Part shown: positions 1 through 64,000 of the stretch, one piece after another
Layout of the letters: each line of letters starts with the position of its first letter
Numbering within the stretch: position 1 is the first letter of the stretch
Assembly: GCA_965226795.1 (NCBI GenBank)
Contig: CBDDDZ010000005.1
Coordinates: forward strand, 3,008,001-3,072,000
Direction: 5' to 3'
From: Candidatus Latescibacterota bacterium
Lineage (GTDB): Bacteria; Latescibacterota; UBA2968; GCA-2709665
DNA length: 64,000 nucleotides
Position numbers and translations under genes: made by a program
Notes under the pieces: model-generated
The model's input: only the letters and a program-made list of their open reading frames with translations
What the model was told of the DNA's origin: nothing
Databases searched by the model: none

Positions 1-552
1 CCGGAATTCGATGCGCTGCACGACGCCCGGGAGCGGGAGGTCTACGACGCCGCGTTTCGGAAGTTTGAGGAACTTGGACTGCACGTTGAGCCGTTGACGC
101 TTCCGGAGTGTCCCCACGGCGCGGTTTCGATGATGCTCTGCGTGGAAGCGGCGGCCGCGTTCGACAGCCCGACGCGGGCGGCCGCACTGGATTCGATGAC
201 CGAAGCGGACGGCAGTTCCTGGCCGACGGTTTTCCGCAGCTTCCGGATGGTACCCGCCGTGGAATATCTACGCGCGCAACAGGTGCGTTCCCTGATGATT
301 CGCGATCTCGAGGAATTGATGGGGAATTGGGACGTGCTGCTGGCGCCGGGCAAAGCCGGCGCCAGTCTGACCATTACCAATCTGACGGGCCATCCGGCGC
401 TGACATTGAAGTGCGGATTCGTAGACGGGATGCCCAGGGGACTGACGCTGATCGGAAACCTCTACGACGAAGCGACCCTGCTGAGTGTAGGCCGGGCGTA
501 CGAGCAGGCCTCGGATTGGCACAATCAGCATCCGAATATGGGGGAACGTTAG
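1..552 (+). CDS. Amidase signature (GatA-like) family protein, C-terminal part (5' end outside window)
   Basis: Open frame from base 1; C-terminus NLTGHPALTLKCGFVDGMPRGLTLIGNLYDEATLL is typical of amidases. Confidence 0.8.
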   Translation, partial: PEFDALHDAREREVYDAAFRKFEELGLHVEPLTLPECPHGAVSMMLCVEAAAAFDSPTRAAALDSMTEADGSSWPTVFRSFRMVPAVEYLRAQQVRSLMIRDLEELMGNWDVLLAPGKAGASLTITNLTGHPALTLKCGFVDGMPRGLTLIGNLYDEATLLSVGRAYEQASDWHNQHPNMGER

Positions 553-711
553 CGGTTTCGGTTCGGCCCGATCGGGAAGTGTCGGCCCGGGCTTCAACAT
601 ACAGGCGCACTGCGAAAGGACCCGTGACCCGGCGGATACCTCTGTTTTTTCGTTGGACGCGTCGTTCGACATGTCTTGTACCGACATCATCAACTTATGG
701 AGGTCTGCAAT

Positions 712-1791
712 ATGGAAGAGGAATTCAGAAGCATGCCGTGCCGGCGAGTCGGAAACTCCGGTCTGTTTGTGTCCGTTGTCGGGCTGGGAATGTGGAAATG
801 GGGCGATCCGGTATACGACGGATCCCGCATTGGGGATCACGAGGCGTTCGAGGTCCTGGACCGGGCCCTGGAACTGGGGGTCTTTCACTGGGACACGGCA
901 TGTTCCTACAACCTGGGATCGGGAAATTCAGAACGCCTGCTGGGGCGTTATTTCGCCGCTCGTCCGCGGTCGGTCAGAGAGCAGGTCGTCATGGCCACCA
1001 AGATTCACAACCCGGTGCGCGCGGAGCACGCCATGCAGGCCGACTTCACGCCGAATCAACTCGGCGCCTCCAGGACGTATATTCATTTTGGCGTGGATAA
1101 ATGTCTGGAGCGGCTGCAGACGGACTATATCGACCTGCTCTATCTCCACCAGAGCGGCACGGACGGCGAGGGGAACTACCGGGTTCCGATCGACGAGACC
1201 TGGGGCGCGTTCGACGATCTGGTTTCGGAGGGAAAGGTACGGTACCTGGCGGTATCCAATCACTCGGCGAAGCAGATGGCCAACGTGGTCGCGACGCTGA
1301 AAAAGGTGGGCAAGGACGTGTCCCGGCGGATTGTGGCCGTGCAGAACCGGTACAATCTCGTGCAACAGGATTCGCTGGCGTCCGAGGAGGGCGGCAGGGC
1401 GTCGGATTTCCTGAAAGCGGCGGCCAGGGCCGACGTGGGGGTGATTCCCTATTACCCGCTCGCGAGCGGTCTGCTCACCGGCCGGTACCGCAAGGGAAAG
1501 CTGGAGGAGGCCAGTGGACGGATCATTGACGACGGCGACGAAGCCGAGTTTCTGACCGAACCCTACCTGGAGGCCGTCGAAGGGCTGCTCTCGGTCGCGG
1601 AGTCAAAGGGCATTTCGCTGGCCCAACTCGCCATCGCCTGGCTGCTGGCCAACGAGCAGGTGCCGTCCGTGATTGCCGGCGTCACCGAAATGGGGCACCT
1701 GGAGGACAACGTGAACGCGGCCGGCGTGGAATTGACTGACGACGACATGGCGCGAATCGGTGAAATTGTGGAAGCCGCGCTCGGAGCGTGA
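712..1791 (+). CDS. Aldo/keto reductase
   Basis: GNSGLFVSVVGLG, WDTACSY, LERLQTDYIDLLYLH, PLASGLLTG motifs; GGAGG upstream of ATG 712. Confidence 0.9.
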   Translation: MEEEFRSMPCRRVGNSGLFVSVVGLGMWKWGDPVYDGSRIGDHEAFEVLDRALELGVFHWDTACSYNLGSGNSERLLGRYFAARPRSVREQVVMATKIHNPVRAEHAMQADFTPNQLGASRTYIHFGVDKCLERLQTDYIDLLYLHQSGTDGEGNYRVPIDETWGAFDDLVSEGKVRYLAVSNHSAKQMANVVATLKKVGKDVSRRIVAVQNRYNLVQQDSLASEEGGRASDFLKAAARADVGVIPYYPLASGLLTGRYRKGKLEEASGRIIDDGDEAEFLTEPYLEAVEGLLSVAESKGISLAQLAIAWLLANEQVPSVIAGVTEMGHLEDNVNAAGVELTDDDMARIGEIVEAALGA

Positions 1792-1953
1792 CCGGACATA
1801 CCGTCCGAAACGGCCGGACTTCCGCGCCTGTTCTCCTACGACCCTGGCGCGGAAGACGCACCGCGTAATTCTTGCTGGCCCTGACGCACGGACAGAGACG
1901 CGATGGCGCATTCTATCTTCCTATTGATATGTTTCGGTTAAGGCCGGCCCGTC

Positions 1954-2814
1954 ATGCTCGTTGAACGGATTGTAACTTATGGGCGAATGATTAAGTTTTC
2001 GCACAGCGTCTTCGCCCTTCCGTTCGCTTTCAGCGGCGCGGCGCTGGCGGCGCTGGCGGTCGACATCAGCCTGATTCATGTGTTCTGGATCGCCGTGGCA
2101 ATGGTCGGCGCCAGGAGCGCGGCGATGGGGTTCAACCGGCTGGTGGACCGCGACGTGGACGCGGCGAATCCCAGAACAGCGGCGCGCGAGTTGCCGCGTG
2201 GCCTGATCTCACCGGGCACCGTGCGCGTGTTGATTGCAATTTCTTCCGCGGCGCTGGTTCTGGCGGCCTGGCGACTGAACCCGCTGTGTTTCGCGCTATC
2301 GCCGGTGGCCCTGGGCATCGTCTTCTTCTATTCGTACACCAAACGGTTTACGTGGGCCACGCAGTTTTTTCTCGGGCTCGCGCTGTCGGTTGCACCCATT
2401 GGCGCATGGATCGCGATTACCGGACGTCTGGATGCGGAGATCCTGCTCCTGGCCGGGGCGGTATTGGCCTGGGTTTCCGGGTTCGATATCATCTATGCCT
2501 GCCAGGACCTGGCGTTCGACCGCGCCCACGGGATTTATTCGATACCGCAACACTTCGGCGTGCGCCGGGGGCTGGCCATCGCGCGGGTTTTGCACGCCGT
2601 TTCCTTTCTGCTGATGGCCGCGGTGGGTGTGAGTTTCGGGTTGGGAACCATCTACACGGCAGGACTGGTCGTGGTTGCGGGGTTGATGGTGTACGAGCAT
2701 TCGCTGGTAAAGCCGGATGACCTTTCCAGGCTGGGCGTGGCGTTCATGAACGCGAATGCCGCGATCAGCACTGTCTTTTTCGCCTTTACGCTGGGAGACG
2801 TGCTGTGGCGGTGA
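1954..2814 (+). CDS. ubiA: UbiA-family prenyltransferase (MqnP-like)
   Basis: MIKFSHSVFALPFA, NRLVDRDVDAANPRT, YSYTKRFT, GFDIIYACQD; multi-TM. Confidence 0.88.
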   Translation: MLVERIVTYGRMIKFSHSVFALPFAFSGAALAALAVDISLIHVFWIAVAMVGARSAAMGFNRLVDRDVDAANPRTAARELPRGLISPGTVRVLIAISSAALVLAAWRLNPLCFALSPVALGIVFFYSYTKRFTWATQFFLGLALSVAPIGAWIAITGRLDAEILLLAGAVLAWVSGFDIIYACQDLAFDRAHGIYSIPQHFGVRRGLAIARVLHAVSFLLMAAVGVSFGLGTIYTAGLVVVAGLMVYEHSLVKPDDLSRLGVAFMNANAAISTVFFAFTLGDVLWR

Positions 2815-3413
2815 ACCGGATTGCGGTTGCGATTACCGGCGCCAGCGGGGCGATTTACGCCCTGCGCACACTGCGCGCGCTGCTGATGAACGGGGACGAG
2901 GTGCATCTCATCGTCTCCGGGTTCGGCTGGATGCTTCTGCGCGAGGAGGGCGGTTTCGAGGGAAAACAATCCGAATTTCAGGAATTCCTTTTCGATCGGT
3001 ACGGAGCGGAAATTGCGAAAGGCTGCGTGGTCGTTCACCCGATCGGCAATATGGCGGCGCCTGTCGCGAGTGGGTCCGTGGGCTTGCGCGGCATGGTGGT
3101 TGTGCCGTGTTCGATGAAATACCTGTCGAATATCGCACATGGCGCGTCCGGAAACCTGATCGAACGGGCGGCGGACGTCACGCTCAAGGAGCGCCGGCCG
3201 CTGATACTGGTTCCCAGGGAAACGCCGATGAACCTGATCCACCTTCGCAACATGACCGCCGCGGCCGAGGCGGGGGCCGCAATCCTGCCGGCCATGCCGG
3301 CATTTTACCAGAAGCCCGAGACCTTTGACGACCTGGCGGATTTCATCGCCGGACGGATCCTGAATCTGCTGGGCATCGAACACGAACTGTTTCCGCCCTG
3401 GACCGGTACGTGA
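2811..3413 (+). CDS. ubiX: Flavin prenyltransferase UbiX
   Basis: AITGASGAIY, ASGS, VVPCSM, RAADVTLKERRPLILVPRETP, PAMPAFY; GTG overlaps ubiA stop. Confidence 0.92.
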   Translation: MNRIAVAITGASGAIYALRTLRALLMNGDEVHLIVSGFGWMLLREEGGFEGKQSEFQEFLFDRYGAEIAKGCVVVHPIGNMAAPVASGSVGLRGMVVVPCSMKYLSNIAHGASGNLIERAADVTLKERRPLILVPRETPMNLIHLRNMTAAAEAGAAILPAMPAFYQKPETFDDLADFIAGRILNLLGIEHELFPPWTGT

Positions 3414-3457
3414 CATCGAGTCGGCCGCAGCGCGGGGTCGGCACGGGGGACGAACGG

Positions 3458-4756
3458 ATGAACACTGACCTGATCCATCATATACAGGAAACCGCTCTTG
3501 TCGACACGCACGAGCATTTGCGCAAGGAACCGGATTGGGTGAACGACGGCCCCGACATTCTGCAGGATCTGTTCGGTAACTACGTCCCGGCCGACCTTCA
3601 CACCGCCGGCGCCTCTCCTGCCGCGCTGAAGCGGCTGATGGACGGATCGGACGCCGACGTCGCGGGGCGCTTCGAAGGAATACGGGGGGCATGGGAAGCG
3701 ACACAGTTCACGGGGTACGGAGAGGCGGTGCGTCTCATTGCCAGGCATGTGTATGGCCTCGACACATTATCCGGGGATGCCCTCACGGGCGCCCAGGAAA
3801 AGACCCATTCACTGCGACGTCCCGGCGAACGACTGCGCCTGCTGCGCGACGCGGCCAGACTGGATCACGTCCAGACCGACGATTTCCAATGGACATGCCT
3901 GCCGGATGAATCGGGACTGAATTTTTTCCTCTACGACCTCTCCTGGGCGGGATTCTGCAACGGCCAGGTCAATCCGGAGCAAATACACGCCGAGACGAAC
4001 GTAGAGGTGGCCGGTCTCGATACCCTCAGGCAGGCGATGGAAGGGCTCTTCACGAAATATGCCGGATGCGCCATCGCGGTGAAGGCACAGCATGCTTACA
4101 GTCGCACCTTGAACTGGAAGGAACGGAACACGTCGGAGGCGGCCGCCGCACTAGAGAAAATATTGGCGGGGCCGGATGAGGACGTCCCTGTGCAGGCGCG
4201 CCTGTGCCTGGGGGACTGGTGCTGGGCGCGCGGCGTGGAACTCTCGATCGCGCACAATCTGCCGTTCAAAATCCACACGGGATACTACGCGGGCAACGAC
4301 AGGATGCCGGTGAGCCGTATTGCCGCCGGAAATATGTGCACGCTATTCGCTCGCTATCCGGACGCCCGGTTTGTCCTGATGCATATCGCCTATCCGTATA
4401 GCGACGAACTGGTGGCGCTTGCCAAGCACTACCGCAATATCTGGGTGGATCTCTGCTGGGCATGGAGCATCGATCCATACAGTTCCAGGGACTTCCTGCG
4501 CCGCTTCCTGCATGCGGTCCCGTCCAACAAGCTGTTTGCATTCGGGGGTGACACGGGTTGGCCGACGGGCGCGCTCGCGTACTCCATCCAGGCGCGAAAT
4601 GAAATTTGCCGCGGGCTCGAAGCGGAGATTTCGGAAGGATATATGTCCGAAAAACAGGCGATGGAAGTTGCGACCCGCATGATGCGGAAGAACCAGTACG
4701 CCTGCTTCGATATACGCGGAACACGAGCGAATATTCTCGCGGCCGCGAGTAAGTAG
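3458..4756 (+). CDS. Amidohydrolase-family protein
   Basis: VDTHEH, KIHTG, VLMHIAYP, FGGD metal-binding motifs. Confidence 0.8.
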   Translation: MNTDLIHHIQETALVDTHEHLRKEPDWVNDGPDILQDLFGNYVPADLHTAGASPAALKRLMDGSDADVAGRFEGIRGAWEATQFTGYGEAVRLIARHVYGLDTLSGDALTGAQEKTHSLRRPGERLRLLRDAARLDHVQTDDFQWTCLPDESGLNFFLYDLSWAGFCNGQVNPEQIHAETNVEVAGLDTLRQAMEGLFTKYAGCAIAVKAQHAYSRTLNWKERNTSEAAAALEKILAGPDEDVPVQARLCLGDWCWARGVELSIAHNLPFKIHTGYYAGNDRMPVSRIAAGNMCTLFARYPDARFVLMHIAYPYSDELVALAKHYRNIWVDLCWAWSIDPYSSRDFLRRFLHAVPSNKLFAFGGDTGWPTGALAYSIQARNEICRGLEAEISEGYMSEKQAMEVATRMMRKNQYACFDIRGTRANILAAASK

Positions 4757-4779
4757 ACCGGATCGCAAGAGGTGACGAA

Positions 4780-5115
4780 TTGACGCAGGTTACAGAAGCT
4801 CTACTTGGCGAGATGGTACGGACTATCGTCAACGAAGTCGATCCTGAACAGGTAATCCTGTTCGGCTCGTACGGACGTGGTACCGCAACCGGCGATTCCG
4901 ACGTGGATCTACTGATAATCGAATCAGAACCATTCTCGAATGCACAATTGAGGTACGACGAGGGAATCAGGCTTTACAATGCACTGTCACGCTTTCACGT
5001 TCCTAAAGACATTCTGGTCTACAGTCGCGAACGGGTCGAATATTGGCGCGACTCCCTTAACAACGTTGTAGCGCGAGCCCTGCGCGAAGGACGTGTGCTC
5101 TATGAGCGACCCTAA
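4780..5115 (+). CDS. Minimal nucleotidyltransferase (MNT), HEPN-MNT pair
   Basis: ILFGSYGRGTATGDSDVDLL motif; 111 aa; overlaps HEPN gene. Confidence 0.88.
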   Translation: MTQVTEALLGEMVRTIVNEVDPEQVILFGSYGRGTATGDSDVDLLIIESEPFSNAQLRYDEGIRLYNALSRFHVPKDILVYSRERVEYWRDSLNNVVARALREGRVLYERP

Positions 5116-5500
5116 ACAGGCACGTTCGTTGATCGAAGCTGCCGCGCGAGACATCAGGACGGTCCGTCTCATGGCTTCCAATGTCGATTTCCCCGACGAA
5201 AACTTCGGATTCAACGTACAGCAGGGAGCGGAGAAGCTCTGCAAGGCCTGGCTCTCTCTGCTCGGGGAGGTCTATCCGCTGACCCATGATCTGGGCTTTC
5301 TGCTGGATAGATTGATCGCACGGGACGCCGAAGCTACGAATTTCAGGGGTCTGGCTTCTTACACTCCGTTTGCCGTAGAGTTTCGCTACACGGGCGAGGA
5401 AGTTGTGCCTCCAGCCCTCGATCGGACTGACGCCTTGCGGCAGTTGAAGAGCCTGATTGATCTGATCAGACGTCGACTTGAGGAATTAGCCGGCGACTGA
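5102..5500 (+). CDS. HEPN-domain protein
   Basis: FNVQQGAEKLCKAWL, YPLTHDL, FAVEFRY. Confidence 0.85.
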   Translation: MSDPKQARSLIEAAARDIRTVRLMASNVDFPDENFGFNVQQGAEKLCKAWLSLLGEVYPLTHDLGFLLDRLIARDAEATNFRGLASYTPFAVEFRYTGEEVVPPALDRTDALRQLKSLIDLIRRRLEELAGD

Positions 5501-5522
5501 AAGGTCGCTGCACTGCTCTTAC

Positions 5523-5561
5523 AAAAAGAAACGCCGGTTGCGTGCAACCGGCTGGTTTTTT
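5523..5561. terminator. Bidirectional rho-independent terminator candidate
   Basis: GCCGGTTGC-GT-GCAACCGGC hairpin with A-run before and T-run after, between convergent genes. Confidence 0.7.
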
Positions 5562-5594
5562 ATGCACCTCTCAGGGGTGTATCATGAATCCTTA

Positions 5595-6878
5595 CTACCG
5601 ATACGGTTCCGCGTTGAAGTTGACACGCATCGAAACAAGCAGCCGCACGGTGCGCACCCGGTCTTCACGATTGCCTTCGGTCAATCTGTAGCCGCCAAAA
5701 ACAGCGGCCAGATCCACCGCCAGAATCCGTTCCAATTCAGCGCCAAGTCCGAGCGTCCAGGCATCGCGGTCGGTCTCGATGCGGATTTCGGGCACAGGAC
5801 CGCCCCCTACGTACTGCACCGGATCGCGAAAGTATCCGCCCCTGACAGCCACCCCAGAACGCCGAAGTACGTATTCGCCCCCCAGATGGAACCGTGTCGC
5901 GGCGCGATATTGCTGGCGGAAATCGTCCACGTAGGGTGTGATGTTCTTCGCCACGACACGGTACCCGGCCTCCTGCAGATTCCCGTAATGTACGTCGCCG
6001 CTCAAGGTCAATCCGGCCGAGGACCATCCCAGGCCGAATCCCAGCGAGAGCGGCTGGCGGATCTCATATCTGTCCGCGTAGGCTTCGCGCGGATAGGTAT
6101 CCGTCCGATCGTCAAACGTATCTTCGAATTCATCCGCCAATTCAGCCGACACACGAATGGGGGTCGCCGCGGAAACCGTAATGCCGAGCCGGAATTTGGA
6201 CGGATGCCAGTATTGGATGCCGCCCTGAACGCCCAATGCGGAAAAGTGGTCGTCGGATTCGTAGCGCTGGAAAATACGAACCGTATCCACGTGGACCTGC
6301 CGAACGTCTTCAAGCGTCAATTCCTGCCTGAAACGATTGGTCCCCCGCCACTTGAACACAGAAACCCCTGCCGACAGACGCGGCGCCAGGTCAACTGCAA
6401 CGCCCAGCGTCCACGCACCGAAGGTGCCCCTGTCTTCCGAAAAACCCGACTTTTCGAATTCGGCGATTTCATCGTACGCGTCGATCCGCAATCCACCGTC
6501 GAAATGCCGGATGCGCCCGAACCCCCCCGCAAAAACCAGGCTGCCCCGATAGACGGGAGCCGGGTATACGATGCCCACCGACGCAAAGCGCGTGCTGTTC
6601 AATTCAAACGCCGAAGACTGACTGAAAAAATGCGACTCGTTCCGGTAACGATCGTGCGACATTCCCCACGAGATGGATCCGCGCTGGACTCTTGCCAACC
6701 CCGCCGGGTTCCAGAACAGACCGGAGAAATCATCCGATACCGTGACGTACGCGCCACCCATCCCCATTGCGCGGGCGCCGATTCCGGAAAATCCATCGAG
6801 GGCGACCTCCTGCGCGTTAAGGGTCGCCGCCCAGGCGCAAAACGCCAGCATCGGAACCATTGGACGGACCCGCCTCAT
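5595..6878 (-). CDS. OmpP1/FadL/TodX-like outer-membrane beta-barrel
   Basis: Signal peptide then GIGARAMGMGGAYVTVSDDFSGLFWNPAGLA. Confidence 0.8.
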   Translation of the reverse strand: MRRVRPMVPMLAFCAWAATLNAQEVALDGFSGIGARAMGMGGAYVTVSDDFSGLFWNPAGLARVQRGSISWGMSHDRYRNESHFFSQSSAFELNSTRFASVGIVYPAPVYRGSLVFAGGFGRIRHFDGGLRIDAYDEIAEFEKSGFSEDRGTFGAWTLGVAVDLAPRLSAGVSVFKWRGTNRFRQELTLEDVRQVHVDTVRIFQRYESDDHFSALGVQGGIQYWHPSKFRLGITVSAATPIRVSAELADEFEDTFDDRTDTYPREAYADRYEIRQPLSLGFGLGWSSAGLTLSGDVHYGNLQEAGYRVVAKNITPYVDDFRQQYRAATRFHLGGEYVLRRSGVAVRGGYFRDPVQYVGGGPVPEIRIETDRDAWTLGLGAELERILAVDLAAVFGGYRLTEGNREDRVRTVRLLVSMRVNFNAEPYR

Positions 6879-7549
6879 CTCATCCCCCCTCTGCGCCGCT
6901 TCTCCTCGCGCTTCTCCTCGCGCTTTTTCTCTTCCTTTTTCTCTTCCTTCTTCGAGGATGACTCATCGCTAGCCGTACTGCGTGGTTTCGTGGCAGTTCT
7001 TGCTGCGCCGGTCGCCCTCTCCGGTTTCGGATTTGCCTGGATCGCGCCGACCGCCGGCGCTCGCGGCTTCCGCGTTGTCGTACTTACCCCGCCGCCCTTA
7101 CGGACCGTGCCGGCGGGTGCGGGCTCGCCACCCCGCAATCCCGTATATCTGATGCGCAGACGCGGTTCGTGCAGATCGATTGGATCAGTATCGACCGTGC
7201 GATACCTGAACGTGGGAGCGGGCAACCGTCCGCGCGCGAGCATCCGCCGCATCCACCCCCTCCACCACGGCCCGTATGCGGCCGTCCAGTAGGAATTTCT
7301 CCATCGGAAACCCCGTCTCGCCCACGACGGATATCCCGGATAATACGGTTCGAAATTCGGCGCCGCCTCCCACCCGTACGGATCGAAATAATTGTACACA
7401 TACTGCTTGTATACCACAACAGAGTCCGTTTTGGTGGACGCCCCGGATCCGACCCGGCCTTCCGTTTCAAAACCGGGCGGCCGAATCTGGGTATAACATC
7501 CTGCGAGTGCAATTAGACCTGACACCATAAGGCAGATACGATACACCAT
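6875..7549 (-). CDS. Hypothetical lipoprotein
   Basis: Lipobox LAGC after hydrophobic stretch; Tyr/Trp-rich middle, charged tail; overlaps downstream start. Confidence 0.65.
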   Translation of the reverse strand: MVYRICLMVSGLIALAGCYTQIRPPGFETEGRVGSGASTKTDSVVVYKQYVYNYFDPYGWEAAPNFEPYYPGYPSWARRGFRWRNSYWTAAYGPWWRGWMRRMLARGRLPAPTFRYRTVDTDPIDLHEPRLRIRYTGLRGGEPAPAGTVRKGGGVSTTTRKPRAPAVGAIQANPKPERATGAARTATKPRSTASDESSSKKEEKKEEKKREEKREEKRRRGGMR

Positions 7550-7735
7550 GGCAGCCTCCCTGGATGTGGGTATCGGAGAGTCCAACCGGGCCATCCCTCC
7601 CCTGCCCCACCCTCATACAAAATAGCCAATATTCGACGACGGCACAATACCCGGGGGCCGAATCGGACCCGGTGCTTCGGTTTGTTCCTGTTTCAGTTTT
7701 TGCACGTATCGGACGACTCTTCCCCATCCGGCGCT

Positions 7736-8077
7736 TCAACCCGCTTTTCGAAGGAACATCGCTACAAGGGATCTGAGTCCTTTCCCTCTGTGTTGGGCAG
7801 GCTCTGCTTCCTGACAGCAGGATTCCGAATGAGAAACGCTGTCTCCTTTTTGTGCGGCGAGGCGGGATTCGATCTCCACGTGTTCAGGGAACCGACCCTC
7901 TTTCAGTTTGGAGAAAATCGGTTCCCCGTCCACAGTGAGTTCAAAACGGCCTCTGCCCGAGGGAACCAGGGTGAAACGTGAGATATCCGTCTTATATTTT
8001 TCCAGCAGATGGCGCGCCAAACTGACGGCCTGTTCTTCATACCCTCACATCGAGCAGTAGACGAGTTCGATATCCAT
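7736..8077 (-). CDS. Rdx (SelT/SelW/SelH) family selenoprotein, CxxU motif, in-frame TGA at 8045-8047
   Basis: AAGGAG RBS, then MDIELVYCSM-TGA-GYEEQAVSLARHLL...VPSGRGRFELTVDGEPIFSKLKEGRFPE, in frame with ORF 7736..8020. Confidence 0.88.
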
Positions 8078-8261
8078 TGTCGATCTCCTTATGGTTTCGA
8101 TAATTGCCTATAAATCGTAGACGCATGAATCACGATGCCTGTTTCAATCTGTCGGTCCAGACGAATGCTTTCGCGCCGTGTCGGTTCTCTCGCGTCGGGC
8201 ATCATGTTACTCGTTCTGCTCCGGGTCTGTGACGTCATTCACTTATGTATTATTATCTTAA

Positions 8262-8355
8262 TTTTCTTTTTCTTCGTCCTTTTTCTTATTCGCCCAAGAA
8301 AAAGGACCAAAAAGAACCGCGCCTGCCTGCCGAGCACGGCTCGGCGCAGGCAGGC
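8262..8355. repeat. Dispersed non-coding repeat with palindrome
   Basis: 8262-8302 is the near reverse complement of 44824-44864; hairpin CCTGCCTGCCGAG...CTCGGCGCAGGCAGG recurs at about 43343-43375. Confidence 0.65.
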
Positions 8356-8528
8356 CGCTCGGCGCGGGGCCGGTTTTTCCGCGAATCGTCTCAGAGACAT
8401 AAATGGGAATTGGATGCCCTACGTGCCCGTCAGATGTACCAGTACTAAAATGCTGGACGGAATTACGCGGCAAAACCCCCCACGCCACCACCGGGTGGCC
8501 GAGGTACAAACTTGAAGGGCCACAAGGC

Positions 8529-8627
8529 GGGCGGTTCGCGAACCGCCCCACCCCCATCCGTGATGTTGATATCGCCGCGGTACCCGCCGTCGTTGGTCCT
8601 TGTAGGGGCAACCCTCGTGGTTGCCCT
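8529..8627. repeat. REP-like palindromes
   Basis: GGGCGGTTCGCGAACCGCCC and GTAGGGGCAACCCTCGTGGTTGCCCT. Confidence 0.65.
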
Positions 8628-8762
8628 CGTCGTGGCGCGCATATCGCTGATGGACCTCGCCGGACCGTATCACTAACCGGCCTTCGCTGAATGCTGACCG
8701 CTTTACACTGATCGCTATCCTCTTCTTAATTCAATCCTATCGCGACTTGCACCAGGTGTGAA

Positions 8763-9005
8763 TTACGAGATTGACTCTGTGAGGAAGTTCCTGCCGAGAC
8801 GATACGCCGTTGCCAGATTGCGGGCTCTAACCTCCGGCGCAGTCTGCGCATCTGCCCCGCCCGACAGAATGGCCACCTCGCAATGGGCTACGCCGGATGA
8901 CGGTTGCAGGCGGTCGTTCCTGAAGATGCGCTTCATACTCTCGGCCAGGAACACTCCCTTAAACGACTTCCCGGTCGGGTGTGCGAAGACGATATATGCG
9001 TGCAT
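8763..9005 (-). pseudogene. NAD(P)H-dependent oxidoreductase (flavodoxin-fold) remnant with large internal deletion
   Basis: N-terminus MHAYIVFAHPTGKSF joined directly to a C-terminal-like segment ...NLATAYRLGRNF; only about 80 aa. Confidence 0.55.
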
Positions 9006-9115
9006 GGGCGCCTCCAGCCCCAATACTGTGAAACCATTAGAATCTTACAGCAAGACTTCTACACAAAACGCGTACAAGTTAATTCACGCTGCTTGCATAA
9101 GGTAAGGCATTGAAA

Positions 9116-9246
9116 TCCCCCCACCGCATCAGCCGTCGCCCGCCCTTCGACAGGCTCAGGGCAGCGCCTTCGACAACCCTTCGACCCTTCGACAGGCTCA
9201 GGAGACCGGCTTGGCTTCTGCGACTCCCCCTCAAGGGGGGAGTGAT
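9116..9246. repeat. Intergenic repeat element
   Basis: Two copies of CCCTTCGACAGGCTCAGG plus hairpin ACTCCCCCTCAAGGGGGAGT. Confidence 0.6.
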
Positions 9247-9374
9247 TGCACCGTCAAACGGACTCGCGCGTTCACTTGCACCTATTTGGTTGCGGCTGAG
9301 CATAGCGAAGCCGCGCCAGGGATGTACTGATGATGCATTTCGAAGCCTTGATGCGTCGCGTTCAATTTCTGTCT

Positions 9375-9749
9375 TTACGCCCACAAATTATGAGCCCACA
9401 CGAAGAGGCACGGCACCATCGCGCCAATGCATATTCCATCTCGATTGCCCGGTGAACAACGGCTCCAGGCGTTTTCAAACCACGATGGAAACAATGCCAT
9501 CCATATAGCCAATCCGACTATCAAAAAAGAGAATGGGTGGTACCGCCACGCGTCTGCGATTTCTCCATGCGTCAGGCTAAGGCACGCCCGCGTCATCCCA
9601 CACCCGGGACACGGAATATCTGTCACGATAAAAAATACGCAAGGAATCGATGCAACCTCTGACAGTGACATATCAGACACTGCAACGCAAAGGCCCGCCA
9701 CACCCAACCCGATCAGAAAAAAGCGCGCGACAGCCGTACGGTTAACCAT
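9375..9749 (-). CDS. DUF2752-family membrane protein
   Basis: PCVFFIVTDIPCPGCGMTRA...AWRYHPFS. Confidence 0.8.
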   Translation of the reverse strand: MVNRTAVARFFLIGLGVAGLCVAVSDMSLSEVASIPCVFFIVTDIPCPGCGMTRACLSLTHGEIADAWRYHPFSFLIVGLAIWMALFPSWFENAWSRCSPGNRDGICIGAMVPCLFVWAHNLWA

Positions 9750-10050
9750 TGGAAGTTCTTCCGTAGAGTCTGTTGATCTGGTACTGCTGGATAGCAAGCG
9801 AGGCGATGCCGATACCGAAAATCGCTAACAGGACACAGATGACCGGTAGATTCGAATCGTAGGTCAGATCATTGTCAGCCTGAACTTCATTGATACCGGT
9901 TGCCATCTTATACTCATAGTAGATGCCGAAGATACCGCAGGTGATAATCGAGAGAAAAAACCAGAGCCAAAAGGAATACTCATTTCTCTCAAGCCAGGCA
10001 TTGAGCGTCGCCATCTGCTTATATTGCCAGTACAGCCCATAGATTGACAA
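9742..10050 (-). CDS. DUF4234-family membrane protein, probably 5'-truncated
   Basis: IYGLYWQYK and LSIITCGIFGIYYEYK repeats; no convincing start or RBS. Confidence 0.65.
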   Translation of the reverse strand: MSIYGLYWQYKQMATLNAWLERNEYSFWLWFFLSIITCGIFGIYYEYKMATGINEVQADNDLTYDSNLPVICVLLAIFGIGIASLAIQQYQINRLYGRTSNG

Positions 10051-10739
10051 GAGACAGCAAGATTCCCACCACTATGCTTCGCCTGGCCTGGGACTCCGGA
10101 CAAGGATACCCATTAGGCATGAAACCCTCCGCTCTGTTTTGACGGTACGAACCTGACCTGCAGGGAAATTTCGACTTTAGACCGGACCATTTTGAAGGGC
10201 GCCACCGATGGGAAACCGCAGGGATTACCCCTGAAAATCCAACGGCGGCGCGGGAACGGCTTCATCCTCAAGACGTGAACGATCGCACCTTGAAACCGTT
10301 CTCCGGCGTGTCGAAACATGCTTCTCTCCCGATATGAATATACAAAAGGGGTGCGCGGGATTCAAACCGTTCCCCTCTTCATTTGGAAGTCACTTAGAAG
10401 CGATTAGCGTGCAGCCGTCAGTATCCGGCGAGAAGCGAAAACCCGATCTATTGACGTCGTCGCCGTGGATGATATCTCAGGCGCAACCCTTGTGGTTGCC
10501 ACGTCAGGGCGTACAGCATGTGGCGGTTGAGCATACAGTGGCAATCCGGAGCTACTCTCGCAATGCGTTCCGATCGGAAACCGTGTTTGAATTTCACGTA
10601 TTCTTGTGGTATATTTCCTTGTCACCTGCGTCAAGTCAGTTGACAATCACCACACTGCGCGGGCATGTGTGCCGGAACGAATTCCATTGGAGCAAAATAG
10701 GACTGCCGATGCGAATGTTATCGGACAAGGAGAACAAAC

Positions 10740-10976
10740 GTGGACGCAAAATTCATTCAATCCGATCCCTCTGTAATGATGGGGAAGCCCGTGGTTGCCG
10801 GTACCCGCATCACCGTTGAACTGATTCTTGATAAACTCTCCTCTGGCGACTCGATCGAGGAGGTTGTCGAAGCGCATCCCCGTCTCAGGAGAGAAAGCGT
10901 TCTGGCAGCTCTGCGTTTTGCAGCGCAGGCGCTTCGAGCCGACGTTGTTTATCCGGTAGCTGAGCAAGGCACATGA
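10740..10976 (+). CDS. DUF433-family antitoxin-like protein
   Basis: DPSVMMGKPVVAGTRITVELIL; AAGGAG RBS. Confidence 0.88.
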   Translation: MDAKFIQSDPSVMMGKPVVAGTRITVELILDKLSSGDSIEEVVEAHPRLRRESVLAALRFAAQALRADVVYPVAEQGT

Positions 10977-11203
10977 ATCTGCTGGCCGACGAGAACGTCG
11001 ACAAAGACTTCGGTGAACTGGTGTTTCGCCTGGGACGGAATCCAGCGGGGGTCGTGCTCATTCGCCTCGCGGGTTTGTCTGCGGAAGCGAAGGCAAGAAA
11101 CGTATCGAATGCATTTGCCGATCATAGCGATCAACTGATCTCAGCCTTCAATGTCGTTTCACCTGGAAGGTTACGAATTCGCCGCACTGCGAATAGGAAA
11201 TAG
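10973..11203 (+). pseudogene. DUF5615 PIN-like toxin with in-frame internal deletion
   Basis: MNLLADENV is fused directly to DKDFGELVF; these motifs are normally about 40 aa apart. Confidence 0.7.
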
Positions 11204-11467
11204 CGCACAGCAGCGTGCGAGAAGCCGGAAGGCTACAGAGGTTTGCGATACGGCAAAGTCATACCCAATGTCCAATGTTGGTTTTAAATGGGGCGACCTA
11301 CGGTTCGCCCTGTTTTCGGTCAATCGGCGGGCGGCAATTGTCGCAAGGCTTTCGGTCAAACAATCGATGGTCGTGGCGACGTCCACAACGCGAGCTTCTT
11401 CTGGACATACTTTGTGCTTTGAGACTTTCAATCTCGACGTCATCAGGGGCATTCGGACCATTTTGGC

Positions 11468-11496
11468 GTAGGGGCGACCGGCCGGCCGCCCCTACA
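11468..11496. repeat. GTAG-type REP palindrome (second copy 43527-43550)
   Basis: GTAGGGGCGACCGGCCGGCCGCCCCTAC. Confidence 0.7.
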
Positions 11497-11547
11497 TAAA
11501 GACGGGGTTCGGCCGTCACACAAGGCAAAATTCACAGGATCTTCCGG

Positions 11548-11645
11548 CTATCTGGCAGGGTTGTCCGCGATGTATTGCCGGATCGGACTTAACGCCGATT
11601 CGTTCCGTATAGCGTGGTCGTAGTCGTTGCGTTGCCAGACCGGCA
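11548..11645 (-). pseudogene. REP-associated tyrosine transposase (RAYT) C-terminal remnant
   Basis: VWQRNDYDHAIRNESALSPIRQYIADNPAR, next to a REP. Confidence 0.75.
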
Positions 11646-11784
11646 TATTCGCCAGGGACGTTATGTACTTGGGCTTACCACGCCGCCGGCTTTGCCCCGA
11701 TCCGTCTCGATTAACTATCCAAAAACCCCAGGCATGCCGCTCGGAAAACTTCACTAATTCTTGGGGATATTTGTCTCATTTAGT

Positions 11785-11813
11785 TTGACACATTCCGCCG
11801 AATGTCATATAAT
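11785..11813 (+). promoter_or_regulatory. Consensus sigma70 promoter
   Basis: TTGACA-17 bp-TATAAT; inverted repeat ACATTC/GAATGT in the spacer. Confidence 0.7.
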
Positions 11814-12090
11814 CACGGAAATTGCGCATGCCACACCCTGGCAACTGACGCAGCAAACGATCAGGCCTGTCGAAATAGGGGTTGTCCGGGAACTCGCTGA
11901 AAATGTCCGGGTTGATCTTGCGCTAACGGAACAGATGGATCTCAAGCGTAGTTTTGAATCCGAAGACATCCGGAAGTTCGGCGGACACCTCGTTACGGAC
12001 CGCAAGCGTATGTTGTATGGCCCTTTCCGGCGTCCCGGTCCATTGTCGACTGTGGCTGACTGTGATGTGAACTAAACATATTGGAGGGAT

Positions 12091-12759
12091 ATGATGCGTT
12101 TTTTTGTGGTATTCTTGTCTATACTTGTTGCCTTTATTCAAACCGTACAGGCACAGACGGCAGATGTTGCACGTCATGTTGAGGCGCTTAAAGGCAAGAC
12201 GTTCTGGATCAAAATTGACTTTGTAGAGGTAAATGACGGGATTCGAGGCACTGATGCTGCGAACGTCCTGGAGAATGGAGAGGTTTCATACCGCGCTAGA
12301 ATAGGCGGTTTTCGCCAGTCTCAATCTCAGTCGGCTGAGGATTTCGCCGAAGAGGTCCGGAATATCACTACGAGAGATGCGCTCTCGGGGTGGAGCGTGC
12401 GGGTTATTCAAAGGGGCGCGAAAGTCGTAATCCGAAAAGCCGAGGCAAGGGAGAAAGAGGTATATATTGAACTCGACAAACTGTCAGGTGCTCGCCATGC
12501 CGTTCGCCTTAAAGTCAATAGAGATAAGTACACTATCCCCGAAGTTGAACGCCTTTTCAATATCGCCTTTGCAGCAAGCGTAGCGGAATTAGCAGGTCCC
12601 GAGGAAACCGTTTTGCTTAAATTGAACATGTCCATTGAAGAAGTTATCGCCCGGAAAGGCAAACCCGGAACGCGCGTTGAACTCGGCGACAAGACCATTC
12701 TCGCTTATGACGACTTGAAGTTGATATTCAAGGACGGGAGGTTGGCGGACGCCGAGTAA
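12091..12759 (+). CDS. Hypothetical secreted protein
   Basis: GGAGG RBS, signal peptide ending VQA, 222 aa. Confidence 0.7.
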   Translation: MMRFFVVFLSILVAFIQTVQAQTADVARHVEALKGKTFWIKIDFVEVNDGIRGTDAANVLENGEVSYRARIGGFRQSQSQSAEDFAEEVRNITTRDALSGWSVRVIQRGAKVVIRKAEAREKEVYIELDKLSGARHAVRLKVNRDKYTIPEVERLFNIAFAASVAELAGPEETVLLKLNMSIEEVIARKGKPGTRVELGDKTILAYDDLKLIFKDGRLADAE

Positions 12760-13115
12760 TTGACCACCTGTGATCCCTACACATCTTCCAGTACATCCGT
12801 CATTACTCCACACCTGTCGAGGAACCATTCCATCAAAACGCTCACGTCGGTTCCCTCACGAAGTATCCGCTCCCATATCCAAAAATCGCTTCCCGCCTTT
12901 GGCTTCCCCGTAGTCCGGTCGAGGCGCTATGTGCATTTTCAGCGATATTTCAATCGCATGTTTTTCTGCTACTCGTACTCTATCCCTGCCATAGCCGGCC
13001 TTGATATGCCGGTAATTAAAGAATAATCCGACGGGCCGATTTGTATCAATCGGTTCCCTCCTTCATTCGGAAGTCAGGGAGAGGCAATCAGGACATCATC
13101 AGGGTCGCCCCTGCG

Positions 13116-13800
13116 CTAAATCCGAGCCACGAATTCGTTTGCGGGTGCGTTCTGTATCTCCTCCGGTGTTCCGTACTGTACGATACGCCCGCCCTGCAGC
13201 CACGCGATCCGGTCGGCGACTGCCAGGGCGTCGCCGACGTCTCGCGTGGCGTAAACCAACGTGCGGCGCCGCGGCCAACTGGCGCAGGGCGTGCAGGTCA
13301 CGGATAAAGGCGCGCCGGCGGGTGGGATTCCCGAACCGCGATCTGGTGGACAGGTCGTCCACCAGAAGGAGGTCCGGCCATTCCGGGTTGTTGGGGGGCG
13401 GCCCCACCCATCCCAGTCGACGCACCGTGCCGTCGGGGGAATGGATGGACAGGGAGACGCTGTCCGCGTGCTCGGATAAATCGCCGGGAGGCTCGCGGTG
13501 GGATCCGTCCATCGCCATGTTCGGAAACGCATAGCGCCGGATCCACACCCCCCGCCATCTTTCCGACCGCCACTCTGGCGGGAACGCGTCGGCCCTCGCC
13601 GGAGAAACGCCAACCGCGGATCACGCCGGGCTCCGTTTCACTTTCGTACCCATCCGATCCGATGTGCACGCCGCCCTGTCCGTCCGAGCGTTTGCCAACG
13701 TAGCGCAGCAGCGTCGTCTTGCCAGCGCCTGCCGGTCCGACTATCGCGACGATCTCCCCCGACTGTACAAAGAGCGACAGCCCGTCGAGGACGGAGGCCT
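13116..13800 (-). pseudogene. Degenerate ABC transporter ATP-binding gene
   Basis: Walker A GPAGAGKTTLL in one frame, ALAVADRIAWLQGGRIVQYGTPEEI in another; signature motif not recognisable. Confidence 0.65.
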
Positions 13801-14043
13801 GCGCGCCCTTGTTCCGGTCGAGCAGCGGTAAACAGTCAGCGTAACGCAATCGGTCAGCCAAGCGAGGTCCGCGGGCCGCAACGCGAATCACTTCGATTTC
13901 TTCCAGGCAGAACAAGCGTTCACAGCAGGCCAAGACGTCTAACGCCACTACGTTGTGGGAACGCATGGCGAGAGAATGGGTTGACAACGCGCATCAAATC
14001 TCGTAGTAATATTGCAGGTAATCAACCGAAACGGAGGCTTCTG

Positions 14044-14142
14044 GTGAAAACCGCTCTCATTCAAATCGGGAATTCACGTGGCATCCGTATCCCCAAGGCG
14101 TTCCTGGGTCAGTGCCAACTTCTTACAGTAAGCGGAAGTTGA
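14044..14142 (+). pseudogene. AbrB/MazE-family antitoxin N-terminal fragment
   Basis: GGAGG RBS, MKTALIQIGNSRGIRIPK then early stop. Confidence 0.7.
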
Positions 14143-14173
14143 ACAGTCACTCAAACCGGAAGGGAGAACCTAA

Positions 14174-14395
14174 ATGAACGCAGCAAGCGAATTGTCCGAA
14201 CGGCAGGCCCGGCTTGAAGGCATCATTGAGCAAATGGACCGCCGCTTTGAGTCCATTGATCGCCGCCTGGATTCCATCGACCGCCACCTTACGGGCATCG
14301 AGTCCAGCATGCGTCAGGGCTTTTTCTGGATCGTCGGCATTCAGATTACCACCCTCTTGACGTTTGGCGCGTTGATTCTCATCAAGCTCGGATAG
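14174..14395 (+). CDS. Small coiled-coil protein with C-terminal TM helix
   Basis: Heptads (DRRFESI/DRRLDSI), hydrophobic tail, GGAG RBS. Confidence 0.65.
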   Translation: MNAASELSERQARLEGIIEQMDRRFESIDRRLDSIDRHLTGIESSMRQGFFWIVGIQITTLLTFGALILIKLG

Positions 14396-14481
14396 CCACC
14401 CGCCTCCCGAAAGAACACCCAAGTGAACGCCATCGCCCACACAAACGCCGACATCACCAACCTGTCTAGCAGACAGCCAGA

Positions 14482-14575
14482 CCACCGAAGTGAGGGGAGA
14501 TGGGGACGGCTTTGCCGCGGTCCTTCACGACGCGGTATGGGTCGGTCCTTGTTCTGATGGAAGATTCTCGACGTG
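14482..14575 (-). CRISPR. Degenerate hybrid mini-array: partial repeat B, 37-nt spacer, degenerate repeat A'
   Basis: CCACCGAAGTGAGGGGAGAT (14482-14501) is an exact 20-nt match to the trailer repeats of array B; TCCTTGTTCTGATGGAAGATTCTC starts at 14546. Confidence 0.75.
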
Positions 14576-14594
14576 TCCGCCTTCGATTGTTCAT

Positions 14595-14885
14595 TTAAGC
14601 CTCTCTTGGGATGCCTGCCGCTGCTCCAAACGCCTCTTGTGCTTCCCGTATCTTGACGTCCAACAACGCCTCATGTATCTCCTCTTGTATGTCCTGCTCC
14701 GCTTGCGTAAAGACATCGGCGGACCGCCGCCGGTAAACTTCCGTTCGGAATTCTTGGTTGTCCTCCCTGATCTTGTCTTGAAAAGATTCCCCTACCGCCA
14801 CTTCCATATCCGTCGCTGTCGACGGGTTTTCTAGCACGGCATTCTTTACCGCCTGCTTCAGCATTTCTCGCCTTCGATTGCTCAT
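14595..14885 (-). CDS. Hypothetical 96-aa acidic helical protein between CRISPR-like repeats
   Basis: GGAGG RBS between repeat end (14903) and ATG. Confidence 0.7.
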   Translation of the reverse strand: MSNRRREMLKQAVKNAVLENPSTATDMEVAVGESFQDKIREDNQEFRTEVYRRRSADVFTQAEQDIQEEIHEALLDVKIREAQEAFGAAAGIPREA

Positions 14886-14902
14886 TTAAGCCCTCCCAGA
14901 TG

Positions 14903-14939
14903 GTTTAAATCCTTGTTCTGATAGAAGATCTTCACCGGG
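14903..14939 (-). CRISPR. Isolated repeat A' copy
   Basis: GTTTAAATCCTTGTTCTGATAGAAGATCTTCACCGGG; 33/37 to the copy at 23236. Confidence 0.85.
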
Positions 14940-14940
14940 A

Positions 14941-15126
14941 TTAGCGGGCGCCTGGCGGCGCGTTTTTCAGCCGCTCGTTCGGCGTCGGCTTTGGCCCACA
15001 GGGCCAACTGGGAAAAGGTAGGAACCGGCAGGCCGCCTTGTAGTCGGCAGGAGCAAACGGCGTCCCGTCGGGATGCCAGCCGCGGCCGAAAATCTTTGTG
15101 TACTTTTCTTTAGGTAGGGTAGGCAT
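14941..15126 (-). CDS. WHPDGTPFAP microprotein, copy 1 (frameshifted after DYKA relative to copy 3)
   Basis: RGWHPDGTPFAPADY; the alternate frame continues LPVPTFSQLALWAKADAERAAE, matching copy 3. Confidence 0.7.
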   Translation of the reverse strand: MPTLPKEKYTKIFGRGWHPDGTPFAPADYKAACRFLPFPSWPCGPKPTPNERLKNAPPGAR

Positions 15127-15129
15127 AGA

Positions 15130-15166
15130 GATTCAATCCTTGTACTGATGGAAGATTCTCGCCGGG
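15130..15166 (-). CRISPR. Isolated repeat A' copy
   Basis: GATTCAATCCTTGTACTGATGGAAGATTCTCGCCGGG; 34/37 to the copy at 23236. Confidence 0.85.
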
Positions 15167-15172
15167 TTTATC

Positions 15173-15262
15173 TCAATCGAACCAATCCCAGGGCGTAAAG
15201 TATTTGATTCCAATAACCACCACAAGAATTACAGCAAGCAAGAGTATAAATCCCAAAATCAT
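15173..15262 (-). CDS. 29-aa single-TM peptide between two repeats (below ORF-track cutoff)
   Basis: MILGFILLLAVILVVVIGIKYFTPWDWFD*; AGGGG 5 nt before ATG; fills most of the inter-repeat interval. Confidence 0.65.
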   Translation of the reverse strand: MILGFILLLAVILVVVIGIKYFTPWDWFD

Positions 15263-15287
15263 AGCGGCCCCTATATACCTGTTTTCC

Positions 15288-15324
15288 GTTTCAGCCCTTG
15301 TCCTGATGGAAAATTCCGAGCGGG
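15288..15324 (-). CRISPR. Degenerate repeat A' copy
   Basis: GTTTCAGCCCTTGTCCTGATGGAAAATTCCGAGCGGG; 30/37 to the copy at 23236. Confidence 0.75.
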
Positions 15325-15348
15325 ATTGTGGTAGGGCGACGGCCGCTT

Positions 15349-15900
15349 TTATTCATCTCCTCGGATCTTGGCCAGCGCCTCGCTCGCAGCGTCTGCCATG
15401 AAATCCACAGAGTCCTTAAGATTTTCGTGTATCCATTCGAGATATCTGACCGCCCGTTGCTCTCGAAACTCACCGAGTTGCCGGATGATCGTCTCCCCCA
15501 GACCGGTGCCCAAAGGGTATCGGTCTCTGGCCATGTGCTCGAAAACGCTCACGAGCAGATTCAGCAGGTGTTGGCGAATTTCCTCCGAATCCGGTGAGGG
15601 TCTCCAGACGTAACGCGGGTTTTCCCAGGACACCCACTCGTCTGGTTGACCGGGCCGAACGCGCCGTTCCTGTTCCCAGCCGCCATGGCGCATCACCGGT
15701 CCGATGGGGATGCGATCGCGATCGGGCCGGCGATGTGGATGGTTCGCACAATAGGTGTAGAAGGGGTTCTCTATCGCGATGTCCCTGATCTCGCAATAGG
15801 GCGGTATACTCTCGTCAGCGCGCCGCAACCATTCGCGCTCGCCCCGGTTCGTTCGATTGAACCAACAGGTTCCGCAACAGTCGGATCCTCCGTTGGGCAT
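15349..15900 (-). CDS. Hypothetical Cys/His-rich protein with helical (HEAT-like) C-terminus
   Basis: MPNGGSDCCGTCWFN...YCEIR...YCANHPH; GGAGG RBS. Confidence 0.75.
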   Translation of the reverse strand: MPNGGSDCCGTCWFNRTNRGEREWLRRADESIPPYCEIRDIAIENPFYTYCANHPHRRPDRDRIPIGPVMRHGGWEQERRVRPGQPDEWVSWENPRYVWRPSPDSEEIRQHLLNLLVSVFEHMARDRYPLGTGLGETIIRQLGEFREQRAVRYLEWIHENLKDSVDFMADAASEALAKIRGDE

Positions 15901-16024
15901 CGCTCAGCCCTCCGCCCGGTTGTAACTCCGCAACCTCTCCCGCAACCGGTCATGCAGTAGCGCTCGCACCGTCACATCGTTCGGTCCAATCGAAATCCTC
16001 CGCAACGCATAACATAAAGTCCAT

Positions 16025-16045
16025 TTGTCGCAAGTATTGCGACAA
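16025..16045. promoter_or_regulatory. Inverted-repeat operator, same arms as upstream of the WYL gene
   Basis: TTGTCGCA-agtat-TGCGACAA. Confidence 0.7.
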
Positions 16046-16114
16046 CATTAAAAAAGCTATCGGCTGTTAGCGGGCAGCCGTCAGCCAGAAACAGTGAGAA
16101 AAGGAGCCGGTGTG

Positions 16115-16299
16115 AAGGTGGGGCAGACATTCCTGTCTGCCCTTATCATTGTCCTTCTGTCGCGATGCAGACAGAAGCAAGGCTTGCGCCGTCCTCTTTC
16201 CAGTGGGGAGACGGCGGCGAGTTGCGGCGTGCCCAGACACAGGATTCTGAGGTTTCGGTTTGATGTAAGTGAGCAGACAAGAATGTCTGCTCCACCCTT
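16115..16299. repeat. Inverted pair of REP-like palindromes (REPIN/MITE-like)
   Basis: AAGGTGGGGCAGACATTCCTGTCTGC ... GCAGACAAGAATGTCTGCTCCACCCTT. Confidence 0.6.
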
Positions 16300-16480
16300 A
16301 CAAGCCTTTGTTCGAATTACCGCTTGAGCGCGTCAACAATCTGAGACAAAATGCCTGTACTTGCTTCCACATTCCGAAGCAGCAAGGCGCCACTGTCACC
16401 TGTGTGCCTGCGGCGAGCGATGCTGTCGGCTTTTTTCATTCCATCCTCCTCGTTGAGTAGACAGATGCAGATCCAACCGC

Positions 16481-17214
16481 TCAGAACCGTTCACGGATGG
16501 CCCAGGCCTTGATCAAGTGGTGGGCGATGGCGATGGGTCCAGGCACCGACAGAACTTTGCTCTTGCCGTCGAGGGCCAGCAGCACTTCGCGACGCTCGAA
16601 CCAGTGCGCGTCGGACATCTCCTCATTGTCTATACGAATGGCGGTGGTGACCGCTTCCGCCAGGCAGCCGATCATAAGCGAACAGGGAAACGGCCATGGC
16701 TGCGAGGAGTGGTAGCGTACGTTCTTCACCCCGATACCCGCTTCCTCCATCACTTCGCGCGCCACCACCTCCTCGATCGCTTCCCCCTGATCGACGAAAC
16801 CGGCCAGGGCGGAGTACATGCGCAGCCGCGAAAGGCGACCGTGCGACTGCCCGAGCAGGCAACGGTCGGTGGCGGGGTCCCGGCGGTACGGCAATCCTCG
16901 AAACGCCAGCCCCGACCGTCCGCAACCCGGGCGGCTGCCTCGGGGAAGGGGGACATGTCTACGGCGAAGTGCGCGACCGCGTCCATCAACCCGAGGAAAA
17001 TCGGCTTCGCTCCGGTCGCAAAGGTCCGGATCCGTTGCGTGTGCAGCCAACCAAGCCGCGGTCGCAGGCAGTCGTCGATCAACACTTCGAGATCCCGGAA
17101 GGGCAGGAACCTGCTGCCGGCGGCGGTTTCGGCGCGATGGATCCAGGCTTCGTCCCGACGTTCGCGTTCGGCACGGTCGAGAGGATTGCCGGCGAATGGA
17201 TGCTGGGCATTCAT
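16481..17214 (-). pseudogene. nudC: NAD(+) diphosphatase NudC, internally deleted and frameshifted
   Basis: N-terminal FAGNPLDRAE in one frame; Nudix box YSALAGFVDQGEAIEEVVAREVMEEAG and SQPWPFP in another; zinc-finger segment missing. Confidence 0.8.
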
Positions 17215-17407
17215 GGATTGCGGTTACCGTAGCAGGCCGACGGGATGTAGACGGGGGAGTATCCGCACCTTAGCCGGTACTCTATCACGTGCAACTTCGG
17301 CGGCGCTGGATCACCATCCGGATGTCCAGCGCACCGCCGACCTGATGCGTCAACGTGAATGCAAACAGCCGGATATATCCCGCGTACTTTAGTCAGTTGC
17401 TGTTCCA

Positions 17408-18283
17408 TCAGGTGTCGAACAGGCTGTGCAGCCATGTATCGGCCTCTGGAATGCCGTCGGCGTTAAACACGAACTCCTGGCCGGGGCTGGCGCTCTTGAC
17501 GTAGGCCCACGGACCGTAGCGCTGCCACTGTTTTTTGCGATGATAGCTAAGCATTGGCTGCCCGTCGACGCGACAGAACCAGCGTGGCAGTCTCCAATAC
17601 GACCGGCTGCTCGCTCCGGGTGCGGTCAACATGACTCGGTCATTGGCACCTGAAAAAAGGCCGCCTCCGTTCGTTCGAGTTTCCGTTCCGCCGATGTTGA
17701 GTGTCCGGGTCGCAACGTAAACCGTGTTGTTCGGCGGCCATGATCGTCCATTGGGATGCAAAGGGTTGACGTGGGGATGGTCAGACAGCCAGGGCCGGAC
17801 TGTGCGGGCGCCGGCCGTATCGGTACCCACAGTAACGACCTCGGCCACCTGGAGCCAACCGAATAACCGGTGCACATCAGGAGCGTTCGATGCGTACTGC
17901 CATGTGCCCCCCTTCGCCGGTTCCGCGGCGCGAAACCAACCAAAGAATAGAAAGAGGTCGCCGGGCCCAACACCCTGGTTTTTCAGATGGCGTTGAGCGG
18001 TCTCGGCCTGCCCGAACGCCGCCAGCCAGCCGGGCGAACGCACAAGGGCATTGGCATTCAAATCGGGATCCAGATGACACCGGTCTCGTCCTTTCACTTC
18101 GCCGTTGGTCAAACACTCCACAATTTGGCCGAGAGACGTGTTACGCCACCGAACGTCATTGAATCGCGTCGGACTTCCGGGGTACGGAATCGGTAGGGAC
18201 AGGGCAGTGCCGTCGGGAAAAATGGGGCTTGGCTTGCCGCCATACTTCGCATCGAAACCCTTGCGGCTGAAGACAATCTTCAT
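17408..18283 (-). CDS. Nucleotide-modification-associated domain 3 (Nmad3)-like protein
   Basis: MKIVFSRKGFD...PSPIFPDG.ALSLPIP, HLDPDL, AFGQ, GDLFLFFGWFR, GQEFV; GGAGG RBS. Confidence 0.75.
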   Translation of the reverse strand: MKIVFSRKGFDAKYGGKPSPIFPDGTALSLPIPYPGSPTRFNDVRWRNTSLGQIVECLTNGEVKGRDRCHLDPDLNANALVRSPGWLAAFGQAETAQRHLKNQGVGPGDLFLFFGWFRAAEPAKGGTWQYASNAPDVHRLFGWLQVAEVVTVGTDTAGARTVRPWLSDHPHVNPLHPNGRSWPPNNTVYVATRTLNIGGTETRTNGGGLFSGANDRVMLTAPGASSRSYWRLPRWFCRVDGQPMLSYHRKKQWQRYGPWAYVKSASPGQEFVFNADGIPEADTWLHSLFDT

Positions 18284-18456
18284 TGGTACTCTTCCTCCAT
18301 TGGTCCGGTCAGGTTACCCAAGCTTACAGCAAAGAGAAAGAACCGGCAAGGTCAACGATAACATTCTTGCCAAGGTCCCCAGCAAGTCGTGGGGCGCAAT
18401 TCGGGCAACAGTCCACGCATCCTAAAGCGTTTCATCGATGTAAACGCTCATGACGG

Positions 18457-18493
18457 GTTTCAATCCTTGTTCTGGTGGAAGATTCCCAGCGGG
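18457..18493 (-). CRISPR. Solitary repeat A' copy
   Basis: GTTTCAATCCTTGTTCTGGTGGAAGATTCCCAGCGGG; 34/37 to the copy at 23236. Confidence 0.85.
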
Positions 18494-18686
18494 TTAGGCG
18501 CAACGAATGTGACAGGAGCATGTCGGTCTGGAGGTGTCGAATTGCATAGCAACTTCTGTCCATCGGGAGTCAGAAAATCGCGTCGAGGACGAAATCTACC
18601 CACCACTGCCCACCCGGATCAGCGAGGCTGGAGCAGAGACTTGGGTCTCAAAAGCGATCCGACGGGTTGTTTGTTCGATGATACTC

Positions 18687-19750
18687 TTAACGCTCGTCCG
18701 TCCTGCGTTTAAGTTCGTCGGCAATCCAATCGGCAGCATCGTGACGATTCATGCCAGCGAAGACACATCGAACAGGGAGATTGTAACCTGTTTCTTTTCT
18801 CACATCTCGTATTCTTACACCGTTGTCATCGGACACGATTGTTTCCCAAACGACCTTCACATGGTACTCACGCTCCTGTCCGAAAACGGTTGTGCCAGAG
18901 ATGACTTGGCCGTCAACGATCCTCCCGGCCGCCAATACACCTTTTTTGTTGACATAAGCAAAGACCCGCTGGTCTTCAGCACTTCCTGACAGATTAGTTG
19001 CACCCGTCTCATAGCCGTGAATGGCAATTACCCCCTGATCAAACATCTTGCGATACGCATTTGGGGCGTAGGTTTCGTTCGTATTGAAGATCCAATCGCC
19101 CTGCCACTTTTCTGCCGAAACGTCCTCTCCTTGCGACTGAATCTTTGGCAATGGCGCGATGTCCATCAGGATTTCTGCATCATCGGAATTTGCGTGGAGC
19201 GTGAATGGCACGAAGTTTATCGGCACACCGTATTCATGAAGCCATTTGACTATCCTCAACAAACCCTCATCAGACGCCGGAGCGACGATAATAATCCGGT
19301 GGCCTTGTTGCGCTTTTGGAATGTCCTTCTGATTAAATTCAGGATCGTCGGTTAGCTCTTGAATCCTTTCTAGCAAGGGGACATATGGGCTTCCGCCATG
19401 GCGTAGGGGCCAGTATTCTCGGTCCAGTTTTCTAGATCTTCATAGCTCTTTCCGGTCATTTCAGCAGCATATTCGAGCAGTTGGCCTACCGTCGCTCTAT
19501 CGGACCAGTCCCGCTTTATTTCGACGATGACCAAACGCCCGTCAGCGTCCAACGCCAAAATGTCTCCCATGCGTTTACCGGCAACGGACTGACCAATCAC
19601 CAGAATCTTCTCGGCACCAAACAGTAGATCGGGGTTCCGCGCCATCCAGTTTTCCAGGTTCTTTTCTGTAAGATTCAACTTTGACGCGGGCCGTTCTTCA
19701 TATGATTGAACCGCGGTCTCTTCTCCGTCGCGGATTAGCTTAAATAGCAT
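18687..19750 (-). pseudogene. NucS-like PD-(D/E)XK endonuclease with C-terminal domain; 1-nt frameshift near 19430
   Basis: TEKNLENW, GDILALDADGRLVIVEIKR, QLLEYA; adding one A to an A-run joins ORFs 19370..19765 and 18687..19376. Confidence 0.7.
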
Positions 19751-20078
19751 CGGTGTCCCCTCCATCGGTACGGTTCACCCTCACGCCATATGGGAAACAC
19801 ACAGTCATGCCGCGTATCCGTACGCCGCACAAAGGTTGGATCCCTGTGCGGGTGGGGAAAGACCGGCCAAGCACGGGCGCCGACGTCGTCCGGTCCGCTC
19901 TCCCGACCCAAGTGAGGTGAGATGCTTTTTCCCCGATCACTCTGCGGCGTATCCAAGTGTCGAAAAATGCGACGCGAGCTAACACACCAGCTCGTCGGCG
20001 AACGCATCTTCGATGTCCCGCGTCAACTGCAATCTTGCACACATCGGGCCTTTCACGGCGAGGATTCAAAGGTCCTGA

Positions 20079-21413
20079 TCAGTCTCTACCCGCGTTACTC
20101 TGCAGCGTCTTGTCAATCATCGTGGAGAACACCTGTTGAAACTGCTCGCAGATTTCAGATCGAGCCAGGTTTTGCAGGGGAAAACTCGGACGCCCCTTCA
20201 GACACCTGTCCAAAGTCACGTCGTCAATCCGGCACAAATCAGACCAGAGTTCTTTGCGAGCATTCTCTGTATGGAATGGGGCGACCATGTATTGGAATTG
20301 GACGACCACGCGGTCAGCCTTTATGCTGAAGGTCCACTGCAACAATTCCTTACCGTCTGCCAATGGCAATCTGTCGAGTTGGAACCAGATCTCCGGCGGA
20401 TCGGTATTGCGCGTCGGCATTCGGTTGAAATACGCGACCCTGCGGCCCGATCCTTCGAGTTCGACGTGTTTCCGGTGCGCCCACGCAATCAGTTCCTCGG
20501 CAATTCGAGCACACTCGCAGCCGGCACGGACCCCCAACTCATGCACAAATGAATCCGGATCGACAACCATGCCGCCCTTGAGTGGGGGGACTCGAAACTC
20601 GGCAATGAGAGGCGCGTGGTCGCTCCGGGTGCCCATGACGTTGTGATCGACTCGCAGCCGCGTGCACCGATGCGCGAGTTCCTCCGTGGCATACAGCCAA
20701 TCCAGCTGTGTGCCCGGGTTGCCGCCGAACGTTCGCACGTGGCGGCAGTCGCCGGCACCGCATGGACAATCCGGCATGGTGTCCGGACGATCCTCTGCGA
20801 TGGTAGCGAGATTGACGAGCCCGAGTGATTCGATGGCGCAGAACAGGGCGCGGTATCGAGGCAGTTCGAGCGTGTCAGGACGAGTTGCAGTTGTAATATT
20901 GAAGTCGCCACCCAGAATGACGCGCCTGCCGTCACCCGAGTCAAACAGCGGAATCAGGTCGGCGATAACACGGAACATCCTTGTTTGCGCATAGCCGTCA
21001 TCCATCGCGCCATACACACTCACACAGGTGATAGGGCCGACTTCAGGCACGTGGATTCTAGCAACAATCACGGAACCCGGAAGGCTTCCCAGCATGCTGA
21101 ACCTCGTGGCGCCGTATCGTGTACGTACGGCATCGATCTCCTCTGTTTCCAGGTCACAGGCGAACGCCACAACCGACGATCCCCAGGGCCGCCGGCCTGC
21201 GATCTCGCGGTATACGAAACGGTTACGGGGGATGTCAGACGGAGCAACGCTTTCCTGGAGCAGCATGACGTCAGCCTTCCTCTCCGTTTGAAGGTAACGC
21301 CATGCGTCCTTGCGCTGCTGCGAAGTCCGCTTCCAGTGATCCATGTTCCATGTGCCGATAGACAGGTTTCGCACAACTGGTGTTGAACAGGTCTTCCGGT
21401 CGCCTGCGGTCAT
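20079..21413 (-). CDS. Endonuclease/exonuclease/phosphatase (EEP) family protein with extra C-terminal domain
   Basis: TWNM, LLQES, GGDFN, QLDWLYA, SDHAPL. Confidence 0.85.
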   Translation of the reverse strand: MTAGDRKTCSTPVVRNLSIGTWNMDHWKRTSQQRKDAWRYLQTERKADVMLLQESVAPSDIPRNRFVYREIAGRRPWGSSVVAFACDLETEEIDAVRTRYGATRFSMLGSLPGSVIVARIHVPEVGPITCVSVYGAMDDGYAQTRMFRVIADLIPLFDSGDGRRVILGGDFNITTATRPDTLELPRYRALFCAIESLGLVNLATIAEDRPDTMPDCPCGAGDCRHVRTFGGNPGTQLDWLYATEELAHRCTRLRVDHNVMGTRSDHAPLIAEFRVPPLKGGMVVDPDSFVHELGVRAGCECARIAEELIAWAHRKHVELEGSGRRVAYFNRMPTRNTDPPEIWFQLDRLPLADGKELLQWTFSIKADRVVVQFQYMVAPFHTENARKELWSDLCRIDDVTLDRCLKGRPSFPLQNLARSEICEQFQQVFSTMIDKTLQSNAGRD

Positions 21414-21706
21414 TCAATTCCTCCACTTCGGTCGAGGCATTCTGCAATAGACGGGGCTGTCTTTCGGATCCTCACAGGCCAAATTCCGGTGAATGCATTT
21501 CGGGTTTACTTTCGCTGCCCGCGGACCTGATGTCGGTCCGAAACCGCACGTTTGCCAGGCCAGGAACCTGTGTTCTTACGAATCGCCGCGTCGAACTGAA
21601 TCGCCGTAAAGTATCCGGAGTGCAGGTGCGAAATGTACCTACCGTTTGCCAAACAAAGTGCTGTCAAACCCTCACGAGAGTGCTAAATGGTCCCCGCGGT
21701 CTGCAA

Positions 21707-21816
21707 GTTTCAATCCTCTCCCCCCACCAAAGTGAGGGGAGATTTTCAGAAACAGTTGTCGCCAATCCGTGTAATCTCTGTTTCAATCCTTGTTCTGATG
21801 GAAGATTCCCGACGGT
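21707..21816 (-). CRISPR. Hybrid mini-array: repeat B variant, 36-nt spacer, repeat A' variant
   Basis: GTTTCAATCCTCTCCCCCCACCAAAGTGAGGGGAGAT (21707-21743), spacer 21744-21779, GTTTCAATCCTTGTTCTGATGGAAGATTCCCGACGG from 21780. Confidence 0.88.
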
Positions 21817-21897
21817 GTGTGGAGCGCGAGCGAGGCACTGCTGTTCTGTGGGGTGTGTCTCATGTACGGTTACGACGCGGGGACCCACTATCCTCGG

Positions 21898-22980
21898 TTA
21901 GGCCAGGTTGGCAACGCGGCGCTCGGCGGCGGCGATGTCGGCGGCGCCGTCGAGCACGGTGATCTCCAGGTGGAACTCGCGTGTGGCGCCGGGTTCCAGG
22001 TACTCCAGGGAGTCGTGCCTGCGGTTCCAGGCGCGCCCGAGGGGCGAGCAGTTGCCTGGCTCCACGCCGGTCACGTAGCCGGCGGCGGCGAAGTGCTGCC
22101 ACTGAGTGACCAGCGGCAGCTCGGCAGCCGGCATGCGCCACTGCAGGCCGTACGCCAGCCGGTCGTTGATCAACGCAACGGTCACGTTGCCGTTGGCGTC
22201 CGGCACCGGCCGGTGCACGTATACGTCGTCGCCGGCGCCCGGCTCCGGGGCACGCGCCCGCTCGTACGCTGCGGCATCGACCGGGCGGTCCTGCAGCCAC
22301 TCGGTGCTGAGTTGGCTGTTGACCAGGAACCGGGTACCCTCGTCGAGCAGGGGGAAGCCGGGATTGGTGTGGTACAGCAGCATCAACGGCGAGCGCAACC
22401 CGCCGAGGTTCTCCACTCGGTCGTGGATGCTGATGCGGCGCTCGCCCAACGTAGTGGTGATTTCGCGGCGCAGCTCGAGCGTCGTGCCAAGTGCCACCGC
22501 TTCGCGCATGGTGCCGGCGATGCGCAGGTGGTATTCGTCTCCCTGCCAGCTTCCGCCGGCGCTCACGTCGCGCGCCGGGATGGCCGACAGCCGCCCGTGC
22601 AGGCCCAGTTCCTCGCCTTCCTCCTCCGGGTCGGTTTCGGGATGGCCGACGAAGGTCAGGCCGCAACTGATCAGCAGGCCGCCGAAGAAACTGCGCATCC
22701 AGCCGTAACCGGCGGGCTCGAAGAATGCCGGTCCGACGTCGCCGGTGGCGCTGCGGAAACACAGCGACCGCCCCTGGTAGGTGGCGGCGGCGATGTCCAG
22801 CGCCCGTCCGGGCAGTACCGAGAAGCTCAGCCCGGAGGCGTTGCTCACCTCGATCAATCCGGCGCCGCGCTCGTTGCCCTCGGTCAGCTCGGCGCGGCGA
22901 ACGGCGGCGAGCTGGCTCATATCGCCGACCAACCGCAGCAGCTCCGCCTTCGTGTAGTCGCGTCCAAACAGGTGTGCCAT
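21898..22980 (-). CDS. Aldose 1-epimerase-like (DUF4432) protein
   Basis: VGDMSQLA, GRALDI, FFGGLLISCGL, LGLHGRLS, LLYHTNPGFPL, GVEPGN; GAGGAG RBS. Confidence 0.8.
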   Translation of the reverse strand: MAHLFGRDYTKAELLRLVGDMSQLAAVRRAELTEGNERGAGLIEVSNASGLSFSVLPGRALDIAAATYQGRSLCFRSATGDVGPAFFEPAGYGWMRSFFGGLLISCGLTFVGHPETDPEEEGEELGLHGRLSAIPARDVSAGGSWQGDEYHLRIAGTMREAVALGTTLELRREITTTLGERRISIHDRVENLGGLRSPLMLLYHTNPGFPLLDEGTRFLVNSQLSTEWLQDRPVDAAAYERARAPEPGAGDDVYVHRPVPDANGNVTVALINDRLAYGLQWRMPAAELPLVTQWQHFAAAGYVTGVEPGNCSPLGRAWNRRHDSLEYLEPGATREFHLEITVLDGAADIAAAERRVANLA

Positions 22981-23093
22981 GCTCGCTCTCTCCTCTCGTG
23001 GACGGGGCGGCACCCGGCCAGCGGTCGTGCCAGCGGATGTCGCTGCCGATGCCGCCGGTAGGGCCGATCACCCGCCCCATAATCGCCGCGCCG

Positions 23094-23235
23094 TTACGCC
23101 GGGTGGCTCGCCGGGGGCAACGTGAGCGCGGCCGATCTGTGCTACCGAGGTACAGCCGATGAGCGCCATGGTGCGGCTCATCTCCTCGGCCAGCAGGCTT
23201 ACCTCGTAGCCGACCCCCGCTTCACCGCCGGCGCC
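23094..23235 (-). pseudogene. 3' tail of an FMN-dependent alpha-hydroxy-acid dehydrogenase, cut at a CRISPR repeat
   Basis: GAGGEAGVGYEVSLLAEEMSRTMALIGCTSVAQIGRAHV begins at the repeat border. Confidence 0.7.
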
Positions 23236-23272
23236 GTTTCAATCCTTGTTCTGATGGAAGATTCTCACCGGG
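23236..23272 (-). CRISPR. Repeat A' (reference copy)
   Basis: GTTTCAATCCTTGTTCTGATGGAAGATTCTCACCGGG; first 25 nt identical to repeat A. Confidence 0.9.
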
Positions 23273-23450
23273 TTATCGCGCTCGGCGTTCGGCGGCTCGT
23301 TCGGCATCGGACTCAGCCCAAAACGCCAGCTGAGCGGGGGTGGGGACGGGCAGGCCTGCCTCGCGGTAGTCCTTAGGGGGCAAAAGGCGTCCCGTCGGGG
23401 TGCCACGACTGTGAGAAGGTGTCGGAGTGCTTGTTGGGTGTTTTTGTCAT
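23273..23450 (-). pseudogene. WHPDGTPFAP microprotein, copy 2 (+1 in a homopolymer run)
   Basis: MTKTPNKHSDTFSQSWHPDGTPFAP then frameshift (G5 versus G4 in copy 3); the rest is nearly identical to copy 3. Confidence 0.7.
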
Positions 23451-23455
23451 ACGCA

Positions 23456-26400
23456 GTTTCAATCCTTGTTCTGATGGAAGGGTTCTGACCGGCCGCGGGG
23501 AAGGCGCTCGTTTGGCTATACCCCCAAAACTGTTTCAATCCTTGTTCTGATGGAAGTGTTTCGACCGGAAAAAATCCGAGAGCACCGGAGACAACCGGGG
23601 TTTCAGTTTCAATCCTTGTTCTGATGGAAGTGTTTCGACCGGCTGCCACCCGAGCCTACCGATCCGCCAATACCCGTAACGTTTCAATCCTTGTTCTGAT
23701 GGAAGTGTTTCAACCGGTATATCATACTGGGTCTGGAACAACAACATGGATACCTAGTTTCAATCCTTGTTCTGATGGAAGTGTTTCGACCGGCCTGATC
23801 GCCAGGACACACAAAGACGTCGAGAATCGAGTTTCAATCCTTGTTCTGATGGAAGTGTTTCGACCGGAACCACACCTGCGCGCCGTCCTTGCGGATGGTA
23901 GGGTGTTTCAATCCTTGTTCTGATGGAAGTGTTTCGACCGGAAAAACGACCAGTTGCCTAGATGCTTGGCGCTGATGCGTTTCAATCCTTGTTCTGATGG
24001 AAGTGTTTCGACCGGCCGCGGCGGCCACCGGTGGAAGATAGACCGGTACTTCGGTTTCAATCCTTGTTCTGATGGAAGTGTTTCGACCGGGATTGTGACT
24101 TTTTTGATCGCTCCTGAAGGACAATGTTTCAATCCTTGTTCTGATGGAAGTGTTTCGACCGGTCAATTACTTCATGGCAGTCACAACAAACGACTGGGGT
24201 TTCAATCCTTGTTCTGATGGAAGTGTTTCGACCGGTAACATCTGAGATTTTCTCAGTGTTCCCTCATGTTCGTGTTTCAATCCTTGTTCTGATGGAAGTG
24301 TTTCGACCGGCCAAGCAGCCAGATCATGAGGTCTCCTCTTTCAGATGGTTTCAATCCTTGTTCTGATGGAAGTGTTTCGACCGGCAGCGAGCCCACCGCG
24401 CACCACTGCACGGCGGTGGTACTGTTTCAATCCTTGTTCTGATGGAAGTGTTTCGACCGGTAATCCCCCTTGAAATGCTTCACCTGGGCCTGTAAGGTTT
24501 CAATCCTTGTTCTGATGGAAGTGTTTCGACCGGCCAACCAGTCTATTGTCGTGGGCTCGTCGGGGTCCACGTTTCAATCCTTGTTCTGATGGAAGTGTTT
24601 CGACCGGACGGTGGGCAAGCGCAAGGAAGCGCCGGAAAAGATGTTTCAATCCTTGTTCTGATGGAAGTGTTTCGACCGGTGGTGTCTACTTCGGTTAGGG
24701 TGCCGGTGGTCATCTGGTTTCAATCCTTGTTCTGATGGAAGTGTTTCGACCGGTGCACATCGGCAAGCTTCGCGGCGTTGGCCTGTGAGTTTCAATCCTT
24801 GTTCTGATGGAAGTGTTTCGACCGGCCACCAGAATAGTTGCCCGGCCTTTATCGTCTCGAGAGTTTCAATCCTTGTTCTGATGGAAGTGTTTCGACCGGC
24901 CAGTCTTTCTTGTTCGCAATTAGAACACGGGCTTTTTCGTTTCAATCCTTGTTCTGATGGAAGTGTTTCGACCGGAAAGATCCGTATTGAGTTTGGGCCG
25001 CGGTCGGAAAAGTTTCAATCCTTGTTCTGATGGAAGTGTTTCGACCGGCAAGCTGCAACTCAACTCTTGTCGCTTCGTCCAAAATGTTTCAATCCTTGTT
25101 CTGATGGAAGTGTTTCGACCGGGGTTTTCCGGGGTACAACGACTGACGTCCGGCCGGCCGGTTTCAATCCTTGTTCTGATGGAAGTGTTTCGACCGGGAT
25201 CGAATCTCGATATCTTATAGTCACCGGCCGCTTCAGTTTCAATCCTTGTTCTGATGGAAGTGTTTCGACCGGTGACGATGGAGATTTGCGTAAAGATTTA
25301 AGACATTTCAGTTTCAATCCTTGTTCTGATGGAAGTGTTTCGACCGGTGGGTTCCGGTACTTCGGATATCCGGAGAAGTTGGCTGTTTCAATCCTTGTTC
25401 TGATGGAAGTGTTTCGACCGGCGTGTGGGCCAGCATAACCACGCTTGCCCGGAGTATATGTTTCAATCCTTGTTCTGATGGAAGTGTTTCGACCGGCCTT
25501 GCCGCGCTGGTGTCTATGGTGGCGGCATTTCCATGTTTCAATCCTTGTTCTGATGGAAGTGTTTCGACCGGCGTTGCAAGGCTTTTATTGCCGGGTGTTG
25601 AACCCTCTGTTTCAATCCTTGTTCTGATGGAAGTGTTTCGACCGGCGTAGAAACTTCTTGGCCCACGCCTCATCTTCCCTGCGTTTCAATCCTTGTTCTG
25701 ATGGAAGTGTTTCGACCGGCAGATACACCTATGAACATAGACAAGTAGAGATTACAGTTTCAATCCTTGTTCTGATGGAAGTGTTTCGACCGGTATTAGC
25801 CTCTTGGGCTGCGATGAAGCTATTCTTGTTTCAATCCTTGTTCTGATGGAAGTGTTTCGACCGGGCTGCTGCAGCTATTCTTATACTATCTAGCGGGAAA
25901 AGGTTTCAATCCTTGTTCTGATGGAAGTGTTTCGACCGGTATCATGGCAGACTCACAGCGAGCGGCGAAATATTGTTTCAATCCTTGTTCTGATGGAAGT
26001 GTTTCGACCGGGAACTTTTGGAAAAAGCCGGGGGTAAGGTTGGAATTGTGTTTCAATCCTTGTTCTGATGGAAGTGTTTCGACCGGTCCGGATGGTACTG
26101 GCGGGAACCAGGTTTTGTTTGCCAGTTTCAATCCTTGTTCTGATGGAAGTGTTTCGACCGGCCCGCCGGCAGGGCGTCGTCGGTAGTGATGAGAAGCCCG
26201 TTTCAATCCTTGTTCTGATGGAAGTGTTTCAACCGGAAAATGGCTTGTGCGGCCTTTCGATATTTATATCGTGTTTCAATCCTTGTTCTGATGGAAGTGT
26301 TTCGACCGGAGGGCGGCTCGTGACGTCGATATTTATCTGGGGTGGCTGTTTCAATCCTTGTTCTGATGGAAGTGTTTCGACCGGCCTTGCCGACATTCTC

Positions 26401-29056
26401 GAATGGAGCATTGATATAGTCGTTTCAATCCTTGTTCTGATGGAAGTGTTTCGACCGGTCGCCTAAGCCGGTTTGCGTCTGCAAAAACTCATTACGGTTT
26501 CAATCCTTGTTCTGATGGAAGTGTTTCGACCGGTTAGCCTCCAGCGCCAAATACTCCTCACGAAGATCCGAGTTTCAATCCTTGTTCTGATGGAAGTGTT
26601 TCGACCGGCCGGTTGTGCTCGCGTAGCTGCGCCCGTGATGTGATGGTTTCAATCCTTGTTCTGATGGAAGTGTTTCGACCGGCCCGAAACAAAGAGGCCG
26701 TCACGTTCGCGCGGCTGGTGTTTCAATCCTTGTTCTGATGGAAGTGTTTCGACCGGAGGATGCCGTTGGCCTTTGAAGGCCACTTGGTATCCCGTTTCAA
26801 TCCTTGTTCTGATGGAAGTGTTTCGACCGGCGTGGGGTGTGCGTTTCGCTCCAACAAGCCATATCTGTTTCAATCCTTGTTCTGATGGAAGTGTTTCGAC
26901 CGGCCCCCACCTCACGCACGAGGAAGCCTAAGAAGAAATAGTTTCAATCCTTGTTCTGATGGAAGTGTTTCGACCGGCGGGCTCATGTCTGTATGGCCTG
27001 CGACGGATCAGGTCGTTTCAATCCTTGTTCTGATGGAAGTGTTTCGACCGGAAATTCCCACGCACTCGTTTCCCGGTGCTCATTTTGGTTTCAATCCTTG
27101 TTCTGATGGAAGTGTTTCGACCGGTGATCTAAAGAAATTGCAGGATCAGGTTGCGGCGAAGGAGTTTCAATCCTTGTTCTGATGGAAGTGTTTCGACCGG
27201 GTGCGAAGACAGAACCTCCCAATACCCTACTTGGTGTTTCAATCCTTGTTCTGATGGAAGTGTTTCGACCGGCGGGGAAAAAAGTTAAATGAAATTCCGT
27301 TTGTATTTATGTTTCAATCCTTGTTCTGATGGAAGTGTTTCGACCGGTCGTAACGTGACGGATGCGATATCAATCAAATTGATTAGTTTCAATCCTTGTT
27401 CTGATGGAAGTGTTTCGACCGGTGCACACGGAACGGCTGACGCTTCAGGCTGAACGGAGTTTCAATCCTTGTTCTGATGGAAGTGTTTCGACCGGCGCTG
27501 CAGACGTTCCCGGCTTCAGCGTCGTAGATGATGTTTCAATCCTTGTTCTGATGGAAGTGTTTCGACCGGCGCAAGGGCCATGCCTCGCCGCCCAATAGCG
27601 TGAAAGTTTCAATCCTTGTTCTGATGGAAGTGTTTCGACCGGTCATTGAAAAATTGCACCAAGTCGGGCGTCTGGTCGTGTTTCAATCCTTGTTCTGATG
27701 GAAGTGTTTCGACCGGTGAACACTGGCATGGCGCTTCAGCTTTACCACGAATTGTTTCAATCCTTGTTCTGATGGAAGTGTTTCGACCGGGCCGGAGCCG
27801 GGGGTTTTTTATGCCTCTAATCCCCCGGTTTCAATCCTTGTTCTGATGGAAGTGTTTCGACCGGAGAACCTTGAAATACGCATCAGCTACTGGGTATGGA
27901 AGTTTCAATCCTTGTTCTGATGGAAGTGTTTCGACCGGTCTGGGTGGCACGGGTAATCTCAGGGCGGTCTGGAAGGGGTTTCAATCCTTGTTCTGATGGA
28001 AGTGTTTCGACCGGCCGCATAGATGCCCGCCTGAAGGCTCCCGAACAATGTTTCAATCCTTGTTCTGATGGAAGTGTTTCGACCGGAAATGAAACAACAC
28101 GCAACATGGATCAGTATAATAAAAGTTTCAATCCTTGTTCTGATGGAAGTGTTTCGACCGGTTGTCTCTGTCGGCCCGTTCGTTCTTCAGGTCCTCTTTC
28201 TGTTTCAATCCTTGTTCTGATGGAAGTGTTTCGACCGGTCTGCCAAATTTCGTCTGCATGAAACTTGTCCTCCTAAGAGTTTCAATCCTTGTTCTGATGG
28301 AAGTGTTTCGACCGGGAAACAATCAAACTCACAAGGGAAGTAGACAATGACGTTTCAATCCTTGTTCTGATGGAAGTGTTTCGACCGGGGGGGTGTAAAT
28401 GGAACACTGGGAGGGCGACGAATGAGTTTCAATCCTTGTTCTGATGGAAGTGTTTCGACCGGCAACGTTCGCGCCTCCGCAAAGATCCCTACCGTACGGG
28501 TTTCAATCCTTGTTCTGATGGAAGTGTTTCGACCGGACGTTTCGGGAAGCAGGCGTTAGGACTACCTGAATAAGTTTCAATCCTTGTTCTGATGGAAGTG
28601 TTTCGACCGGTTTCGGGAACGGCAACGCCGGCAACTGTTACGTTTACGTTTCAATCCTTGTTCTGATGGAAGTGTTTCGACCGGTGGCCTGACCATGCAT
28701 TTGAAATGCTCGCCACTCGATGTTTCAATCCTTGTTCTGATGGAAGTGTTTCGACCGGTTATCATGATAGGCTTGCGCCGTTTCCTCAGCTTTTGGGTTT
28801 CAATCCTTGTTCTGATGGAAGTGTTTCGACCGGCTTCCTTTTTTTCTTACGTGATACGTTGGGGTACCGGTGTTTCAATCCTTGTTCTGATGGAAGTGTT
28901 TCGACCGGTACTTAAATCTCAAAGGTATCATCCTATCTCCCCAAAGTTTCAATCCTTGTTCTGATGGAAGTGTTTCGACCGGCACGGGTTTTGGTAGATC
29001 TTGAAGTTGTCCATATGGTGTTTCAATCCTTGTTCTGATGGAAGTGTTTCGACCGG
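23456..29056 (-). CRISPR. CRISPR array A: 76 repeats (37 nt), 75 spacers of about 34-40 nt
   Basis: GTTTCAATCCTTGTTCTGATGGAAGTGTTTCGACCGG on +; ends ATTGAAAC on -; degenerate repeat at 23456 marks the trailer; counted by hand. Confidence 0.98.
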
Positions 29057-29634
29057 CCGAGGTTCTCCACTCGGTCGTGGATGCTGATGCGGCGCTCGCC
29101 CAGCGTAGTGGTGATTTCGCGGCGTAGCTCGAGGGTGGTGCCAAGTGCCACCGCCTCGCGCATGGTGCCGGCGATGCGCAGGCGGTATTGGTCTCCCTGC
29201 CAGCTTCCGCCGGCGCTCACGTCGCGCGCCGGGATGGCGGACAGTCGCCCGTGCAGGCCCAGTTCCTCGCCTTCCTCCTCCGGATCGGTCTCGGGATGGC
29301 CGACGAAGGTCAGGCCGCAACTGATCAGCAGGCCGCCGAAGAAACTGCGCATCCAGCCGTAACCGGCAGGCTCGAAGAATGCCGGGCCGACGTCGCCGGT
29401 GGCGCTGCGGAAACACAGCGACCGCCCCTGGTAGGTGGCGGCAGCGATGTCGAGCGCCCGTCCGGGCAGCACCGAGAAGCTCAGTCCGGAGGCGTTGCTT
29501 ACCTCGATCAATCCGGCGCCGCGCTCGTTGCCCTCGGTCAGCTCCGCACGGCGAACGGCGGCGAGCTGGCTCATGTCGCCGACCAACCGCAGCAGCTCCG
29601 CCTTCGTGTAGTCGCGTCCAAACAGATGCGCCAT
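29057..29634 (-). pseudogene. Truncated second copy of the DUF4432 gene
   Basis: Homologous to 22403-22980; cut exactly at the first repeat of array A. Confidence 0.88.
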
Positions 29635-29689
29635 GCTCGCTCTCTCCTCTCGTGGACGGGGCGGCACCCGCCCCATTGTCGCCGCGCCG

Positions 29690-29830
29690 TTACGCCGGGT
29701 GGCTCGCCGGGGCAACGTGAGCGCGGCCGATCTGTGCTACCGAGGTACAGCCGATGAGCGCCATGGTGCGGCTTATCTCCTCGGCCAGCAGGCTTACCTC
29801 GTAGCCGACCCCCGCTTCACCGCCGGCGCC
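29690..29830 (-). pseudogene. Second copy of the FMN-dependent dehydrogenase 3' tail
   Basis: GAGGEAGV...RTMALIGCTSVAQIGRAHVAPASHPA*. Confidence 0.7.
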
Positions 29831-29867
29831 GTTTCAATCCTTGTTCTGATGGAAGATTCTCACCGGG
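29831..29867 (-). CRISPR. Repeat A' copy
   Basis: Identical to 23236-23272. Confidence 0.9.
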
Positions 29868-30035
29868 TTATCGCGTTCGGCGTTCGGCGGCCTGTTCGGC
29901 ATCGGACTCAGCCCAAAACGCCAGCTGAGCGGGGGTGGGGACGGGCAGGCCTGCCTCGCGGTAGTCCTTAGGGGCAAAAGGCGTCCCGTCGGGGTGCCAA
30001 CCTCGGCAGAAAGTATCTGAGTGCTTGTTGGGCAT
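29868..30035 (-). CDS. WHPDGTPFAP microprotein, copy 3 (intact, 55 aa; below ORF-track cutoff)
   Basis: MPNKHSDTFCRGWHPDGTPFAPKDYREAGLPVPTPAQLAFWAESDAEQAAERRTR*; TAA abuts repeat A'. Confidence 0.75.
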   Translation of the reverse strand: MPNKHSDTFCRGWHPDGTPFAPKDYREAGLPVPTPAQLAFWAESDAEQAAERRTR

Positions 30036-30054
30036 ACACATAATATTCGAAATG

Positions 30055-31477
30055 GTTTCAATCCGCTCCCCCCACCGAAGTGAGGGGAGATCTACCAGTC
30101 AGAGACGCTTTACCAGATGTCATGGGCGTTTCAATCCGCTCCCCCCACCGAAGTGAGGGGAGATCTACCACGTCGACATCAGATCGAAAGCTGTTTTCCT
30201 GTTTCAATCCGCTCCCCCCACCGGAGTGAGGGGAGATCGACGTCTCGGAATCGACGCTGTCGACCTCATACGTGTTTCAATCCGCTCCCCCCACCGGAGT
30301 GAGGGGAGATGTACCCAGTCCCACGCTGTCGTCAGCCACCCTATGTTTCAATCCGCTCCCCCCACCGGAGTGAGGGGAGATGTTGTTTTTGCAGGGCCAG
30401 GACACCCTTGTTATCATTGTTTCAATCCGCTCCCCCCACCGGAGTGAGGGGAGATTCAGCGCACCCCACGACCCGGTAAAATTTCTTACGAGTTTCAATC
30501 CGCTCCCCCCACCGGAGTGAGGGGAGATCACAGGATGATGCCGCCAGGCGCTTTGTAAGCGACGTTTCAATCCGCTCCCCCCACCGGAGTGAGGGGAGAT
30601 CCTTCGGGGCCGCCGATTTGCCGGCTGCGAGTGTCGGGTTTCAATCCGCTCCCCCCACCGGAGTGAGGGGAGATACAGGAAGGGCCCGGGCAAATTGGCA
30701 GGTGGGCATTGTTTCAATCCGCTCCCCCCACCGGAGTGAGGGGAGATCCCCTGGGCGCACTGGCAACAGCGGCGGTGGCTATAACGTTTCAATCCGCTCC
30801 CCCCACCGGAGTGAGGGGAGATTTGCCGAACAACCAGGGTTCCCCCGATCCCCAACAAGTTTCAATCCGCTCCCCCCACCGGAGTGAGGGGAGATCTATA
30901 CGCAGCATTTTCACGTCAGGATGTGCTTTTGTGTTTCAATCCGCTCCCCCCACCGGAGTGAGGGGAGATGGGCTCCCGTACCGTTTCCCGGCCCGCCGTT
31001 TGGGTTTCAATCCGCTCCCCCCACCGGAGTGATGGGAGATGCAGATTTCGTTACGGGGGCCGGTATCTCTTTCAGGGTTTCAATCCGCTCCCCCCACCGG
31101 AGTGAGGGGAGATCAACATATATATAGCTGTTTGCGCCGGGAACACCGCGTTTCAATCCGCTCCCCCCACCGGAGTGAGGGGAGATCTGCCGGGTCCATG
31201 TTGGGTCGTTTGTCGCTTCCAGCAAGTTTCAATCCGCTCCCCCCACCGGAGTGAGGGGAGATCAGGGACGCCGCGCCTACAAGCGCCACGCCATCAGTTT
31301 CAATCCGCTCCCCCCACCGGAGTGAGGGGAGATGTTTCGCTACCCCCCAACCCAAGCTCACCCTCTATGGTTTCAATCCGCTCCCCCCACCGGAGTGAGG
31401 GGAGATAAGTGTCTACAAACGTATTGCGGCGGAGTTCTCTGTTTCAATCCGCTCCCCCCACCGGAGTGAGGGGAGAT
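30055..31477 (-). CRISPR. CRISPR array B (type I-C-like): 20 repeats (37 nt), 19 spacers
   Basis: GTTTCAATCCGCTCCCCCCACCGGAGTGAGGGGAGAT on +; strong hairpin; variant repeats at the 30055 end. Confidence 0.98.
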
Positions 31478-31657
31478 GCTGGTTGCTTCAACCAGCATAA
31501 AAACAATATCTTATACAATATGATGCGCGATTCTATCAAAAAGACAAGTAGAATTCCTGACCCACCCGTCCACGAACTCGCCAACCGGTTGTCAGACAAA
31601 CGGTTTCCCTTTGCGCGAACAGAGCGGCAGATTTCCGTTACTTGACGTTCGCGCAAG
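31478..31657 (-). promoter_or_regulatory. Leader of array B
   Basis: Non-coding, partly AT-rich segment between the cas2 stop and the first repeat. Confidence 0.75.
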
Positions 31658-31738
31658 CTACAGGACAAGCGGACCTGACAGGTCCACGGGTACACTAATT
31701 CCGTGATGCTCGGTCTCCTTTCCGGTGTCTTCATCTAG
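31658..31738 (-). pseudogene. cas2: cas2 3' fragment
   Basis: LDEDTGKETEHHGISVPVDLSGPLVL*; rejoins the 5' part in frame when the IS and one CTAG are removed. Confidence 0.85.
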
Positions 31739-33435
31739 CCTGAAAAATTCACAAAAAAGGTAGTTTCCTTACCCAAGTCATTGTATTATATTGTGGTTAC
31801 GCAAATAACCATAACACAATGAAACAGGAGGAAACTACCGTGGGAGTTCAAGATACACATCACAGGGTGTCTTTCGCAAGTCTTTCTGGTAAGCCGGTAG
31901 AAGCCACCTTCGACGGAGGCATCCTGACCAGCGACAGCGGGGTGATGCTGCTTCGTGAGGTGGAGGCCAGAACCGGGATTTTGCATAGGATGGTTGCGGC
32001 GCTCACGGATCGTCGACATCAAAGTTACGTACATCATCAGATGATGGATCTGGTCAAACAACGTGTGTTTCAGATGGCCTGTGGATATGAGGACGCGAAC
32101 GATTGCAATACGTTGCGCGAGGATCCCGGCTTCAAGGCGGCCTGTGATCGGTTGCCGCTTTCCGGTGCGGATCTGGCCAGTCAACCCACGATGAGTCGGT
32201 TCGAGAACCGGATCAGCAGAACCGATTTGTATCGGATCGCCAAGGCCTTTGCGGATGTGTTTGTCGCCTCGTATGAGGAACCGCCCGAAGCCATTCTGTT
32301 GGATATCGATGACACGGAAGACAAGGTGTATGGGTCTCAACAGTTGTCGTTGTTCAATGCGTATTTCAATGGCTATTGCTACCAGCCCCTGCATATCTAT
32401 GAAGGCCAGACGGGCAAGTTGATCACGACGGTCTTGCGTCCTGGCAGGCGGCCCACGGGTAAAGAGATCGTCACCATTCTCAAACGGGTGATCGCCTACC
32501 TGCGCCGCGCCTGGCCCGACGTGGCGATCCTGTTGCGCGGCGATGCTCATTTTTCGTGTCCGGAAGTGCACGCGTTGTGTGAAGACCAGAATGTGTATTT
32601 TGTCCTCGGACAAAACGGCAACGCCAAACTGCTGCGCTCGGCACAGTCCTTGATAGACCAGGCCAAAACGCTGTATGCCGCTTCGGGAAAACCCGTGCGC
32701 CTTTATCGCTGTTGGGACTATCAGGCGAAAACCTGGGCTTGTCCACAACGCATCATCTGCAAGGCGGAAGTCACCCCGCAAGGAGACAATATCCGATTCG
32801 TGGTCACCAACCTAAAGCGCGCCCAACCGTCATTCATCTACAAAACCGCCTATTGCGCACGCGGCAGGATGGAAAACTTCATCAAGAATCACAAGACCTT
32901 TCTCCATTCCGATCGCACCTCTTGTCACATCTTCCAGGCCAATCACTTCCGTCTCTTTCTCCACAGCGCCGCCTATGTCCTGATGCACGCCTTGGCACAA
33001 ACCGGGTTGCGCGGCACGAAGTGGACGAACGCACAGTTCAATACCCTGCAAAACCGTCTCTTGAAAGTCGCCGGGCGCGTTTGTGAGTTGAAAACAAAAA
33101 TCAGGTTCCATCTGCCAACGGCGTTTCCACTCAAACACCTTTATCGCAAGATCCTCTACAACCTGGCAACGTGTGTTCCATAACGCATCGTCGAGCTGAC
33201 CGCGCCTTCACGTTTGGACCGACACGACCAACAGCCACGGAGACGTCTGTGCTCTTGACAGCGGAATTCAGAGCAAGCTGACGCCACGGAGCAAACGTGC
33301 TGCCAGCAGGCGCCGCCGACACGGCCGGGACACGCCAAATCCGTCTCAGCCCGTGCTCTTTCGTTTCTCGTCTCACTCGGAAGCTCTTTCTGCTTCCTCA
33401 TACTGCATTCCGTGACGATTCATGAATAGGTCAGG
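31739..33435 (+). mobile_element. IS1380-family insertion sequence, 1697 bp, CTAG target duplication
   Basis: Ends CCTGAAAAATTCAC / reverse complement CCTGACCTATTCAT; CTAG at 31735-31738 and 33436-33439. Confidence 0.9.
31819..33183 (+). CDS. IS1380-family DDE transposase
   Basis: FDGGILTSDSG, GYEDANDC, LASQPTMSRFEN, LDIDDT, LRGDAHF, YCARGRMENFIK. Confidence 0.92.
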   Translation: MKQEETTVGVQDTHHRVSFASLSGKPVEATFDGGILTSDSGVMLLREVEARTGILHRMVAALTDRRHQSYVHHQMMDLVKQRVFQMACGYEDANDCNTLREDPGFKAACDRLPLSGADLASQPTMSRFENRISRTDLYRIAKAFADVFVASYEEPPEAILLDIDDTEDKVYGSQQLSLFNAYFNGYCYQPLHIYEGQTGKLITTVLRPGRRPTGKEIVTILKRVIAYLRRAWPDVAILLRGDAHFSCPEVHALCEDQNVYFVLGQNGNAKLLRSAQSLIDQAKTLYAASGKPVRLYRCWDYQAKTWACPQRIICKAEVTPQGDNIRFVVTNLKRAQPSFIYKTAYCARGRMENFIKNHKTFLHSDRTSCHIFQANHFRLFLHSAAYVLMHALAQTGLRGTKWTNAQFNTLQNRLLKVAGRVCELKTKIRFHLPTAFPLKHLYRKILYNLATCVP

Positions 33436-33646
33436 CTAGATGATAGATTCGTAGCGAGTCGTGTTCAAAATCGATTTCCCTCAACAGACGATTCCGGAGC
33501 ACCGCCCATTCCGTTTTTCCAACCTGGCATTCAAACAGCGATTTTTGTACTCGAACTCCATAATCCTTGCAGGCCCTCGCCACGCGGCGGAGTCGTTTTT
33601 GTCCGGCCCGGTCAATCGTCGAGACGTCGTACGCGATCAGTTTCAA
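33436..33646 (-). pseudogene. cas2: cas2 5' fragment (IS-interrupted)
   Basis: LIAYDVST...RLRRVARACKDYGVRVQKSLFEC...DSLRIY; probable TTG start at 33646 with GAGGAG RBS. Confidence 0.9.
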
Positions 33647-33684
33647 TCCGCTCTCCTCAAACAGCAAAAAGTGGACACACTGTA

Positions 33685-34746
33685 TTACTTTGGTATGTAC
33701 GGAATATAGTCGGGAATATCGCCGCGAAGATACCGCGCGAGCAACCGGGCTTGAATGCTGAACACCTGTCCCAGACGGACATTTTCCTTGAAAAGGACGT
33801 GCTTTATCTCCGTCTGCTTGCGCCGCTGCCAGGCCTGAATCACTTCCCTCCTGCCACGGTCGGTAAATTCCACGGCGCCGCCGTCTCGCTCGCGAAAGTG
33901 CCCTGGCTCAATCTGTCGCCGATTGATCAGAGTCAACGCCAGGCGCTCCGCCAAACAGGGCCGGAATTCTTCCATCAGATCCAATGCGCACGCCGGTCTT
34001 CCAGCCCGCGTGGCGTGGAGCCATCCGACGAATGGATCCAATCCGGCGGTCGTTAACGCCGCCAAACAGTCGTGGCGTACCAGTGCGTAAATGAACGACA
34101 GCAGACAGTTCACGCGGTCACGAGGAGGACGGCGCGAGCGATTTATGAACCTGAAGTCGTCCCGCTGTTGTTTGAGCATATACTGGAAGGCCGAGAAATA
34201 GACCCTGGCACCGAGACCCTCCATTCCCCTGATGGGGTCAATCGCTTCCCGAAGCCCACATTCTCGGGGCACAGGTTCGGCATTTCCGAGTTGCTGGATC
34301 AGGCGGGCCAATTTACTGGCCGCTCCCGCCAATTCCGCGCGATCCGAATCCGTATCAGCCTCCCGGCCGGACCGCTGCAAATTGGTGCGAGAGTTCTGCA
34401 ATTTCCCAGCAACGAACTGACGGGCAATCCGGGATGCTTCCTCCGGATTGTCCGCCGCCGCGTACTGTGCTCGACGCAACAGATAGCGGGTGTCCCCGCT
34501 GCCCAGAACCTGCGCCAACAGGTACCCATTCTCCGTATGGAAATGAATCGCCACCTGGTGTCGCCAGCATAAGGCCATTGCGGGAGGCGTAACTACGACC
34601 CTTCCGAATGCGCAGATGCTCTCCAGGTGGTGAATAGGCACAGTCAATCGGGTTTGTTTTTCGATCTCGACCCGAAGCGTCAGATGATCCCTGTGTACTA
34701 CGGTGCCAGAGGTCGTCAGATAAAGGGTGTTCTGAATAATGGCCAT
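33685..34746 (-). CDS. cas1: Type I-C Cas1
   Basis: NTLYLTT, VPIHHLESI, RGMEG, RSRRPPRDRVNCLLSFIY, GLDPFVGWLH, ALDLMEEFRP. Confidence 0.96.
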   Translation of the reverse strand: MAIIQNTLYLTTSGTVVHRDHLTLRVEIEKQTRLTVPIHHLESICAFGRVVVTPPAMALCWRHQVAIHFHTENGYLLAQVLGSGDTRYLLRRAQYAAADNPEEASRIARQFVAGKLQNSRTNLQRSGREADTDSDRAELAGAASKLARLIQQLGNAEPVPRECGLREAIDPIRGMEGLGARVYFSAFQYMLKQQRDDFRFINRSRRPPRDRVNCLLSFIYALVRHDCLAALTTAGLDPFVGWLHATRAGRPACALDLMEEFRPCLAERLALTLINRRQIEPGHFRERDGGAVEFTDRGRREVIQAWQRRKQTEIKHVLFKENVRLGQVFSIQARLLARYLRGDIPDYIPYIPK

Positions 34747-34788
34747 GATTTGCGACTGAGCCCCTCGGCCCGCAACAGCCGGGCGAAT

Positions 34789-35427
34789 TTAGCCGGTAGT
34801 GTCGAACACCTCCCGAGCCGCCTGCGCGAGAATGGGCGGAGCGCTGGTAATTTCAGGTAGGCAATAGTCAAACAGCGAGCACTCTGTACATTGAGGTTTA
34901 TAGACGGCCCGTGGGACTTCGTTTTCCTCGATCAGCCGGTGCACGGCCTGAATTGCCTCTACCGTGAGCCGACGCAGGTCCCCTGTGAATTCGACCTCCC
35001 GCCGTCGCTTGCTCCGGGCGTGGAAGATAGCCCCTCGTGGGACCTCGAGCCCAAACATCTCTTCCAAGCACAAAGCTTGCGCGCACAGCTGCGCGTCGTC
35101 GTTATCAAATTTGCGGCGTTTGCCCTTTTTATATTCAACTGGAACCAACGAATCATCGGGATGCCGCTCGACATTATCGCACCTGCCGTTGAGCCCGAGA
35201 CGATCCGACCAGACGGGCAAGGCGCGCAATAGAGTCACGCCCTTGACGGTCTCGTAGCCAGAATCGTCGGTCTGTTCGTGCACTCTATCACCGACCACAG
35301 TGTGCTCATTGGTCCCGCGCCACCCATCAACTGCCTTCAGTGCGGCCCGGCGCTGGCAATAGAGGAAGTCGTTGATAAGTGAGAGAGGGATAGGATCAGG
35401 TGTATTCATAGGTTGGTGTCTATTCAT
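34789..35427 (-). CDS. cas4: Cas4
   Basis: YCQRRA, GRCDNVE, PVEYKKG, QLCAQALCLEEM, CTECSLFDYC. Confidence 0.94.
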   Translation of the reverse strand: MNRHQPMNTPDPIPLSLINDFLYCQRRAALKAVDGWRGTNEHTVVGDRVHEQTDDSGYETVKGVTLLRALPVWSDRLGLNGRCDNVERHPDDSLVPVEYKKGKRRKFDNDDAQLCAQALCLEEMFGLEVPRGAIFHARSKRRREVEFTGDLRRLTVEAIQAVHRLIEENEVPRAVYKPQCTECSLFDYCLPEITSAPPILAQAAREVFDTTG

Positions 35428-37658
35428 ACTATGTACCCCGTTTCGCCGCCATCTACAAGCGGGAGCACTCCCGCCATAAATCCTAAGAAAGGATCGTACC
35501 CAAGTTCCCACGCGAATAGTCCAGGCATGTGGTCGAACTCGCGCAGTGCCCATTCGCTGGCCCTTGATCCATAGACCTGTACGCTTCCATTCTGAAGCTC
35601 TTGGCTTGGAAGCCGTTGGCCTGATTCGATCATTTCTCTGAGGGATTCATCAACCACGGCTGTCAGTGTTGGCGAGTTAATGACGCGGAACAATTCGGCA
35701 ACTTTCGGAAAATTCAGTGCGCATTCGGCCTTGAGTAGTTCATCTTTCTTCAGCCGCGAACGACGAATCTCACGTCGCAGTGCCTCGGTGCAGGAGCTCA
35801 CACTGACTCGCCTTTCATTGAACAGTTCTCCCAATACGATCGATGAATGCTCGAATGTTGGATGAGGCCGAAGCCACGAGTCATAGACCAGTTGAACGTC
35901 CCAAACGTCGGCAGACTCGTACTCGCTTCCACGGTTTACCCGGCCAGCGATTTGCAAGAGGCTATTCAAGCAAGCGCGTTCGCGGATACCCGTCCGAAAC
36001 GAAAAATCAACGCCAGCCTCAACGCAGGAAGTTGCCACGAGCGTCCAATCCTGATCGTCATTGTTTCTGAGGCGCTTAATGACTCGATTCAGAGTGCTCG
36101 CACGGTCAGTCGGAGTGAGTGCAGTTGATAGGTGTTCAACTTGAGGATGACTCGATTGCCAGTTGTCTCGGCTCTCCCAGTCGGCAAGCTGTCGTGCAAT
36201 GACGGCTGCCGATTGCACAGTATTCACAATGAGTAGCCGCGGACCCGGGAGTTGAAGGAGCCATGGCTCCAGCGTCGTCAGACTCATGGGCTTCGAATGA
36301 GATTGATAGGTGACACGCGTTGCCTCAAGGTCCAAGCTTTCGTCCCGGACGTGCACGTTCACCAGATCAGGTACAGTCGGGGGCAAATCGACGAATTCCG
36401 GAAGCTCCCAGAAACGGCTCAGCGACCCCGATCCGACAACGAAATGGCAGCCCCAATCAGTCTTCAATTCTTGCATCCACTTCCATGCGATCGGCCACAA
36501 ATGTGCTGGTAGAGCGGCATGAGCCTCGTCGATGAAGATTGCGGAGCCAGCTACTTGATGGAGCTTTCGTAGCGCTCCAGTGCGACAGGCAGCGAGAGTT
36601 TCAAAGAACTGAACGGCAGTCGTAACAACAATGGGATTGTTCCACAAGTAGGTCAGATGTCGAGCCGCGAGGCTGCCAAATTCCGCCCGGTGATGGTGGG
36701 CTGCGACAATGCGGTCAGGAGACTCGTCCATCCTAACGAGGGACTTTCGATAGACCCGCACCGATTGGTCAATGATATTGGTGTACGGCAGGACGACAAA
36801 GACTCGCCGTAGTTTCCGCGTAGTCGCTACCTTCAGCAGGTGCGCCATGATTGCCGTTGTCTTCCCGGACCCAACGGGAGAATCGCAGGCCAACACTGAT
36901 TCACTTGACGGATCAGCGTTGCGGCAAGCGCGATAAACGTCCTGTCTCAGCTGCGTCCGCTCGTCTTCTTTGTCCCCGGCCAACCCAGCGACGTATCGAT
37001 CCAGAAGTTCGAGCCGTGCGGCCGGATCAAGTTTCGGACTCGTAACGGAAAAGGCTTGACCATAATTACGTGCCGTATCAAAATGATCAGCGTCAACAAG
37101 ACAAGACAGCGCCAAACGGAGCAATATCGACATATCGCTCCGGCGTTGCGTGTTTGAGTACGTCGATTGTCCTATGCTCTCGATGGTTGAGAGGTGTAAA
37201 CGTAGATATCCTTCTAGGTGTCCATCCGTGTGGTCTTTCGTTATGCGCCCAGATTCATCAGACTCCAGATCACGGAAGGGTAATCCGGCATCTCGCGTTC
37301 GGTGTTCGGTGATATCCGGTAGACCACGGTGGTGCGAGAAGACGAGAATTGCAGCCAGTTGTGCAGCCAGCTGAGGAGGGGTCTTTAGCAGATGTGCGAC
37401 CCCCGAATCAACATGATTCACCGGCAGACGACCACTGCCACCGACTGAAAGGATAGCTTGATTCTCCGGTTCAAGTTTCCCGATGTCGTGAAACTCGGCT
37501 GCCAACCGAACGGCCAGCTTGAGCAATCGACGATCGGTCGCGTCGGCAGTCAGCCCACCAGCATGCCGAACTGCTGACGCAATGACGTTCTCAATGTGTT
37601 CGGCATACGGCTGAGCGGGAATCTCATTCTCTGGTTGCGGACTGTGCGCAAGCAACAT
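35424..37658 (-). CDS. cas3: Cas3 (HD nuclease plus SF2 helicase)
   Basis: FHDIGK, SHHRGL, LVDADH, GSGKTT, DEAH, QIAGRVNR. Confidence 0.95.
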   Translation of the reverse strand: MLLAHSPQPENEIPAQPYAEHIENVIASAVRHAGGLTADATDRRLLKLAVRLAAEFHDIGKLEPENQAILSVGGSGRLPVNHVDSGVAHLLKTPPQLAAQLAAILVFSHHRGLPDITEHRTRDAGLPFRDLESDESGRITKDHTDGHLEGYLRLHLSTIESIGQSTYSNTQRRSDMSILLRLALSCLVDADHFDTARNYGQAFSVTSPKLDPAARLELLDRYVAGLAGDKEDERTQLRQDVYRACRNADPSSESVLACDSPVGSGKTTAIMAHLLKVATTRKLRRVFVVLPYTNIIDQSVRVYRKSLVRMDESPDRIVAAHHHRAEFGSLAARHLTYLWNNPIVVTTAVQFFETLAACRTGALRKLHQVAGSAIFIDEAHAALPAHLWPIAWKWMQELKTDWGCHFVVGSGSLSRFWELPEFVDLPPTVPDLVNVHVRDESLDLEATRVTYQSHSKPMSLTTLEPWLLQLPGPRLLIVNTVQSAAVIARQLADWESRDNWQSSHPQVEHLSTALTPTDRASTLNRVIKRLRNNDDQDWTLVATSCVEAGVDFSFRTGIRERACLNSLLQIAGRVNRGSEYESADVWDVQLVYDSWLRPHPTFEHSSIVLGELFNERRVSVSSCTEALRREIRRSRLKKDELLKAECALNFPKVAELFRVINSPTLTAVVDESLREMIESGQRLPSQELQNGSVQVYGSRASEWALREFDHMPGLFAWELGYDPFLGFMAGVLPLVDGGETGYIV

Positions 37659-38515
37659 TATTCCACCATCAAATCCCGAACTTCCGTGACACGAGCGGCC
37701 AATGTGTCCGGTAACTGCGTTGGCGCGGTGTAATCGGACCAAGCGTCTGAGGGTGAATCGTGATCGCCATTCTTGTTTGGTGTCAATGCCTCGATAATCG
37801 CGAAATCGGAGCACGATCCTAGCACTGATTTATGTTCAACCACCCAAGCGTGCCGTAGATCGACAAGCGGTCGGGCATGAGACCGAGTATGTGCGTAGGC
37901 GTGTGGGATGACTTTAAACAACAAGCTGATATCTTGCTGCGTGCAACCCGATTTGTGGGCCATGGAGGGATTCACAAAGAACGGCATACAATAGACGCCA
38001 TGTGGCACAAAACGATACCCCATCGGTGCCATGCCGCGGTCTTTGCCTTCTTGCACCCCGGCCTTGTTTGTGTTGGTGTGGCGACTGATTTCGATCGGGG
38101 CCACACTCAGTCCAAGGCCGAATTGTACGACACCCGTCTTGATTGTGTCAGCAGCTCCTTCCTCCAAGAAAGTATTGCCGAACACTCGACCATCCCAGTA
38201 TTTGTCTTGGAATGACCCGTTTTTCAATTCTTCTTCAATCTGCTTACGGTTCCGTCCACGAGACTCAAGGATCATGAATTTTTTGTCGCTCAGGCTCATT
38301 TCCGTCTGCATCACTTGCCAAACAGGCCCATCCTTTGCATCGATCAAATCGCGCACTTTGCGTTTGAACGAAACGGGAGAAATCTCCCCGTGACCATCAG
38401 GACGCTGCCGAGGATCGCTTTCGCGGTCTGGGTCCCCATTGGGATTGGAATTGACGACTTCAATTATCAGAAGTCCCGTAAATCGTTTCACGCCGTTGGC
38501 AGTAGTATCTGTCAT
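37658..38515 (-). CDS. cas7: Cas7 (Csd2-like)
   Basis: NSNPNGDPD, SPVSFKRKVRD, WDGRVFG, TGVVQFG. Confidence 0.92.
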   Translation of the reverse strand: MTDTTANGVKRFTGLLIIEVVNSNPNGDPDRESDPRQRPDGHGEISPVSFKRKVRDLIDAKDGPVWQVMQTEMSLSDKKFMILESRGRNRKQIEEELKNGSFQDKYWDGRVFGNTFLEEGAADTIKTGVVQFGLGLSVAPIEISRHTNTNKAGVQEGKDRGMAPMGYRFVPHGVYCMPFFVNPSMAHKSGCTQQDISLLFKVIPHAYAHTRSHARPLVDLRHAWVVEHKSVLGSCSDFAIIEALTPNKNGDHDSPSDAWSDYTAPTQLPDTLAARVTEVRDLMVE

Positions 38516-40656
38516 TTTTGCTCTCCTTCGTTTAAGGTATTCGACGAAACGTCGTTGGAAGTTTCCTTTTCGGGACGGGCGAGATACCCAAGTAGCATTG
38601 CAACCTTGTCGGTATCCGAACACCGCCTCGGCATCTCCCTTTCAGAAAGTGACGCGCATACGCGACCTATCTCGCCGAGGAAGTACTTGGCAAGACGTAC
38701 TTCCCCGCCACCCTGGACCGTTTGCGCCCAAGCGTGGTAGGGCTTGATGCGCTGCCACAACAGGGCAAGGGCCTTTTCAGGTGTTTCCATCGCACTTTTC
38801 ATTAGGGCGTTGCCAACTAGCTGCGGTGGCACTTGGCCCTTTCGCACCTCATGGCAATACTGTACATGTAGCTGATCGGCCAAACTCAGCAGTCGGCCAA
38901 TCAGATAGGGTGGATTCTTCATATAGATTCCTTTCTTGTAGCCGAGTTTCCCAAGTAGCAATCCGAGAATCTGGGGAAGCATCAAGGCTTGTTTGCCATA
39001 GACCTTACCCATCGGGTGAACCTTCCCCAAGTGGACAGCTTGGCCGATCACCAGCAGTAGCGATAACGAATTACTGGTGATCGCCAGAATAGCCCTCATG
39101 GCCACAGTTTGCAGCACTTGACCGTCTGCCAATAGCAACGTCAAGCCGTCCGCAATCTGGAAATCGAAAGCAGTTTCGGCATGTGTGCCCATTCGCTGCC
39201 AAACCGTGTTTAGACACCAAACCACTTTAGCCGGATAGGGAGTAATAGGGCGCCGCCAAACGGGTTCGTCTCCTTTCTTTCGACCAAATTGACGAATCAT
39301 CACTGGTGGCGAGTTGCGACAAAGCTCTTGCCATTCGTCAGCACTGTCGAGCAAGTGTTGAACGGTATAACGACTACTGTGCAACACCTTGGTCCGGAAG
39401 CCGTCAGGCTTAGTCAGGACAAAGACACGCAGTTCAGCATTGCGTGATGACTCGGGTCGTCCCTTGAGAGCCTTGGTAACGCGACGCGCACATGCCTCAA
39501 AGAGTGAACCGTCAGGATCAGATAGTTCTCCTTCAACACCACAGAGCAATCCCGCCAATTCAGGTGCTTCTACAGGCAATTCGGAGGGATAGGTAATTAG
39601 CATTGCCGACGCACTACCAAGCGAAGAAACATCGCACCACGTTTTGCCGCGTCGTTCGTCTCTGGTGATCCACTCCAAAGCAGTCTTCATTTCGAGCCGT
39701 GCCGGCTGCAAGACATAGAATGACCTAGCGTCGGCCAAACCATACCTCCGCTGACATGGCGACTCGTTGGACATTGCACGTAGTTTTACATTCCCCAGCA
39801 CTGGTATCTTGATTTCCGGAAAGCTGTCATTCATGCCGCCGCCTTCCACTCCGCCAAAGGCATCGGGTGCTATCGCGTGGCCCTGATTCCCTTCCTCGAT
39901 GGTTTCCATAGCTAGCAGGCGATCATTTACCCAAGCCTGAACCTTCGGATGGTTGGCTGGATACGCGAATTGAGATTGATCAACCAATTCCAAGGTGATC
40001 GCTATGTTATTGGGTGTCTTCCCAGAATGAAAGAACAAAACATCCATCCATTCAGCGGCTTCGGATTGTTCGGATCTTATTTCGCGTATCGCGATTTCCT
40101 TCAATCGCTCATGCAAGGCAGCCCCATTCGTCTGCTGGGCACGACGTAGCAATTCCACGAAGGATCGTGATTCATCTGTGCTCTCACCCAACATCGCCGT
40201 CATATTTTGAATGACTGAGGACAGGCACTCATTTAATTTATCCATTGCATCTTTGCTACGTGCTCCTTTGTCAGGTCGAATCCAGCCCGACGTACTAACC
40301 GAAAGCAGATATGCAAGTTCCTTGTCCCGCACTGCTGTTTCTGGAGGCTTCTTCGATCCAAGCGCTTTTCTGAACTTGGCCGCACGTTCCTTTTTTTCTT
40401 CATCTGCAAATTGCAGTAAGGGAGGTACGTTGAACGATGGAAACGAGTAGCCAGCCGCTTTTTCGTATTTCCGCAATTCTGCCCGAATTTGCGGGTCGGC
40501 AATAGGAGAGACTTTAGCGACATGTCCTTGATCGTCGAGTTCGACAAAGAAAGCCTTCCCGCCTCGGGGACATTCCTTAAAATGCCGATGCCAAGAATGA
40601 AGGGCGACACCAGTCCGTTTCAGGCTCTCGGAAAGAAGAAAGACCTCATTCAGCAT
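38512..40656 (-). CDS. cas8c: Large subunit Cas8c/Csd1-like (divergent)
   Basis: Position between cas5 and cas7, 714 aa; C-terminal PYLIGRLL...LLGY. Confidence 0.75.
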   Translation of the reverse strand: MLNEVFLLSESLKRTGVALHSWHRHFKECPRGGKAFFVELDDQGHVAKVSPIADPQIRAELRKYEKAAGYSFPSFNVPPLLQFADEEKKERAAKFRKALGSKKPPETAVRDKELAYLLSVSTSGWIRPDKGARSKDAMDKLNECLSSVIQNMTAMLGESTDESRSFVELLRRAQQTNGAALHERLKEIAIREIRSEQSEAAEWMDVLFFHSGKTPNNIAITLELVDQSQFAYPANHPKVQAWVNDRLLAMETIEEGNQGHAIAPDAFGGVEGGGMNDSFPEIKIPVLGNVKLRAMSNESPCQRRYGLADARSFYVLQPARLEMKTALEWITRDERRGKTWCDVSSLGSASAMLITYPSELPVEAPELAGLLCGVEGELSDPDGSLFEACARRVTKALKGRPESSRNAELRVFVLTKPDGFRTKVLHSSRYTVQHLLDSADEWQELCRNSPPVMIRQFGRKKGDEPVWRRPITPYPAKVVWCLNTVWQRMGTHAETAFDFQIADGLTLLLADGQVLQTVAMRAILAITSNSLSLLLVIGQAVHLGKVHPMGKVYGKQALMLPQILGLLLGKLGYKKGIYMKNPPYLIGRLLSLADQLHVQYCHEVRKGQVPPQLVGNALMKSAMETPEKALALLWQRIKPYHAWAQTVQGGGEVRLAKYFLGEIGRVCASLSEREMPRRCSDTDKVAMLLGYLARPEKETSNDVSSNTLNEGEQK

Positions 40657-41293
40657 AGATTAACACTCCATTTTCGATAGCTACGTTTTGTTGAAACGTC
40701 GGCTTGTATTTACCGAACTTCGGTTCGGAGAAGACAGAGTGTAGCATACTTGGAAGGAACGTGTTGATTTTTTGACAGACTTCAGTCTCGTCACGAAATG
40801 GGCCTACGTAGCTTGGCGTAAATTCCTTCCAACCGAGGCAAGGAACGGAATGCCACTGACCGCGTGTCAACCGACGTTCGAACATATCTCGAAATGCGTG
40901 TGCTCCGTTTCCAGAAAGAGTCGGAGATCGCTTAGCACGCTCCGATAGTTGGCGCATCCCAGAATCCACGGTTTCCACGTTTGCGTACAGTCGATAGCTA
41001 ACATTGATCAACACCGTTGCCAGTAGTTGGTAGCTGCTTCCCTTCTTCATTATCTTGCTCTTACGCAAAGGTCCTCCATAGTTTGTCGAATACGTGTGAA
41101 AGACAAGTGGTGCGCATATTTCGATTTTTACGGGTTTAACGTTTGCTGACTTGAGCCAGCAAATAGATTCGAACATCCCCTTGGCCGCTGAGAACGTCGG
41201 CACTGGATAGCTAACTGGTGCATCACCAGTATCGGGACGTGTCCACATGGCTGTTGGGCCGGCAATTTCAAATTGGACTGTATAAGATTTCAT
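40646..41293 (-). CDS. cas5: Cas5 (Cas5d-like)
   Basis: GPTAMWTRPD, SYPVPTFSAAKGMFESICW, PCLGWKEF; GGAG RBS. Confidence 0.9.
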   Translation of the reverse strand: MKSYTVQFEIAGPTAMWTRPDTGDAPVSYPVPTFSAAKGMFESICWLKSANVKPVKIEICAPLVFHTYSTNYGGPLRKSKIMKKGSSYQLLATVLINVSYRLYANVETVDSGMRQLSERAKRSPTLSGNGAHAFRDMFERRLTRGQWHSVPCLGWKEFTPSYVGPFRDETEVCQKINTFLPSMLHSVFSEPKFGKYKPTFQQNVAIENGVLIYAE

Positions 41294-41316
41294 GCTTTTC
41301 TCCAGAGTTATTGCCA

Positions 41317-41680
41317 TCACTTTAACAGAACCTCCGTCAGCCGCTTTGGTTCCTTTTTGCGCGGGTCGACATCGAATCCGCCGGATTCCAGTGCCGTGAC
41401 GCCGAGCGAAGGCTCCGCGCCTTCATCCCCAAACACGGTGGTACCGCCGACAACTTCCCCCTCGAACTCAATTTCGGCGCGGGTAATGTCCAACGCGATG
41501 GATTCACCGTCCGCAAGCATGTACTCACGGCTCCACCGCGGCTTGAGTCCGATCGACTCGAGTTGCACCCGCGGCACGAGCGAATCGAACGATCCGGAAT
41601 CGACGAGGAATTCGCCGGTCCAACTGCGTTCCGGATCCGCAGGGGTTGCGTATGGTTACGTCAACGTACGTCGCACCCAT
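41317..41680 (-). pseudogene. Clan AA (retroviral-type) aspartic protease; +1 frameshift in a C-run near 41643
   Basis: MGATYVDVTIRN/PADPERSWTGEFLVDSGSFDS...LADG...LGVTALES. Confidence 0.75.
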
Positions 41681-42180
41681 TGGCAGTTCTTCTTGTGAAT
41701 TGGTTACACCATTATTTCCTACAAATCATAGTCAATTAACGGGCCCATTGCAAGACGTTGACGAACGAGCGGCCGACTTTCCCGGCCCTCATCCAGGCGC
41801 CAGTGCGAGTTTGGGCCGACTGCCCGTGTCGTTTGAAGCGACATCCACACAGAGCGAGTTGGACCTGTCTTTGACCAGGCCCGCGCTTCAAGGTGTCGCA
41901 AAATGCAACATCGGCGCGAGAAGAGCAACGTGCAGCGTAAAGCAGGCAGTAAAAGCCAATCGGTTGACGTCTGCGCCGTGACGTGGAAGGATCAGAACGA
42001 ACGCGTCGAGGGCAGGATGCCCTCGCTCCCAGGTATCGCAGATCAGCATGCAGCGCACGGCAGACAGCCAGCAGCCATTCAGGCGACCTTGGTGGCGGGA
42101 AATGACGGGTAACATGCCCTCGCTCCCATCCGTCGAAAAATGCGACAACGGTACAAGAACAGCCGCGGGCATCGTCCATT

Positions 42181-43158
42181 TCACGTCCCGGTGCAACTCC
42201 TCCCATACATCTCGCCTGCCGCGATCATGTCCGCCGCGATCTCACGCCTCAGTTCCTCTGGCGCCAGCACCTCGCACTCCGGTCCCCAGCCTCGAATCCA
42301 CGGTTTCATCTCCAGCGTGTGCTTCACCCTGAGCCGCATACGGCAGCCGCCGTCCGGCTCGTCCGTCACGTCAACCACGCCCGGCCAGTCCGATTCCCTC
42401 ACGCGGTACGCCACACGGGCTGAAAACCGCAGTGCCACGTCCACAACCTCGTCCCCACCCATAATGCCCCACGAGTGCTGCAGGAAATCGTACGGATCAA
42501 ATCCTTCTCTCGTATCGTACACCGTTTCCAACAGCGTCGCCCGCTCGATGCGCTCCACCTTGAACTCTCGAATATCCCGCCGCAAGTGGTCGTATCCGAT
42601 AACATAGCATGCATATCCGACGGGTGACGGCTCGATGAAGTAGGGGTCAATGGTGCGCTCGGTGGTTTCGCCGGTCTGCGGATTGTGATAGATCAGACGC
42701 ACCTGCCTGCGTTCGGACCAGGCGCGAGTGAGCGTTTCCAGTATGCGGATATGATCGGGATCGGGCCTGCGTTTGTCGGCAACCGCCGCGGTTCGACCGA
42801 TGTGTTCGCCAATGGACTCCGGCATTGCGCTGGCGAGTTTCTCGAGGGCAGACACAACGTGCGGATTGTGTTCGTCGCTGTGCGCCGAAAGCAGGCGGGC
42901 AGCCAGGTAGAGCGCGAGCGCCTCGTGCAGATTCACCCGGACGGTGGTCAGATACTTGTCCTTCAGCACGCCGAACCGCCCGTCATCCTCCCAGACCGGC
43001 GATCCCGCCTTGGACAGCGACCGCAGGTCCCGGTACACGGTACTCCGATGCACGCCGAATCGCGCGGCGATGTCGGTCGCTCTCCTTCCACCCGAGGATC
43101 GATAGAGAAAGGTTTCAATCGCCTTGAGCCGCGCAGCGCGGCTCATCGTTCGTTCCAT
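42181..43158 (-). CDS. HTH-WYL-WCX transcriptional regulator
   Basis: IAARFGVHRSTVYRDL HTH, ERTIDPY, YVIGYDHLRRDIREFKVERI, WIRGWGPECEVLAPEELR; GGAGG RBS. Confidence 0.93.
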   Translation of the reverse strand: MERTMSRAARLKAIETFLYRSSGGRRATDIAARFGVHRSTVYRDLRSLSKAGSPVWEDDGRFGVLKDKYLTTVRVNLHEALALYLAARLLSAHSDEHNPHVVSALEKLASAMPESIGEHIGRTAAVADKRRPDPDHIRILETLTRAWSERRQVRLIYHNPQTGETTERTIDPYFIEPSPVGYACYVIGYDHLRRDIREFKVERIERATLLETVYDTREGFDPYDFLQHSWGIMGGDEVVDVALRFSARVAYRVRESDWPGVVDVTDEPDGGCRMRLRVKHTLEMKPWIRGWGPECEVLAPEELRREIAADMIAAGEMYGRSCTGT

Positions 43159-43194
43159 CACGAATCCTCCGCGTGGCGAGAATATACATTCAGA

Positions 43195-43215
43195 TTGTCG
43201 CAACTAGTGCGACAA
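43195..43215. promoter_or_regulatory. Inverted-repeat operator upstream of the WYL gene
   Basis: TTGTCGCA-actag-TGCGACAA; related sites at 41894-41910 and 42131-42148. Confidence 0.7.
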
Positions 43216-43617
43216 CATTGACAAAAAAAGCTATCAGCCGTCAGCGTACAGTTGTCAGCCAGAAGCAAAAACCAAGACGCCAATGCATTGATGTCAGCAC
43301 CGTGACGTGGCAGGATCAGAGACGGCGCGTCGAGGGGCAGGACCTGCCTGCCGAGCAGAACTCGGCGCAGGCAGGTGCCCTCGATCCCAGAAGTCACGAG
43401 CAGCGTACAGCCAGAAGCAAGAAGCCAATCAGACCGCCCAACCAAGCCCCAGCCACCGGCAAGAGGCAAGAGGGGATAAGTAAGAGGGCTACCGGACACA
43501 GCAAACCTGGCGCTAGCGTTGTAAATGTAGGGGCGACCGGCCGGTCGCCCTTGATCCAATCAAGAGCAGTCGGGGTACGGTAGACGGCCTTGGCAGCGAA
43601 AAATTTCGGTTGTAAAA

Positions 43618-43637
43618 TTGTACGTTATAACGTACAA
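43618..43637. promoter_or_regulatory. Perfect 20-bp palindrome, likely TA operator
   Basis: TTGTACGTTATAACGTACAA just upstream of the toxin gene. Confidence 0.65.
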
Positions 43638-43647
43638 TGCAGCTCTG

Positions 43648-43944
43648 ATGGTATTCACCGTTGAAATCTACGTCGCTCAAAACGGCAGACAGCCGTTCGC
43701 TGAATGGTTCGGCGCTCTCCGCGATATCCGGACACAGGCTCGCATAGAAGCCCGTCTCCGCCGATTGAGCCTGGGTCTTTTGGGCGACCACCGGCCCGTC
43801 GGTGGCGGTGTCATAGAGATTCGCCTGGACTTCGGACCGGGTTTTCGAATCTATTTCACGCGTGTCGCTGCAGACGTCTTACTCCTGCTCTGTGGCGGAG
43901 ACAAGAGCACGCAGCAGAGAGATATCCAGCGGGCAATATCGTAA
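43648..43944 (+). CDS. RelE/ParE-family addiction-module killer protein
   Basis: PFAEWF, RLRRLSLGLLGDHRPVGGGVIEIRLDFGPGFRIYF, LLCGGDKSTQQRDI. Confidence 0.9.
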   Translation: MVFTVEIYVAQNGRQPFAEWFGALRDIRTQARIEARLRRLSLGLLGDHRPVGGGVIEIRLDFGPGFRIYFTRVAADVLLLLCGGDKSTQQRDIQRAIS

Positions 43945-43970
43945 CTGACTGACTACAAGGAGCGCTCCCG

Positions 43971-44282
43971 ATGGAACCTTCCGTCCCGTTTAAAAAACAC
44001 CATTTTGAATTCCTCAGTGATCCGGAACGCGCTCGCGCCTACCTCGAGGTGGCGCTCGAGGAATACGCCAGGGATCACGACAGGTCGGCCCTTCTGCTTG
44101 CGCTCAAGGACGTAGCGGCGGCAAAGGGCGGGCTGGGAAAATTGGCACGGCAGGCGAACCTGAACCGAGCCCATGTATACAAGACGCTTTCCGAAAAGGG
44201 CAATCCTCGTCTGGACACGATGGAGAGAATACTGAACAGCCTCGGGTTCAGGCTATCGATCGAACCGCTGGCAAAGGAGTAA
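43971..44282 (+). CDS. Addiction-module antidote protein (HTH)
   Basis: AYLEVALEE, ALKDVAAAKGG, LNRAHVYKTLSEKGNPRL. Confidence 0.9.
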   Translation: MEPSVPFKKHHFEFLSDPERARAYLEVALEEYARDHDRSALLLALKDVAAAKGGLGKLARQANLNRAHVYKTLSEKGNPRLDTMERILNSLGFRLSIEPLAKE

Positions 44283-44343
44283 TGAGGAGCGTACAGCTAT
44301 CAGTGGTCAGCGGTCAGTTTAAAACAAGAAAAACAACCGTTCG

Positions 44344-44822
44344 ACGTCTCCGGCGTGGCGTGGAAGTGTCGGAAACCGCACGGTGCGGGCGGGACGCCCG
44401 CGCTCCCAGGTGAGCACGTTCAGCAATCGGTTCACAGCAGTCAGCCAGAAGCCAACCAGGCGACGTCACCGCCGTGGCGTGGAAGTGTCGGAAACCGCGC
44501 GGTGCGGGCGGGACGCCCGCGCTCCCAAGTGAGCAAAACAGCGTACAGCAATCAGTTCACATCGGTCAGCCAGAAGCCAACCAGGCGACGTCACCGCCGT
44601 GACGTGGAAGTGTCGGAAACCGCACGGTGCGGGCGGGACGCCCGCGCTCCCAGGTGAGCAAAACAGCGTTCAGCAATCGGTTCACAGCAGTCAGCCAGAA
44701 GCCAACCAGGCGACGTCACCGCCGTGACGTGGAAGTGTCGGAAACCGCGCGGTGCGGGCGGGACGCCCGCGCTCCCAGGTGAGCAAAACAGCGTTCAGCA
44801 ATCAGTTCACAGCGGTCAGCCA
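44344..44822. repeat. Four tandem units of about 120-126 bp carrying a REP-like palindrome
   Basis: Units start GACGTC near 44344, 44463, 44587 and 44713; each contains GCGGGCGGGACGCCCGC. Confidence 0.88.
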
Positions 44823-44978
44823 ATTTCTTGGGCGTACAAGAAAAAGGACGAAGAAAAAAGAAAATGAGAAAAAGAAGAATAGAGAAACGGAACGGTGATC
44901 CACAGACAAAAAAACCCAACCGGACACCGGTCACTTGCCGTTTCACCTTTGTTCTGACGCCGGACGGCGCAATGCGCG

Positions 44979-45296
44979 TCAGTCGATCAATACCGCCGTG
45001 CCGCTGACCGAGACCATCAGCATGCTGCCCTTTCCGACGACTTCGTAGTCCAGGTCGATGCCCACGACGGCGTTGGCGCCCGCCAGACGTGCAGCTTCCT
45101 CCATTTCCCCAAACGCGATCTCGCGGGCTCGTTTCAGTTCCTTTTCATAAGCGGCCGAACGCCCGCCCACGATGTCCCGGATTCCTGCGAAAAAGTCCTT
45201 GAAAATGTTCGCGCCGAGAATCGCCTCCCCGGTGACGATGCCCCTGTAGTCACGGATGGTTTTGCCTTCAATACCGGGTGTGGTGGTCATTATCAT
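44979..45296 (-). CDS. YbjQ/UPF0145 family protein
   Basis: [42 protein letters not shown]. Confidence 0.9.
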
Positions 45297-45370
45297 GGGT
45301 GTGCCTCCTCAGATGGGTTGGACGTTTGAGGCTTCCGCCGGTGCACGGCGCCGGTCTGCCCTTGTGCAGC

Positions 45371-46234
45371 CTATTTGTAGCTGTCGTAGACGATCGCGAG
45401 CCAGCGGTCGGTGCTCATCCAGCCCTGGCCCCAGGATTGCCACTTCTCCGGCACCCCTGCGGCCTGGACTTCCTCAAGCGTCTTGCCGCCCCCGATGGCC
45501 TCCTTGACGAGGTTCACGCACGTTTCCAGCATCTCCAGCGCCGCACGCAGGTCGGCCGGCTCGGCGAGCGGTCCGTGACCGGGGATTATACGCGCATCCG
45601 GAGGGATTTGTTTCAGGAGGGACCGGACGGCCTCGATATAGCCCTGAACGTCTCCACCGCCGCGGAGGTCGACGTACGGAAATCTGCCGTTGAAAAAGAG
45701 GTCCCCGGTGTGGACGACGTTGGAGTCGGTAAAAAACACGGCACCGTCGCCGTCGGTGTGGGCATTCGGAAAGTGTACGACGCGCAATTCCTCGCCGTTG
45801 AAGTGAATCGACAGCCCTTCGTCGAAGGTGATTTCCGGGAGGGCGGCTGAAGGCAGGGGTTTGTCGTCGACACGCCTGGCCACAAGGCGGTTTCGGACGT
45901 TCCGGTGCGCGACAATGACGCCTTTCCCGCCGAAATGTGCATTTCCGCCCGTGTGATCGCCGTGAAAGTGTGTGTTGAGAATAAAGGTCGGATCGCCGCC
46001 GCCCAGTTCGCCGATGGCGGCCCGGATCTTCCCGGCCAGCGGCGCGAACTGATCGTCGACAATCAGGACGCCATCCGCACCCACGGACACGCCGATGTTG
46101 CCGCCGCTCCCCTCAAGCATGTAGACGCGATCCGTGAGTCTGGTGGCTTTAATCTCAACCGCGGAATAGTCCCTCTGTGCGAATGCCGTGCCGGAAAATG
46201 CCAGCAACACGGCCAACGATATCCATCCGGACAT
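45371..46234 (-). CDS. Secreted MBL-fold metallo-hydrolase
   Basis: Signal peptide; NTHFHGDHTGGN, AHTDGD, IIPGHG. Confidence 0.88.
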   Translation of the reverse strand: MSGWISLAVLLAFSGTAFAQRDYSAVEIKATRLTDRVYMLEGSGGNIGVSVGADGVLIVDDQFAPLAGKIRAAIGELGGGDPTFILNTHFHGDHTGGNAHFGGKGVIVAHRNVRNRLVARRVDDKPLPSAALPEITFDEGLSIHFNGEELRVVHFPNAHTDGDGAVFFTDSNVVHTGDLFFNGRFPYVDLRGGGDVQGYIEAVRSLLKQIPPDARIIPGHGPLAEPADLRAALEMLETCVNLVKEAIGGGKTLEEVQAAGVPEKWQSWGQGWMSTDRWLAIVYDSYK

Positions 46235-46474
46235 AGCAAAATCCCTCCAAGTGCGGTAAGAGGCTAGACGGGAGACGGGAGAAAAAGCGATAAGCGGATC
46301 GCTATCAGCGGTAAGCGTACAGCCAGAAGTAAAAAGAAAAACATAAAACCAATCAGGCGACGTCCGCGCCGTGACGTGGCAGGGGCAGCCAGGGCGCGCA
46401 GCAAAGGCGGGGATGTGGTGCCCTCTTACTTCTAACGTCTTGCTTCTCACCGACGTCCGGCCTCTCGCCGAATG

Positions 46475-46505
46475 AAAAAGGCCCCGGAGCCAAACTCCCG
46501 GGCCT
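46475..46505 (-). terminator. Rho-independent terminator candidate
   Basis: AGGCCCGGGAG...CTCCGGGGCCTTTTT on the minus strand. Confidence 0.6.
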
Positions 46506-46576
46506 ATTGAAACCATCTTCGCCAGCGACTCCACACAGGATCCGGATCGCCCGCCCATGGTCTCTCGCGGCTTCGA

Positions 46577-47305
46577 CTATGCCGTTCGTCCGTCGATGGT
46601 CCCCACCTCGATCTTCAAATCATCCCGGTTCACAACGCGGTCAATACGCCCGTCGCGCACCCACACCACCCTATCGGAAACGTTCAGCATCTTATGGTCG
46701 TGGGTTGCCGACACCACGGTTACACCGGACTCCTTGTTCATCTGCCGCAGCAGTTCGATAATTTCCGTACCGGTGCGCAGATCCAGGTTTCCGGTGGGTT
46801 CGTCGGCCAGAATCAGCGCCGGATCGTTTGCGAACGCCCGGGCTACCGCCACGCGCTGCTGCTGTCCGCCCGATAGTTCGAACGGCTTATGCGACACACG
46901 GTCGCCCAATCCAACCTTTCCCAATAGCACCACCCCTTTGTCGCGCGCCTCGTCGCTGGTCAGCCCCGCGAAAACCATGGGCAGCGTCACGTTCTCCAAT
47001 GCCGTCATCACCGGAATCAGATTGAACGTCTGGAAAATATACCCGATTTTCCGGCAACGCAACCATGCCAGTTCATAAGCGTCGAGTTGCGCAACGTCCA
47101 CGTCGTCGATGTACACCTTGCCTTCGCTGGGTTTATCGAGCCCGCCGACCATATTGAACAAGGTGGTTTTTCCCGATCCCGAAGGTCCCATAATTGAGAT
47201 GTACTCGCCCTGTTCAATCTCGATATCCACCCCTTTGAGCGCTTCTACCCGCATGTCGCCCATCTCGTAGACCTTTTTCACACCCTGCGTTCGTACGACG
47301 GCCAT
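46577..47305 (-). CDS. ABC transporter ATP-binding protein (LolD/MacB-like)
   Basis: GPSGSGKTT, LSGGQQQRV, ILADEPTGNLD. Confidence 0.93.
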   Translation of the reverse strand: MAVVRTQGVKKVYEMGDMRVEALKGVDIEIEQGEYISIMGPSGSGKTTLFNMVGGLDKPSEGKVYIDDVDVAQLDAYELAWLRCRKIGYIFQTFNLIPVMTALENVTLPMVFAGLTSDEARDKGVVLLGKVGLGDRVSHKPFELSGGQQQRVAVARAFANDPALILADEPTGNLDLRTGTEIIELLRQMNKESGVTVVSATHDHKMLNVSDRVVWVRDGRIDRVVNRDDLKIEVGTIDGRTA

Positions 47306-47372
47306 CGTCGCCCTCCAGGCAAGTTGATATGCTACAAAGTGGCGTTCACCCCGGGATTGTCTGATCTCAAGT

Positions 47373-48062
47373 CTAGACTTCCAACCGCATTGCGTCGACC
47401 GGCTCCATTTTCGCCGCTCTATAGGCGGGCAAGATACCGCCCATCAGTGAGAGGAAGGAACCCAGCGCAATCGCCCACACCACACGCTCCAGAACGTCGG
47501 GCCACGGTACGTAATCCATGACGGTGTTGCCATAACCGATCCAGGACATCAGAATGGATAGCAGAAGGCCCACAGCCACGCCCATAACCGTGCCGGCCAT
47601 ACCCATAAACGAGGACTCCAGAATAAACAGTTTGATGATAAACCCATCCAGCGCTCCCATGCACTTCATGGTGCCGATCTCGCGGAAGCGCTCGGTGACG
47701 GACATCAGCATCGCGTTTGTGATCCCCACCAGGCACACCAGCAGGGACAGCACAACCAGCCAGGTGTTCTTGGCCTCCTCCTGTCGGTTGGCTTCGCTCT
47801 CCTGACTGATGTCGATTCCTTTTTGCTGGAGAATCAGGTTTATTTTGGGATCGTTGGCGGCCCGCAGGCTGTTGACAATGGAACTGGTTGTCCAGATGGA
47901 CATGAGGAAGGCGATGGCCAGAACAATGCTGCTCACCGTAATCAACGACCGCCCGAACCGGATCTTCACGCTGTTGAAACTGATCTCGACGGCCTTTCTG
48001 ATTGGCAGTTTGACCTGCGTGCCGATTTCCCGGCGGGCAGGCGAAGAATAACTTTGCGCCAT
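47373..48062 (-). CDS. FtsX-like ABC transporter permease
   Basis: GITNAMLMSVTERFREIGTMKCMGA, PAYRAAKMEPVDAMR. Confidence 0.88.
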   Translation of the reverse strand: MAQSYSSPARREIGTQVKLPIRKAVEISFNSVKIRFGRSLITVSSIVLAIAFLMSIWTTSSIVNSLRAANDPKINLILQQKGIDISQESEANRQEEAKNTWLVVLSLLVCLVGITNAMLMSVTERFREIGTMKCMGALDGFIIKLFILESSFMGMAGTVMGVAVGLLLSILMSWIGYGNTVMDYVPWPDVLERVVWAIALGSFLSLMGGILPAYRAAKMEPVDAMRLEV

Positions 48063-48134
48063 AAACTCCTCCCACAACGAACTGAACAACCATCGCGGCG
48101 CGGATCCCGGTTGCCGCCGATGCGGCGCCCGGCT

Positions 48135-49784
48135 TTACCTGACTTCCGCGTCGCGCATCACGGGGACGTGGGTGCGCCCCTGGCGTCTCGAATAGTACGC
48201 CCGATCCGCCAACAGCTTTCTTGCCCGATCGAACAATGCCAGAGTCTGAACGACTTCCGGATCCTGCCTCACGGCGACCCGGCCCGCCTCCCCGTCTCCC
48301 CAACGGAATTTCGCAAAATATCGTTTCATCTGCCGCTCAATCAGATCGATGCCCGATTCGAAATCTCCGTCTGTAAACGTCAGATCGGAATCCCACGCCA
48401 TGAGGAAAGCCTTGAATTCCGATATCTCACGCGTGCCCGGCGTATATTTTTGAAGATAGACCGAAAAATCCGAAAATGCGCGGGTGAACTCCGACCCGCG
48501 ACGGCTGGCGAATTCAAAAAAGTGCCGCGGGGTCAACCGCCGTTCAAAATCGCCTGGGCGCTCCGATTCCAACTCCACGTCGGGTGTGATCCCGCCGCTG
48601 CCGTACACCTTCCGGTGCAATATCTGCGTAAAATAGACCGGCTGTGAGCGCACGCTGTCCGGATCGGCATTGGGATCGTAGCCGTCGTGCGCCTCTTGCA
48701 GGTAGGCCCGCCTGTCGCTGGAATACGGACGCTGGATCGGCCGCTCGCTGGGCGTGAAATAGCGCGCCACCGTGAGCAGAACGGCACCGCCGTTTTTGAG
48801 GGAATACTGCTTTTGAACCAGCCCTTTGCCAAACGTGGTCCGCCCTACGATAAGCCCGCGATCGTAGTCCTGAACAGCGCCCGCCACAATCTCTGAAGCG
48901 CTGGCGCTGTAGTTGTCGACGAGCACCATCAGCGGCATATCGAGGGGCACAACAGGGTCGCGATCCGCGAAATGATTTTCACGGGAATCCCTTCCGCGAC
49001 CCTCGGTATACACCAGGAGGCGGTCTTTTTCGAGGAACTGATCCGCCACGGCCACAGCCTGCTCCAGGTACCCGCCGCTGTTGCCGCGCAAATCAAGAAT
49101 CAGCTTTTTGGCTCCCTGATCGATCAGGGCGTCGAGCGCGACCCGCAACTCTCTGGACGTTCGACTCGCGAACCGGTCGACCTTCACATAACCCACGTCC
49201 GAATTCAGTTTGAACACATACGGCACGCTGGGCACTTCGATTTTGTCTCGGGTAATCTCGAACTTGAGGGGGTCCGTCACCCCGGGCCGGTGAACCAGGA
49301 CGTTCACCGTGCTGCCCTTCGGACCCTTAAGCCGCTTTTTCACGTCATCGGTCTTCCGCACGCCAACCACCGACACCCCATCGATTTTTACAATCCGGTC
49401 GCCGGCCTGAAGGCCGGCCTTATAGGCCGGGGATCCGACAATTGGAGAAAGGACCGTCAGTTGGCCCGCGATTATATCGAAATAAATTCCGATACCCTCA
49501 AACGAGCCCTGCATCCGTTCCTGGGTGTCCTGGAGTTCTTCCGGCGTAATATACGTTGAATGGGGGTCCAGCCGCGAAAGATAGCCTTCAATTGCGCCGT
49601 GATAAAGCTCAACCGGATCGGTCGTTTCATAATACTGGCGCCGTACCAGGTCGGCCAGCTGATCCAGGGTATGCGCCTGCATCGCCGTATTCACACGCGG
49701 CGCGGGGTCCGAGCCTGCCGTCCCTGGACGACCCGCCACCGTTACCACGATCAGGAGGAGAACTACCCGACGTATGACCGCCAT
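48135..49784 (-). CDS. S41-family carboxy-terminal protease (PDZ)
   Basis: LDPHSTY, FEGIGI, LDLRGNSGG, SASASEIVAGA, TFGKGLVQ; start uncertain. Confidence 0.92.
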   Translation of the reverse strand: MAVIRRVVLLLIVVTVAGRPGTAGSDPAPRVNTAMQAHTLDQLADLVRRQYYETTDPVELYHGAIEGYLSRLDPHSTYITPEELQDTQERMQGSFEGIGIYFDIIAGQLTVLSPIVGSPAYKAGLQAGDRIVKIDGVSVVGVRKTDDVKKRLKGPKGSTVNVLVHRPGVTDPLKFEITRDKIEVPSVPYVFKLNSDVGYVKVDRFASRTSRELRVALDALIDQGAKKLILDLRGNSGGYLEQAVAVADQFLEKDRLLVYTEGRGRDSRENHFADRDPVVPLDMPLMVLVDNYSASASEIVAGAVQDYDRGLIVGRTTFGKGLVQKQYSLKNGGAVLLTVARYFTPSERPIQRPYSSDRRAYLQEAHDGYDPNADPDSVRSQPVYFTQILHRKVYGSGGITPDVELESERPGDFERRLTPRHFFEFASRRGSEFTRAFSDFSVYLQKYTPGTREISEFKAFLMAWDSDLTFTDGDFESGIDLIERQMKRYFAKFRWGDGEAGRVAVRQDPEVVQTLALFDRARKLLADRAYYSRRQGRTHVPVMRDAEVR

Positions 49785-49895
49785 ACAAACCCTTCGGAAG
49801 TCTCGGGACATCGTTTCAGATCGCCCAAAAATGCGACTCAACATAAAGACGGCGACCGGAGATGTCAAGGAGAAACCGCATCCGCCGCGGCTCGA

Positions 49896-50621
49896 TCAAC
49901 CCCCGGAACCGGTGGCCCTTTTTTTCGACTTTTGCAGCGTAAACACCAGAAGCTGCTTGGAAAACAGGTAATACTCCTTGAAATTCAGTTTACTGGTGCT
50001 GTACTGCCGGTTGCGGAACACGTATGGCACCTCGACAAATGTGGAATAGGTTCCCTTGACCAGAATCTCCAGCAAAATCTTGTACCCCGGAGACGTCAGT
50101 GTCACACCCTTCAACACGCGCCGATGAAGAAAAAAGTACCCGCTGAGGGGGTCCTGTACCCCAGTCAGCTGCCTCGCGGCGAGCACACCGATCTGGGAGA
50201 TTATCTTTCGATACCAGGGCCACCTCTCCACGCGGCTGTCCGGACTATAACGGCTGCCCAACGCAAGATCGTATTCCCGAAGCCCGAGAATCAACCGGGG
50301 CAGAACCATCGGATCGTGGCTCAGATCCGCGTCGATCACTCCCAGATAGTCGCGGCTCGATTTCTGAAATCCCTCCATCACGGCGCTGCCCAGACCAAGC
50401 TTGCCGGGCCGGTGTACCACCTGAACGGGATATCGGTCTCTGAGTGCCTCAGCTTCCTCGCCGGTGCCATCCGGAGAATCGTCGTCTACCACAATCAATT
50501 CCAGGTCGATTTCCGGGAACTGTCCGACCACCGAAAAAACCTCGTCCGCCAGAAGTGAAATGTTCGGGCGCTCGTTGTAGGTCGGCGTAACCAGAGACAC
50601 GCGCAAAGGGGTTTCACCCAT
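49896..50621 (-). CDS. Polyprenol monophosphomannose synthase-like GT2
   Basis: PTYNERPNI, VVDDDSPDGT, DADLSHDP, GYKILLE. Confidence 0.88.
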   Translation of the reverse strand: MGETPLRVSLVTPTYNERPNISLLADEVFSVVGQFPEIDLELIVVDDDSPDGTGEEAEALRDRYPVQVVHRPGKLGLGSAVMEGFQKSSRDYLGVIDADLSHDPMVLPRLILGLREYDLALGSRYSPDSRVERWPWYRKIISQIGVLAARQLTGVQDPLSGYFFLHRRVLKGVTLTSPGYKILLEILVKGTYSTFVEVPYVFRNRQYSTSKLNFKEYYLFSKQLLVFTLQKSKKRATGSGG

Positions 50622-50719
50622 GCCAATCACCTCAGGAGATGGGACCGGGCAAGTTGACAACGTCGACGTCACCGCAGACGGGAAGTGGAAACAACCGAAT
50701 CCTGTGCGAGAGGTGTCGA

Positions 50720-51631
50720 TTACCTGCCGGCGACACCCATTTCCCTGCCAATCCGATCCAGGTTATCGGAAAAAGATCGAAGTACCGGATTGAACAGCCT
50801 TCGTGCGCGATCCAGTTTCAGGCCCGCCCCGGAGGGCCTGGGAGCGATTTGACCCAATTCTTCGGAAGTTACCGGCACAACCAGATCGGCGTCGAGATCG
50901 AAACAGCGGCAGATCCGCTCAACCATTTCATACCTGCTAAGAAATTCAGGCCCCGCAAAGTGGACCACGCCCCGAAAATCGGGGCGGCACAGACCAAGGA
51001 GAAACACGGCGAGTTCATCCACACCGGTGGGATTTGCCCATTCGTCGGTAACGACCCGGATGGTTTCGCCCCGCAGCAGCGATTCCAGAGCCCACGTCAC
51101 GAAATTAGGCCGGCAACCCGCACGATACCCGTACAGTACTGCCGTCCGGACCACGAGTCCCTGACACGGTGACGCCAACACGACCGCCTCTGCTTCCAAC
51201 TTGGTCCGTCCGTACACGTTCACCGGATTGGTGGGGTCGGTCTCGGCGTAAGGGCCAGCCAGACCGTCGAACACGTAGTTCGTCGAAACGGTCACCAATC
51301 CGCTGCCTGCGTTTTCACACGCCCGAATCAGGTTCAGGGTTCCGCATACGTTGACGCGGTGCGCCAGGTCCGGATCACGTTCACACCGGTCCACACCGGC
51401 CTCTGCGGCCGCGTTAATAACCCAGTCGGGCCGCACCCGTGCGACCACCTCGTCAACCGCGTCCGCATCCGTGACGTCCACCCTCAGACAGTCCGACCCC
51501 GAAAACGGCGGCCGCGGCCTGCGTGCGGCGGGAACCCGGCGTACGCCCTCAAACGGCACGTCACAAAGCGCCCGCCCCAGGAATCCTGAAGCCCCGACAA
51601 TCAATACGGTCTTTAATAACCCATCACCCAT
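50720..51631 (-). CDS. rmlD: dTDP-4-dehydrorhamnose reductase-like SDR
   Basis: GASGFLG, STNYVFDG, PVNVYGRTK. Confidence 0.8.
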   Translation of the reverse strand: MGDGLLKTVLIVGASGFLGRALCDVPFEGVRRVPAARRPRPPFSGSDCLRVDVTDADAVDEVVARVRPDWVINAAAEAGVDRCERDPDLAHRVNVCGTLNLIRACENAGSGLVTVSTNYVFDGLAGPYAETDPTNPVNVYGRTKLEAEAVVLASPCQGLVVRTAVLYGYRAGCRPNFVTWALESLLRGETIRVVTDEWANPTGVDELAVFLLGLCRPDFRGVVHFAGPEFLSRYEMVERICRCFDLDADLVVPVTSEELGQIAPRPSGAGLKLDRARRLFNPVLRSFSDNLDRIGREMGVAGR

Positions 51632-51674
51632 TGACACCACCCGGATACGTTACCGACGCAGGGTACGTTTCTCC

Positions 51675-53255
51675 TTATCGCGAAACGGACGGCGCAGCGC
51701 GCGGCGTCGCAAGGCGCAGGTACATTGCCATTCCTCTGTATAGCGCGCCTGCGCCGGCAGCGCGATCGAGATGGGTATTCGCCAGCGCCGCAAGTATGCG
51801 ACCGGCCCCTTCCTGATAGGGCGAGTGCCCGGTGTGCGCGTACAATCTCGAAAGCACCTGAACGGCCACCCCGTTACCCGATGGAACCAGACGGTCCACC
51901 GCGTGGGTAACGGCAGCGCCCTGCTCCGGCCAACGGTCGCGCAACGCGCCCGAGTCATCTCGAAATCGCTCCAGCATCACATCGGTGAGTTCGGAGGCAA
52001 ACCGGAGAAAACCGGCGCCGCCACCCGCGCCGAAGAGATCCAGCGCGGCGCGCGCAACCAGGGCCTGGTCGGCAAGCAGATAAAGCGGATTGCCCGGCGG
52101 TTTCCACACATGCCGCATGCCACCGTCCGGATGGGAAAGTCGCGTGCGGAGGGACGCCATGACGCGACGCGCCAGATCCAGGTAGGCGGCTTTACCGGAT
52201 GCCTGATAAAGCGCGACAAACCCGGTAACGGCCAGGGCGTTCCACGAGGTGTAAACAGCCGGGTCCCTGGCGGGCCCGCGACCCGCCTCCAGCAGGACCG
52301 CGTTGCCGGATTGCTCCGAAAACCCCGCGAGGCCGGCAACAAACATGTCCTTTTTTGTCTCGTAAAGCCCGGCCAGCAGCGCCTCGCCCAAATTGACCGC
52401 CGCCGCGGTGTCCACCCGTGCCACAACATTCAGCCAGCCCGCATTTGCAGCCAGCGTCTTCTCTCTGTCGAGCACGACTCCGTCCGGCGTGAGCCGGCGC
52501 TGGAAGAAAGTCCCGTCGGAATCGCGCAGCGGGCTTGAGAGGATGGTCTTCAGCCGCTCCAGCACGATGGTCCGCGCCGTGGAATCATCGCCATCGAGGA
52601 GTGCAAGAAAAGCCTCCGCGCCCGGAACCTCTCCTCGTTCCAGCGCAGCCTCGGTGCTGTCCGTAAACTGCTGAATCAGGCTCGAGGACGGTGCCGCACG
52701 CGGGAGACGCGGCGCTTCTCTTTCCACCCACCGCGCCAGGTTTGCCCGCGCACGTTCAAAGTCCGCCCATCGCTTCGGGTTATTGAAATAAACCCGCACC
52801 CGGCGCAACAGTTCCCGCAAATCTTCCGGGTCCAGATAGGTGGACCCGGTCATCCAGTTATCGTTGGGGGTCAGGAACGCCGTTGAAGGCCAGCCGCCGA
52901 GGCCGAATCGTTCCGCCAGGTCGGGGCGCCGGTCCACGTCGACCCGTACCGGCCACGTGCCCTGCCCGATCGCCCGCGCCAGCTCCGGGTCTTCGAAACA
53001 GCGTCTGACCATTTCCCGGCACCAGTAGGACCGGCTGGAATAAAGATAAAGAAACAGCGGCCGCTTGAGAACACGCGCGGAATCCCGCGCCGACCACATC
53101 CGCCAGTTCACCCGTCCGGGCGGCGGAGCGGACAGGTCGGGACTCTCAGATGTTTGCGGAACCCGTTCGCATGCGGCGAACCCGGAACACAGAGTCGCGC
53201 ACAGGCACGCCAGTCGCAGCCGCCGGAACGCGACTTTTCTGATCTTGCATTCCAT
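51675..53255 (-). CDS. DUF255/YyaL-like thioredoxin-domain lipoprotein
   Basis: WCREM, VRVDVDRRPDL, GGWPSTAFLTP, PSGNGVA; start uncertain. Confidence 0.75.
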   Translation of the reverse strand: MECKIRKVAFRRLRLACLCATLCSGFAACERVPQTSESPDLSAPPPGRVNWRMWSARDSARVLKRPLFLYLYSSRSYWCREMVRRCFEDPELARAIGQGTWPVRVDVDRRPDLAERFGLGGWPSTAFLTPNDNWMTGSTYLDPEDLRELLRRVRVYFNNPKRWADFERARANLARWVEREAPRLPRAAPSSSLIQQFTDSTEAALERGEVPGAEAFLALLDGDDSTARTIVLERLKTILSSPLRDSDGTFFQRRLTPDGVVLDREKTLAANAGWLNVVARVDTAAAVNLGEALLAGLYETKKDMFVAGLAGFSEQSGNAVLLEAGRGPARDPAVYTSWNALAVTGFVALYQASGKAAYLDLARRVMASLRTRLSHPDGGMRHVWKPPGNPLYLLADQALVARAALDLFGAGGGAGFLRFASELTDVMLERFRDDSGALRDRWPEQGAAVTHAVDRLVPSGNGVAVQVLSRLYAHTGHSPYQEGAGRILAALANTHLDRAAGAGALYRGMAMYLRLATPRAAPSVSR

Positions 53256-53568
53256 GTCCTCTGAGCGTAGACCTCCCGCCCCGATCGACGGCCGACGATC
53301 CGTGAGTCGAGAATTGTGATCCAATGGGAAAGGCCGTCTGTCTTCCCTGAACCGAAACCCCTGCCGGGAGATATTTGACGGCCGAACGGAAAAGTCTGGA
53401 ACCACAATCCGTCAGATGCGTTTATATCTTGAAATCGATGAAAAGACTTGACATTTCAGTGGCGATTATCGTAACTTTTTTTCTCGGCGAGATCTCGGGG
53501 TCGTCCGATCCCGGGATGCCGGAGGGAATGGCTTTAGAGTCCCAGAAGGGACGGACGCCTTCGAATCC

Positions 53569-53826
53569 TCATCGGGTCTTCGCAAGCGGTATCGCCTCTT
53601 CGACAAGCATAATGGGGATGTTGTCTTCAATCGGATACAGGTAGGCGCCATCCTCGCGAACGAGGCCCCCGCCAACGGGGTTCTCTACGGGGGTTCCCCC
53701 CCGGTTGCACACCTCGCCCTTTTCGATTCGTTCGTTGAGTCTTTCAATCAATTCCCGGCCTGCCAGACTGACGGATGTTTTGTTTTCAGGGCAGGCCAGA
53801 ATATCGAGCAGTTCCTTGTCGATCAC
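53569..53826 (-). CDS. Trm112/YcaR-like protein
   Basis: IDKELLDILACP...YPIEDNIPIMLVEEA. Confidence 0.85.
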   Translation of the reverse strand: MIDKELLDILACPENKTSVSLAGRELIERLNERIEKGEVCNRGGTPVENPVGGGLVREDGAYLYPIEDNIPIMLVEEAIPLAKTR

Positions 53827-54241
53827 CGCCTGGCCCCTTTCAGGTACAGAAGCTTGAATCACGGATTTCGTCCTTTACAGCACTCAGGTCAAGAGAAAAT
53901 ATACAACAAGCGGTTGTCGAACAAGCTTTTTCCGGCAGGAGCGCCTATTCTGAAAATTCGCTGACGTGTTTTGCCCGCTGTTCCGCAATTTCGTTCCACA
54001 TATTGAAACGGTTGACCGCTGGCAAACCCCGATTCCCCGGGTGTGCGCCCCGTTGTGGACGTGTTGTCAAAACCTTTGGCGAGTGGAGTGCCCGTGCCGT
54101 TACAGAGATTACCCGGGTCGCCGGACATGAAAAGGGGCGCACACCGTTCAACCCCTCTCCGCACCCGGTTTTTTGTGCCCTGTCGCATGGAGATTTTACG
54201 TCGGGTCCAATCGCACAATTAACCTCAAGGAGCCGAACCCT

Positions 54242-55288
54242 ATGAAAAGCAACCCGTTGTGCGTTTGCCTGACCGGCATCTTCCTCTCCGTTGCGTTCGC
54301 ATATCCGGGCCCGTCGTGGGCGACGCCGGAGAGCCAGGCCGCCGCGCCCTTTCTTCTGTTTCAGCCCAGCGCGCGCTCCGCCGGAATGGGTGAAGCCTAT
54401 ATTGCGATTGCCGACGGCGCAAACGCCACCTATTACAATCCGGCCGCCCTGGCGGACGACACGAACAGACACATGAGCACCACGATGTATAAGCCCGTTC
54501 CCTCTCTGGCCAGCGACATTTTCACCTCGTTCGGCGCCTACACGCAGCCGGTCGAAGGCGTGGGCAACCTGGGCTTCAGCCTGATCTACACCTCCCTCGG
54601 AACCCAGCACCGCACCGACTCCCAGGGGCAGGATCTGGGCGAATTTACAAGCTTTGGCCTGGCCGTGGGGGTTTCTTATGGCACCTTTGTCGTGAAAGAC
54701 GTCTCTGTGGGCGCTACCATGAAGTTCATTCACGAGAAACTTGCCAGTCAGGGCGCCGGTATCGAAAAAGGCAAAGGTGCAGGCACATCTTTCGCCGGCG
54801 ACCTGGGATTTATGTGGAAAACCTCCGATCGGTTCACCCTGGCCTGGGCGCTGCGAAACGTGGGGCCGAACATTACGTTTATCGATGCGGATCAGGCCGA
54901 CCCGCTGCCGCAGAACTTCACCATCGGCATCGCGTATACGGCGCTCCAGCGGGGGAACTCAACACTGCTCTTCGCCGCGGACATCTATAAGCCCCTGGCC
55001 GACACAGGCTTTTTTTCCTTTATCACGGGTTGGAACGACCGAAACGGCAGCGAGGAACTCAAGGATATCGACTACCATACCGGCATCGAATGGAAATACA
55101 ACCTCTCCGAAGAATCCGCCTTCGCCCTGCGTACGGGATATTTCCACGATCAGGATGGCGAAAGGAAAAGCCCCACCTTCGGTATGGGCCTCAAATACAA
55201 CTGGGCGTCGTTCGATCTCTCCTACTTCGCCAAGCGCGACTCCACCCTCTCAAACGTCTTTCGCTTCACCGGCGGATTCTCTTTCTAG
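54242..55288 (+). CDS. PorV/PorQ-family outer-membrane protein (type IX secretion)
   Basis: AAPFLLFQPSARSAGMGEA, YYNPAAL, QADPLPQN; terminal Phe; AAGGAG RBS. Confidence 0.8.
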   Translation: MKSNPLCVCLTGIFLSVAFAYPGPSWATPESQAAAPFLLFQPSARSAGMGEAYIAIADGANATYYNPAALADDTNRHMSTTMYKPVPSLASDIFTSFGAYTQPVEGVGNLGFSLIYTSLGTQHRTDSQGQDLGEFTSFGLAVGVSYGTFVVKDVSVGATMKFIHEKLASQGAGIEKGKGAGTSFAGDLGFMWKTSDRFTLAWALRNVGPNITFIDADQADPLPQNFTIGIAYTALQRGNSTLLFAADIYKPLADTGFFSFITGWNDRNGSEELKDIDYHTGIEWKYNLSEESAFALRTGYFHDQDGERKSPTFGMGLKYNWASFDLSYFAKRDSTLSNVFRFTGGFSF

Positions 55289-55353
55289 TAACGATAGAAC
55301 GGCAATTCCTTCCTCCGTTTTTCGTTTGACTACTCAAAGGGTCGAAAACCATC

Positions 55354-58300
55354 GTGTGGTTGCGGCGGGTTGAACCCATTCGCAGTCTGCAAATAGCGCA
55401 GAAGCAGACGACATCCACGTTCCTTCTCGCCATTTGCTTTTTTTATTTCGTTCTTCCTCCGCCCGGCGTTCAGGGCGCCGAGGAAACCAGGCGCATCCTG
55501 GCTGTCCGGGTTTCATTTTCCGTGGAAGATCCCGATGACAGGACCACCAGCGGAAACGGCGCCTTCGATCTCCGGACGTTCGATACAGTCCGCGATGACT
55601 ATATCTTCCCCTTCGACGCCCCCCCGCACGACAGATCCTATTTTGAAGCGCACCTTCAGGCCCTGCGCAACTATTATCTGGAAATTTCCGACCGGCAACT
55701 TGAAATCGAATTCGCCGTGTTTCCGGAGGACCCGGACGGAAGCTACGTCATAAACCGGCCCCTGAAGGAATACGGCAACGGGCGCACCCGGAACGAGACC
55801 GCGCAGCGCATCACGCAGCTTTTTCACGATGGGATCGCGGCTGCCGACACCGCCGAAGGAGAAAATCTGGATTTTTCCGCCTTCCAGGCTTTCGTCGTCT
55901 TTCACGCCGGGCTGGGCGCGGAAGCGGGCGGGCAGGCCAACAACGATGTTCCGTCCGCCTTTGTCTCCCGTAAAGATCTCGACCTGTTTGTGAACGGGCC
56001 AATTGTGGTGGACGACGGTGCGGCGGTCGTCCGTAACGGCATGTTACTTCCCGAAGCCGTCAGTACGGACGGAAGGGGCGGTCTGAACGGCACGCTCGTT
56101 CGTTTTTTTGCGCATCAACTCGGCCTGCCCGGGCTTTCCAATTTTGAAGATGAACTCCCCGCCGTGGGAAACTGGAGCCCGCTGGATACGGGGGGCCCCG
56201 GCGCCCTGGCCTCCGCCGCACGCCTGAACCTTCAGCCGCTGACCGGCGAACCAGGGGACAGCCTGCTCATCGGCTTTGTTCCGAGCCGCCTCCTCGCGTG
56301 GTCACGTATCCGCCTCGGATGGCTGGAGCCTGCGGTCGTCACGCGGAACGACACGGTGCGGCTGGTTGCGCCGCACGTTGTGGGTTCCGGCCTGCACCAG
56401 GCTTTGAAGGTTTCAGTCAGCGCCACCGAGTACTTTCTCCTGGAAAACCGCATCTCCCGGCTGGGAGTACACGGGCGTAGGCCGAAAATCGAATTTTCAG
56501 CCGGAGGACGCGTCTGGCTCTCCGTGGACGACTACGACGCCTTCATTCCGGGTTCCGGCATTCTGATATGGCACGTCGACGACACCGTGATCCAGGCCAG
56601 CGGCGAAGGCGTTGCCGTCAACAGCAATCCGCAGTATCTCATCGCCCCCGGGCAATATCGGCGCGGCATCTCGCTGGAGGAGGCGGATGGCCTGGAAGAT
56701 ATCGGCAACAACGCCGCGGATCGTATCGTGCAGGCCGGCATCATCAGCCTGGATACAATAGAAGGCGGTGCCCGGGATCCGTTCTACGCAGGCAACGCCA
56801 CCCGCTTCGGGCCGGATACCGTGCCCGGCACGAACAGCAACCTGAACTATCCTACCGGTATCACGATACAGGTCCTCAGCCCCCCCGCCGATACCATGGA
56901 CGTGGCCATCACGTTTGACTACCAGCAGGACGCATGGCCGGCAACCGGGTTGGCGAACGTCGGTTCGCAGGCCCCCCGGGCAATCGACCTGGACGGCGAC
57001 GGGGTTAAGGAGATCCTGCGCAGCGGCGGCGATGTCGGTTCCGGCACGGTCCAGACACCGCCCGGAGGCCCGAATGCCCTGCCGCTGTTTCTATCCGGAG
57101 ATCCTGCCATACCGGCGCCGCACGCCGCGTTTCCGTTCTTCACCTCCTTTACACCCGCAGTGGGCGATGTCGACGGGGATGGCGAAGCCGATTTCATCTA
57201 CTCGACGGGACCCACGCCGGTCCTCTGGAGCCGCAACAACGCCGCCGCCCCGTCGCCGGTCTCCGCGCCCGGACCGTCGCCCGAGGTCTCTTGCCCACCG
57301 CTCATCGCACCGTTTCCGGACGCGCCCGTGGATATCTGGGGCTGGACAAACGGCGGCGTCACCTGGGGAAATCTGGAGGGAGCGAAACCTGGCCTCGCGC
57401 AACTGGGAGGCGGCCACGTCGCCAGCCTGGCGGCGGGAAACGTGGACGACGATCCGGAAAACGAGCTTGTCGCGCTGACCGGGCGAGGCGGGCTCTTCGT
57501 TGTTGAGGCGGATGGACGGGTATTTCAGCTCGCGACCCTTAGCGAGCAGGTTGTTGGTGGCCCCGTACTGGGCGATCTGGATCGGGACGGCCGGGATGAG
57601 ATCGTGACGCTGGGCGCCGACGGTGCGGTATCCATTTTTTCCGGCGGGAGAATGACGGCGCAAAGCGTGCCGGTACCCGGGGGCGCGGGATCGGCGCCGG
57701 TGCTGGGCGACCTGGATGAAGACGGTTACATCGAGGTGCTCTTCGGCGGCGAGGGTCGCCTGTGGGTCGTACGCTTCAACGGGGTGCACCAGACCGATAC
57801 GCCGCTCGCGTTTCCGCTCAAGGACGAAACCGGTCTGATTTCCGCGCCACCAGTGCTTGCAGACATCAACCTGGACGGCGACCTGGACATCTTCGCGGCC
57901 ACGACGGGCGGGCTGGTGTACGGTCTTGACGCCGACGGCTCCAGCCTTCCGTCCTTTCCCCTGCCCGTTTCAGGCCCGGTTCATGCCTCGCCTCTTGTTG
58001 ACGACCTGGACGGCGACGGCACCCTCGAACTGGTCGTCTTTACGGCAGACGGCGGGGCATATCTCTGGCACCTGGAAACCTTCGACACCCACTTTACGGG
58101 CAATCATCTGGTCTGGAGCCAGGCCGGAGGCGGACCGGGCAACGCGAATCGCCTTCTCACGCTGCCCGGCGATCCGCCTTCGGAAACCACATCTCTGCTC
58201 CTGCCTCCGGACCAGATCTACTGCTACCCCAACCCCATACGAGGGACTTCGGCCACGATTCGGTTTTTCCTCGGCAGCAGCGCCCGTATCCAGGTGGCCG

Positions 58301-58482
58301 TGCTCAACGCGCTGGGAGAAATTGTGGACCGGATGACCATGGAAAATCCCACGCCCCGTACGGACAACGAACTCCGCTGGAACACCGGCGACTATGCCAG
58401 CGGATTTTACGTATGCCGCGTGGAAGCCATCTCGGAAGAACGATCGGAAGTCCGCTTCGTCAAAACCGCGATCATTAAATGA
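55354..58482 (+). CDS. M6-peptidase-like plus FG-GAP repeat protein with T9SS-type C-terminal domain
   Basis: VFHAG, EYFLLENR, GILIWHVD, DLDGDG repeats, YCYPNP...ASGFYV; start uncertain. Confidence 0.75.
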   Translation: MWLRRVEPIRSLQIAQKQTTSTFLLAICFFYFVLPPPGVQGAEETRRILAVRVSFSVEDPDDRTTSGNGAFDLRTFDTVRDDYIFPFDAPPHDRSYFEAHLQALRNYYLEISDRQLEIEFAVFPEDPDGSYVINRPLKEYGNGRTRNETAQRITQLFHDGIAAADTAEGENLDFSAFQAFVVFHAGLGAEAGGQANNDVPSAFVSRKDLDLFVNGPIVVDDGAAVVRNGMLLPEAVSTDGRGGLNGTLVRFFAHQLGLPGLSNFEDELPAVGNWSPLDTGGPGALASAARLNLQPLTGEPGDSLLIGFVPSRLLAWSRIRLGWLEPAVVTRNDTVRLVAPHVVGSGLHQALKVSVSATEYFLLENRISRLGVHGRRPKIEFSAGGRVWLSVDDYDAFIPGSGILIWHVDDTVIQASGEGVAVNSNPQYLIAPGQYRRGISLEEADGLEDIGNNAADRIVQAGIISLDTIEGGARDPFYAGNATRFGPDTVPGTNSNLNYPTGITIQVLSPPADTMDVAITFDYQQDAWPATGLANVGSQAPRAIDLDGDGVKEILRSGGDVGSGTVQTPPGGPNALPLFLSGDPAIPAPHAAFPFFTSFTPAVGDVDGDGEADFIYSTGPTPVLWSRNNAAAPSPVSAPGPSPEVSCPPLIAPFPDAPVDIWGWTNGGVTWGNLEGAKPGLAQLGGGHVASLAAGNVDDDPENELVALTGRGGLFVVEADGRVFQLATLSEQVVGGPVLGDLDRDGRDEIVTLGADGAVSIFSGGRMTAQSVPVPGGAGSAPVLGDLDEDGYIEVLFGGEGRLWVVRFNGVHQTDTPLAFPLKDETGLISAPPVLADINLDGDLDIFAATTGGLVYGLDADGSSLPSFPLPVSGPVHASPLVDDLDGDGTLELVVFTADGGAYLWHLETFDTHFTGNHLVWSQAGGGPGNANRLLTLPGDPPSETTSLLLPPDQIYCYPNPIRGTSATIRFFLGSSARIQVAVLNALGEIVDRMTMENPTPRTDNELRWNTGDYASGFYVCRVEAISEERSEVRFVKTAIIK

Positions 58483-58489
58483 ACGTCTG

Positions 58490-61400
58490 ATGGATACGAT
58501 GGATATACAATACAGACGGCAGGCGTGCAATAACGGCCAAACGCTTTATTCATCACGCGTGATCTTCCGTCTTTGCCTTGCTCTGCTGTTGCCGGCGTCG
58601 CTGCCGGCCGCCGCCCAGTTCGACGCCAACCATCCCGAACTGCGCTGGGAGGTCCTGGAGACCGAGCACTTCAGAATATACTACCATCAGGGCCTCGCCG
58701 GCTTTGCCCGTCGCGCCGCGACGGCCGCCGAAACCGTGTACGGCCCCGTTACGGAGTTCTACGGTTTCACACCGGACGAAAAAATAAGGCTGATTGTCAA
58801 GGACACCGACGACTACGCCAATGGCGCGGCCTTCTATTACCACAACACCATGGAAATCTGGGCATCCAATCTGGATTTCGAACTGCGCGGCGACACCGAC
58901 TGGCTCCGGAATGTGATCGCGCACGAATTCACCCACATTGTCGCCCTGCAGACGGCCCGCAAGGGTCCGCGACGCCTGCCTGCCATTTACTTCCACTATC
59001 TGGGCTACCAGAACGAAAAGCGGCGGGACGATATTCTCACGGGTTATCCGGACGTCTTTACGTCCTACGCCATTCCCCTAACCATCGTACCGCCATGGTT
59101 CGCCGAGGGCACCGCCCAATTCATGGCGCCAGGCGTCCAATTCGACCGTTGGGACTCCCACCGGGACATGATTCTGCGCATGGCCACATTGAACAACCGA
59201 CTGCTCACCTACGATGGAATGGGGGTGTTCGGCTCCAAGACCGGTCTGGGACTCGAAAAAGTGTACGACCATGGCTACGCCCTGACCCTGTTTATCGTCA
59301 ACACCTTCGGTGAAGACAAATTGCCGAGGATCTATCGCAATATGACCAAACTCTGGCGGACCGACTTCGAATCCGCCGTCCGTGGCGCGATCGGCATTTC
59401 CGGGCGCGAACTCCACCGGCGCTGGCTTGCCGCCCTGGAAGAGCGGTACGAAGTCCAGAAGGCCGAAATTGAGGGACGTGTTGTTGACGGTGAGATTCTT
59501 CACGACAAGGGGTACTTCAACCTCCACCCCCGCTGGTCGCCGGATGGGAATCGACTGGCTTATCTGTCCAATCAGGGCAACGACTTCGGCCGTACCGCCC
59601 TGGTTGTGCATACTCTGTCCGACAGTACGTCCGAGACGCTCGCCGGCGGCGCCGACACGGCACCGGACTGGTCACCGAACGGCCCGGGCCTGATATTTGC
59701 GCGCCGCAGTCCGCCCGACAGATACGGCTCCCGGTTCCGGGATCTCTACACGGTCGACCCGACCGCGCCGCGGGGCAGGGGCCTGTTTCAGAAGACCAGG
59801 GCGACACTTGGACTGTCTCTCGCATTGCCACCCAACCAGAATCGCCTGACCCGCGGCCTCCGGGCCAGCCATCCGTCGTATTCGCCTGACGGAAAACAGA
59901 TTGCTTTCGTGGTTAACGGCCAAGGCTCGACCAACCTGGCTGTGATGGACGTCGACAGTGGAAAGATCCGCCGGCTCACTTCGTTCGACGACGGCTCACA
60001 GATTTACACGCCGCGCTGGTCGCCCGACGGTTCGCAGATTGCCTGTTCGGTCTTCGGTCCGAACGATACCCGCAATATCGCCGTCATCCCCGCGAATGGC
60101 GGACCTTTGAGCACCGTCATCGGCTCCGCGGGCACCGACCGCGATCCCGCCTGGACTCCCGATGGGACGGGTCTGGTTTTTTCCTCGGATCAGGACGGCA
60201 TCTTCAATCTCTACCACCTGAACCTGATCGACGGATCCGTGCACCGCGTCACCCGGGTACTGGGCGGCGCTCTGCAACCGCACGTCAATCCGAAAGACCA
60301 TCGGATTGCCTTCGCCCATTACGGTACGACCGGATATGAAATCCGGATCCTATCCGGCAAAGGCGCTTGGGAGCCCGTTATTTCCGAAATCTTCCAGCCG
60401 CGGGACGGGCCCGCCGCCGTGGCGGGTGATGAAGCCAGTCCGGAAGGCCGATCCTACGGCAACGAATTCTCCACGTGCTCGATCTATCCCCGCATTGCCG
60501 TGGACGCGGGAAAGGTGAAACTGGGTATCTTCGCCGGATCCAACGACATTCTCAACAAACAGTCCCTCCTGGTGGGGGCCATGGCCGCCCGTGACAGGGA
60601 CCTGGATCTCTTCGCCGTCTACGAATATCGCCGGTGGCGTCCCACGGTCTTTATGGAAGCCTATCGAGCCGTCCGCCACGAAGAAGAAGACGTACTCAAC
60701 CGCGACGAAAACTTCCGCATCTTCAGTCAGACATTCACGCTTTCCGGCGTGGAACTTGGGGCCTGGCGCAGGCTCGGCACCGGCAGCCGGCTGGACGCCC
60801 GATTCATCTACAACCTGTCGTCAACCGGCCAGGACGTGGCCCGTTTCAACGGCATGGACCAAGTAAGCGTGGGCGCTACCACCCTTCATGGCTTCAATTT
60901 TGCATTCACGTATTCCCTGCGCAACATCCGCCGCACCAGAGACCGGGAAATCAACCCGCGAGCCGGCCGGGAGATGAGGTTCCGCTACGACCGTCAGTTT
61001 AATTTCTTCATCAGCGGGTTTAAAGAAAACACGTCCCTTCTGATCGAAACGTTCGACCGCTACTTCTTCAACCGGTTTACACTGAGTTGGAACGAATACC
61101 TGCCGGTGGGTCCCGGACGGGGCACCCTGGGTCTGCGATTCTACGGCGGGCTGATCGACAGAGAAGTGGATGACTACTTCGATTATTTCCTTGGCGGCTT
61201 GCCTTATATGAAGGGTTATACGTTCTATAGCCTGGAGGGGCGCAGGGTCGCCATGTTTCGCGCCGCGTACCGCTTCCCGATCCGGACCGGGATGGATCGG
61301 CAGACCGGCCCCATCTACTCCGACCAGCTCTTCGGGTCCATCTTCGCCGGCATCGGCCGCGCGTGGGACGGAAACGATATGGATAACGTGCTCAACCGCG

Positions 61401-61600
61401 GCTGGAAGAGAGATCTCGGTGTCCAGATCCGTTATGACGCCACTTCCTTTTACACGTTTCCGACCCGCGCCAGCCTCGACGTCGCGTACGGCATGGATAC
61501 GTTACCGCGTGTTGTCCCCGGCGAGGAGTTGGAAAGAAGCGGTTTCAAAATCTACTTCACCCTGCTCTTCGGATACCTCCAGAGCGTGGGAGGAAGGTAG
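58490..61600 (+). CDS. Zinc-peptidase-like / PD40 (TolB-like) / beta-barrel multidomain outer-membrane protein
   Basis: AHEFTH, WFAEGTA, repeated PxWSPDG, barrel-like C-terminus; start uncertain. Confidence 0.75.
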   Translation: MDTMDIQYRRQACNNGQTLYSSRVIFRLCLALLLPASLPAAAQFDANHPELRWEVLETEHFRIYYHQGLAGFARRAATAAETVYGPVTEFYGFTPDEKIRLIVKDTDDYANGAAFYYHNTMEIWASNLDFELRGDTDWLRNVIAHEFTHIVALQTARKGPRRLPAIYFHYLGYQNEKRRDDILTGYPDVFTSYAIPLTIVPPWFAEGTAQFMAPGVQFDRWDSHRDMILRMATLNNRLLTYDGMGVFGSKTGLGLEKVYDHGYALTLFIVNTFGEDKLPRIYRNMTKLWRTDFESAVRGAIGISGRELHRRWLAALEERYEVQKAEIEGRVVDGEILHDKGYFNLHPRWSPDGNRLAYLSNQGNDFGRTALVVHTLSDSTSETLAGGADTAPDWSPNGPGLIFARRSPPDRYGSRFRDLYTVDPTAPRGRGLFQKTRATLGLSLALPPNQNRLTRGLRASHPSYSPDGKQIAFVVNGQGSTNLAVMDVDSGKIRRLTSFDDGSQIYTPRWSPDGSQIACSVFGPNDTRNIAVIPANGGPLSTVIGSAGTDRDPAWTPDGTGLVFSSDQDGIFNLYHLNLIDGSVHRVTRVLGGALQPHVNPKDHRIAFAHYGTTGYEIRILSGKGAWEPVISEIFQPRDGPAAVAGDEASPEGRSYGNEFSTCSIYPRIAVDAGKVKLGIFAGSNDILNKQSLLVGAMAARDRDLDLFAVYEYRRWRPTVFMEAYRAVRHEEEDVLNRDENFRIFSQTFTLSGVELGAWRRLGTGSRLDARFIYNLSSTGQDVARFNGMDQVSVGATTLHGFNFAFTYSLRNIRRTRDREINPRAGREMRFRYDRQFNFFISGFKENTSLLIETFDRYFFNRFTLSWNEYLPVGPGRGTLGLRFYGGLIDREVDDYFDYFLGGLPYMKGYTFYSLEGRRVAMFRAAYRFPIRTGMDRQTGPIYSDQLFGSIFAGIGRAWDGNDMDNVLNRGWKRDLGVQIRYDATSFYTFPTRASLDVAYGMDTLPRVVPGEELERSGFKIYFTLLFGYLQSVGGR

Positions 61601-61604
61601 ACCG

Positions 61605-61790
61605 GTGAGGGTAGACGTAAGAAGTGAGACGTAAGAGGTCCACCCCGGTACAACGGCGAGACGCAAGACGTAAAAGGCAAGAGGTCCACCCAACACCCCG
61701 TCGTTTTTCGCCTTGTCTCACGTCTGACCGCTTGCCTCGTCCGACTTTTAGCGCTATGCTTCTTCTAACGTCTCCCGTCTCACATCTTGC
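61605..61790. repeat. Low-complexity GAGACGT/ACGTCTC intergenic repeat, inverted arrangement
   Basis: Several (G)AGACGTAA(G) units followed by complementary units. Confidence 0.45.
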
Positions 61791-61852
61791 CCTGGCTTGG
61801 GTTGGATGGGCGGTGTGATCGCTGGCAGCTTATTCTCAGACAGGAGTTTGTC

Positions 61853-62584
61853 ATGTGCCGCGTCATCCCGATCCTGATCCTTCTGGCCGCTCTACCGGTC
61901 CATGCCGCGGACCTGTCAGACAACGGCCCCTTGCGTGCCAATCGATGGATGCAGGATGACGAACCCGTGCAGACCGACCGCAAATCGCCCAAACTGGCCT
62001 TCGCGATGTCTCTTATGGTTCCGGGCCTGGGCGAACTCTACGCGGGCGAGGCGAAACGGGCGGCTGTTTTCTTCGGGATCGAAGCGCTCACGTGGTTCAA
62101 CTACCTGCGCTGGCGGAGCAAGGGAAACGACCTCAAAGCCGAATTTCGATCCTTTGCGGACGGAAATTGGGACGAAACCCGATATCGCGCGTGGCAGGAA
62201 TACAACCGGTCCAAGGGCTCGCCCTATATTGAAACCGAGACCCTGCCCTGTAAGCGCGCGCTGGAGGGATGCCACACCGTGGACACTCAGCAATACTACG
62301 AAATGATCGGCAAGTACGACCAGTTTGTATTCGGCTGGAGCGACGTCCACGACGCGGGCTTCGAGACCGGAAACGGGGACGTCCTCTCCAACCAGCGCAT
62401 CGACTACGAGAACCGGCGCAACGATAGCAACAAATTGCTCAAACGCGCCTCGGTCATTGTGGGCCTGACCGTTGTCAACCGCATCGCGAGTTCCATCCAT
62501 GCCGCGTCACGGGCAAGGTCCGTGCGGTTCTCCGTATCGCCCGGACCGGACGGGACTGAAGTGGCACTCCACCTCCCGTTCTGA
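61853..62584 (+). CDS. Hypothetical secreted/membrane protein (DUF5683-like N-terminus)
   Basis: AGGAG RBS, signal peptide, KSPKLAFAMSLMVPGLGELY, QQYYEMIGKY. Confidence 0.7.
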   Translation: MCRVIPILILLAALPVHAADLSDNGPLRANRWMQDDEPVQTDRKSPKLAFAMSLMVPGLGELYAGEAKRAAVFFGIEALTWFNYLRWRSKGNDLKAEFRSFADGNWDETRYRAWQEYNRSKGSPYIETETLPCKRALEGCHTVDTQQYYEMIGKYDQFVFGWSDVHDAGFETGNGDVLSNQRIDYENRRNDSNKLLKRASVIVGLTVVNRIASSIHAASRARSVRFSVSPGPDGTEVALHLPF

Positions 62585-62618
62585 TCGCCGGGCGACACGT
62601 CTTACCGAAGCAACCTGC

Positions 62619-63269
62619 ATGGCAAACCCAATGTCAAAAGCCATCGTCTTTCGCGCGGTCCTGACCCTCCTACTGATCGGCGCGCACTCCGCGGGACACG
62701 CGAAGGGCAAGTCCCCTGCTAAAGCCGCTGTCCTATCGCTCGTCCTGCCCGGTCTGGGCGAGTTCTACGCCGGCGGCCGCCGATCCGCACGCTTCTTCGT
62801 GGTCACGGAAGGGATTTTCTGGTCCGGCATGGCCACATTCCGGTTCCTGGAATCCTACCGCATCGATACGTATCGCGCCCACGCTGCCGCGCATGCCGGT
62901 ATTCGCCTGGCGGACCTGCCCGAGTCTTTCGTCAAGGAAGTGGGCAACTTCGACAGCATCTACGAGCGAAACCAGCGCGAACGCTTCCTCGCCGGCGAAC
63001 ATGCGAATCTGCGGGCCGAAACCCCCGACCTGGTCTGGGAGTGGGATGCCCAGGCCTCCCGGGTCAAGTTTCAGGATCTGCGCAGCAAGGCCACTTCCGC
63101 GGAGCAGAAAGCCTTCCTCTTCGTCGGCGGCCTGATATTCAACCGCTTCGCCAGCGCTCTGAACGCAGCCTCTGTTGCTCGCAGGACCCGTACGCGGGGC
63201 ACCACCGACCTCACGCTTCACGTGGATCCTCGAGGCGACCTGTATGCAAGCCTCGGACACGGTTTCTGA
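62619..63269 (+). CDS. Hypothetical protein related to the upstream gene
   Basis: KSPAKAAVLSLVLPGLGEFY, WEWD. Confidence 0.7.
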   Translation: MANPMSKAIVFRAVLTLLLIGAHSAGHAKGKSPAKAAVLSLVLPGLGEFYAGGRRSARFFVVTEGIFWSGMATFRFLESYRIDTYRAHAAAHAGIRLADLPESFVKEVGNFDSIYERNQRERFLAGEHANLRAETPDLVWEWDAQASRVKFQDLRSKATSAEQKAFLFVGGLIFNRFASALNAASVARRTRTRGTTDLTLHVDPRGDLYASLGHGF

Positions 63270-63385
63270 ATCCCAACCTATATGAGCGCATGTACAATCC
63301 CCCTCAGCCGTGAAAGGGCCGAATCGGCTTGACCTCTACAGTATCGAATCCGTCGGCTGGCGTCTGGCGTTCTGCCTCAGCAGGG

Positions 63386-64000
63386 ATGGTGCTCTGCCTG
63401 CTGCTCAATTCCGCCGCGTTCGCCGACCCGGAAGCCCGCTGCGGTACTCCCTACCTGTCCGTGCGTCCACATCCCGGCGCCGCGGCAAAAAAAACGGCCG
63501 CCGAGACGTTTGACGTCGGCGACCCCCTGACCGTTCGTGCGTTTAATTTCGGCGATGTTGCGGGTTCCGATCCGTACTATCTGACCACAACCACATGCCG
63601 TTTGAAGGGCGAACACTGCTATATCTTCGTGGAGGACGACATCTGGAACGGAACGCGCGTGAACCCCGCCGCTGTCGCAACCCTCGCCCTGGCCTTCGAC
63701 CGATCCACCCCCCGGTATCGCGAACGCGGCATTTTCTCCATCGATACCGAAATCTTCGGCCCCCCGCCCGACGCGGACGGTGATCCGCGGGTCCTGATCG
63801 TTATACTGGATATTTTGGACGGCATCCTGAGCGGCACGTTTGCGGGGTATTACGATACGGCGAACCAGGCGGCTCCGGTCGGCCGGGAAATCCTCTACAT
63901 CGACAGCGATCCCCTGGACCTCGACAGCGACCTGGCGCGCGCCACCCTTGCCCACGAGTTCCAGCACATGCTGCACTGGAACGCCGATCCCGACGAACAC
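63386..64000 (+). CDS. Secreted zinc metallopeptidase (M30-like), runs off window; absent from ORF track
   Basis: Open frame MVLCLLLNSAAFA...GEHCYIFVED...FAGYYD...TLAHEFQHMLHW; start uncertain. Confidence 0.75.
   Translation, partial: MVLCLLLNSAAFADPEARCGTPYLSVRPHPGAAAKKTAAETFDVGDPLTVRAFNFGDVAGSDPYYLTTTTCRLKGEHCYIFVEDDIWNGTRVNPAAVATLALAFDRSTPRYRERGIFSIDTEIFGPPPDADGDPRVLIVILDILDGILSGTFAGYYDTANQAAPVGREILYIDSDPLDLDSDLARATLAHEFQHMLHWNADPDEH

Follow-up and report, generated by a model that had tools for sequence, protein, structure and literature searches.

A family of micro-genes, under selection at the protein level and previously undescribed, is embedded between CRISPR repeats in a Candidatus Latescibacterota bacterium and its relatives. 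We examined a window of 64,000 nt (contig CBDDDZ010000005.1) that holds three copies, and compared them with homologues from other genomes. On its sequence signature, the micro-gene almost certainly codes for a protein, which represents a new family reaching several phyla. In the source organism's bacterial family, no other unit is as common in the variable island behind the array, whose defence-type genes are set apart by degenerate repeats. A literature search, mostly outside subscription papers, returned no description of the micro-gene family or of this arrangement. We somewhat favour reading it as a promoterless, repeat-bounded cassette (repeat, 2–5 nt, ATG, protein, stop, repeat) for an accessory defence or immunity protein independent of Cas.

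Micro-gene copies and CRISPR arrays in the source genome

All three homologous ORFs lie on the minus strand, each between CRISPR repeats of the same strand (Table 1), and a search of the 5.4-Mb source genome found no fourth copy. A preliminary description had called copies 1 and 2 frameshifted and copy 3 intact, which held. Copy 3 comes after the last array-B repeat, with its ATG 19 nt behind that repeat and its TAA directly abutting an A′ repeat (0 nt); an alternative in-frame ATG at 30041, 13 nt after the same array-B repeat, would give 57 aa. Copy 2 comes after the last array-A repeat (ATG 5 nt behind it), and its TAA likewise abuts an A′ repeat (0 nt). It matches copy 3 at 158/180 positions, differing at the N-terminus and being nearly identical elsewhere. 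Copy 1, with 125/190 positions identical to copy 3, has an A′ repeat on either side: its ATG follows one by 3 nt, its TAA precedes the second by 1 nt, and its reading frame shifts after DY. Because a relative's genome (G013; 184/192 identical) has the same frameshift, that lesion is real. For copy 2, the proposed check of the G run against reads gave a mixed answer: one X1 contig (depth 5.9 of 26.1) lacks one base at 23376 and so has the frame open. Another contig (L061/P0002), 97% identical to the copy 2 region, has an in-frame allele.

A block of ~1 kb, consisting of a repeat, the micro-ORF and the 5′ part of the DUF4432 gene, is duplicated (22398–23438 and 29052–30032; 96–98% identical in ungapped stretches), and some 5 nt of microhomology mark the point where the second instance joins array A. 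Copies 2 and 3 fall within this one block and are thus not independent, so that the 'closing of both arrays' initially described is one arrangement seen twice. As a general rule it failed: an array end precedes only 3 of 35 copies, two in the source genome and one in G014.

Array A is an orphan in the source genome. Its repeat type accompanies I-B-type systems with Cas6b in relatives, no Cas6 was found in the source genome, and its leader side is joined directly to a DUF4432 fragment. The repeats have a common 25-nt 3′ core. A weight matrix of the A-type repeat had 0 sites at threshold outside the window among 10.6 million positions scanned on both strands; the flanking of micro-ORFs by repeats is, therefore, not chance. 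The repeats at cassette junctions showed no stable fold (z about +1), and the 94 spacers had no full-length match elsewhere in the source genome (best 16–20 nt).

Table 1 Features of the CRISPR region and the adjoining island in the window
Feature	Position	Strand	Remarks
Solo A′ repeat	14539..14575	-	Island's distal end
Solo A′ repeat	14903..14939	-	Downstream of copy 1
Micro-ORF copy 1	14941..15126	-	Inherited frameshift; pseudogene common to G013
Solo A′ repeat	15130..15166	-	Upstream of copy 1
Solo A′ repeat	15288..15324	-	
Cassette gene, 183-aa protein without known family	15349..15900	-	Recurs in relatives' islands
NUDIX-domain gene piece	16481..17050	-	
Nmad3 cassette gene	17408..18283	-	
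Solo A′ repeat	18457..18493	-	Upstream of Nmad3
NucS-like / PADLOC PDC-S11 cassette gene	18687..19765	-	In two ORFs
Degenerate B-type repeat	19887..19923	-	Upstream of NucS-like gene
Exo_endo_phos family cassette gene	20079..21413	-	
Mixed mini-array	21707..21816	-	A′ repeat, 36-nt spacer, B′ repeat
DUF4432 gene cassette	21898..22980	-	70% GC
Solo A′ repeat	23236..23272	-	Directly after copy 2 stop codon; junction to DUF4432 cassette
Micro-ORF copy 2	23273..23450	-	Frameshifted in G run 23376–23380 (one extra G)
CRISPR array A	23456..29056	-	76 repeats of 37 nt; no leader
Duplicate of 22398–23438	29052..30032	.	Truncated DUF4432, A′ repeat, micro-ORF
Solo A′ repeat	29831..29867	-	Directly after copy 3 stop codon
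Micro-ORF copy 3	29868..30035	-	Intact, open 55-aa ORF (P0001)
CRISPR array B	30055..31477	-	20 hairpin repeats, type I-C; AT-rich leader beyond 31477
DDE transposase (DDE_Tnp_1_4)	31819..33183	+	Between array-B leader and cas2
Type I-C cas genes (cas5, cas8c, cas7, cas3, cas4, cas1, cas2)	33431..41320	-	

Conservation and properties of the protein family

Within the bacterial family, 35 copies occur in 14 genomes, which are kin, so that the counts overstate significance. Homologues were first collected by protein search, a procedure biased toward protein-level signal; a DNA-level HMM recovered the same 35. Each of them adjoins a same-strand repeat (28 upstream, 28 downstream, 21 both), and the inserts between repeats are ORFs of 161–221 nt in most. 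The suggestion of selection on the protein was borne out in the 108-nt core of the 28 open copies, where pS was 0.64 versus pN 0.27 (median omega 0.28), entropy was 1.29 at third codon positions versus 0.66 and 0.63 at the others, and the coding frame held 0 stops versus 5–49 in the other five frames. Conserved RNA structure as an alternative failed (RNAalifold −1.79 kcal/mol and compensatory pairs 0/8 in 13 copies). Across phyla, a core of W, H, D, G, P, D, Y and P is kept with synonymous sites near saturation. Selection on single copies is nevertheless weak, since 8 of the 35, including two of three in the source genome, are broken and several without a stop run on into the repeat. Genomes carry up to six diverged copies, three or four in tandem, with variable termini and mosaics, and at least five subfamilies are retained in the island.

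Outside the bacterial family, repeats of this kind were present at 0/15 loci. Homologues mainly away from CRISPR loci had been named as evidence against an array-embedded gene, and here the picture is divided: the 15 outside loci are repeat-free and all 35 copies inside are repeat-adjacent. A tree on 48 columns needs one change of the repeat-flanked label (28 versus 5 rows, support 69/88, key branch unstarred). Of 79 matches, 32 were dropped as multi-stretch hits of the short W-x-x-D-G word in repeat proteins, leaving 47 single-stretch ones; five viral matches (10 aa only), L078, L125–L128 and G067 were dismissed as chance. Pattern and tblastn searches of viral contigs and of phage and plasmid records gave no match, and a metagenome pattern search was also empty. 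In class-level samples, the centre genome alone was positive around G062 (1/201) and G063 (1/401), and 2/81 relatives of G061 were positive. Six Caldilineaceae-group copies occupy a fixed locus among housekeeping genes, others lie near AbiEii (L069) or a tyrosine integrase-like gene (L119) and one (L075) lacks a defence neighbour. The gene is also fused to the C-terminus of McrC (P0151) and of a NucS-like/PDC-S11 protein (L031), perhaps through accidental loss of a stop codon; a single-sequence model of fusion P0152 reached pLDDT 34, too low for use. Family searches gave no family for P0088, P0092 and P0148, which may be HhH-glycosylases.

The small, mostly acidic protein of 55–65 aa is predicted to be soluble, with a hairpin, a short helix, a Pro-rich linker, an amphipathic helix and no membrane segment (AlphaFold model of P0001, mean pLDDT 78). 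A hydrophobic transmembrane helix is absent from the 28 copies (mean GRAVY −1.08, best 19-aa Kyte–Doolittle window 0.77), which rules against a type I toxin of the membrane-peptide kind. P0001 matched nothing in Pfam, PADLOC or NCBIfam; in PHROGs, 1/70 members matched an unnamed family (E 0.004), and the ESM Atlas returned no usable match for P0001 or P0058. A 20-residue PDB sequence match to D. radiodurans topoisomerase IB (domain i-E 0.024) was set aside as a short HPDGTP coincidence. Foldseek against PDB and BFVD yielded nothing at E ≤ 0.001. VIA-align gave a best Z of 3.4 (rmsd 2.6, 42 aligned) to small-subunit ribosomal chains, presumably bS18, and Z ≥ 5 for 0/48,161; failed fold searches do not show a new fold.

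Repeats as probable start signals and as cassette junctions

Of 87 A repeats that stand alone or end an array, 30 are followed by the micro-gene. Since an ATG stands at +2 to +5 behind 26/30 of these versus 7/57 of the others, the AAGGA of the repeat probably serves as a ribosome-binding site. GGA is retained in 24/26 repeats preceding the micro-gene versus 37/56 others. The AAGGA-to-ATG distance, 9–12 nt, is long for a Shine–Dalgarno site, for which 5–10 nt is the norm. Expression of the micro-gene from the pre-crRNA is plausible. Between 14400 and 23600, a scan gave two promoter-like sites versus 2.9 by chance, and terminator counts were at chance level. A metatranscriptome contig of depth 4 (X13) spans the 3′ part of copy 2, from a library that may contain DNA; in runs X16 and X17 the micro-ORF is uncovered by contigs, which cannot show expression. 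Many copies have their stop codon 0–1 nt before the next repeat, and ZacA begins 1 nt after the repeat downstream of the micro-gene in G006 and G009.

Island cassettes are co-oriented and promoterless, and their cargo includes ZacABC, HEC-05, PDC-S11, PDC-S37/Hhe, Nmad3 and an ADP-ribosylglycohydrolase. Their order differs between genomes, with neighbours changing at repeats as junctions; for example, the DUF4432 cassette follows differing upstream neighbours in G003, G007, G008 and G013, and the repeat that precedes one particular cassette is of type A or of type B, depending on the genome. Homology breakpoints lay near repeats in 70/353 cases versus 25.9 expected and, under an intergenic null, in 70/255 versus 48.6. 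Among 105 repeat junctions, 56 pairs shared the downstream flank only, 25 the upstream flank only and 13 both. Shuffling of cassettes at repeats is very probable.

Known systems resemble this island in part. Standalone repeats (SRUs), mini-arrays and cargo hotspots occur in CRISPR-cas loci, and SRUs were suggested as possible recombination targets (Shmakov et al., 10.1101/2023.03.03.530964). Both share degenerate solo repeats near cas loci and variable defence and toxin–antitoxin cargo, but SRUs provide a guide RNA repressing a promoter, with cargo outside the mini-array. Here, by contrast, whole genes stand between repeats, with many repeats per island and the ATG against the repeat, and among the retrieved loci no guide target stood out above chance. 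The SiL-E1 pseudo-spacer of Sulfolobus islandicus LAL14/1 places ORF-bearing DNA exactly between two CRISPR repeats (PMC3718332); there, one strain has a lone 1.9-kb remnant of a plasmid, whereas the micro-gene is a conserved multi-copy family, genus-wide and under purifying selection. Sedentary chromosomal integrons, banks of anti-phage cassettes whose smallest defence protein has 64 aa, share compact, co-oriented, shuffled and defence-rich cassettes (10.1101/2024.07.02.601686). Junctions here are CRISPR repeats, apparently in place of attC sites. IntI (TIGR02249) scored below cut-off in 5/5 genomes, as did the controls, and other tyrosine recombinases in G000 are >100 kb from the island.

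Function and significance of the repeat-bounded gene

Intact copies occur in G002 (one) and G009 (two), single-contig genomes with 97% completeness, in which searches for cas1, cas5, cas3, RAMP and Cas6b found nothing over cut-off. In G015, the repeat type is again the same, cas1 and cas5 are present and repeats punctuate an island, yet no micro-gene copy was found. Our best reading is that the micro-protein can do without the CRISPR machinery; its being a defence accessory independent of Cas we put at an even chance.

In the favoured cassette reading, an ancestor would have captured the micro-gene once from a mobile pool as an oversized 'spacer', and recombination between repeats would then have duplicated, moved and deleted it along with other cassettes, in the manner of attC sites without an integrase. 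A read-through transcript from the cas or leader side would carry the micro-gene, with the repeat's AAGGA as ribosome-binding site. The protein would act as a small binding module, independent of Cas, in anti-phage or anti-mobile-element conflict, most likely by partnering or inhibiting a nuclease or toxin, and its range would widen where a genome has several diverged paralogues. A bolder and rather doubtful version has the repeats co-opted for an integron-like gene bank, in which they recombine (perhaps through Cas1), provide ribosome-binding sites and, in genomes with Cas6 or Cas5d, are cut so that the long transcript yields single-gene mRNAs, with the micro-gene as a selected, diversifying immunity or inhibitor family. 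Such 'protein spacers' would form a protein-level conflict memory beside the nucleic-acid memory of the array.

A more specific form of the cassette reading makes the protein an inhibitor of phage-delivered MuF-type ADP-ribosyltransferases (ARTs), kept as a diverged poly-immunity array. In L073, a prophage MuF-ART is followed directly by the homologue P0058, after which comes the scaffold gene; the diverged, tandem copies and the island's ADP-ribosylglycohydrolase also fit. We regard this as unlikely, because the adjacency is found at 1/15 outside loci only, with the gene on the strand opposite muf, no ART is annotated beside the other examined copies and viral contigs, phage and plasmid records gave no match. 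Bsi blocks a MuF-like ART (PMC11699363). P0058 lies in the slot behind a MuF-ART where MuF immunity proteins occur (PMC11699363, PMC5576092), but on the opposite strand and at this one locus.

The micro-gene could instead be mostly a hitch-hiker: small, mobile and with a function that has nothing to do with the island, it would have multiplied through the ease with which repeat-bounded units duplicate. At most, its translation would keep ribosomes on a long read-through RNA and couple to the next cassette, a role for which integron leader ORFs are a precedent. Broken, mosaic and terminally variable copies, the lack of a detected copy in G015 and the tight spacing of stops and ZacA to repeats agree with this. 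Conservation of core residues across phyla at near-saturated synonymous sites exceeds what a coupling peptide needs, and the retained subfamilies likewise argue against it, leaving a hitch-hiker of low probability.

A Cas modulator made from the pre-crRNA, binding Cascade, Cas6 or Cas1–Cas2 and tuning interference or adaptation, would suit the placement behind arrays, the close link between the gene and the repeat's 3′ end, the small and mostly acidic protein and the presence of cas1 in 11 of 14 carrier genomes. It is quite improbable, as the gene adjoins unlike systems (I-C in G000, G013 and G014, I-B types in G003 and G010, a Cas6-myxan type in G001), persists intact without detected cas, was not found in G015 and is repeat-free in other phyla.

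The array-guarding toxin once proposed is very unlikely, because the gene stays intact without detected cas and was not found in G015, a relative that shares both the repeat and cas; it has array-end position in the source genome and a nearby mixed mini-array (sole seed match, an array-A spacer/repeat junction) in its favour, but it is not hydrophobic, has no promoter of its own with the ATG 2–5 nt from the repeat, shows seed matches at 4/28 cassette 5′ ends in the retrieved loci versus 2.1 for shuffles and, for the three source-genome copies, none of ≥10 nt in the window. CreTA and CrePA, in which Cascade must repress the toxin's own promoter and the toxin is freed on Cas loss or inhibition, likewise pair a small gene at a type I locus with degenerate repeats (PMC8730458; 10.1101/2024.01.05.574328); the micro-gene differs in being intact without cas and in having neither a promoter apart nor a guide that matches.

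The memory stored in spacers is ordinarily non-coding. In this island, the place of a spacer is filled by a conserved gene for a protein, which probably draws on the repeat for its translation signal and spreads from repeat to repeat along with known and candidate defence systems. Through this spread, CRISPR trailers are a possible integrase-free counterpart of sedentary integrons, a proven source of anti-phage genes. The island also supplies a candidate list that comprises the micro-protein, the 183-aa protein and other cassettes without a family, and it opens two questions: whether a CRISPR repeat can act as ribosome-binding site, and whether units the size of a gene travel from one repeat to another by means of Cas1 or RecA.

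Three micro-ORF copies and the family they represent

Three micro-ORFs of ~55 aa lie where the preliminary description placed them, all on the minus strand, the direction in which arrays A and B both end in ATTGAAAC. Copy 3 is intact with an open frame of 55 aa, copy 2 is frameshifted by one additional G in the run at 23376-23380, copy 1 changes frame beyond the DY motif, and a solo A' repeat, a degenerate version of the A-type CRISPR repeat, begins 0-1 nt past the stop codon in all three. A search of the whole genome found no fourth copy. Copies 2 and 3 are not independent, since both fall within one ~1-kb duplication that takes in the A' repeat as well as a 5' portion of a DUF4432 gene. The second block of this duplication meets array A on its leader side, at 29052-29057, through a short stretch of microhomology. 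The window therefore looks like two alleles of one island end in tandem, which would read array B-micro-gene-A'-DUF4432 and array A-micro-gene-A'-DUF4432; a two-strain assembly chimera may instead account for the arrangement. The copy 1 frameshift is common to genome G013 (184/192 identical) and therefore inherited. An in-frame copy 2 allele is present in locus L061 (protein P0002) and in one contig of sequencing run X1. L061 (2667 nt), labelled Tectimicrobiota, shares 97% identity with window 21700-23520 as well as array A's terminal spacer and is probably a mis-binned contig or a recent transfer.

The copy 3 protein had matches in 14 of 61 related genomes, including 12 of the 14 others of the genus. 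Searching the phylum's 168 genomes with a 70-sequence profile gave matches in 15; one of these, weak and 14 residues long, was rejected. Loci bearing the micro-ORF belong to Ca. Latescibacterota MAGs, some labelled Gemmatimonadota, and the host group likely lives in sponges. Protein and DNA profiles recovered the same 35 copies from 14 genomes (30 regions of 20 kb plus the window), eight of them broken. Across a 108-nt core of the 28 open copies, the micro-ORF frame alone is stop-free and pS is 0.64 versus a pN of 0.27 (median omega 0.28, 240 pairs), bearing out the protein-level selection proposed earlier. No conserved RNA structure was found across thirteen copies. An AlphaFold2 model built on the 70-sequence alignment (pLDDT 78) comprises a hairpin and helices at 22-27 and 35-54; searches for a membrane segment and for a family or fold match found none. 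The micro-gene is a real and unusual feature, a new small-protein family in a cassette bounded by CRISPR repeats.

Coordinates of the micro-gene copies and of associated features (window positions unless a locus is named)
Feature	Location	Remarks
Micro-gene copy 1	14941-15126	
Micro-gene copy 2	23273-23450	
Micro-gene copy 3	29868-30035	
Island	14539-23272; L031-L057, L138, L139	punctuated by two or three degenerate repeat types
183-aa Cys-rich protein	15349-15900; L035, L037, L040, L042, L049	no known family; recurrent cassette; repeat and micro-gene unit often directly downstream
NucS-like gene	18687-19765	split into two ORFs
NucS-like (PDC-S11) gene	L031:11993-13258	micro-protein fused in frame at C-terminus
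Mixed mini-arrays	21707-21816; L031:9343-9452; L046:11019-11116, 12730-12811, 13880-13977	A-type and B-type repeat flanking a short spacer
ZacABC operon	L037:11749-12998; L042:19182 entry	ATG 1 nt past repeat
Phospholipid-methyltransferase-like gene	L037:11749-12998; L042:19182 entry	GTG 0 nt past A or B repeat, five genomes
Array A	23456-29056	76 repeats of 37 nt
Array B	30055-31477	20 repeats, type I-C
A-type array of G003	L035:18120-20000; L036:1-7883	broken up by several insertion sequences
Type I-C operon	33431-41320	unusual order cas5-cas8c-cas7-cas3-cas4-cas1-cas2; transposase between cas2 and leader
WYL regulator	42181-43203	upstream of type I-C operon
Dispersed and tandem repeat family	41952-46405	upstream of cas genes; 125-nt period at 44417-44822; related copy at 16050-16093
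Prophage head module	L073:4087-8394	

Coupling to repeats within a variable island

A same-strand repeat adjoins at least one end of all 35 copies and both ends of 21. The idea that the micro-gene closes arrays did not generalize, as an array end precedes only 3 of the 35. Solo or array-terminal A-type repeats are followed by the micro-gene in 30 of 87 cases, and an ATG lies 2-5 nt past the repeat in 26 of these 30 versus 7 of the 57 others, with the intervening bases varying among micro-gene subfamilies. Repeats preceding the micro-gene have 0.96 mismatches in their last 12 nt, compared to 1.98 in others, and retain GGA more often (24/26 versus 37/56). From the ATG placement and the better-kept 3' end, we infer that the repeat's AAGGA serves as a ribosome-binding site, or that Cas6 cleavage, which leaves an 8-nt handle, would give an mRNA beginning with that handle.

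Behind the array, the island occupies the same chromosomal site across the genus with variable content, its mostly co-oriented genes separated by degenerate repeats that lie at the junctions of the cassettes. Cargo includes DUF4432, Exo_endo_phos, NucS-like/PDC-S11, Nmad3, ZacABC, GmrSD/HEC-05, PDC-S37/Hhe, UDG-like, SRAP, ADP-ribosylglycohydrolase, peptidase S51 and DUF4126 genes. Homology breakpoints between genomes fell at repeats in 70 of 353 cases (25.9 expected; 70 of 255 versus 48.6 expected for intergenic positions only), and when the 50-nt flanks of 105 repeat junctions were compared in pairs, 56 pairs agreed downstream only, 25 upstream only and 13 on both sides, counts whose significance is overstated since the compared genomes are kin. 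The repeat preceding one cassette is of B type in three genomes but of A type in two others. Such a pattern is what recombination between repeats would leave; an integron integrase over the cut-off was found in none of five genomes tested. Repeat-punctuated islands extend beyond this genus to G015, where the micro-gene was not found, and are also present in single-contig genomes in which no cas genes were found.

The closest known kinds include standalone repeats with cargo hotspots (10.1101/2023.03.03.530964), integron cassette banks (10.1101/2024.07.02.601686), CreTA/CrePA (PMC8730458; 10.1101/2024.01.05.574328) and crlRNAs (10.1101/2024.10.29.618823), MuF immunity proteins (PMC11699363, PMC5576092) and the SiL-E1 pseudo-spacer (PMC3718332), the last a one-off. 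In its behaviour the micro-gene unit resembles an integron cassette, although it is apparently something else, and the micro-gene departs from CreTA/CrePA in being intact where no cas genes were found and in having no guide target found. A literature search at the level of titles and abstract openings, beyond the papers named, gave no description of the family or of genes starting against a repeat.

Homologues and the possible role of the protein

Homologues, mostly single copy, occur in records of Binatia, Chloroflexota, Dehalococcoidia, Caldilineaceae and relatives. Repeats of A or B type are absent from all 15 such loci outside the bacterial family; the screen for further repeat types looked for ATTGAAAC-like ends only and covered no more than 14 of the 15. 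When 1.84 billion representative sequences were searched with a profile, 79 matched and 47 of these were retained as family members, with genomic context available for only a minority. The tree places one change for capture into the island (support 69/88), allowing a single capture.

The gene neighbourhoods suggest a role in conflict. In a prophage head module (L073), a MuF-ADP-ribosyltransferase gene has a homologue directly downstream on the opposite strand, antisense between muf and the scaffold gene. Elsewhere, homologues lie near AbiEii and an integrase-like gene, and the micro-protein is fused to the C-terminus of McrC, to the NucS-like protein and, in three further fusion types, to partners with no named family. 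Counting against such a role, six Caldilineaceae-group copies occupy a fixed locus among housekeeping genes, and no defence neighbour was found for the L075 copy. An immunity protein against the MuF-ADP-ribosyltransferase, a specific version of the binding-module reading given below, seems unlikely. A hitch-hiker or coupling peptide is likewise improbable.

Dependence on Cas

The micro-protein had also been proposed as a Cas modulator, which we consider quite improbable. The upstream cas module varies, being I-C in this genome, G013 and G014, of I-B types with Cas6b in G003 and G010, and another in G001. G002 and G009 (single-contig, 97% complete) hold one and two intact copies, and cas1, cas5, cas3, RAMP and Cas6b searches there gave nothing over the cut-off. 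In G015, the same repeat core was matched 91 times, and cas1, cas5 and a repeat-punctuated island are present too, but no micro-gene copy was found. Array A has no leader, and a Cas6 search of this genome found none; since nearly all of the array's repeats are identical, these parts were probably lost, or the array imported, not long ago. The micro-gene is apparently not tied to Cas, and no guide target was found. A toxin guarding the array is very improbable.

Taken whole, the best explanation, which we favour with modest confidence, includes a putative Cas-independent binding module that would partner or inhibit a nuclease or toxin. That the island might work as a functional 'protein-spacer' gene bank, which would be categorically new, is a tentative possibility.

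Follow-up and report, generated by a model that had tools for sequence, protein, structure and literature searches.

A mixed type I-B/type I-C CRISPR repeat unit as a probable recombination scar in the repeat-punctuated defence tail of a Candidatus Latescibacterota bacterium

How do repeats of two CRISPR subtypes come to flank one spacer? The question is raised by a short unit at 21707-21816 of the window, by which we mean the whole analysed stretch of 64,000 nucleotides from a Candidatus Latescibacterota genome (G000). Read on the minus strand, which also carries the arrays, the cas operon, the lone repeats and the tail segments described below, a type I-B-family repeat variant is followed by a 36-nt spacer and then by a type I-C repeat; two repeat-like sequences thus surround a spacer-sized insert, as in the CreA/CreR regulatory RNAs. 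The 5' member (21780-21816, Cas6b-type) has 6 mismatches to the B-array repeat. The 3' member (A', 21707-21743) has 2-3 mismatches to the A-array repeat and keeps an intact 11-bp hairpin. The strain-variable spacer between them (spacer 1, 21744-21779) has no target among the sequences searched. The first-pass annotation had placed the hybrid at these positions, and a contig from run X1, which may be the source sample, agrees with it: the contig spans 21441-21807 with 0 differences, running through A' and the spacer and 28 nt into the B variant. The two repeats had also been described as alike at one end only, and indeed exactly the last 10 nt are common, with 12 of 37 positions identical overall. 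When lone copies, 6 of B and 3 of A, are placed at random between 14.4 and 23.2 kb, the chance of one such A/B adjacency is 1.4% and that of two is 0.0075%.

Two CRISPR systems had been assumed at this locus, but the genome encodes only one. Subtype calls based on Pfam and PADLOC identify a type I-C operon, cas5c-cas8c-cas7-cas3-cas4-cas1-cas2 (33431-41320), with no cas6 and with a hairpin repeat. Its A array comprises 20 repeats (30055-31477). The genome, which is 95.9% complete, contains a single cas1 and zero matches to the Cas6/RAMP profiles PF10040, PF03787, PF01881, TIGR01877 and PF17262. The B array (23456-29056, 76 repeats) is leaderless, its first repeat abuts a truncated copy of DUF4432, and no cas6b or cas8b of a type I-B owner was found beside it in G000. 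The B-array spacers (mean 37.2 nt) agree in length with those of B-repeat arrays in four relatives (p 0.29) and differ from those of A arrays (p 2e-5). The array is an orphan left behind by a lost type I-B system and bears no sign of construction by the type I-C Cas1-Cas2. Spacer acquisition copies one repeat and therefore cannot yield mixed flanks; this and the spacer lengths speak against the cross-acting Cas1-Cas2 that had been offered as a source of the hybrid.

Other features of the region are worth recording. The 3' half of an A repeat (33640-33676) overlaps the start of cas2 and could provide this gene with a start codon and a ribosome-binding site; one relative, G008, has the fragment as well, and it was not detected in G011 or G013. 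A DDE transposase gene (DDE_Tnp_1_4, 31819-33183, plus strand) is inserted between cas2 and the A-array leader and is absent from that position in G008. Upstream of the cas operon, dispersed repeat families D8, D11-D14 and D16 (44-156 nt) are found around a WYL gene (41955-46405 and 16050). Toxin-antitoxin-like genes flank the CRISPR region, with a DUF433-DUF5615 pair at 10740-11203 and an addiction-module antidote gene at 43971-44282.

Above 31478 one finds the type I-C operon together with a leader-like stretch rich in AT, deviant terminal repeats occupy the low ends, and on the minus strand A and B both finish in ATTGAAAC. The crRNA strand is therefore the minus strand, so that the B variant gives the 5' end of any transcript and A' the 3' hairpin; the chimeric crRNA proposed earlier, with an A' 5' tag and a B 3' hairpin, has its polarity reversed. 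A' folds into an 11-bp hairpin of -21.3 kcal/mol (z -4.1), and the B variant is unstructured (z +1.15), like B-family repeats in general (z about +1). Cas5c would be able to cut the A' hairpin, and a B-type 5' repeat would require Cas6b. Since Cas5c is expected to cut only the A' hairpin and no Cas6 match is available for the unstructured, B-family 5' repeat in this 95.9% complete genome, processing of both repeats by the resident system would fail and a mature guide would not be expected here. A weak promoter-like site is located 70 nt upstream of the hybrid (21914-21887; 9/12, 0.2 expected). RNA run X16, represented by a small share and uninformative where cover is lacking, has no listed piece over 21600-21898; its single joint in that region is an A repeat-spacer-A repeat with a different spacer. 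A scan of 13500-34000 with Rfam returned nothing at gathering score.

The length of spacer 1 is normal, 36 nt being the mode of the A arrays. With TTC and TTN, which we take to be the PAMs of the resident system, its longest genome-wide seed match is 8 nt next to TTC and 10 nt next to TTN, compared with 8-15 and 8-18 nt for 94 ordinary array spacers; the best seed match within the window measures 7 nt and lies inside a gene at 48897. None of these exceeds chance, and no seed of at least 10 nt falls in a cas or cargo promoter, so the partial promoter matches anticipated by the first-pass annotation did not emerge. Across the genus, eight of nine hybrid spacers perform no better than shuffles in their own loci, the remaining one being a G008 spacer with 9 nt (1/40 shuffles). 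The best non-self matches within the genome cover 24/36 nt of spacer 1 and 26/37 nt of the insert at a second junction (spacer 2, described below), and a 14-nt match to the 5' part of spacer 1 at C4:279553 lacks a TTN PAM. The longest overlaps with spacers of the two arrays, 10 nt for spacer 1 and 9 nt for spacer 2, do not count as matches. Viral origin fared no better: viral contigs contain no exact match to the stretches compared, 22 nt of spacer 1 and 25 nt of spacer 2, and phages and plasmids return only 22-nt chance matches to spacer 1 (E 0.4-5). Spacer 1 occurs in 0 of 14 genus relatives, and contigs from X3 and X8, which belong to two other studies, keep A' and its downstream DNA with the spacer replaced by other sequence. 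The joint conservation of position and spacer in related loci that characterizes CreA/CreR is not seen.

The hybrid had been reported as present twice. An A/B adjacency with a 37-nt insert does exist at 14482-14575, but it is decayed and is not the same unit: only the 5' 20 of 37 nt of A remain (14482-14501), the B variant has 9 mismatches and no 3' end, and the shared GGATTGAAAC end is missing from both repeats. This second junction is unfolded (z +1.15). It is inherited with relative G013, with one difference, and contigs of X1 and X3 both span it. We note that A repeats are interrupted after nt 20, at the same position, by palindromic REP-like sequence in four genomes (14465-14481 in the window; L022:9565-9634; L031:14810-14864; L092:15541-15574 and 19872-19895).

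The hybrid belongs to a tail of DNA behind the arrays in which solitary repeats separate gene-bearing segments. In the window, B is represented by 8 lone variants and A by 4 lone copies, whole or partial; each lies on the array strand, and genome-wide repeat scans gave no convincing copy beyond the CRISPR locus. The lone repeats mark off segments of 121 bp to 3.1 kb that contain an exonuclease-family gene, a NucS-like gene, Nmad3, orphans and a piece of 70% G+C. Next to the second junction, 14576-15324 contains three lone B variants (15288, 15130 and 14903) that set apart two ORFs, a hydrophobic one of 29 aa and one of 96 aa, and a frameshifted small-family gene. Nmad3, a split NUDIX gene and a 183-aa orphan gene fill 15325-18456, preceded by a lone B variant (18457-18493). 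A NucS-like gene in two pieces, with a PADLOC PDC-S11 match, occupies 18494-19886, next to a decayed lone A repeat (19887-19923). The segment after A' (19924-21706) carries an Exo_endo_phos gene (20079-21413), and A' travels with this downstream exonuclease gene in other strains.

On the other side of the hybrid, a 1419-bp segment of 70% G+C lies between two B variants (21817-23235) and consists of the last 39 codons of an FMN dehydrogenase followed by a whole DUF4432 gene (21898-23013). The FMN_dh fragment (profile positions 311-349 of 350) is cut mid-gene and begins at the last base of the repeat. The second of these B variants (23236-23272) has an identical copy at 29831-29867, and the small-gene segment after the last B-array repeat (23273-23455) contains a frameshifted copy of a 58-aa family. 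Between the two arrays lie a duplicated FMN-dehydrogenase tail and the 5' part of DUF4432 (29057-29830), the latter truncated within 1 nt of the first B repeat, and an intact 57-aa gene of the small family (29868-30041) whose stop codon abuts the B variant at 29867. The stretches 22398-23384 and 29052-29979 form a 96-98% identical duplication of the DUF4432 start, B variant and small gene, which puts the same trailer behind both arrays. No donor of the FMN_dh-DUF4432 piece was found, the FMN_dh tail matching only G000 and G013 among 30 loci with 1.5-kb flanks. Comparison of segment ends with their own genome by BLAST gave few edge matches and no pattern. In the lone B copies the 3' 25 nt are better preserved than the 5' 12 nt, which is partly a detection effect.

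Comparison with relatives reveals where the B repeats belong. Of 15 genus genomes, three have Cas6b (G003, G006 and G010), and these are also the three relatives with B arrays; cas6b adjoins the B array in G003, with a TM1802-type cas8b, and in G010, at a site syntenic with the window. B-core matches extend to 12 of 14 genus relatives, 9 of which have just 1-6 copies. Over 17 regions from 15 genomes, all repeat matches lie on one strand and nine mixed junctions have gaps of 20-45 nt, five running B-to-A and four A-to-B. They are distributed as two in G000, three in G001, two in G011 and one each in G008 and G013 (the orthologue of 14482-14575), so that 4 of the 14 relatives examined have them and both orders are represented; the scan is blind to short remnants such as the A 3' end behind the G008 exonuclease gene. 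Three of the inserts are alike and may not be true spacers.

The same tail segments recur among relatives in other orders. G008 and G013 have an identical copy of the B variant at 21780 behind the same DUF4432 segment; homology extends to the final base of this variant, and other DNA follows there. The DUF4432 segment is itself preceded by a B variant in G000 and G008 and by an A repeat in G013, in which its start is shifted by 5 nt. At E<=1e-60, 117 of the 168 genomes of the phylum have DUF4432; within the genus only 4 of 14 relatives do, each time in the tail. In G003 the last repeat of the type I-B array precedes a segment homologous to the Nmad3 segment of the window. Homology blocks of >=300 nt and >=88% identity inside tails, excluding ends near region edges or inside arrays, have 23 of 91 ends within 10 nt of a repeat (5.2 expected) and 12 that do so in both genomes (0.08 expected), under a null in which genome pairs are non-independent and the shared preference of repeats and breaks for intergenic DNA is uncorrected; the other 68 ends lie away from repeats. 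A contig from X8 is without 14554-15144 and is joined through 17 letters common to two B variants. Lone repeats persist in G002 and G009, single-contig genomes with no cas1 match. The former array of A' was not found in any relative.

The tails of relatives hold further elements. A third, shorter repeat, which we assign as I-C-like, is mixed into those of G008 (L031:14665-14701) and G014 (L010:2003-2035), and in G014 a small-family gene begins directly after it. Candidate defence genes matching PADLOC PDC-S37 and HEC-05 lie between lone repeats in G008 (L032:1511-6269) and G013 (L034:8175-9995).

In our view the hybrid is probably a scar left by recombination within a repeat-punctuated defence tail and not a designed RNA. 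The comparison across the genus shows that type I-B systems, with B repeats and Cas6b, and type I-C systems, with A repeats, have alternated at one chromosomal site, and that lone same-strand repeats left by lost or collapsed arrays punctuate a tail of defence-like and orphan genes behind the array. The block-end statistics and one strain variant show that these repeats are favoured crossover points as tails are exchanged or trimmed. A crossover in the shared 10-nt 3' end, or at its edge, would then have brought the DUF4432 segment, with its B variant, up against the last spacer and the last repeat of a type I-C array that once stood here or elsewhere. Host recombination via repeat identity or microhomology is the simplest candidate process; the edge-exact mid-gene cuts leave room for Cas1-Cas2. 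Of the recombination suggested by the first-pass annotation, exchange through repeats is upheld by the block ends, the strain contigs and the shared B variant, while we infer the crossover across the shared end. Several points run counter to a scar. The 68 of 91 block ends off repeats imply that other exchange points exist, and ten common nucleotides, all that A and B share, are short for RecA-type recombination. The perfect 11-bp hairpin of A' and the shared end kept in both repeats would also fit selection on an RNA. The weak promoter-like site upstream and the failure to find the former array of A' in a relative count against a scar as well.

The small genes of the tail form a family of their own. 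A gene of about 58 codons is present in 13 of 15 genus genomes and in 1 of 38 other genomes of the order. In the regions analysed, each of the 31 copies lies no more than 230 nt from a repeat, and 23 begin 2-5 nt behind a B repeat. An ATG stands at this distance behind 34 of 91 B repeats that precede a long segment, compared with 32 of 393 array spacers, the copies being related by descent. The purine-rich end of the B repeat would be the nearest candidate ribosome-binding site for the small gene; Cas6b would be expected to cut 8 nt from the repeat end, and such a cut would separate that site from the gene. Purifying selection is indicated by pN/pS values of 0.51 (19 aligned sequences) and 0.33 (10 closest pairs). 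One window copy is intact (29868-30041) and two are frameshifted (23273-23450 and 14941-15126), one frameshift being common to G000 and G013. A profile search collected 78 proteins at E<=0.001, among them 46 of <500 aa with a single match over the core, and most long matches consist of short repeated ones. The protein has no Pfam or PHROG family (56 members) and no Atlas match, and its predicted model (pLDDT 74) has no fold match at E<=0.001 in PDB or BFVD. Scans of genomes, metagenomes and viral contigs place strong matches in this lineage only, in metagenome assemblies of Candidatus Latescibacterota (4) or Gemmatimonadota (1); weak matches elsewhere (E 2e-5 to 1e-3) are short, and the two that were checked (L080 and L081) are without repeats. 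The domain is also fused inside two proteins of 450-460 aa (P0026 and P0033), and P0011 has it with a C-terminal extension. This selected 58-aa family is more novel than the hybrid itself.

The placement of these genes suggests that lone repeats may act in RNA, a long tail transcript being cut at repeats by Cas6b or Cas5c. The B 3' end would be the ribosome-binding site of the next gene, Cas6b cleavage would turn that gene off, and the hybrid would be a by-product. This fits the proximity of all 31 copies to a repeat, the 23 starts at 2-5 nt, the excess of ATG codons (34/91 vs 32/393), the pN/pS values, the better-preserved 3' 25 nt of lone B copies and the co-orientation of all repeats with the arrays. 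However, the family is found in 13 of 15 genomes and Cas6b in 3, leaving the switch unworkable in most; two of three window copies are frameshifted, the conserved 3' part owes something to how copies are detected, and the ATG counts are non-independent through descent. We hold this to be a minority possibility. Rather less probable is an integron-like cassette array, in which the lone repeats would serve for attachment. Cas1-Cas2, or some other enzyme, would join long DNA to their edges, making no difference between A, B and other repeats because of the 3' end that they share, and the hybrid would be a cassette site with almost nothing in it. Segments bounded by repeats on both sides do recur complete in different neighbourhoods, one of them behind A in one genome and behind B in another; a housekeeping FMN_dh fragment cut mid-gene begins at the last base of a repeat, the first B repeat lies within 1 nt of the point where DUF4432 is truncated, and the rarity of DUF4432 in this genus, where it is confined to the tails (4/14, against 117/168 in the phylum), points the same way. 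Yet repeats account for just 23 of 91 breakpoints, the sole strain-level crossover observed lies inside a 17-nt identity block and not at an edge, and the start of the G013 DUF4432 segment is off by 5 nt. Moreover, no integron integrase scores above cut-off (TIGR02249 matches fall below it and outside the window), a scan of 53 proteins from the window and 131 from relatives revealed no site-specific recombinase, and two genomes without cas1 still have lone repeats. An equally doubtful genus-wide proposal combines the two: repeats of several subtypes would be co-opted as cassette-array joints, at whose shared 10-nt 3' end (I-B/I-C) DNA of any length, mid-gene fragments included, is joined or exchanged, possibly by Cas1-Cas2. 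The B 3' end would serve as the small-gene ribosome-binding site, silenced by Cas6b cleavage and released on Cas6b loss or inhibition, and the hybrid would be the smallest exchange product.

That the hybrid is a CreA/CreR-like guide which loads the type I-C Cascade and represses a promoter seems very unlikely. Its spacer length, the A' hairpin and shared ends, which RNA selection would also produce, and the weak promoter-like site upstream are all compatible with a guide, and a short partial target may exist (10.1101/2023.03.03.530964). Regulatory mini-arrays described in the accessible parts of that source and of 10.1101/2023.03.10.532045 have seed matches of at least 10 nt to a PAM-flanked promoter and are conserved. 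Here the TTC-adjacent seed of 8 nt is at the bottom of the 8-15 range of the 94 control spacers, 8 of 9 hybrid spacers do no better than own-locus shuffles, the spacer is absent from all 14 genus relatives and from strains that keep A', some 20 kb separate the hybrid from where the cas operon starts, the searches for Cas6b gave no match and the polarity is reversed; the chimeric crRNA once envisaged is not supported. Least credible of all is an assembly artefact, a strain chimera joined at repeats. The metagenomic origin of the assembly, the adjacent 96-98% identical duplication and several split genes would invite it, but the X1 contig runs through A' and the spacer and 28 nt into the B variant with no differences, the second junction lies within X1 and X3 contigs, that junction and one small-gene frameshift are common to G013, and mixed junctions recur in four relatives.

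In integron cassette arrays, the IntI integrase acts on segments separated by attC hairpins. The tail is partly similar, with co-oriented segments shuffled between relatives at separators that are related recombination sites, and with enrichment in defence-like and orphan genes. It is unlike an integron in that no IntI was found, the separators are CRISPR repeats, segments have from zero to several genes or fragments, and exchange is not confined to separators, three quarters of the breakpoints lying elsewhere. Closer parallels are standalone repeat units (SRUs) and mini-arrays, which, in the available text of 10.1101/2023.03.03.530964, comprise two repeats around a 20-60 nt spacer without a leader. 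The same text regards unconserved, target-less mini-arrays near type III arrays as degraded and without function, and suggests that recombination can target the repeats left over in Francisella V-A loci. The hybrid resembles these units in lying near a locus but outside its array, with no leader, conservation or target found. It differs in having flanks from two subtypes (I-B and I-C), a case not met in the parts of that preprint covered, and in its setting, where up to about a dozen lone repeats per locus separate gene-bearing segments and breakpoints could be counted. Like CreA/CreR, creA-like versions of which are reported for type I-C in the accessible part of 10.1101/2023.03.10.532045, the hybrid is a degenerate mini-CRISPR that lies beside a type I system and has a spacer of normal length; unlike them, it has no PAM-flanked partial match in a cas or cargo promoter, lies outside the cas operon, is unconserved and has no enzyme found for its 5' repeat. 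In Listeria seeligeri, a promiscuous Cas1-Cas2 adds spacers to a foreign array, as the available text of 10.1101/2024.10.25.620265 reports, and here too an array without its own cas1 adjoins a system with one. Spacer addition gives no mixed flanks, however, and the orphan array here is leaderless with spacer lengths that match type I-B relatives. RNA anti-CRISPRs, described in the accessible part of PMC10651486 as solitary repeat units of mobile elements, likewise stand away from arrays; the lone repeats here differ in being chromosomal and beside the host's own locus, and no cognate Cas6 was found for the B variants to decoy. Within the literature covered, chiefly open papers and preprint main texts, we found no direct precedent for mixed-subtype flanks, repeat-bounded cassettes, Cas6 sites over ribosome-binding sites or the small-gene link. 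The hybrid itself fits the known class of standalone repeats and degraded mini-arrays.

If the hybrid is a recombination scar, as we think probable, repeats of different CRISPR subtypes can recombine with one another, and leftover repeats would help to build and reshuffle defence islands, as has been proposed in the literature for single repeats of this kind. A mini-array that is mixed or lone should not be taken for a regulatory RNA unless a target and conservation support this. Should the bolder, genus-wide proposal prove true, CRISPR repeats would serve as integron-like joints and would also place a new small-protein family under a Cas6-sensing switch.
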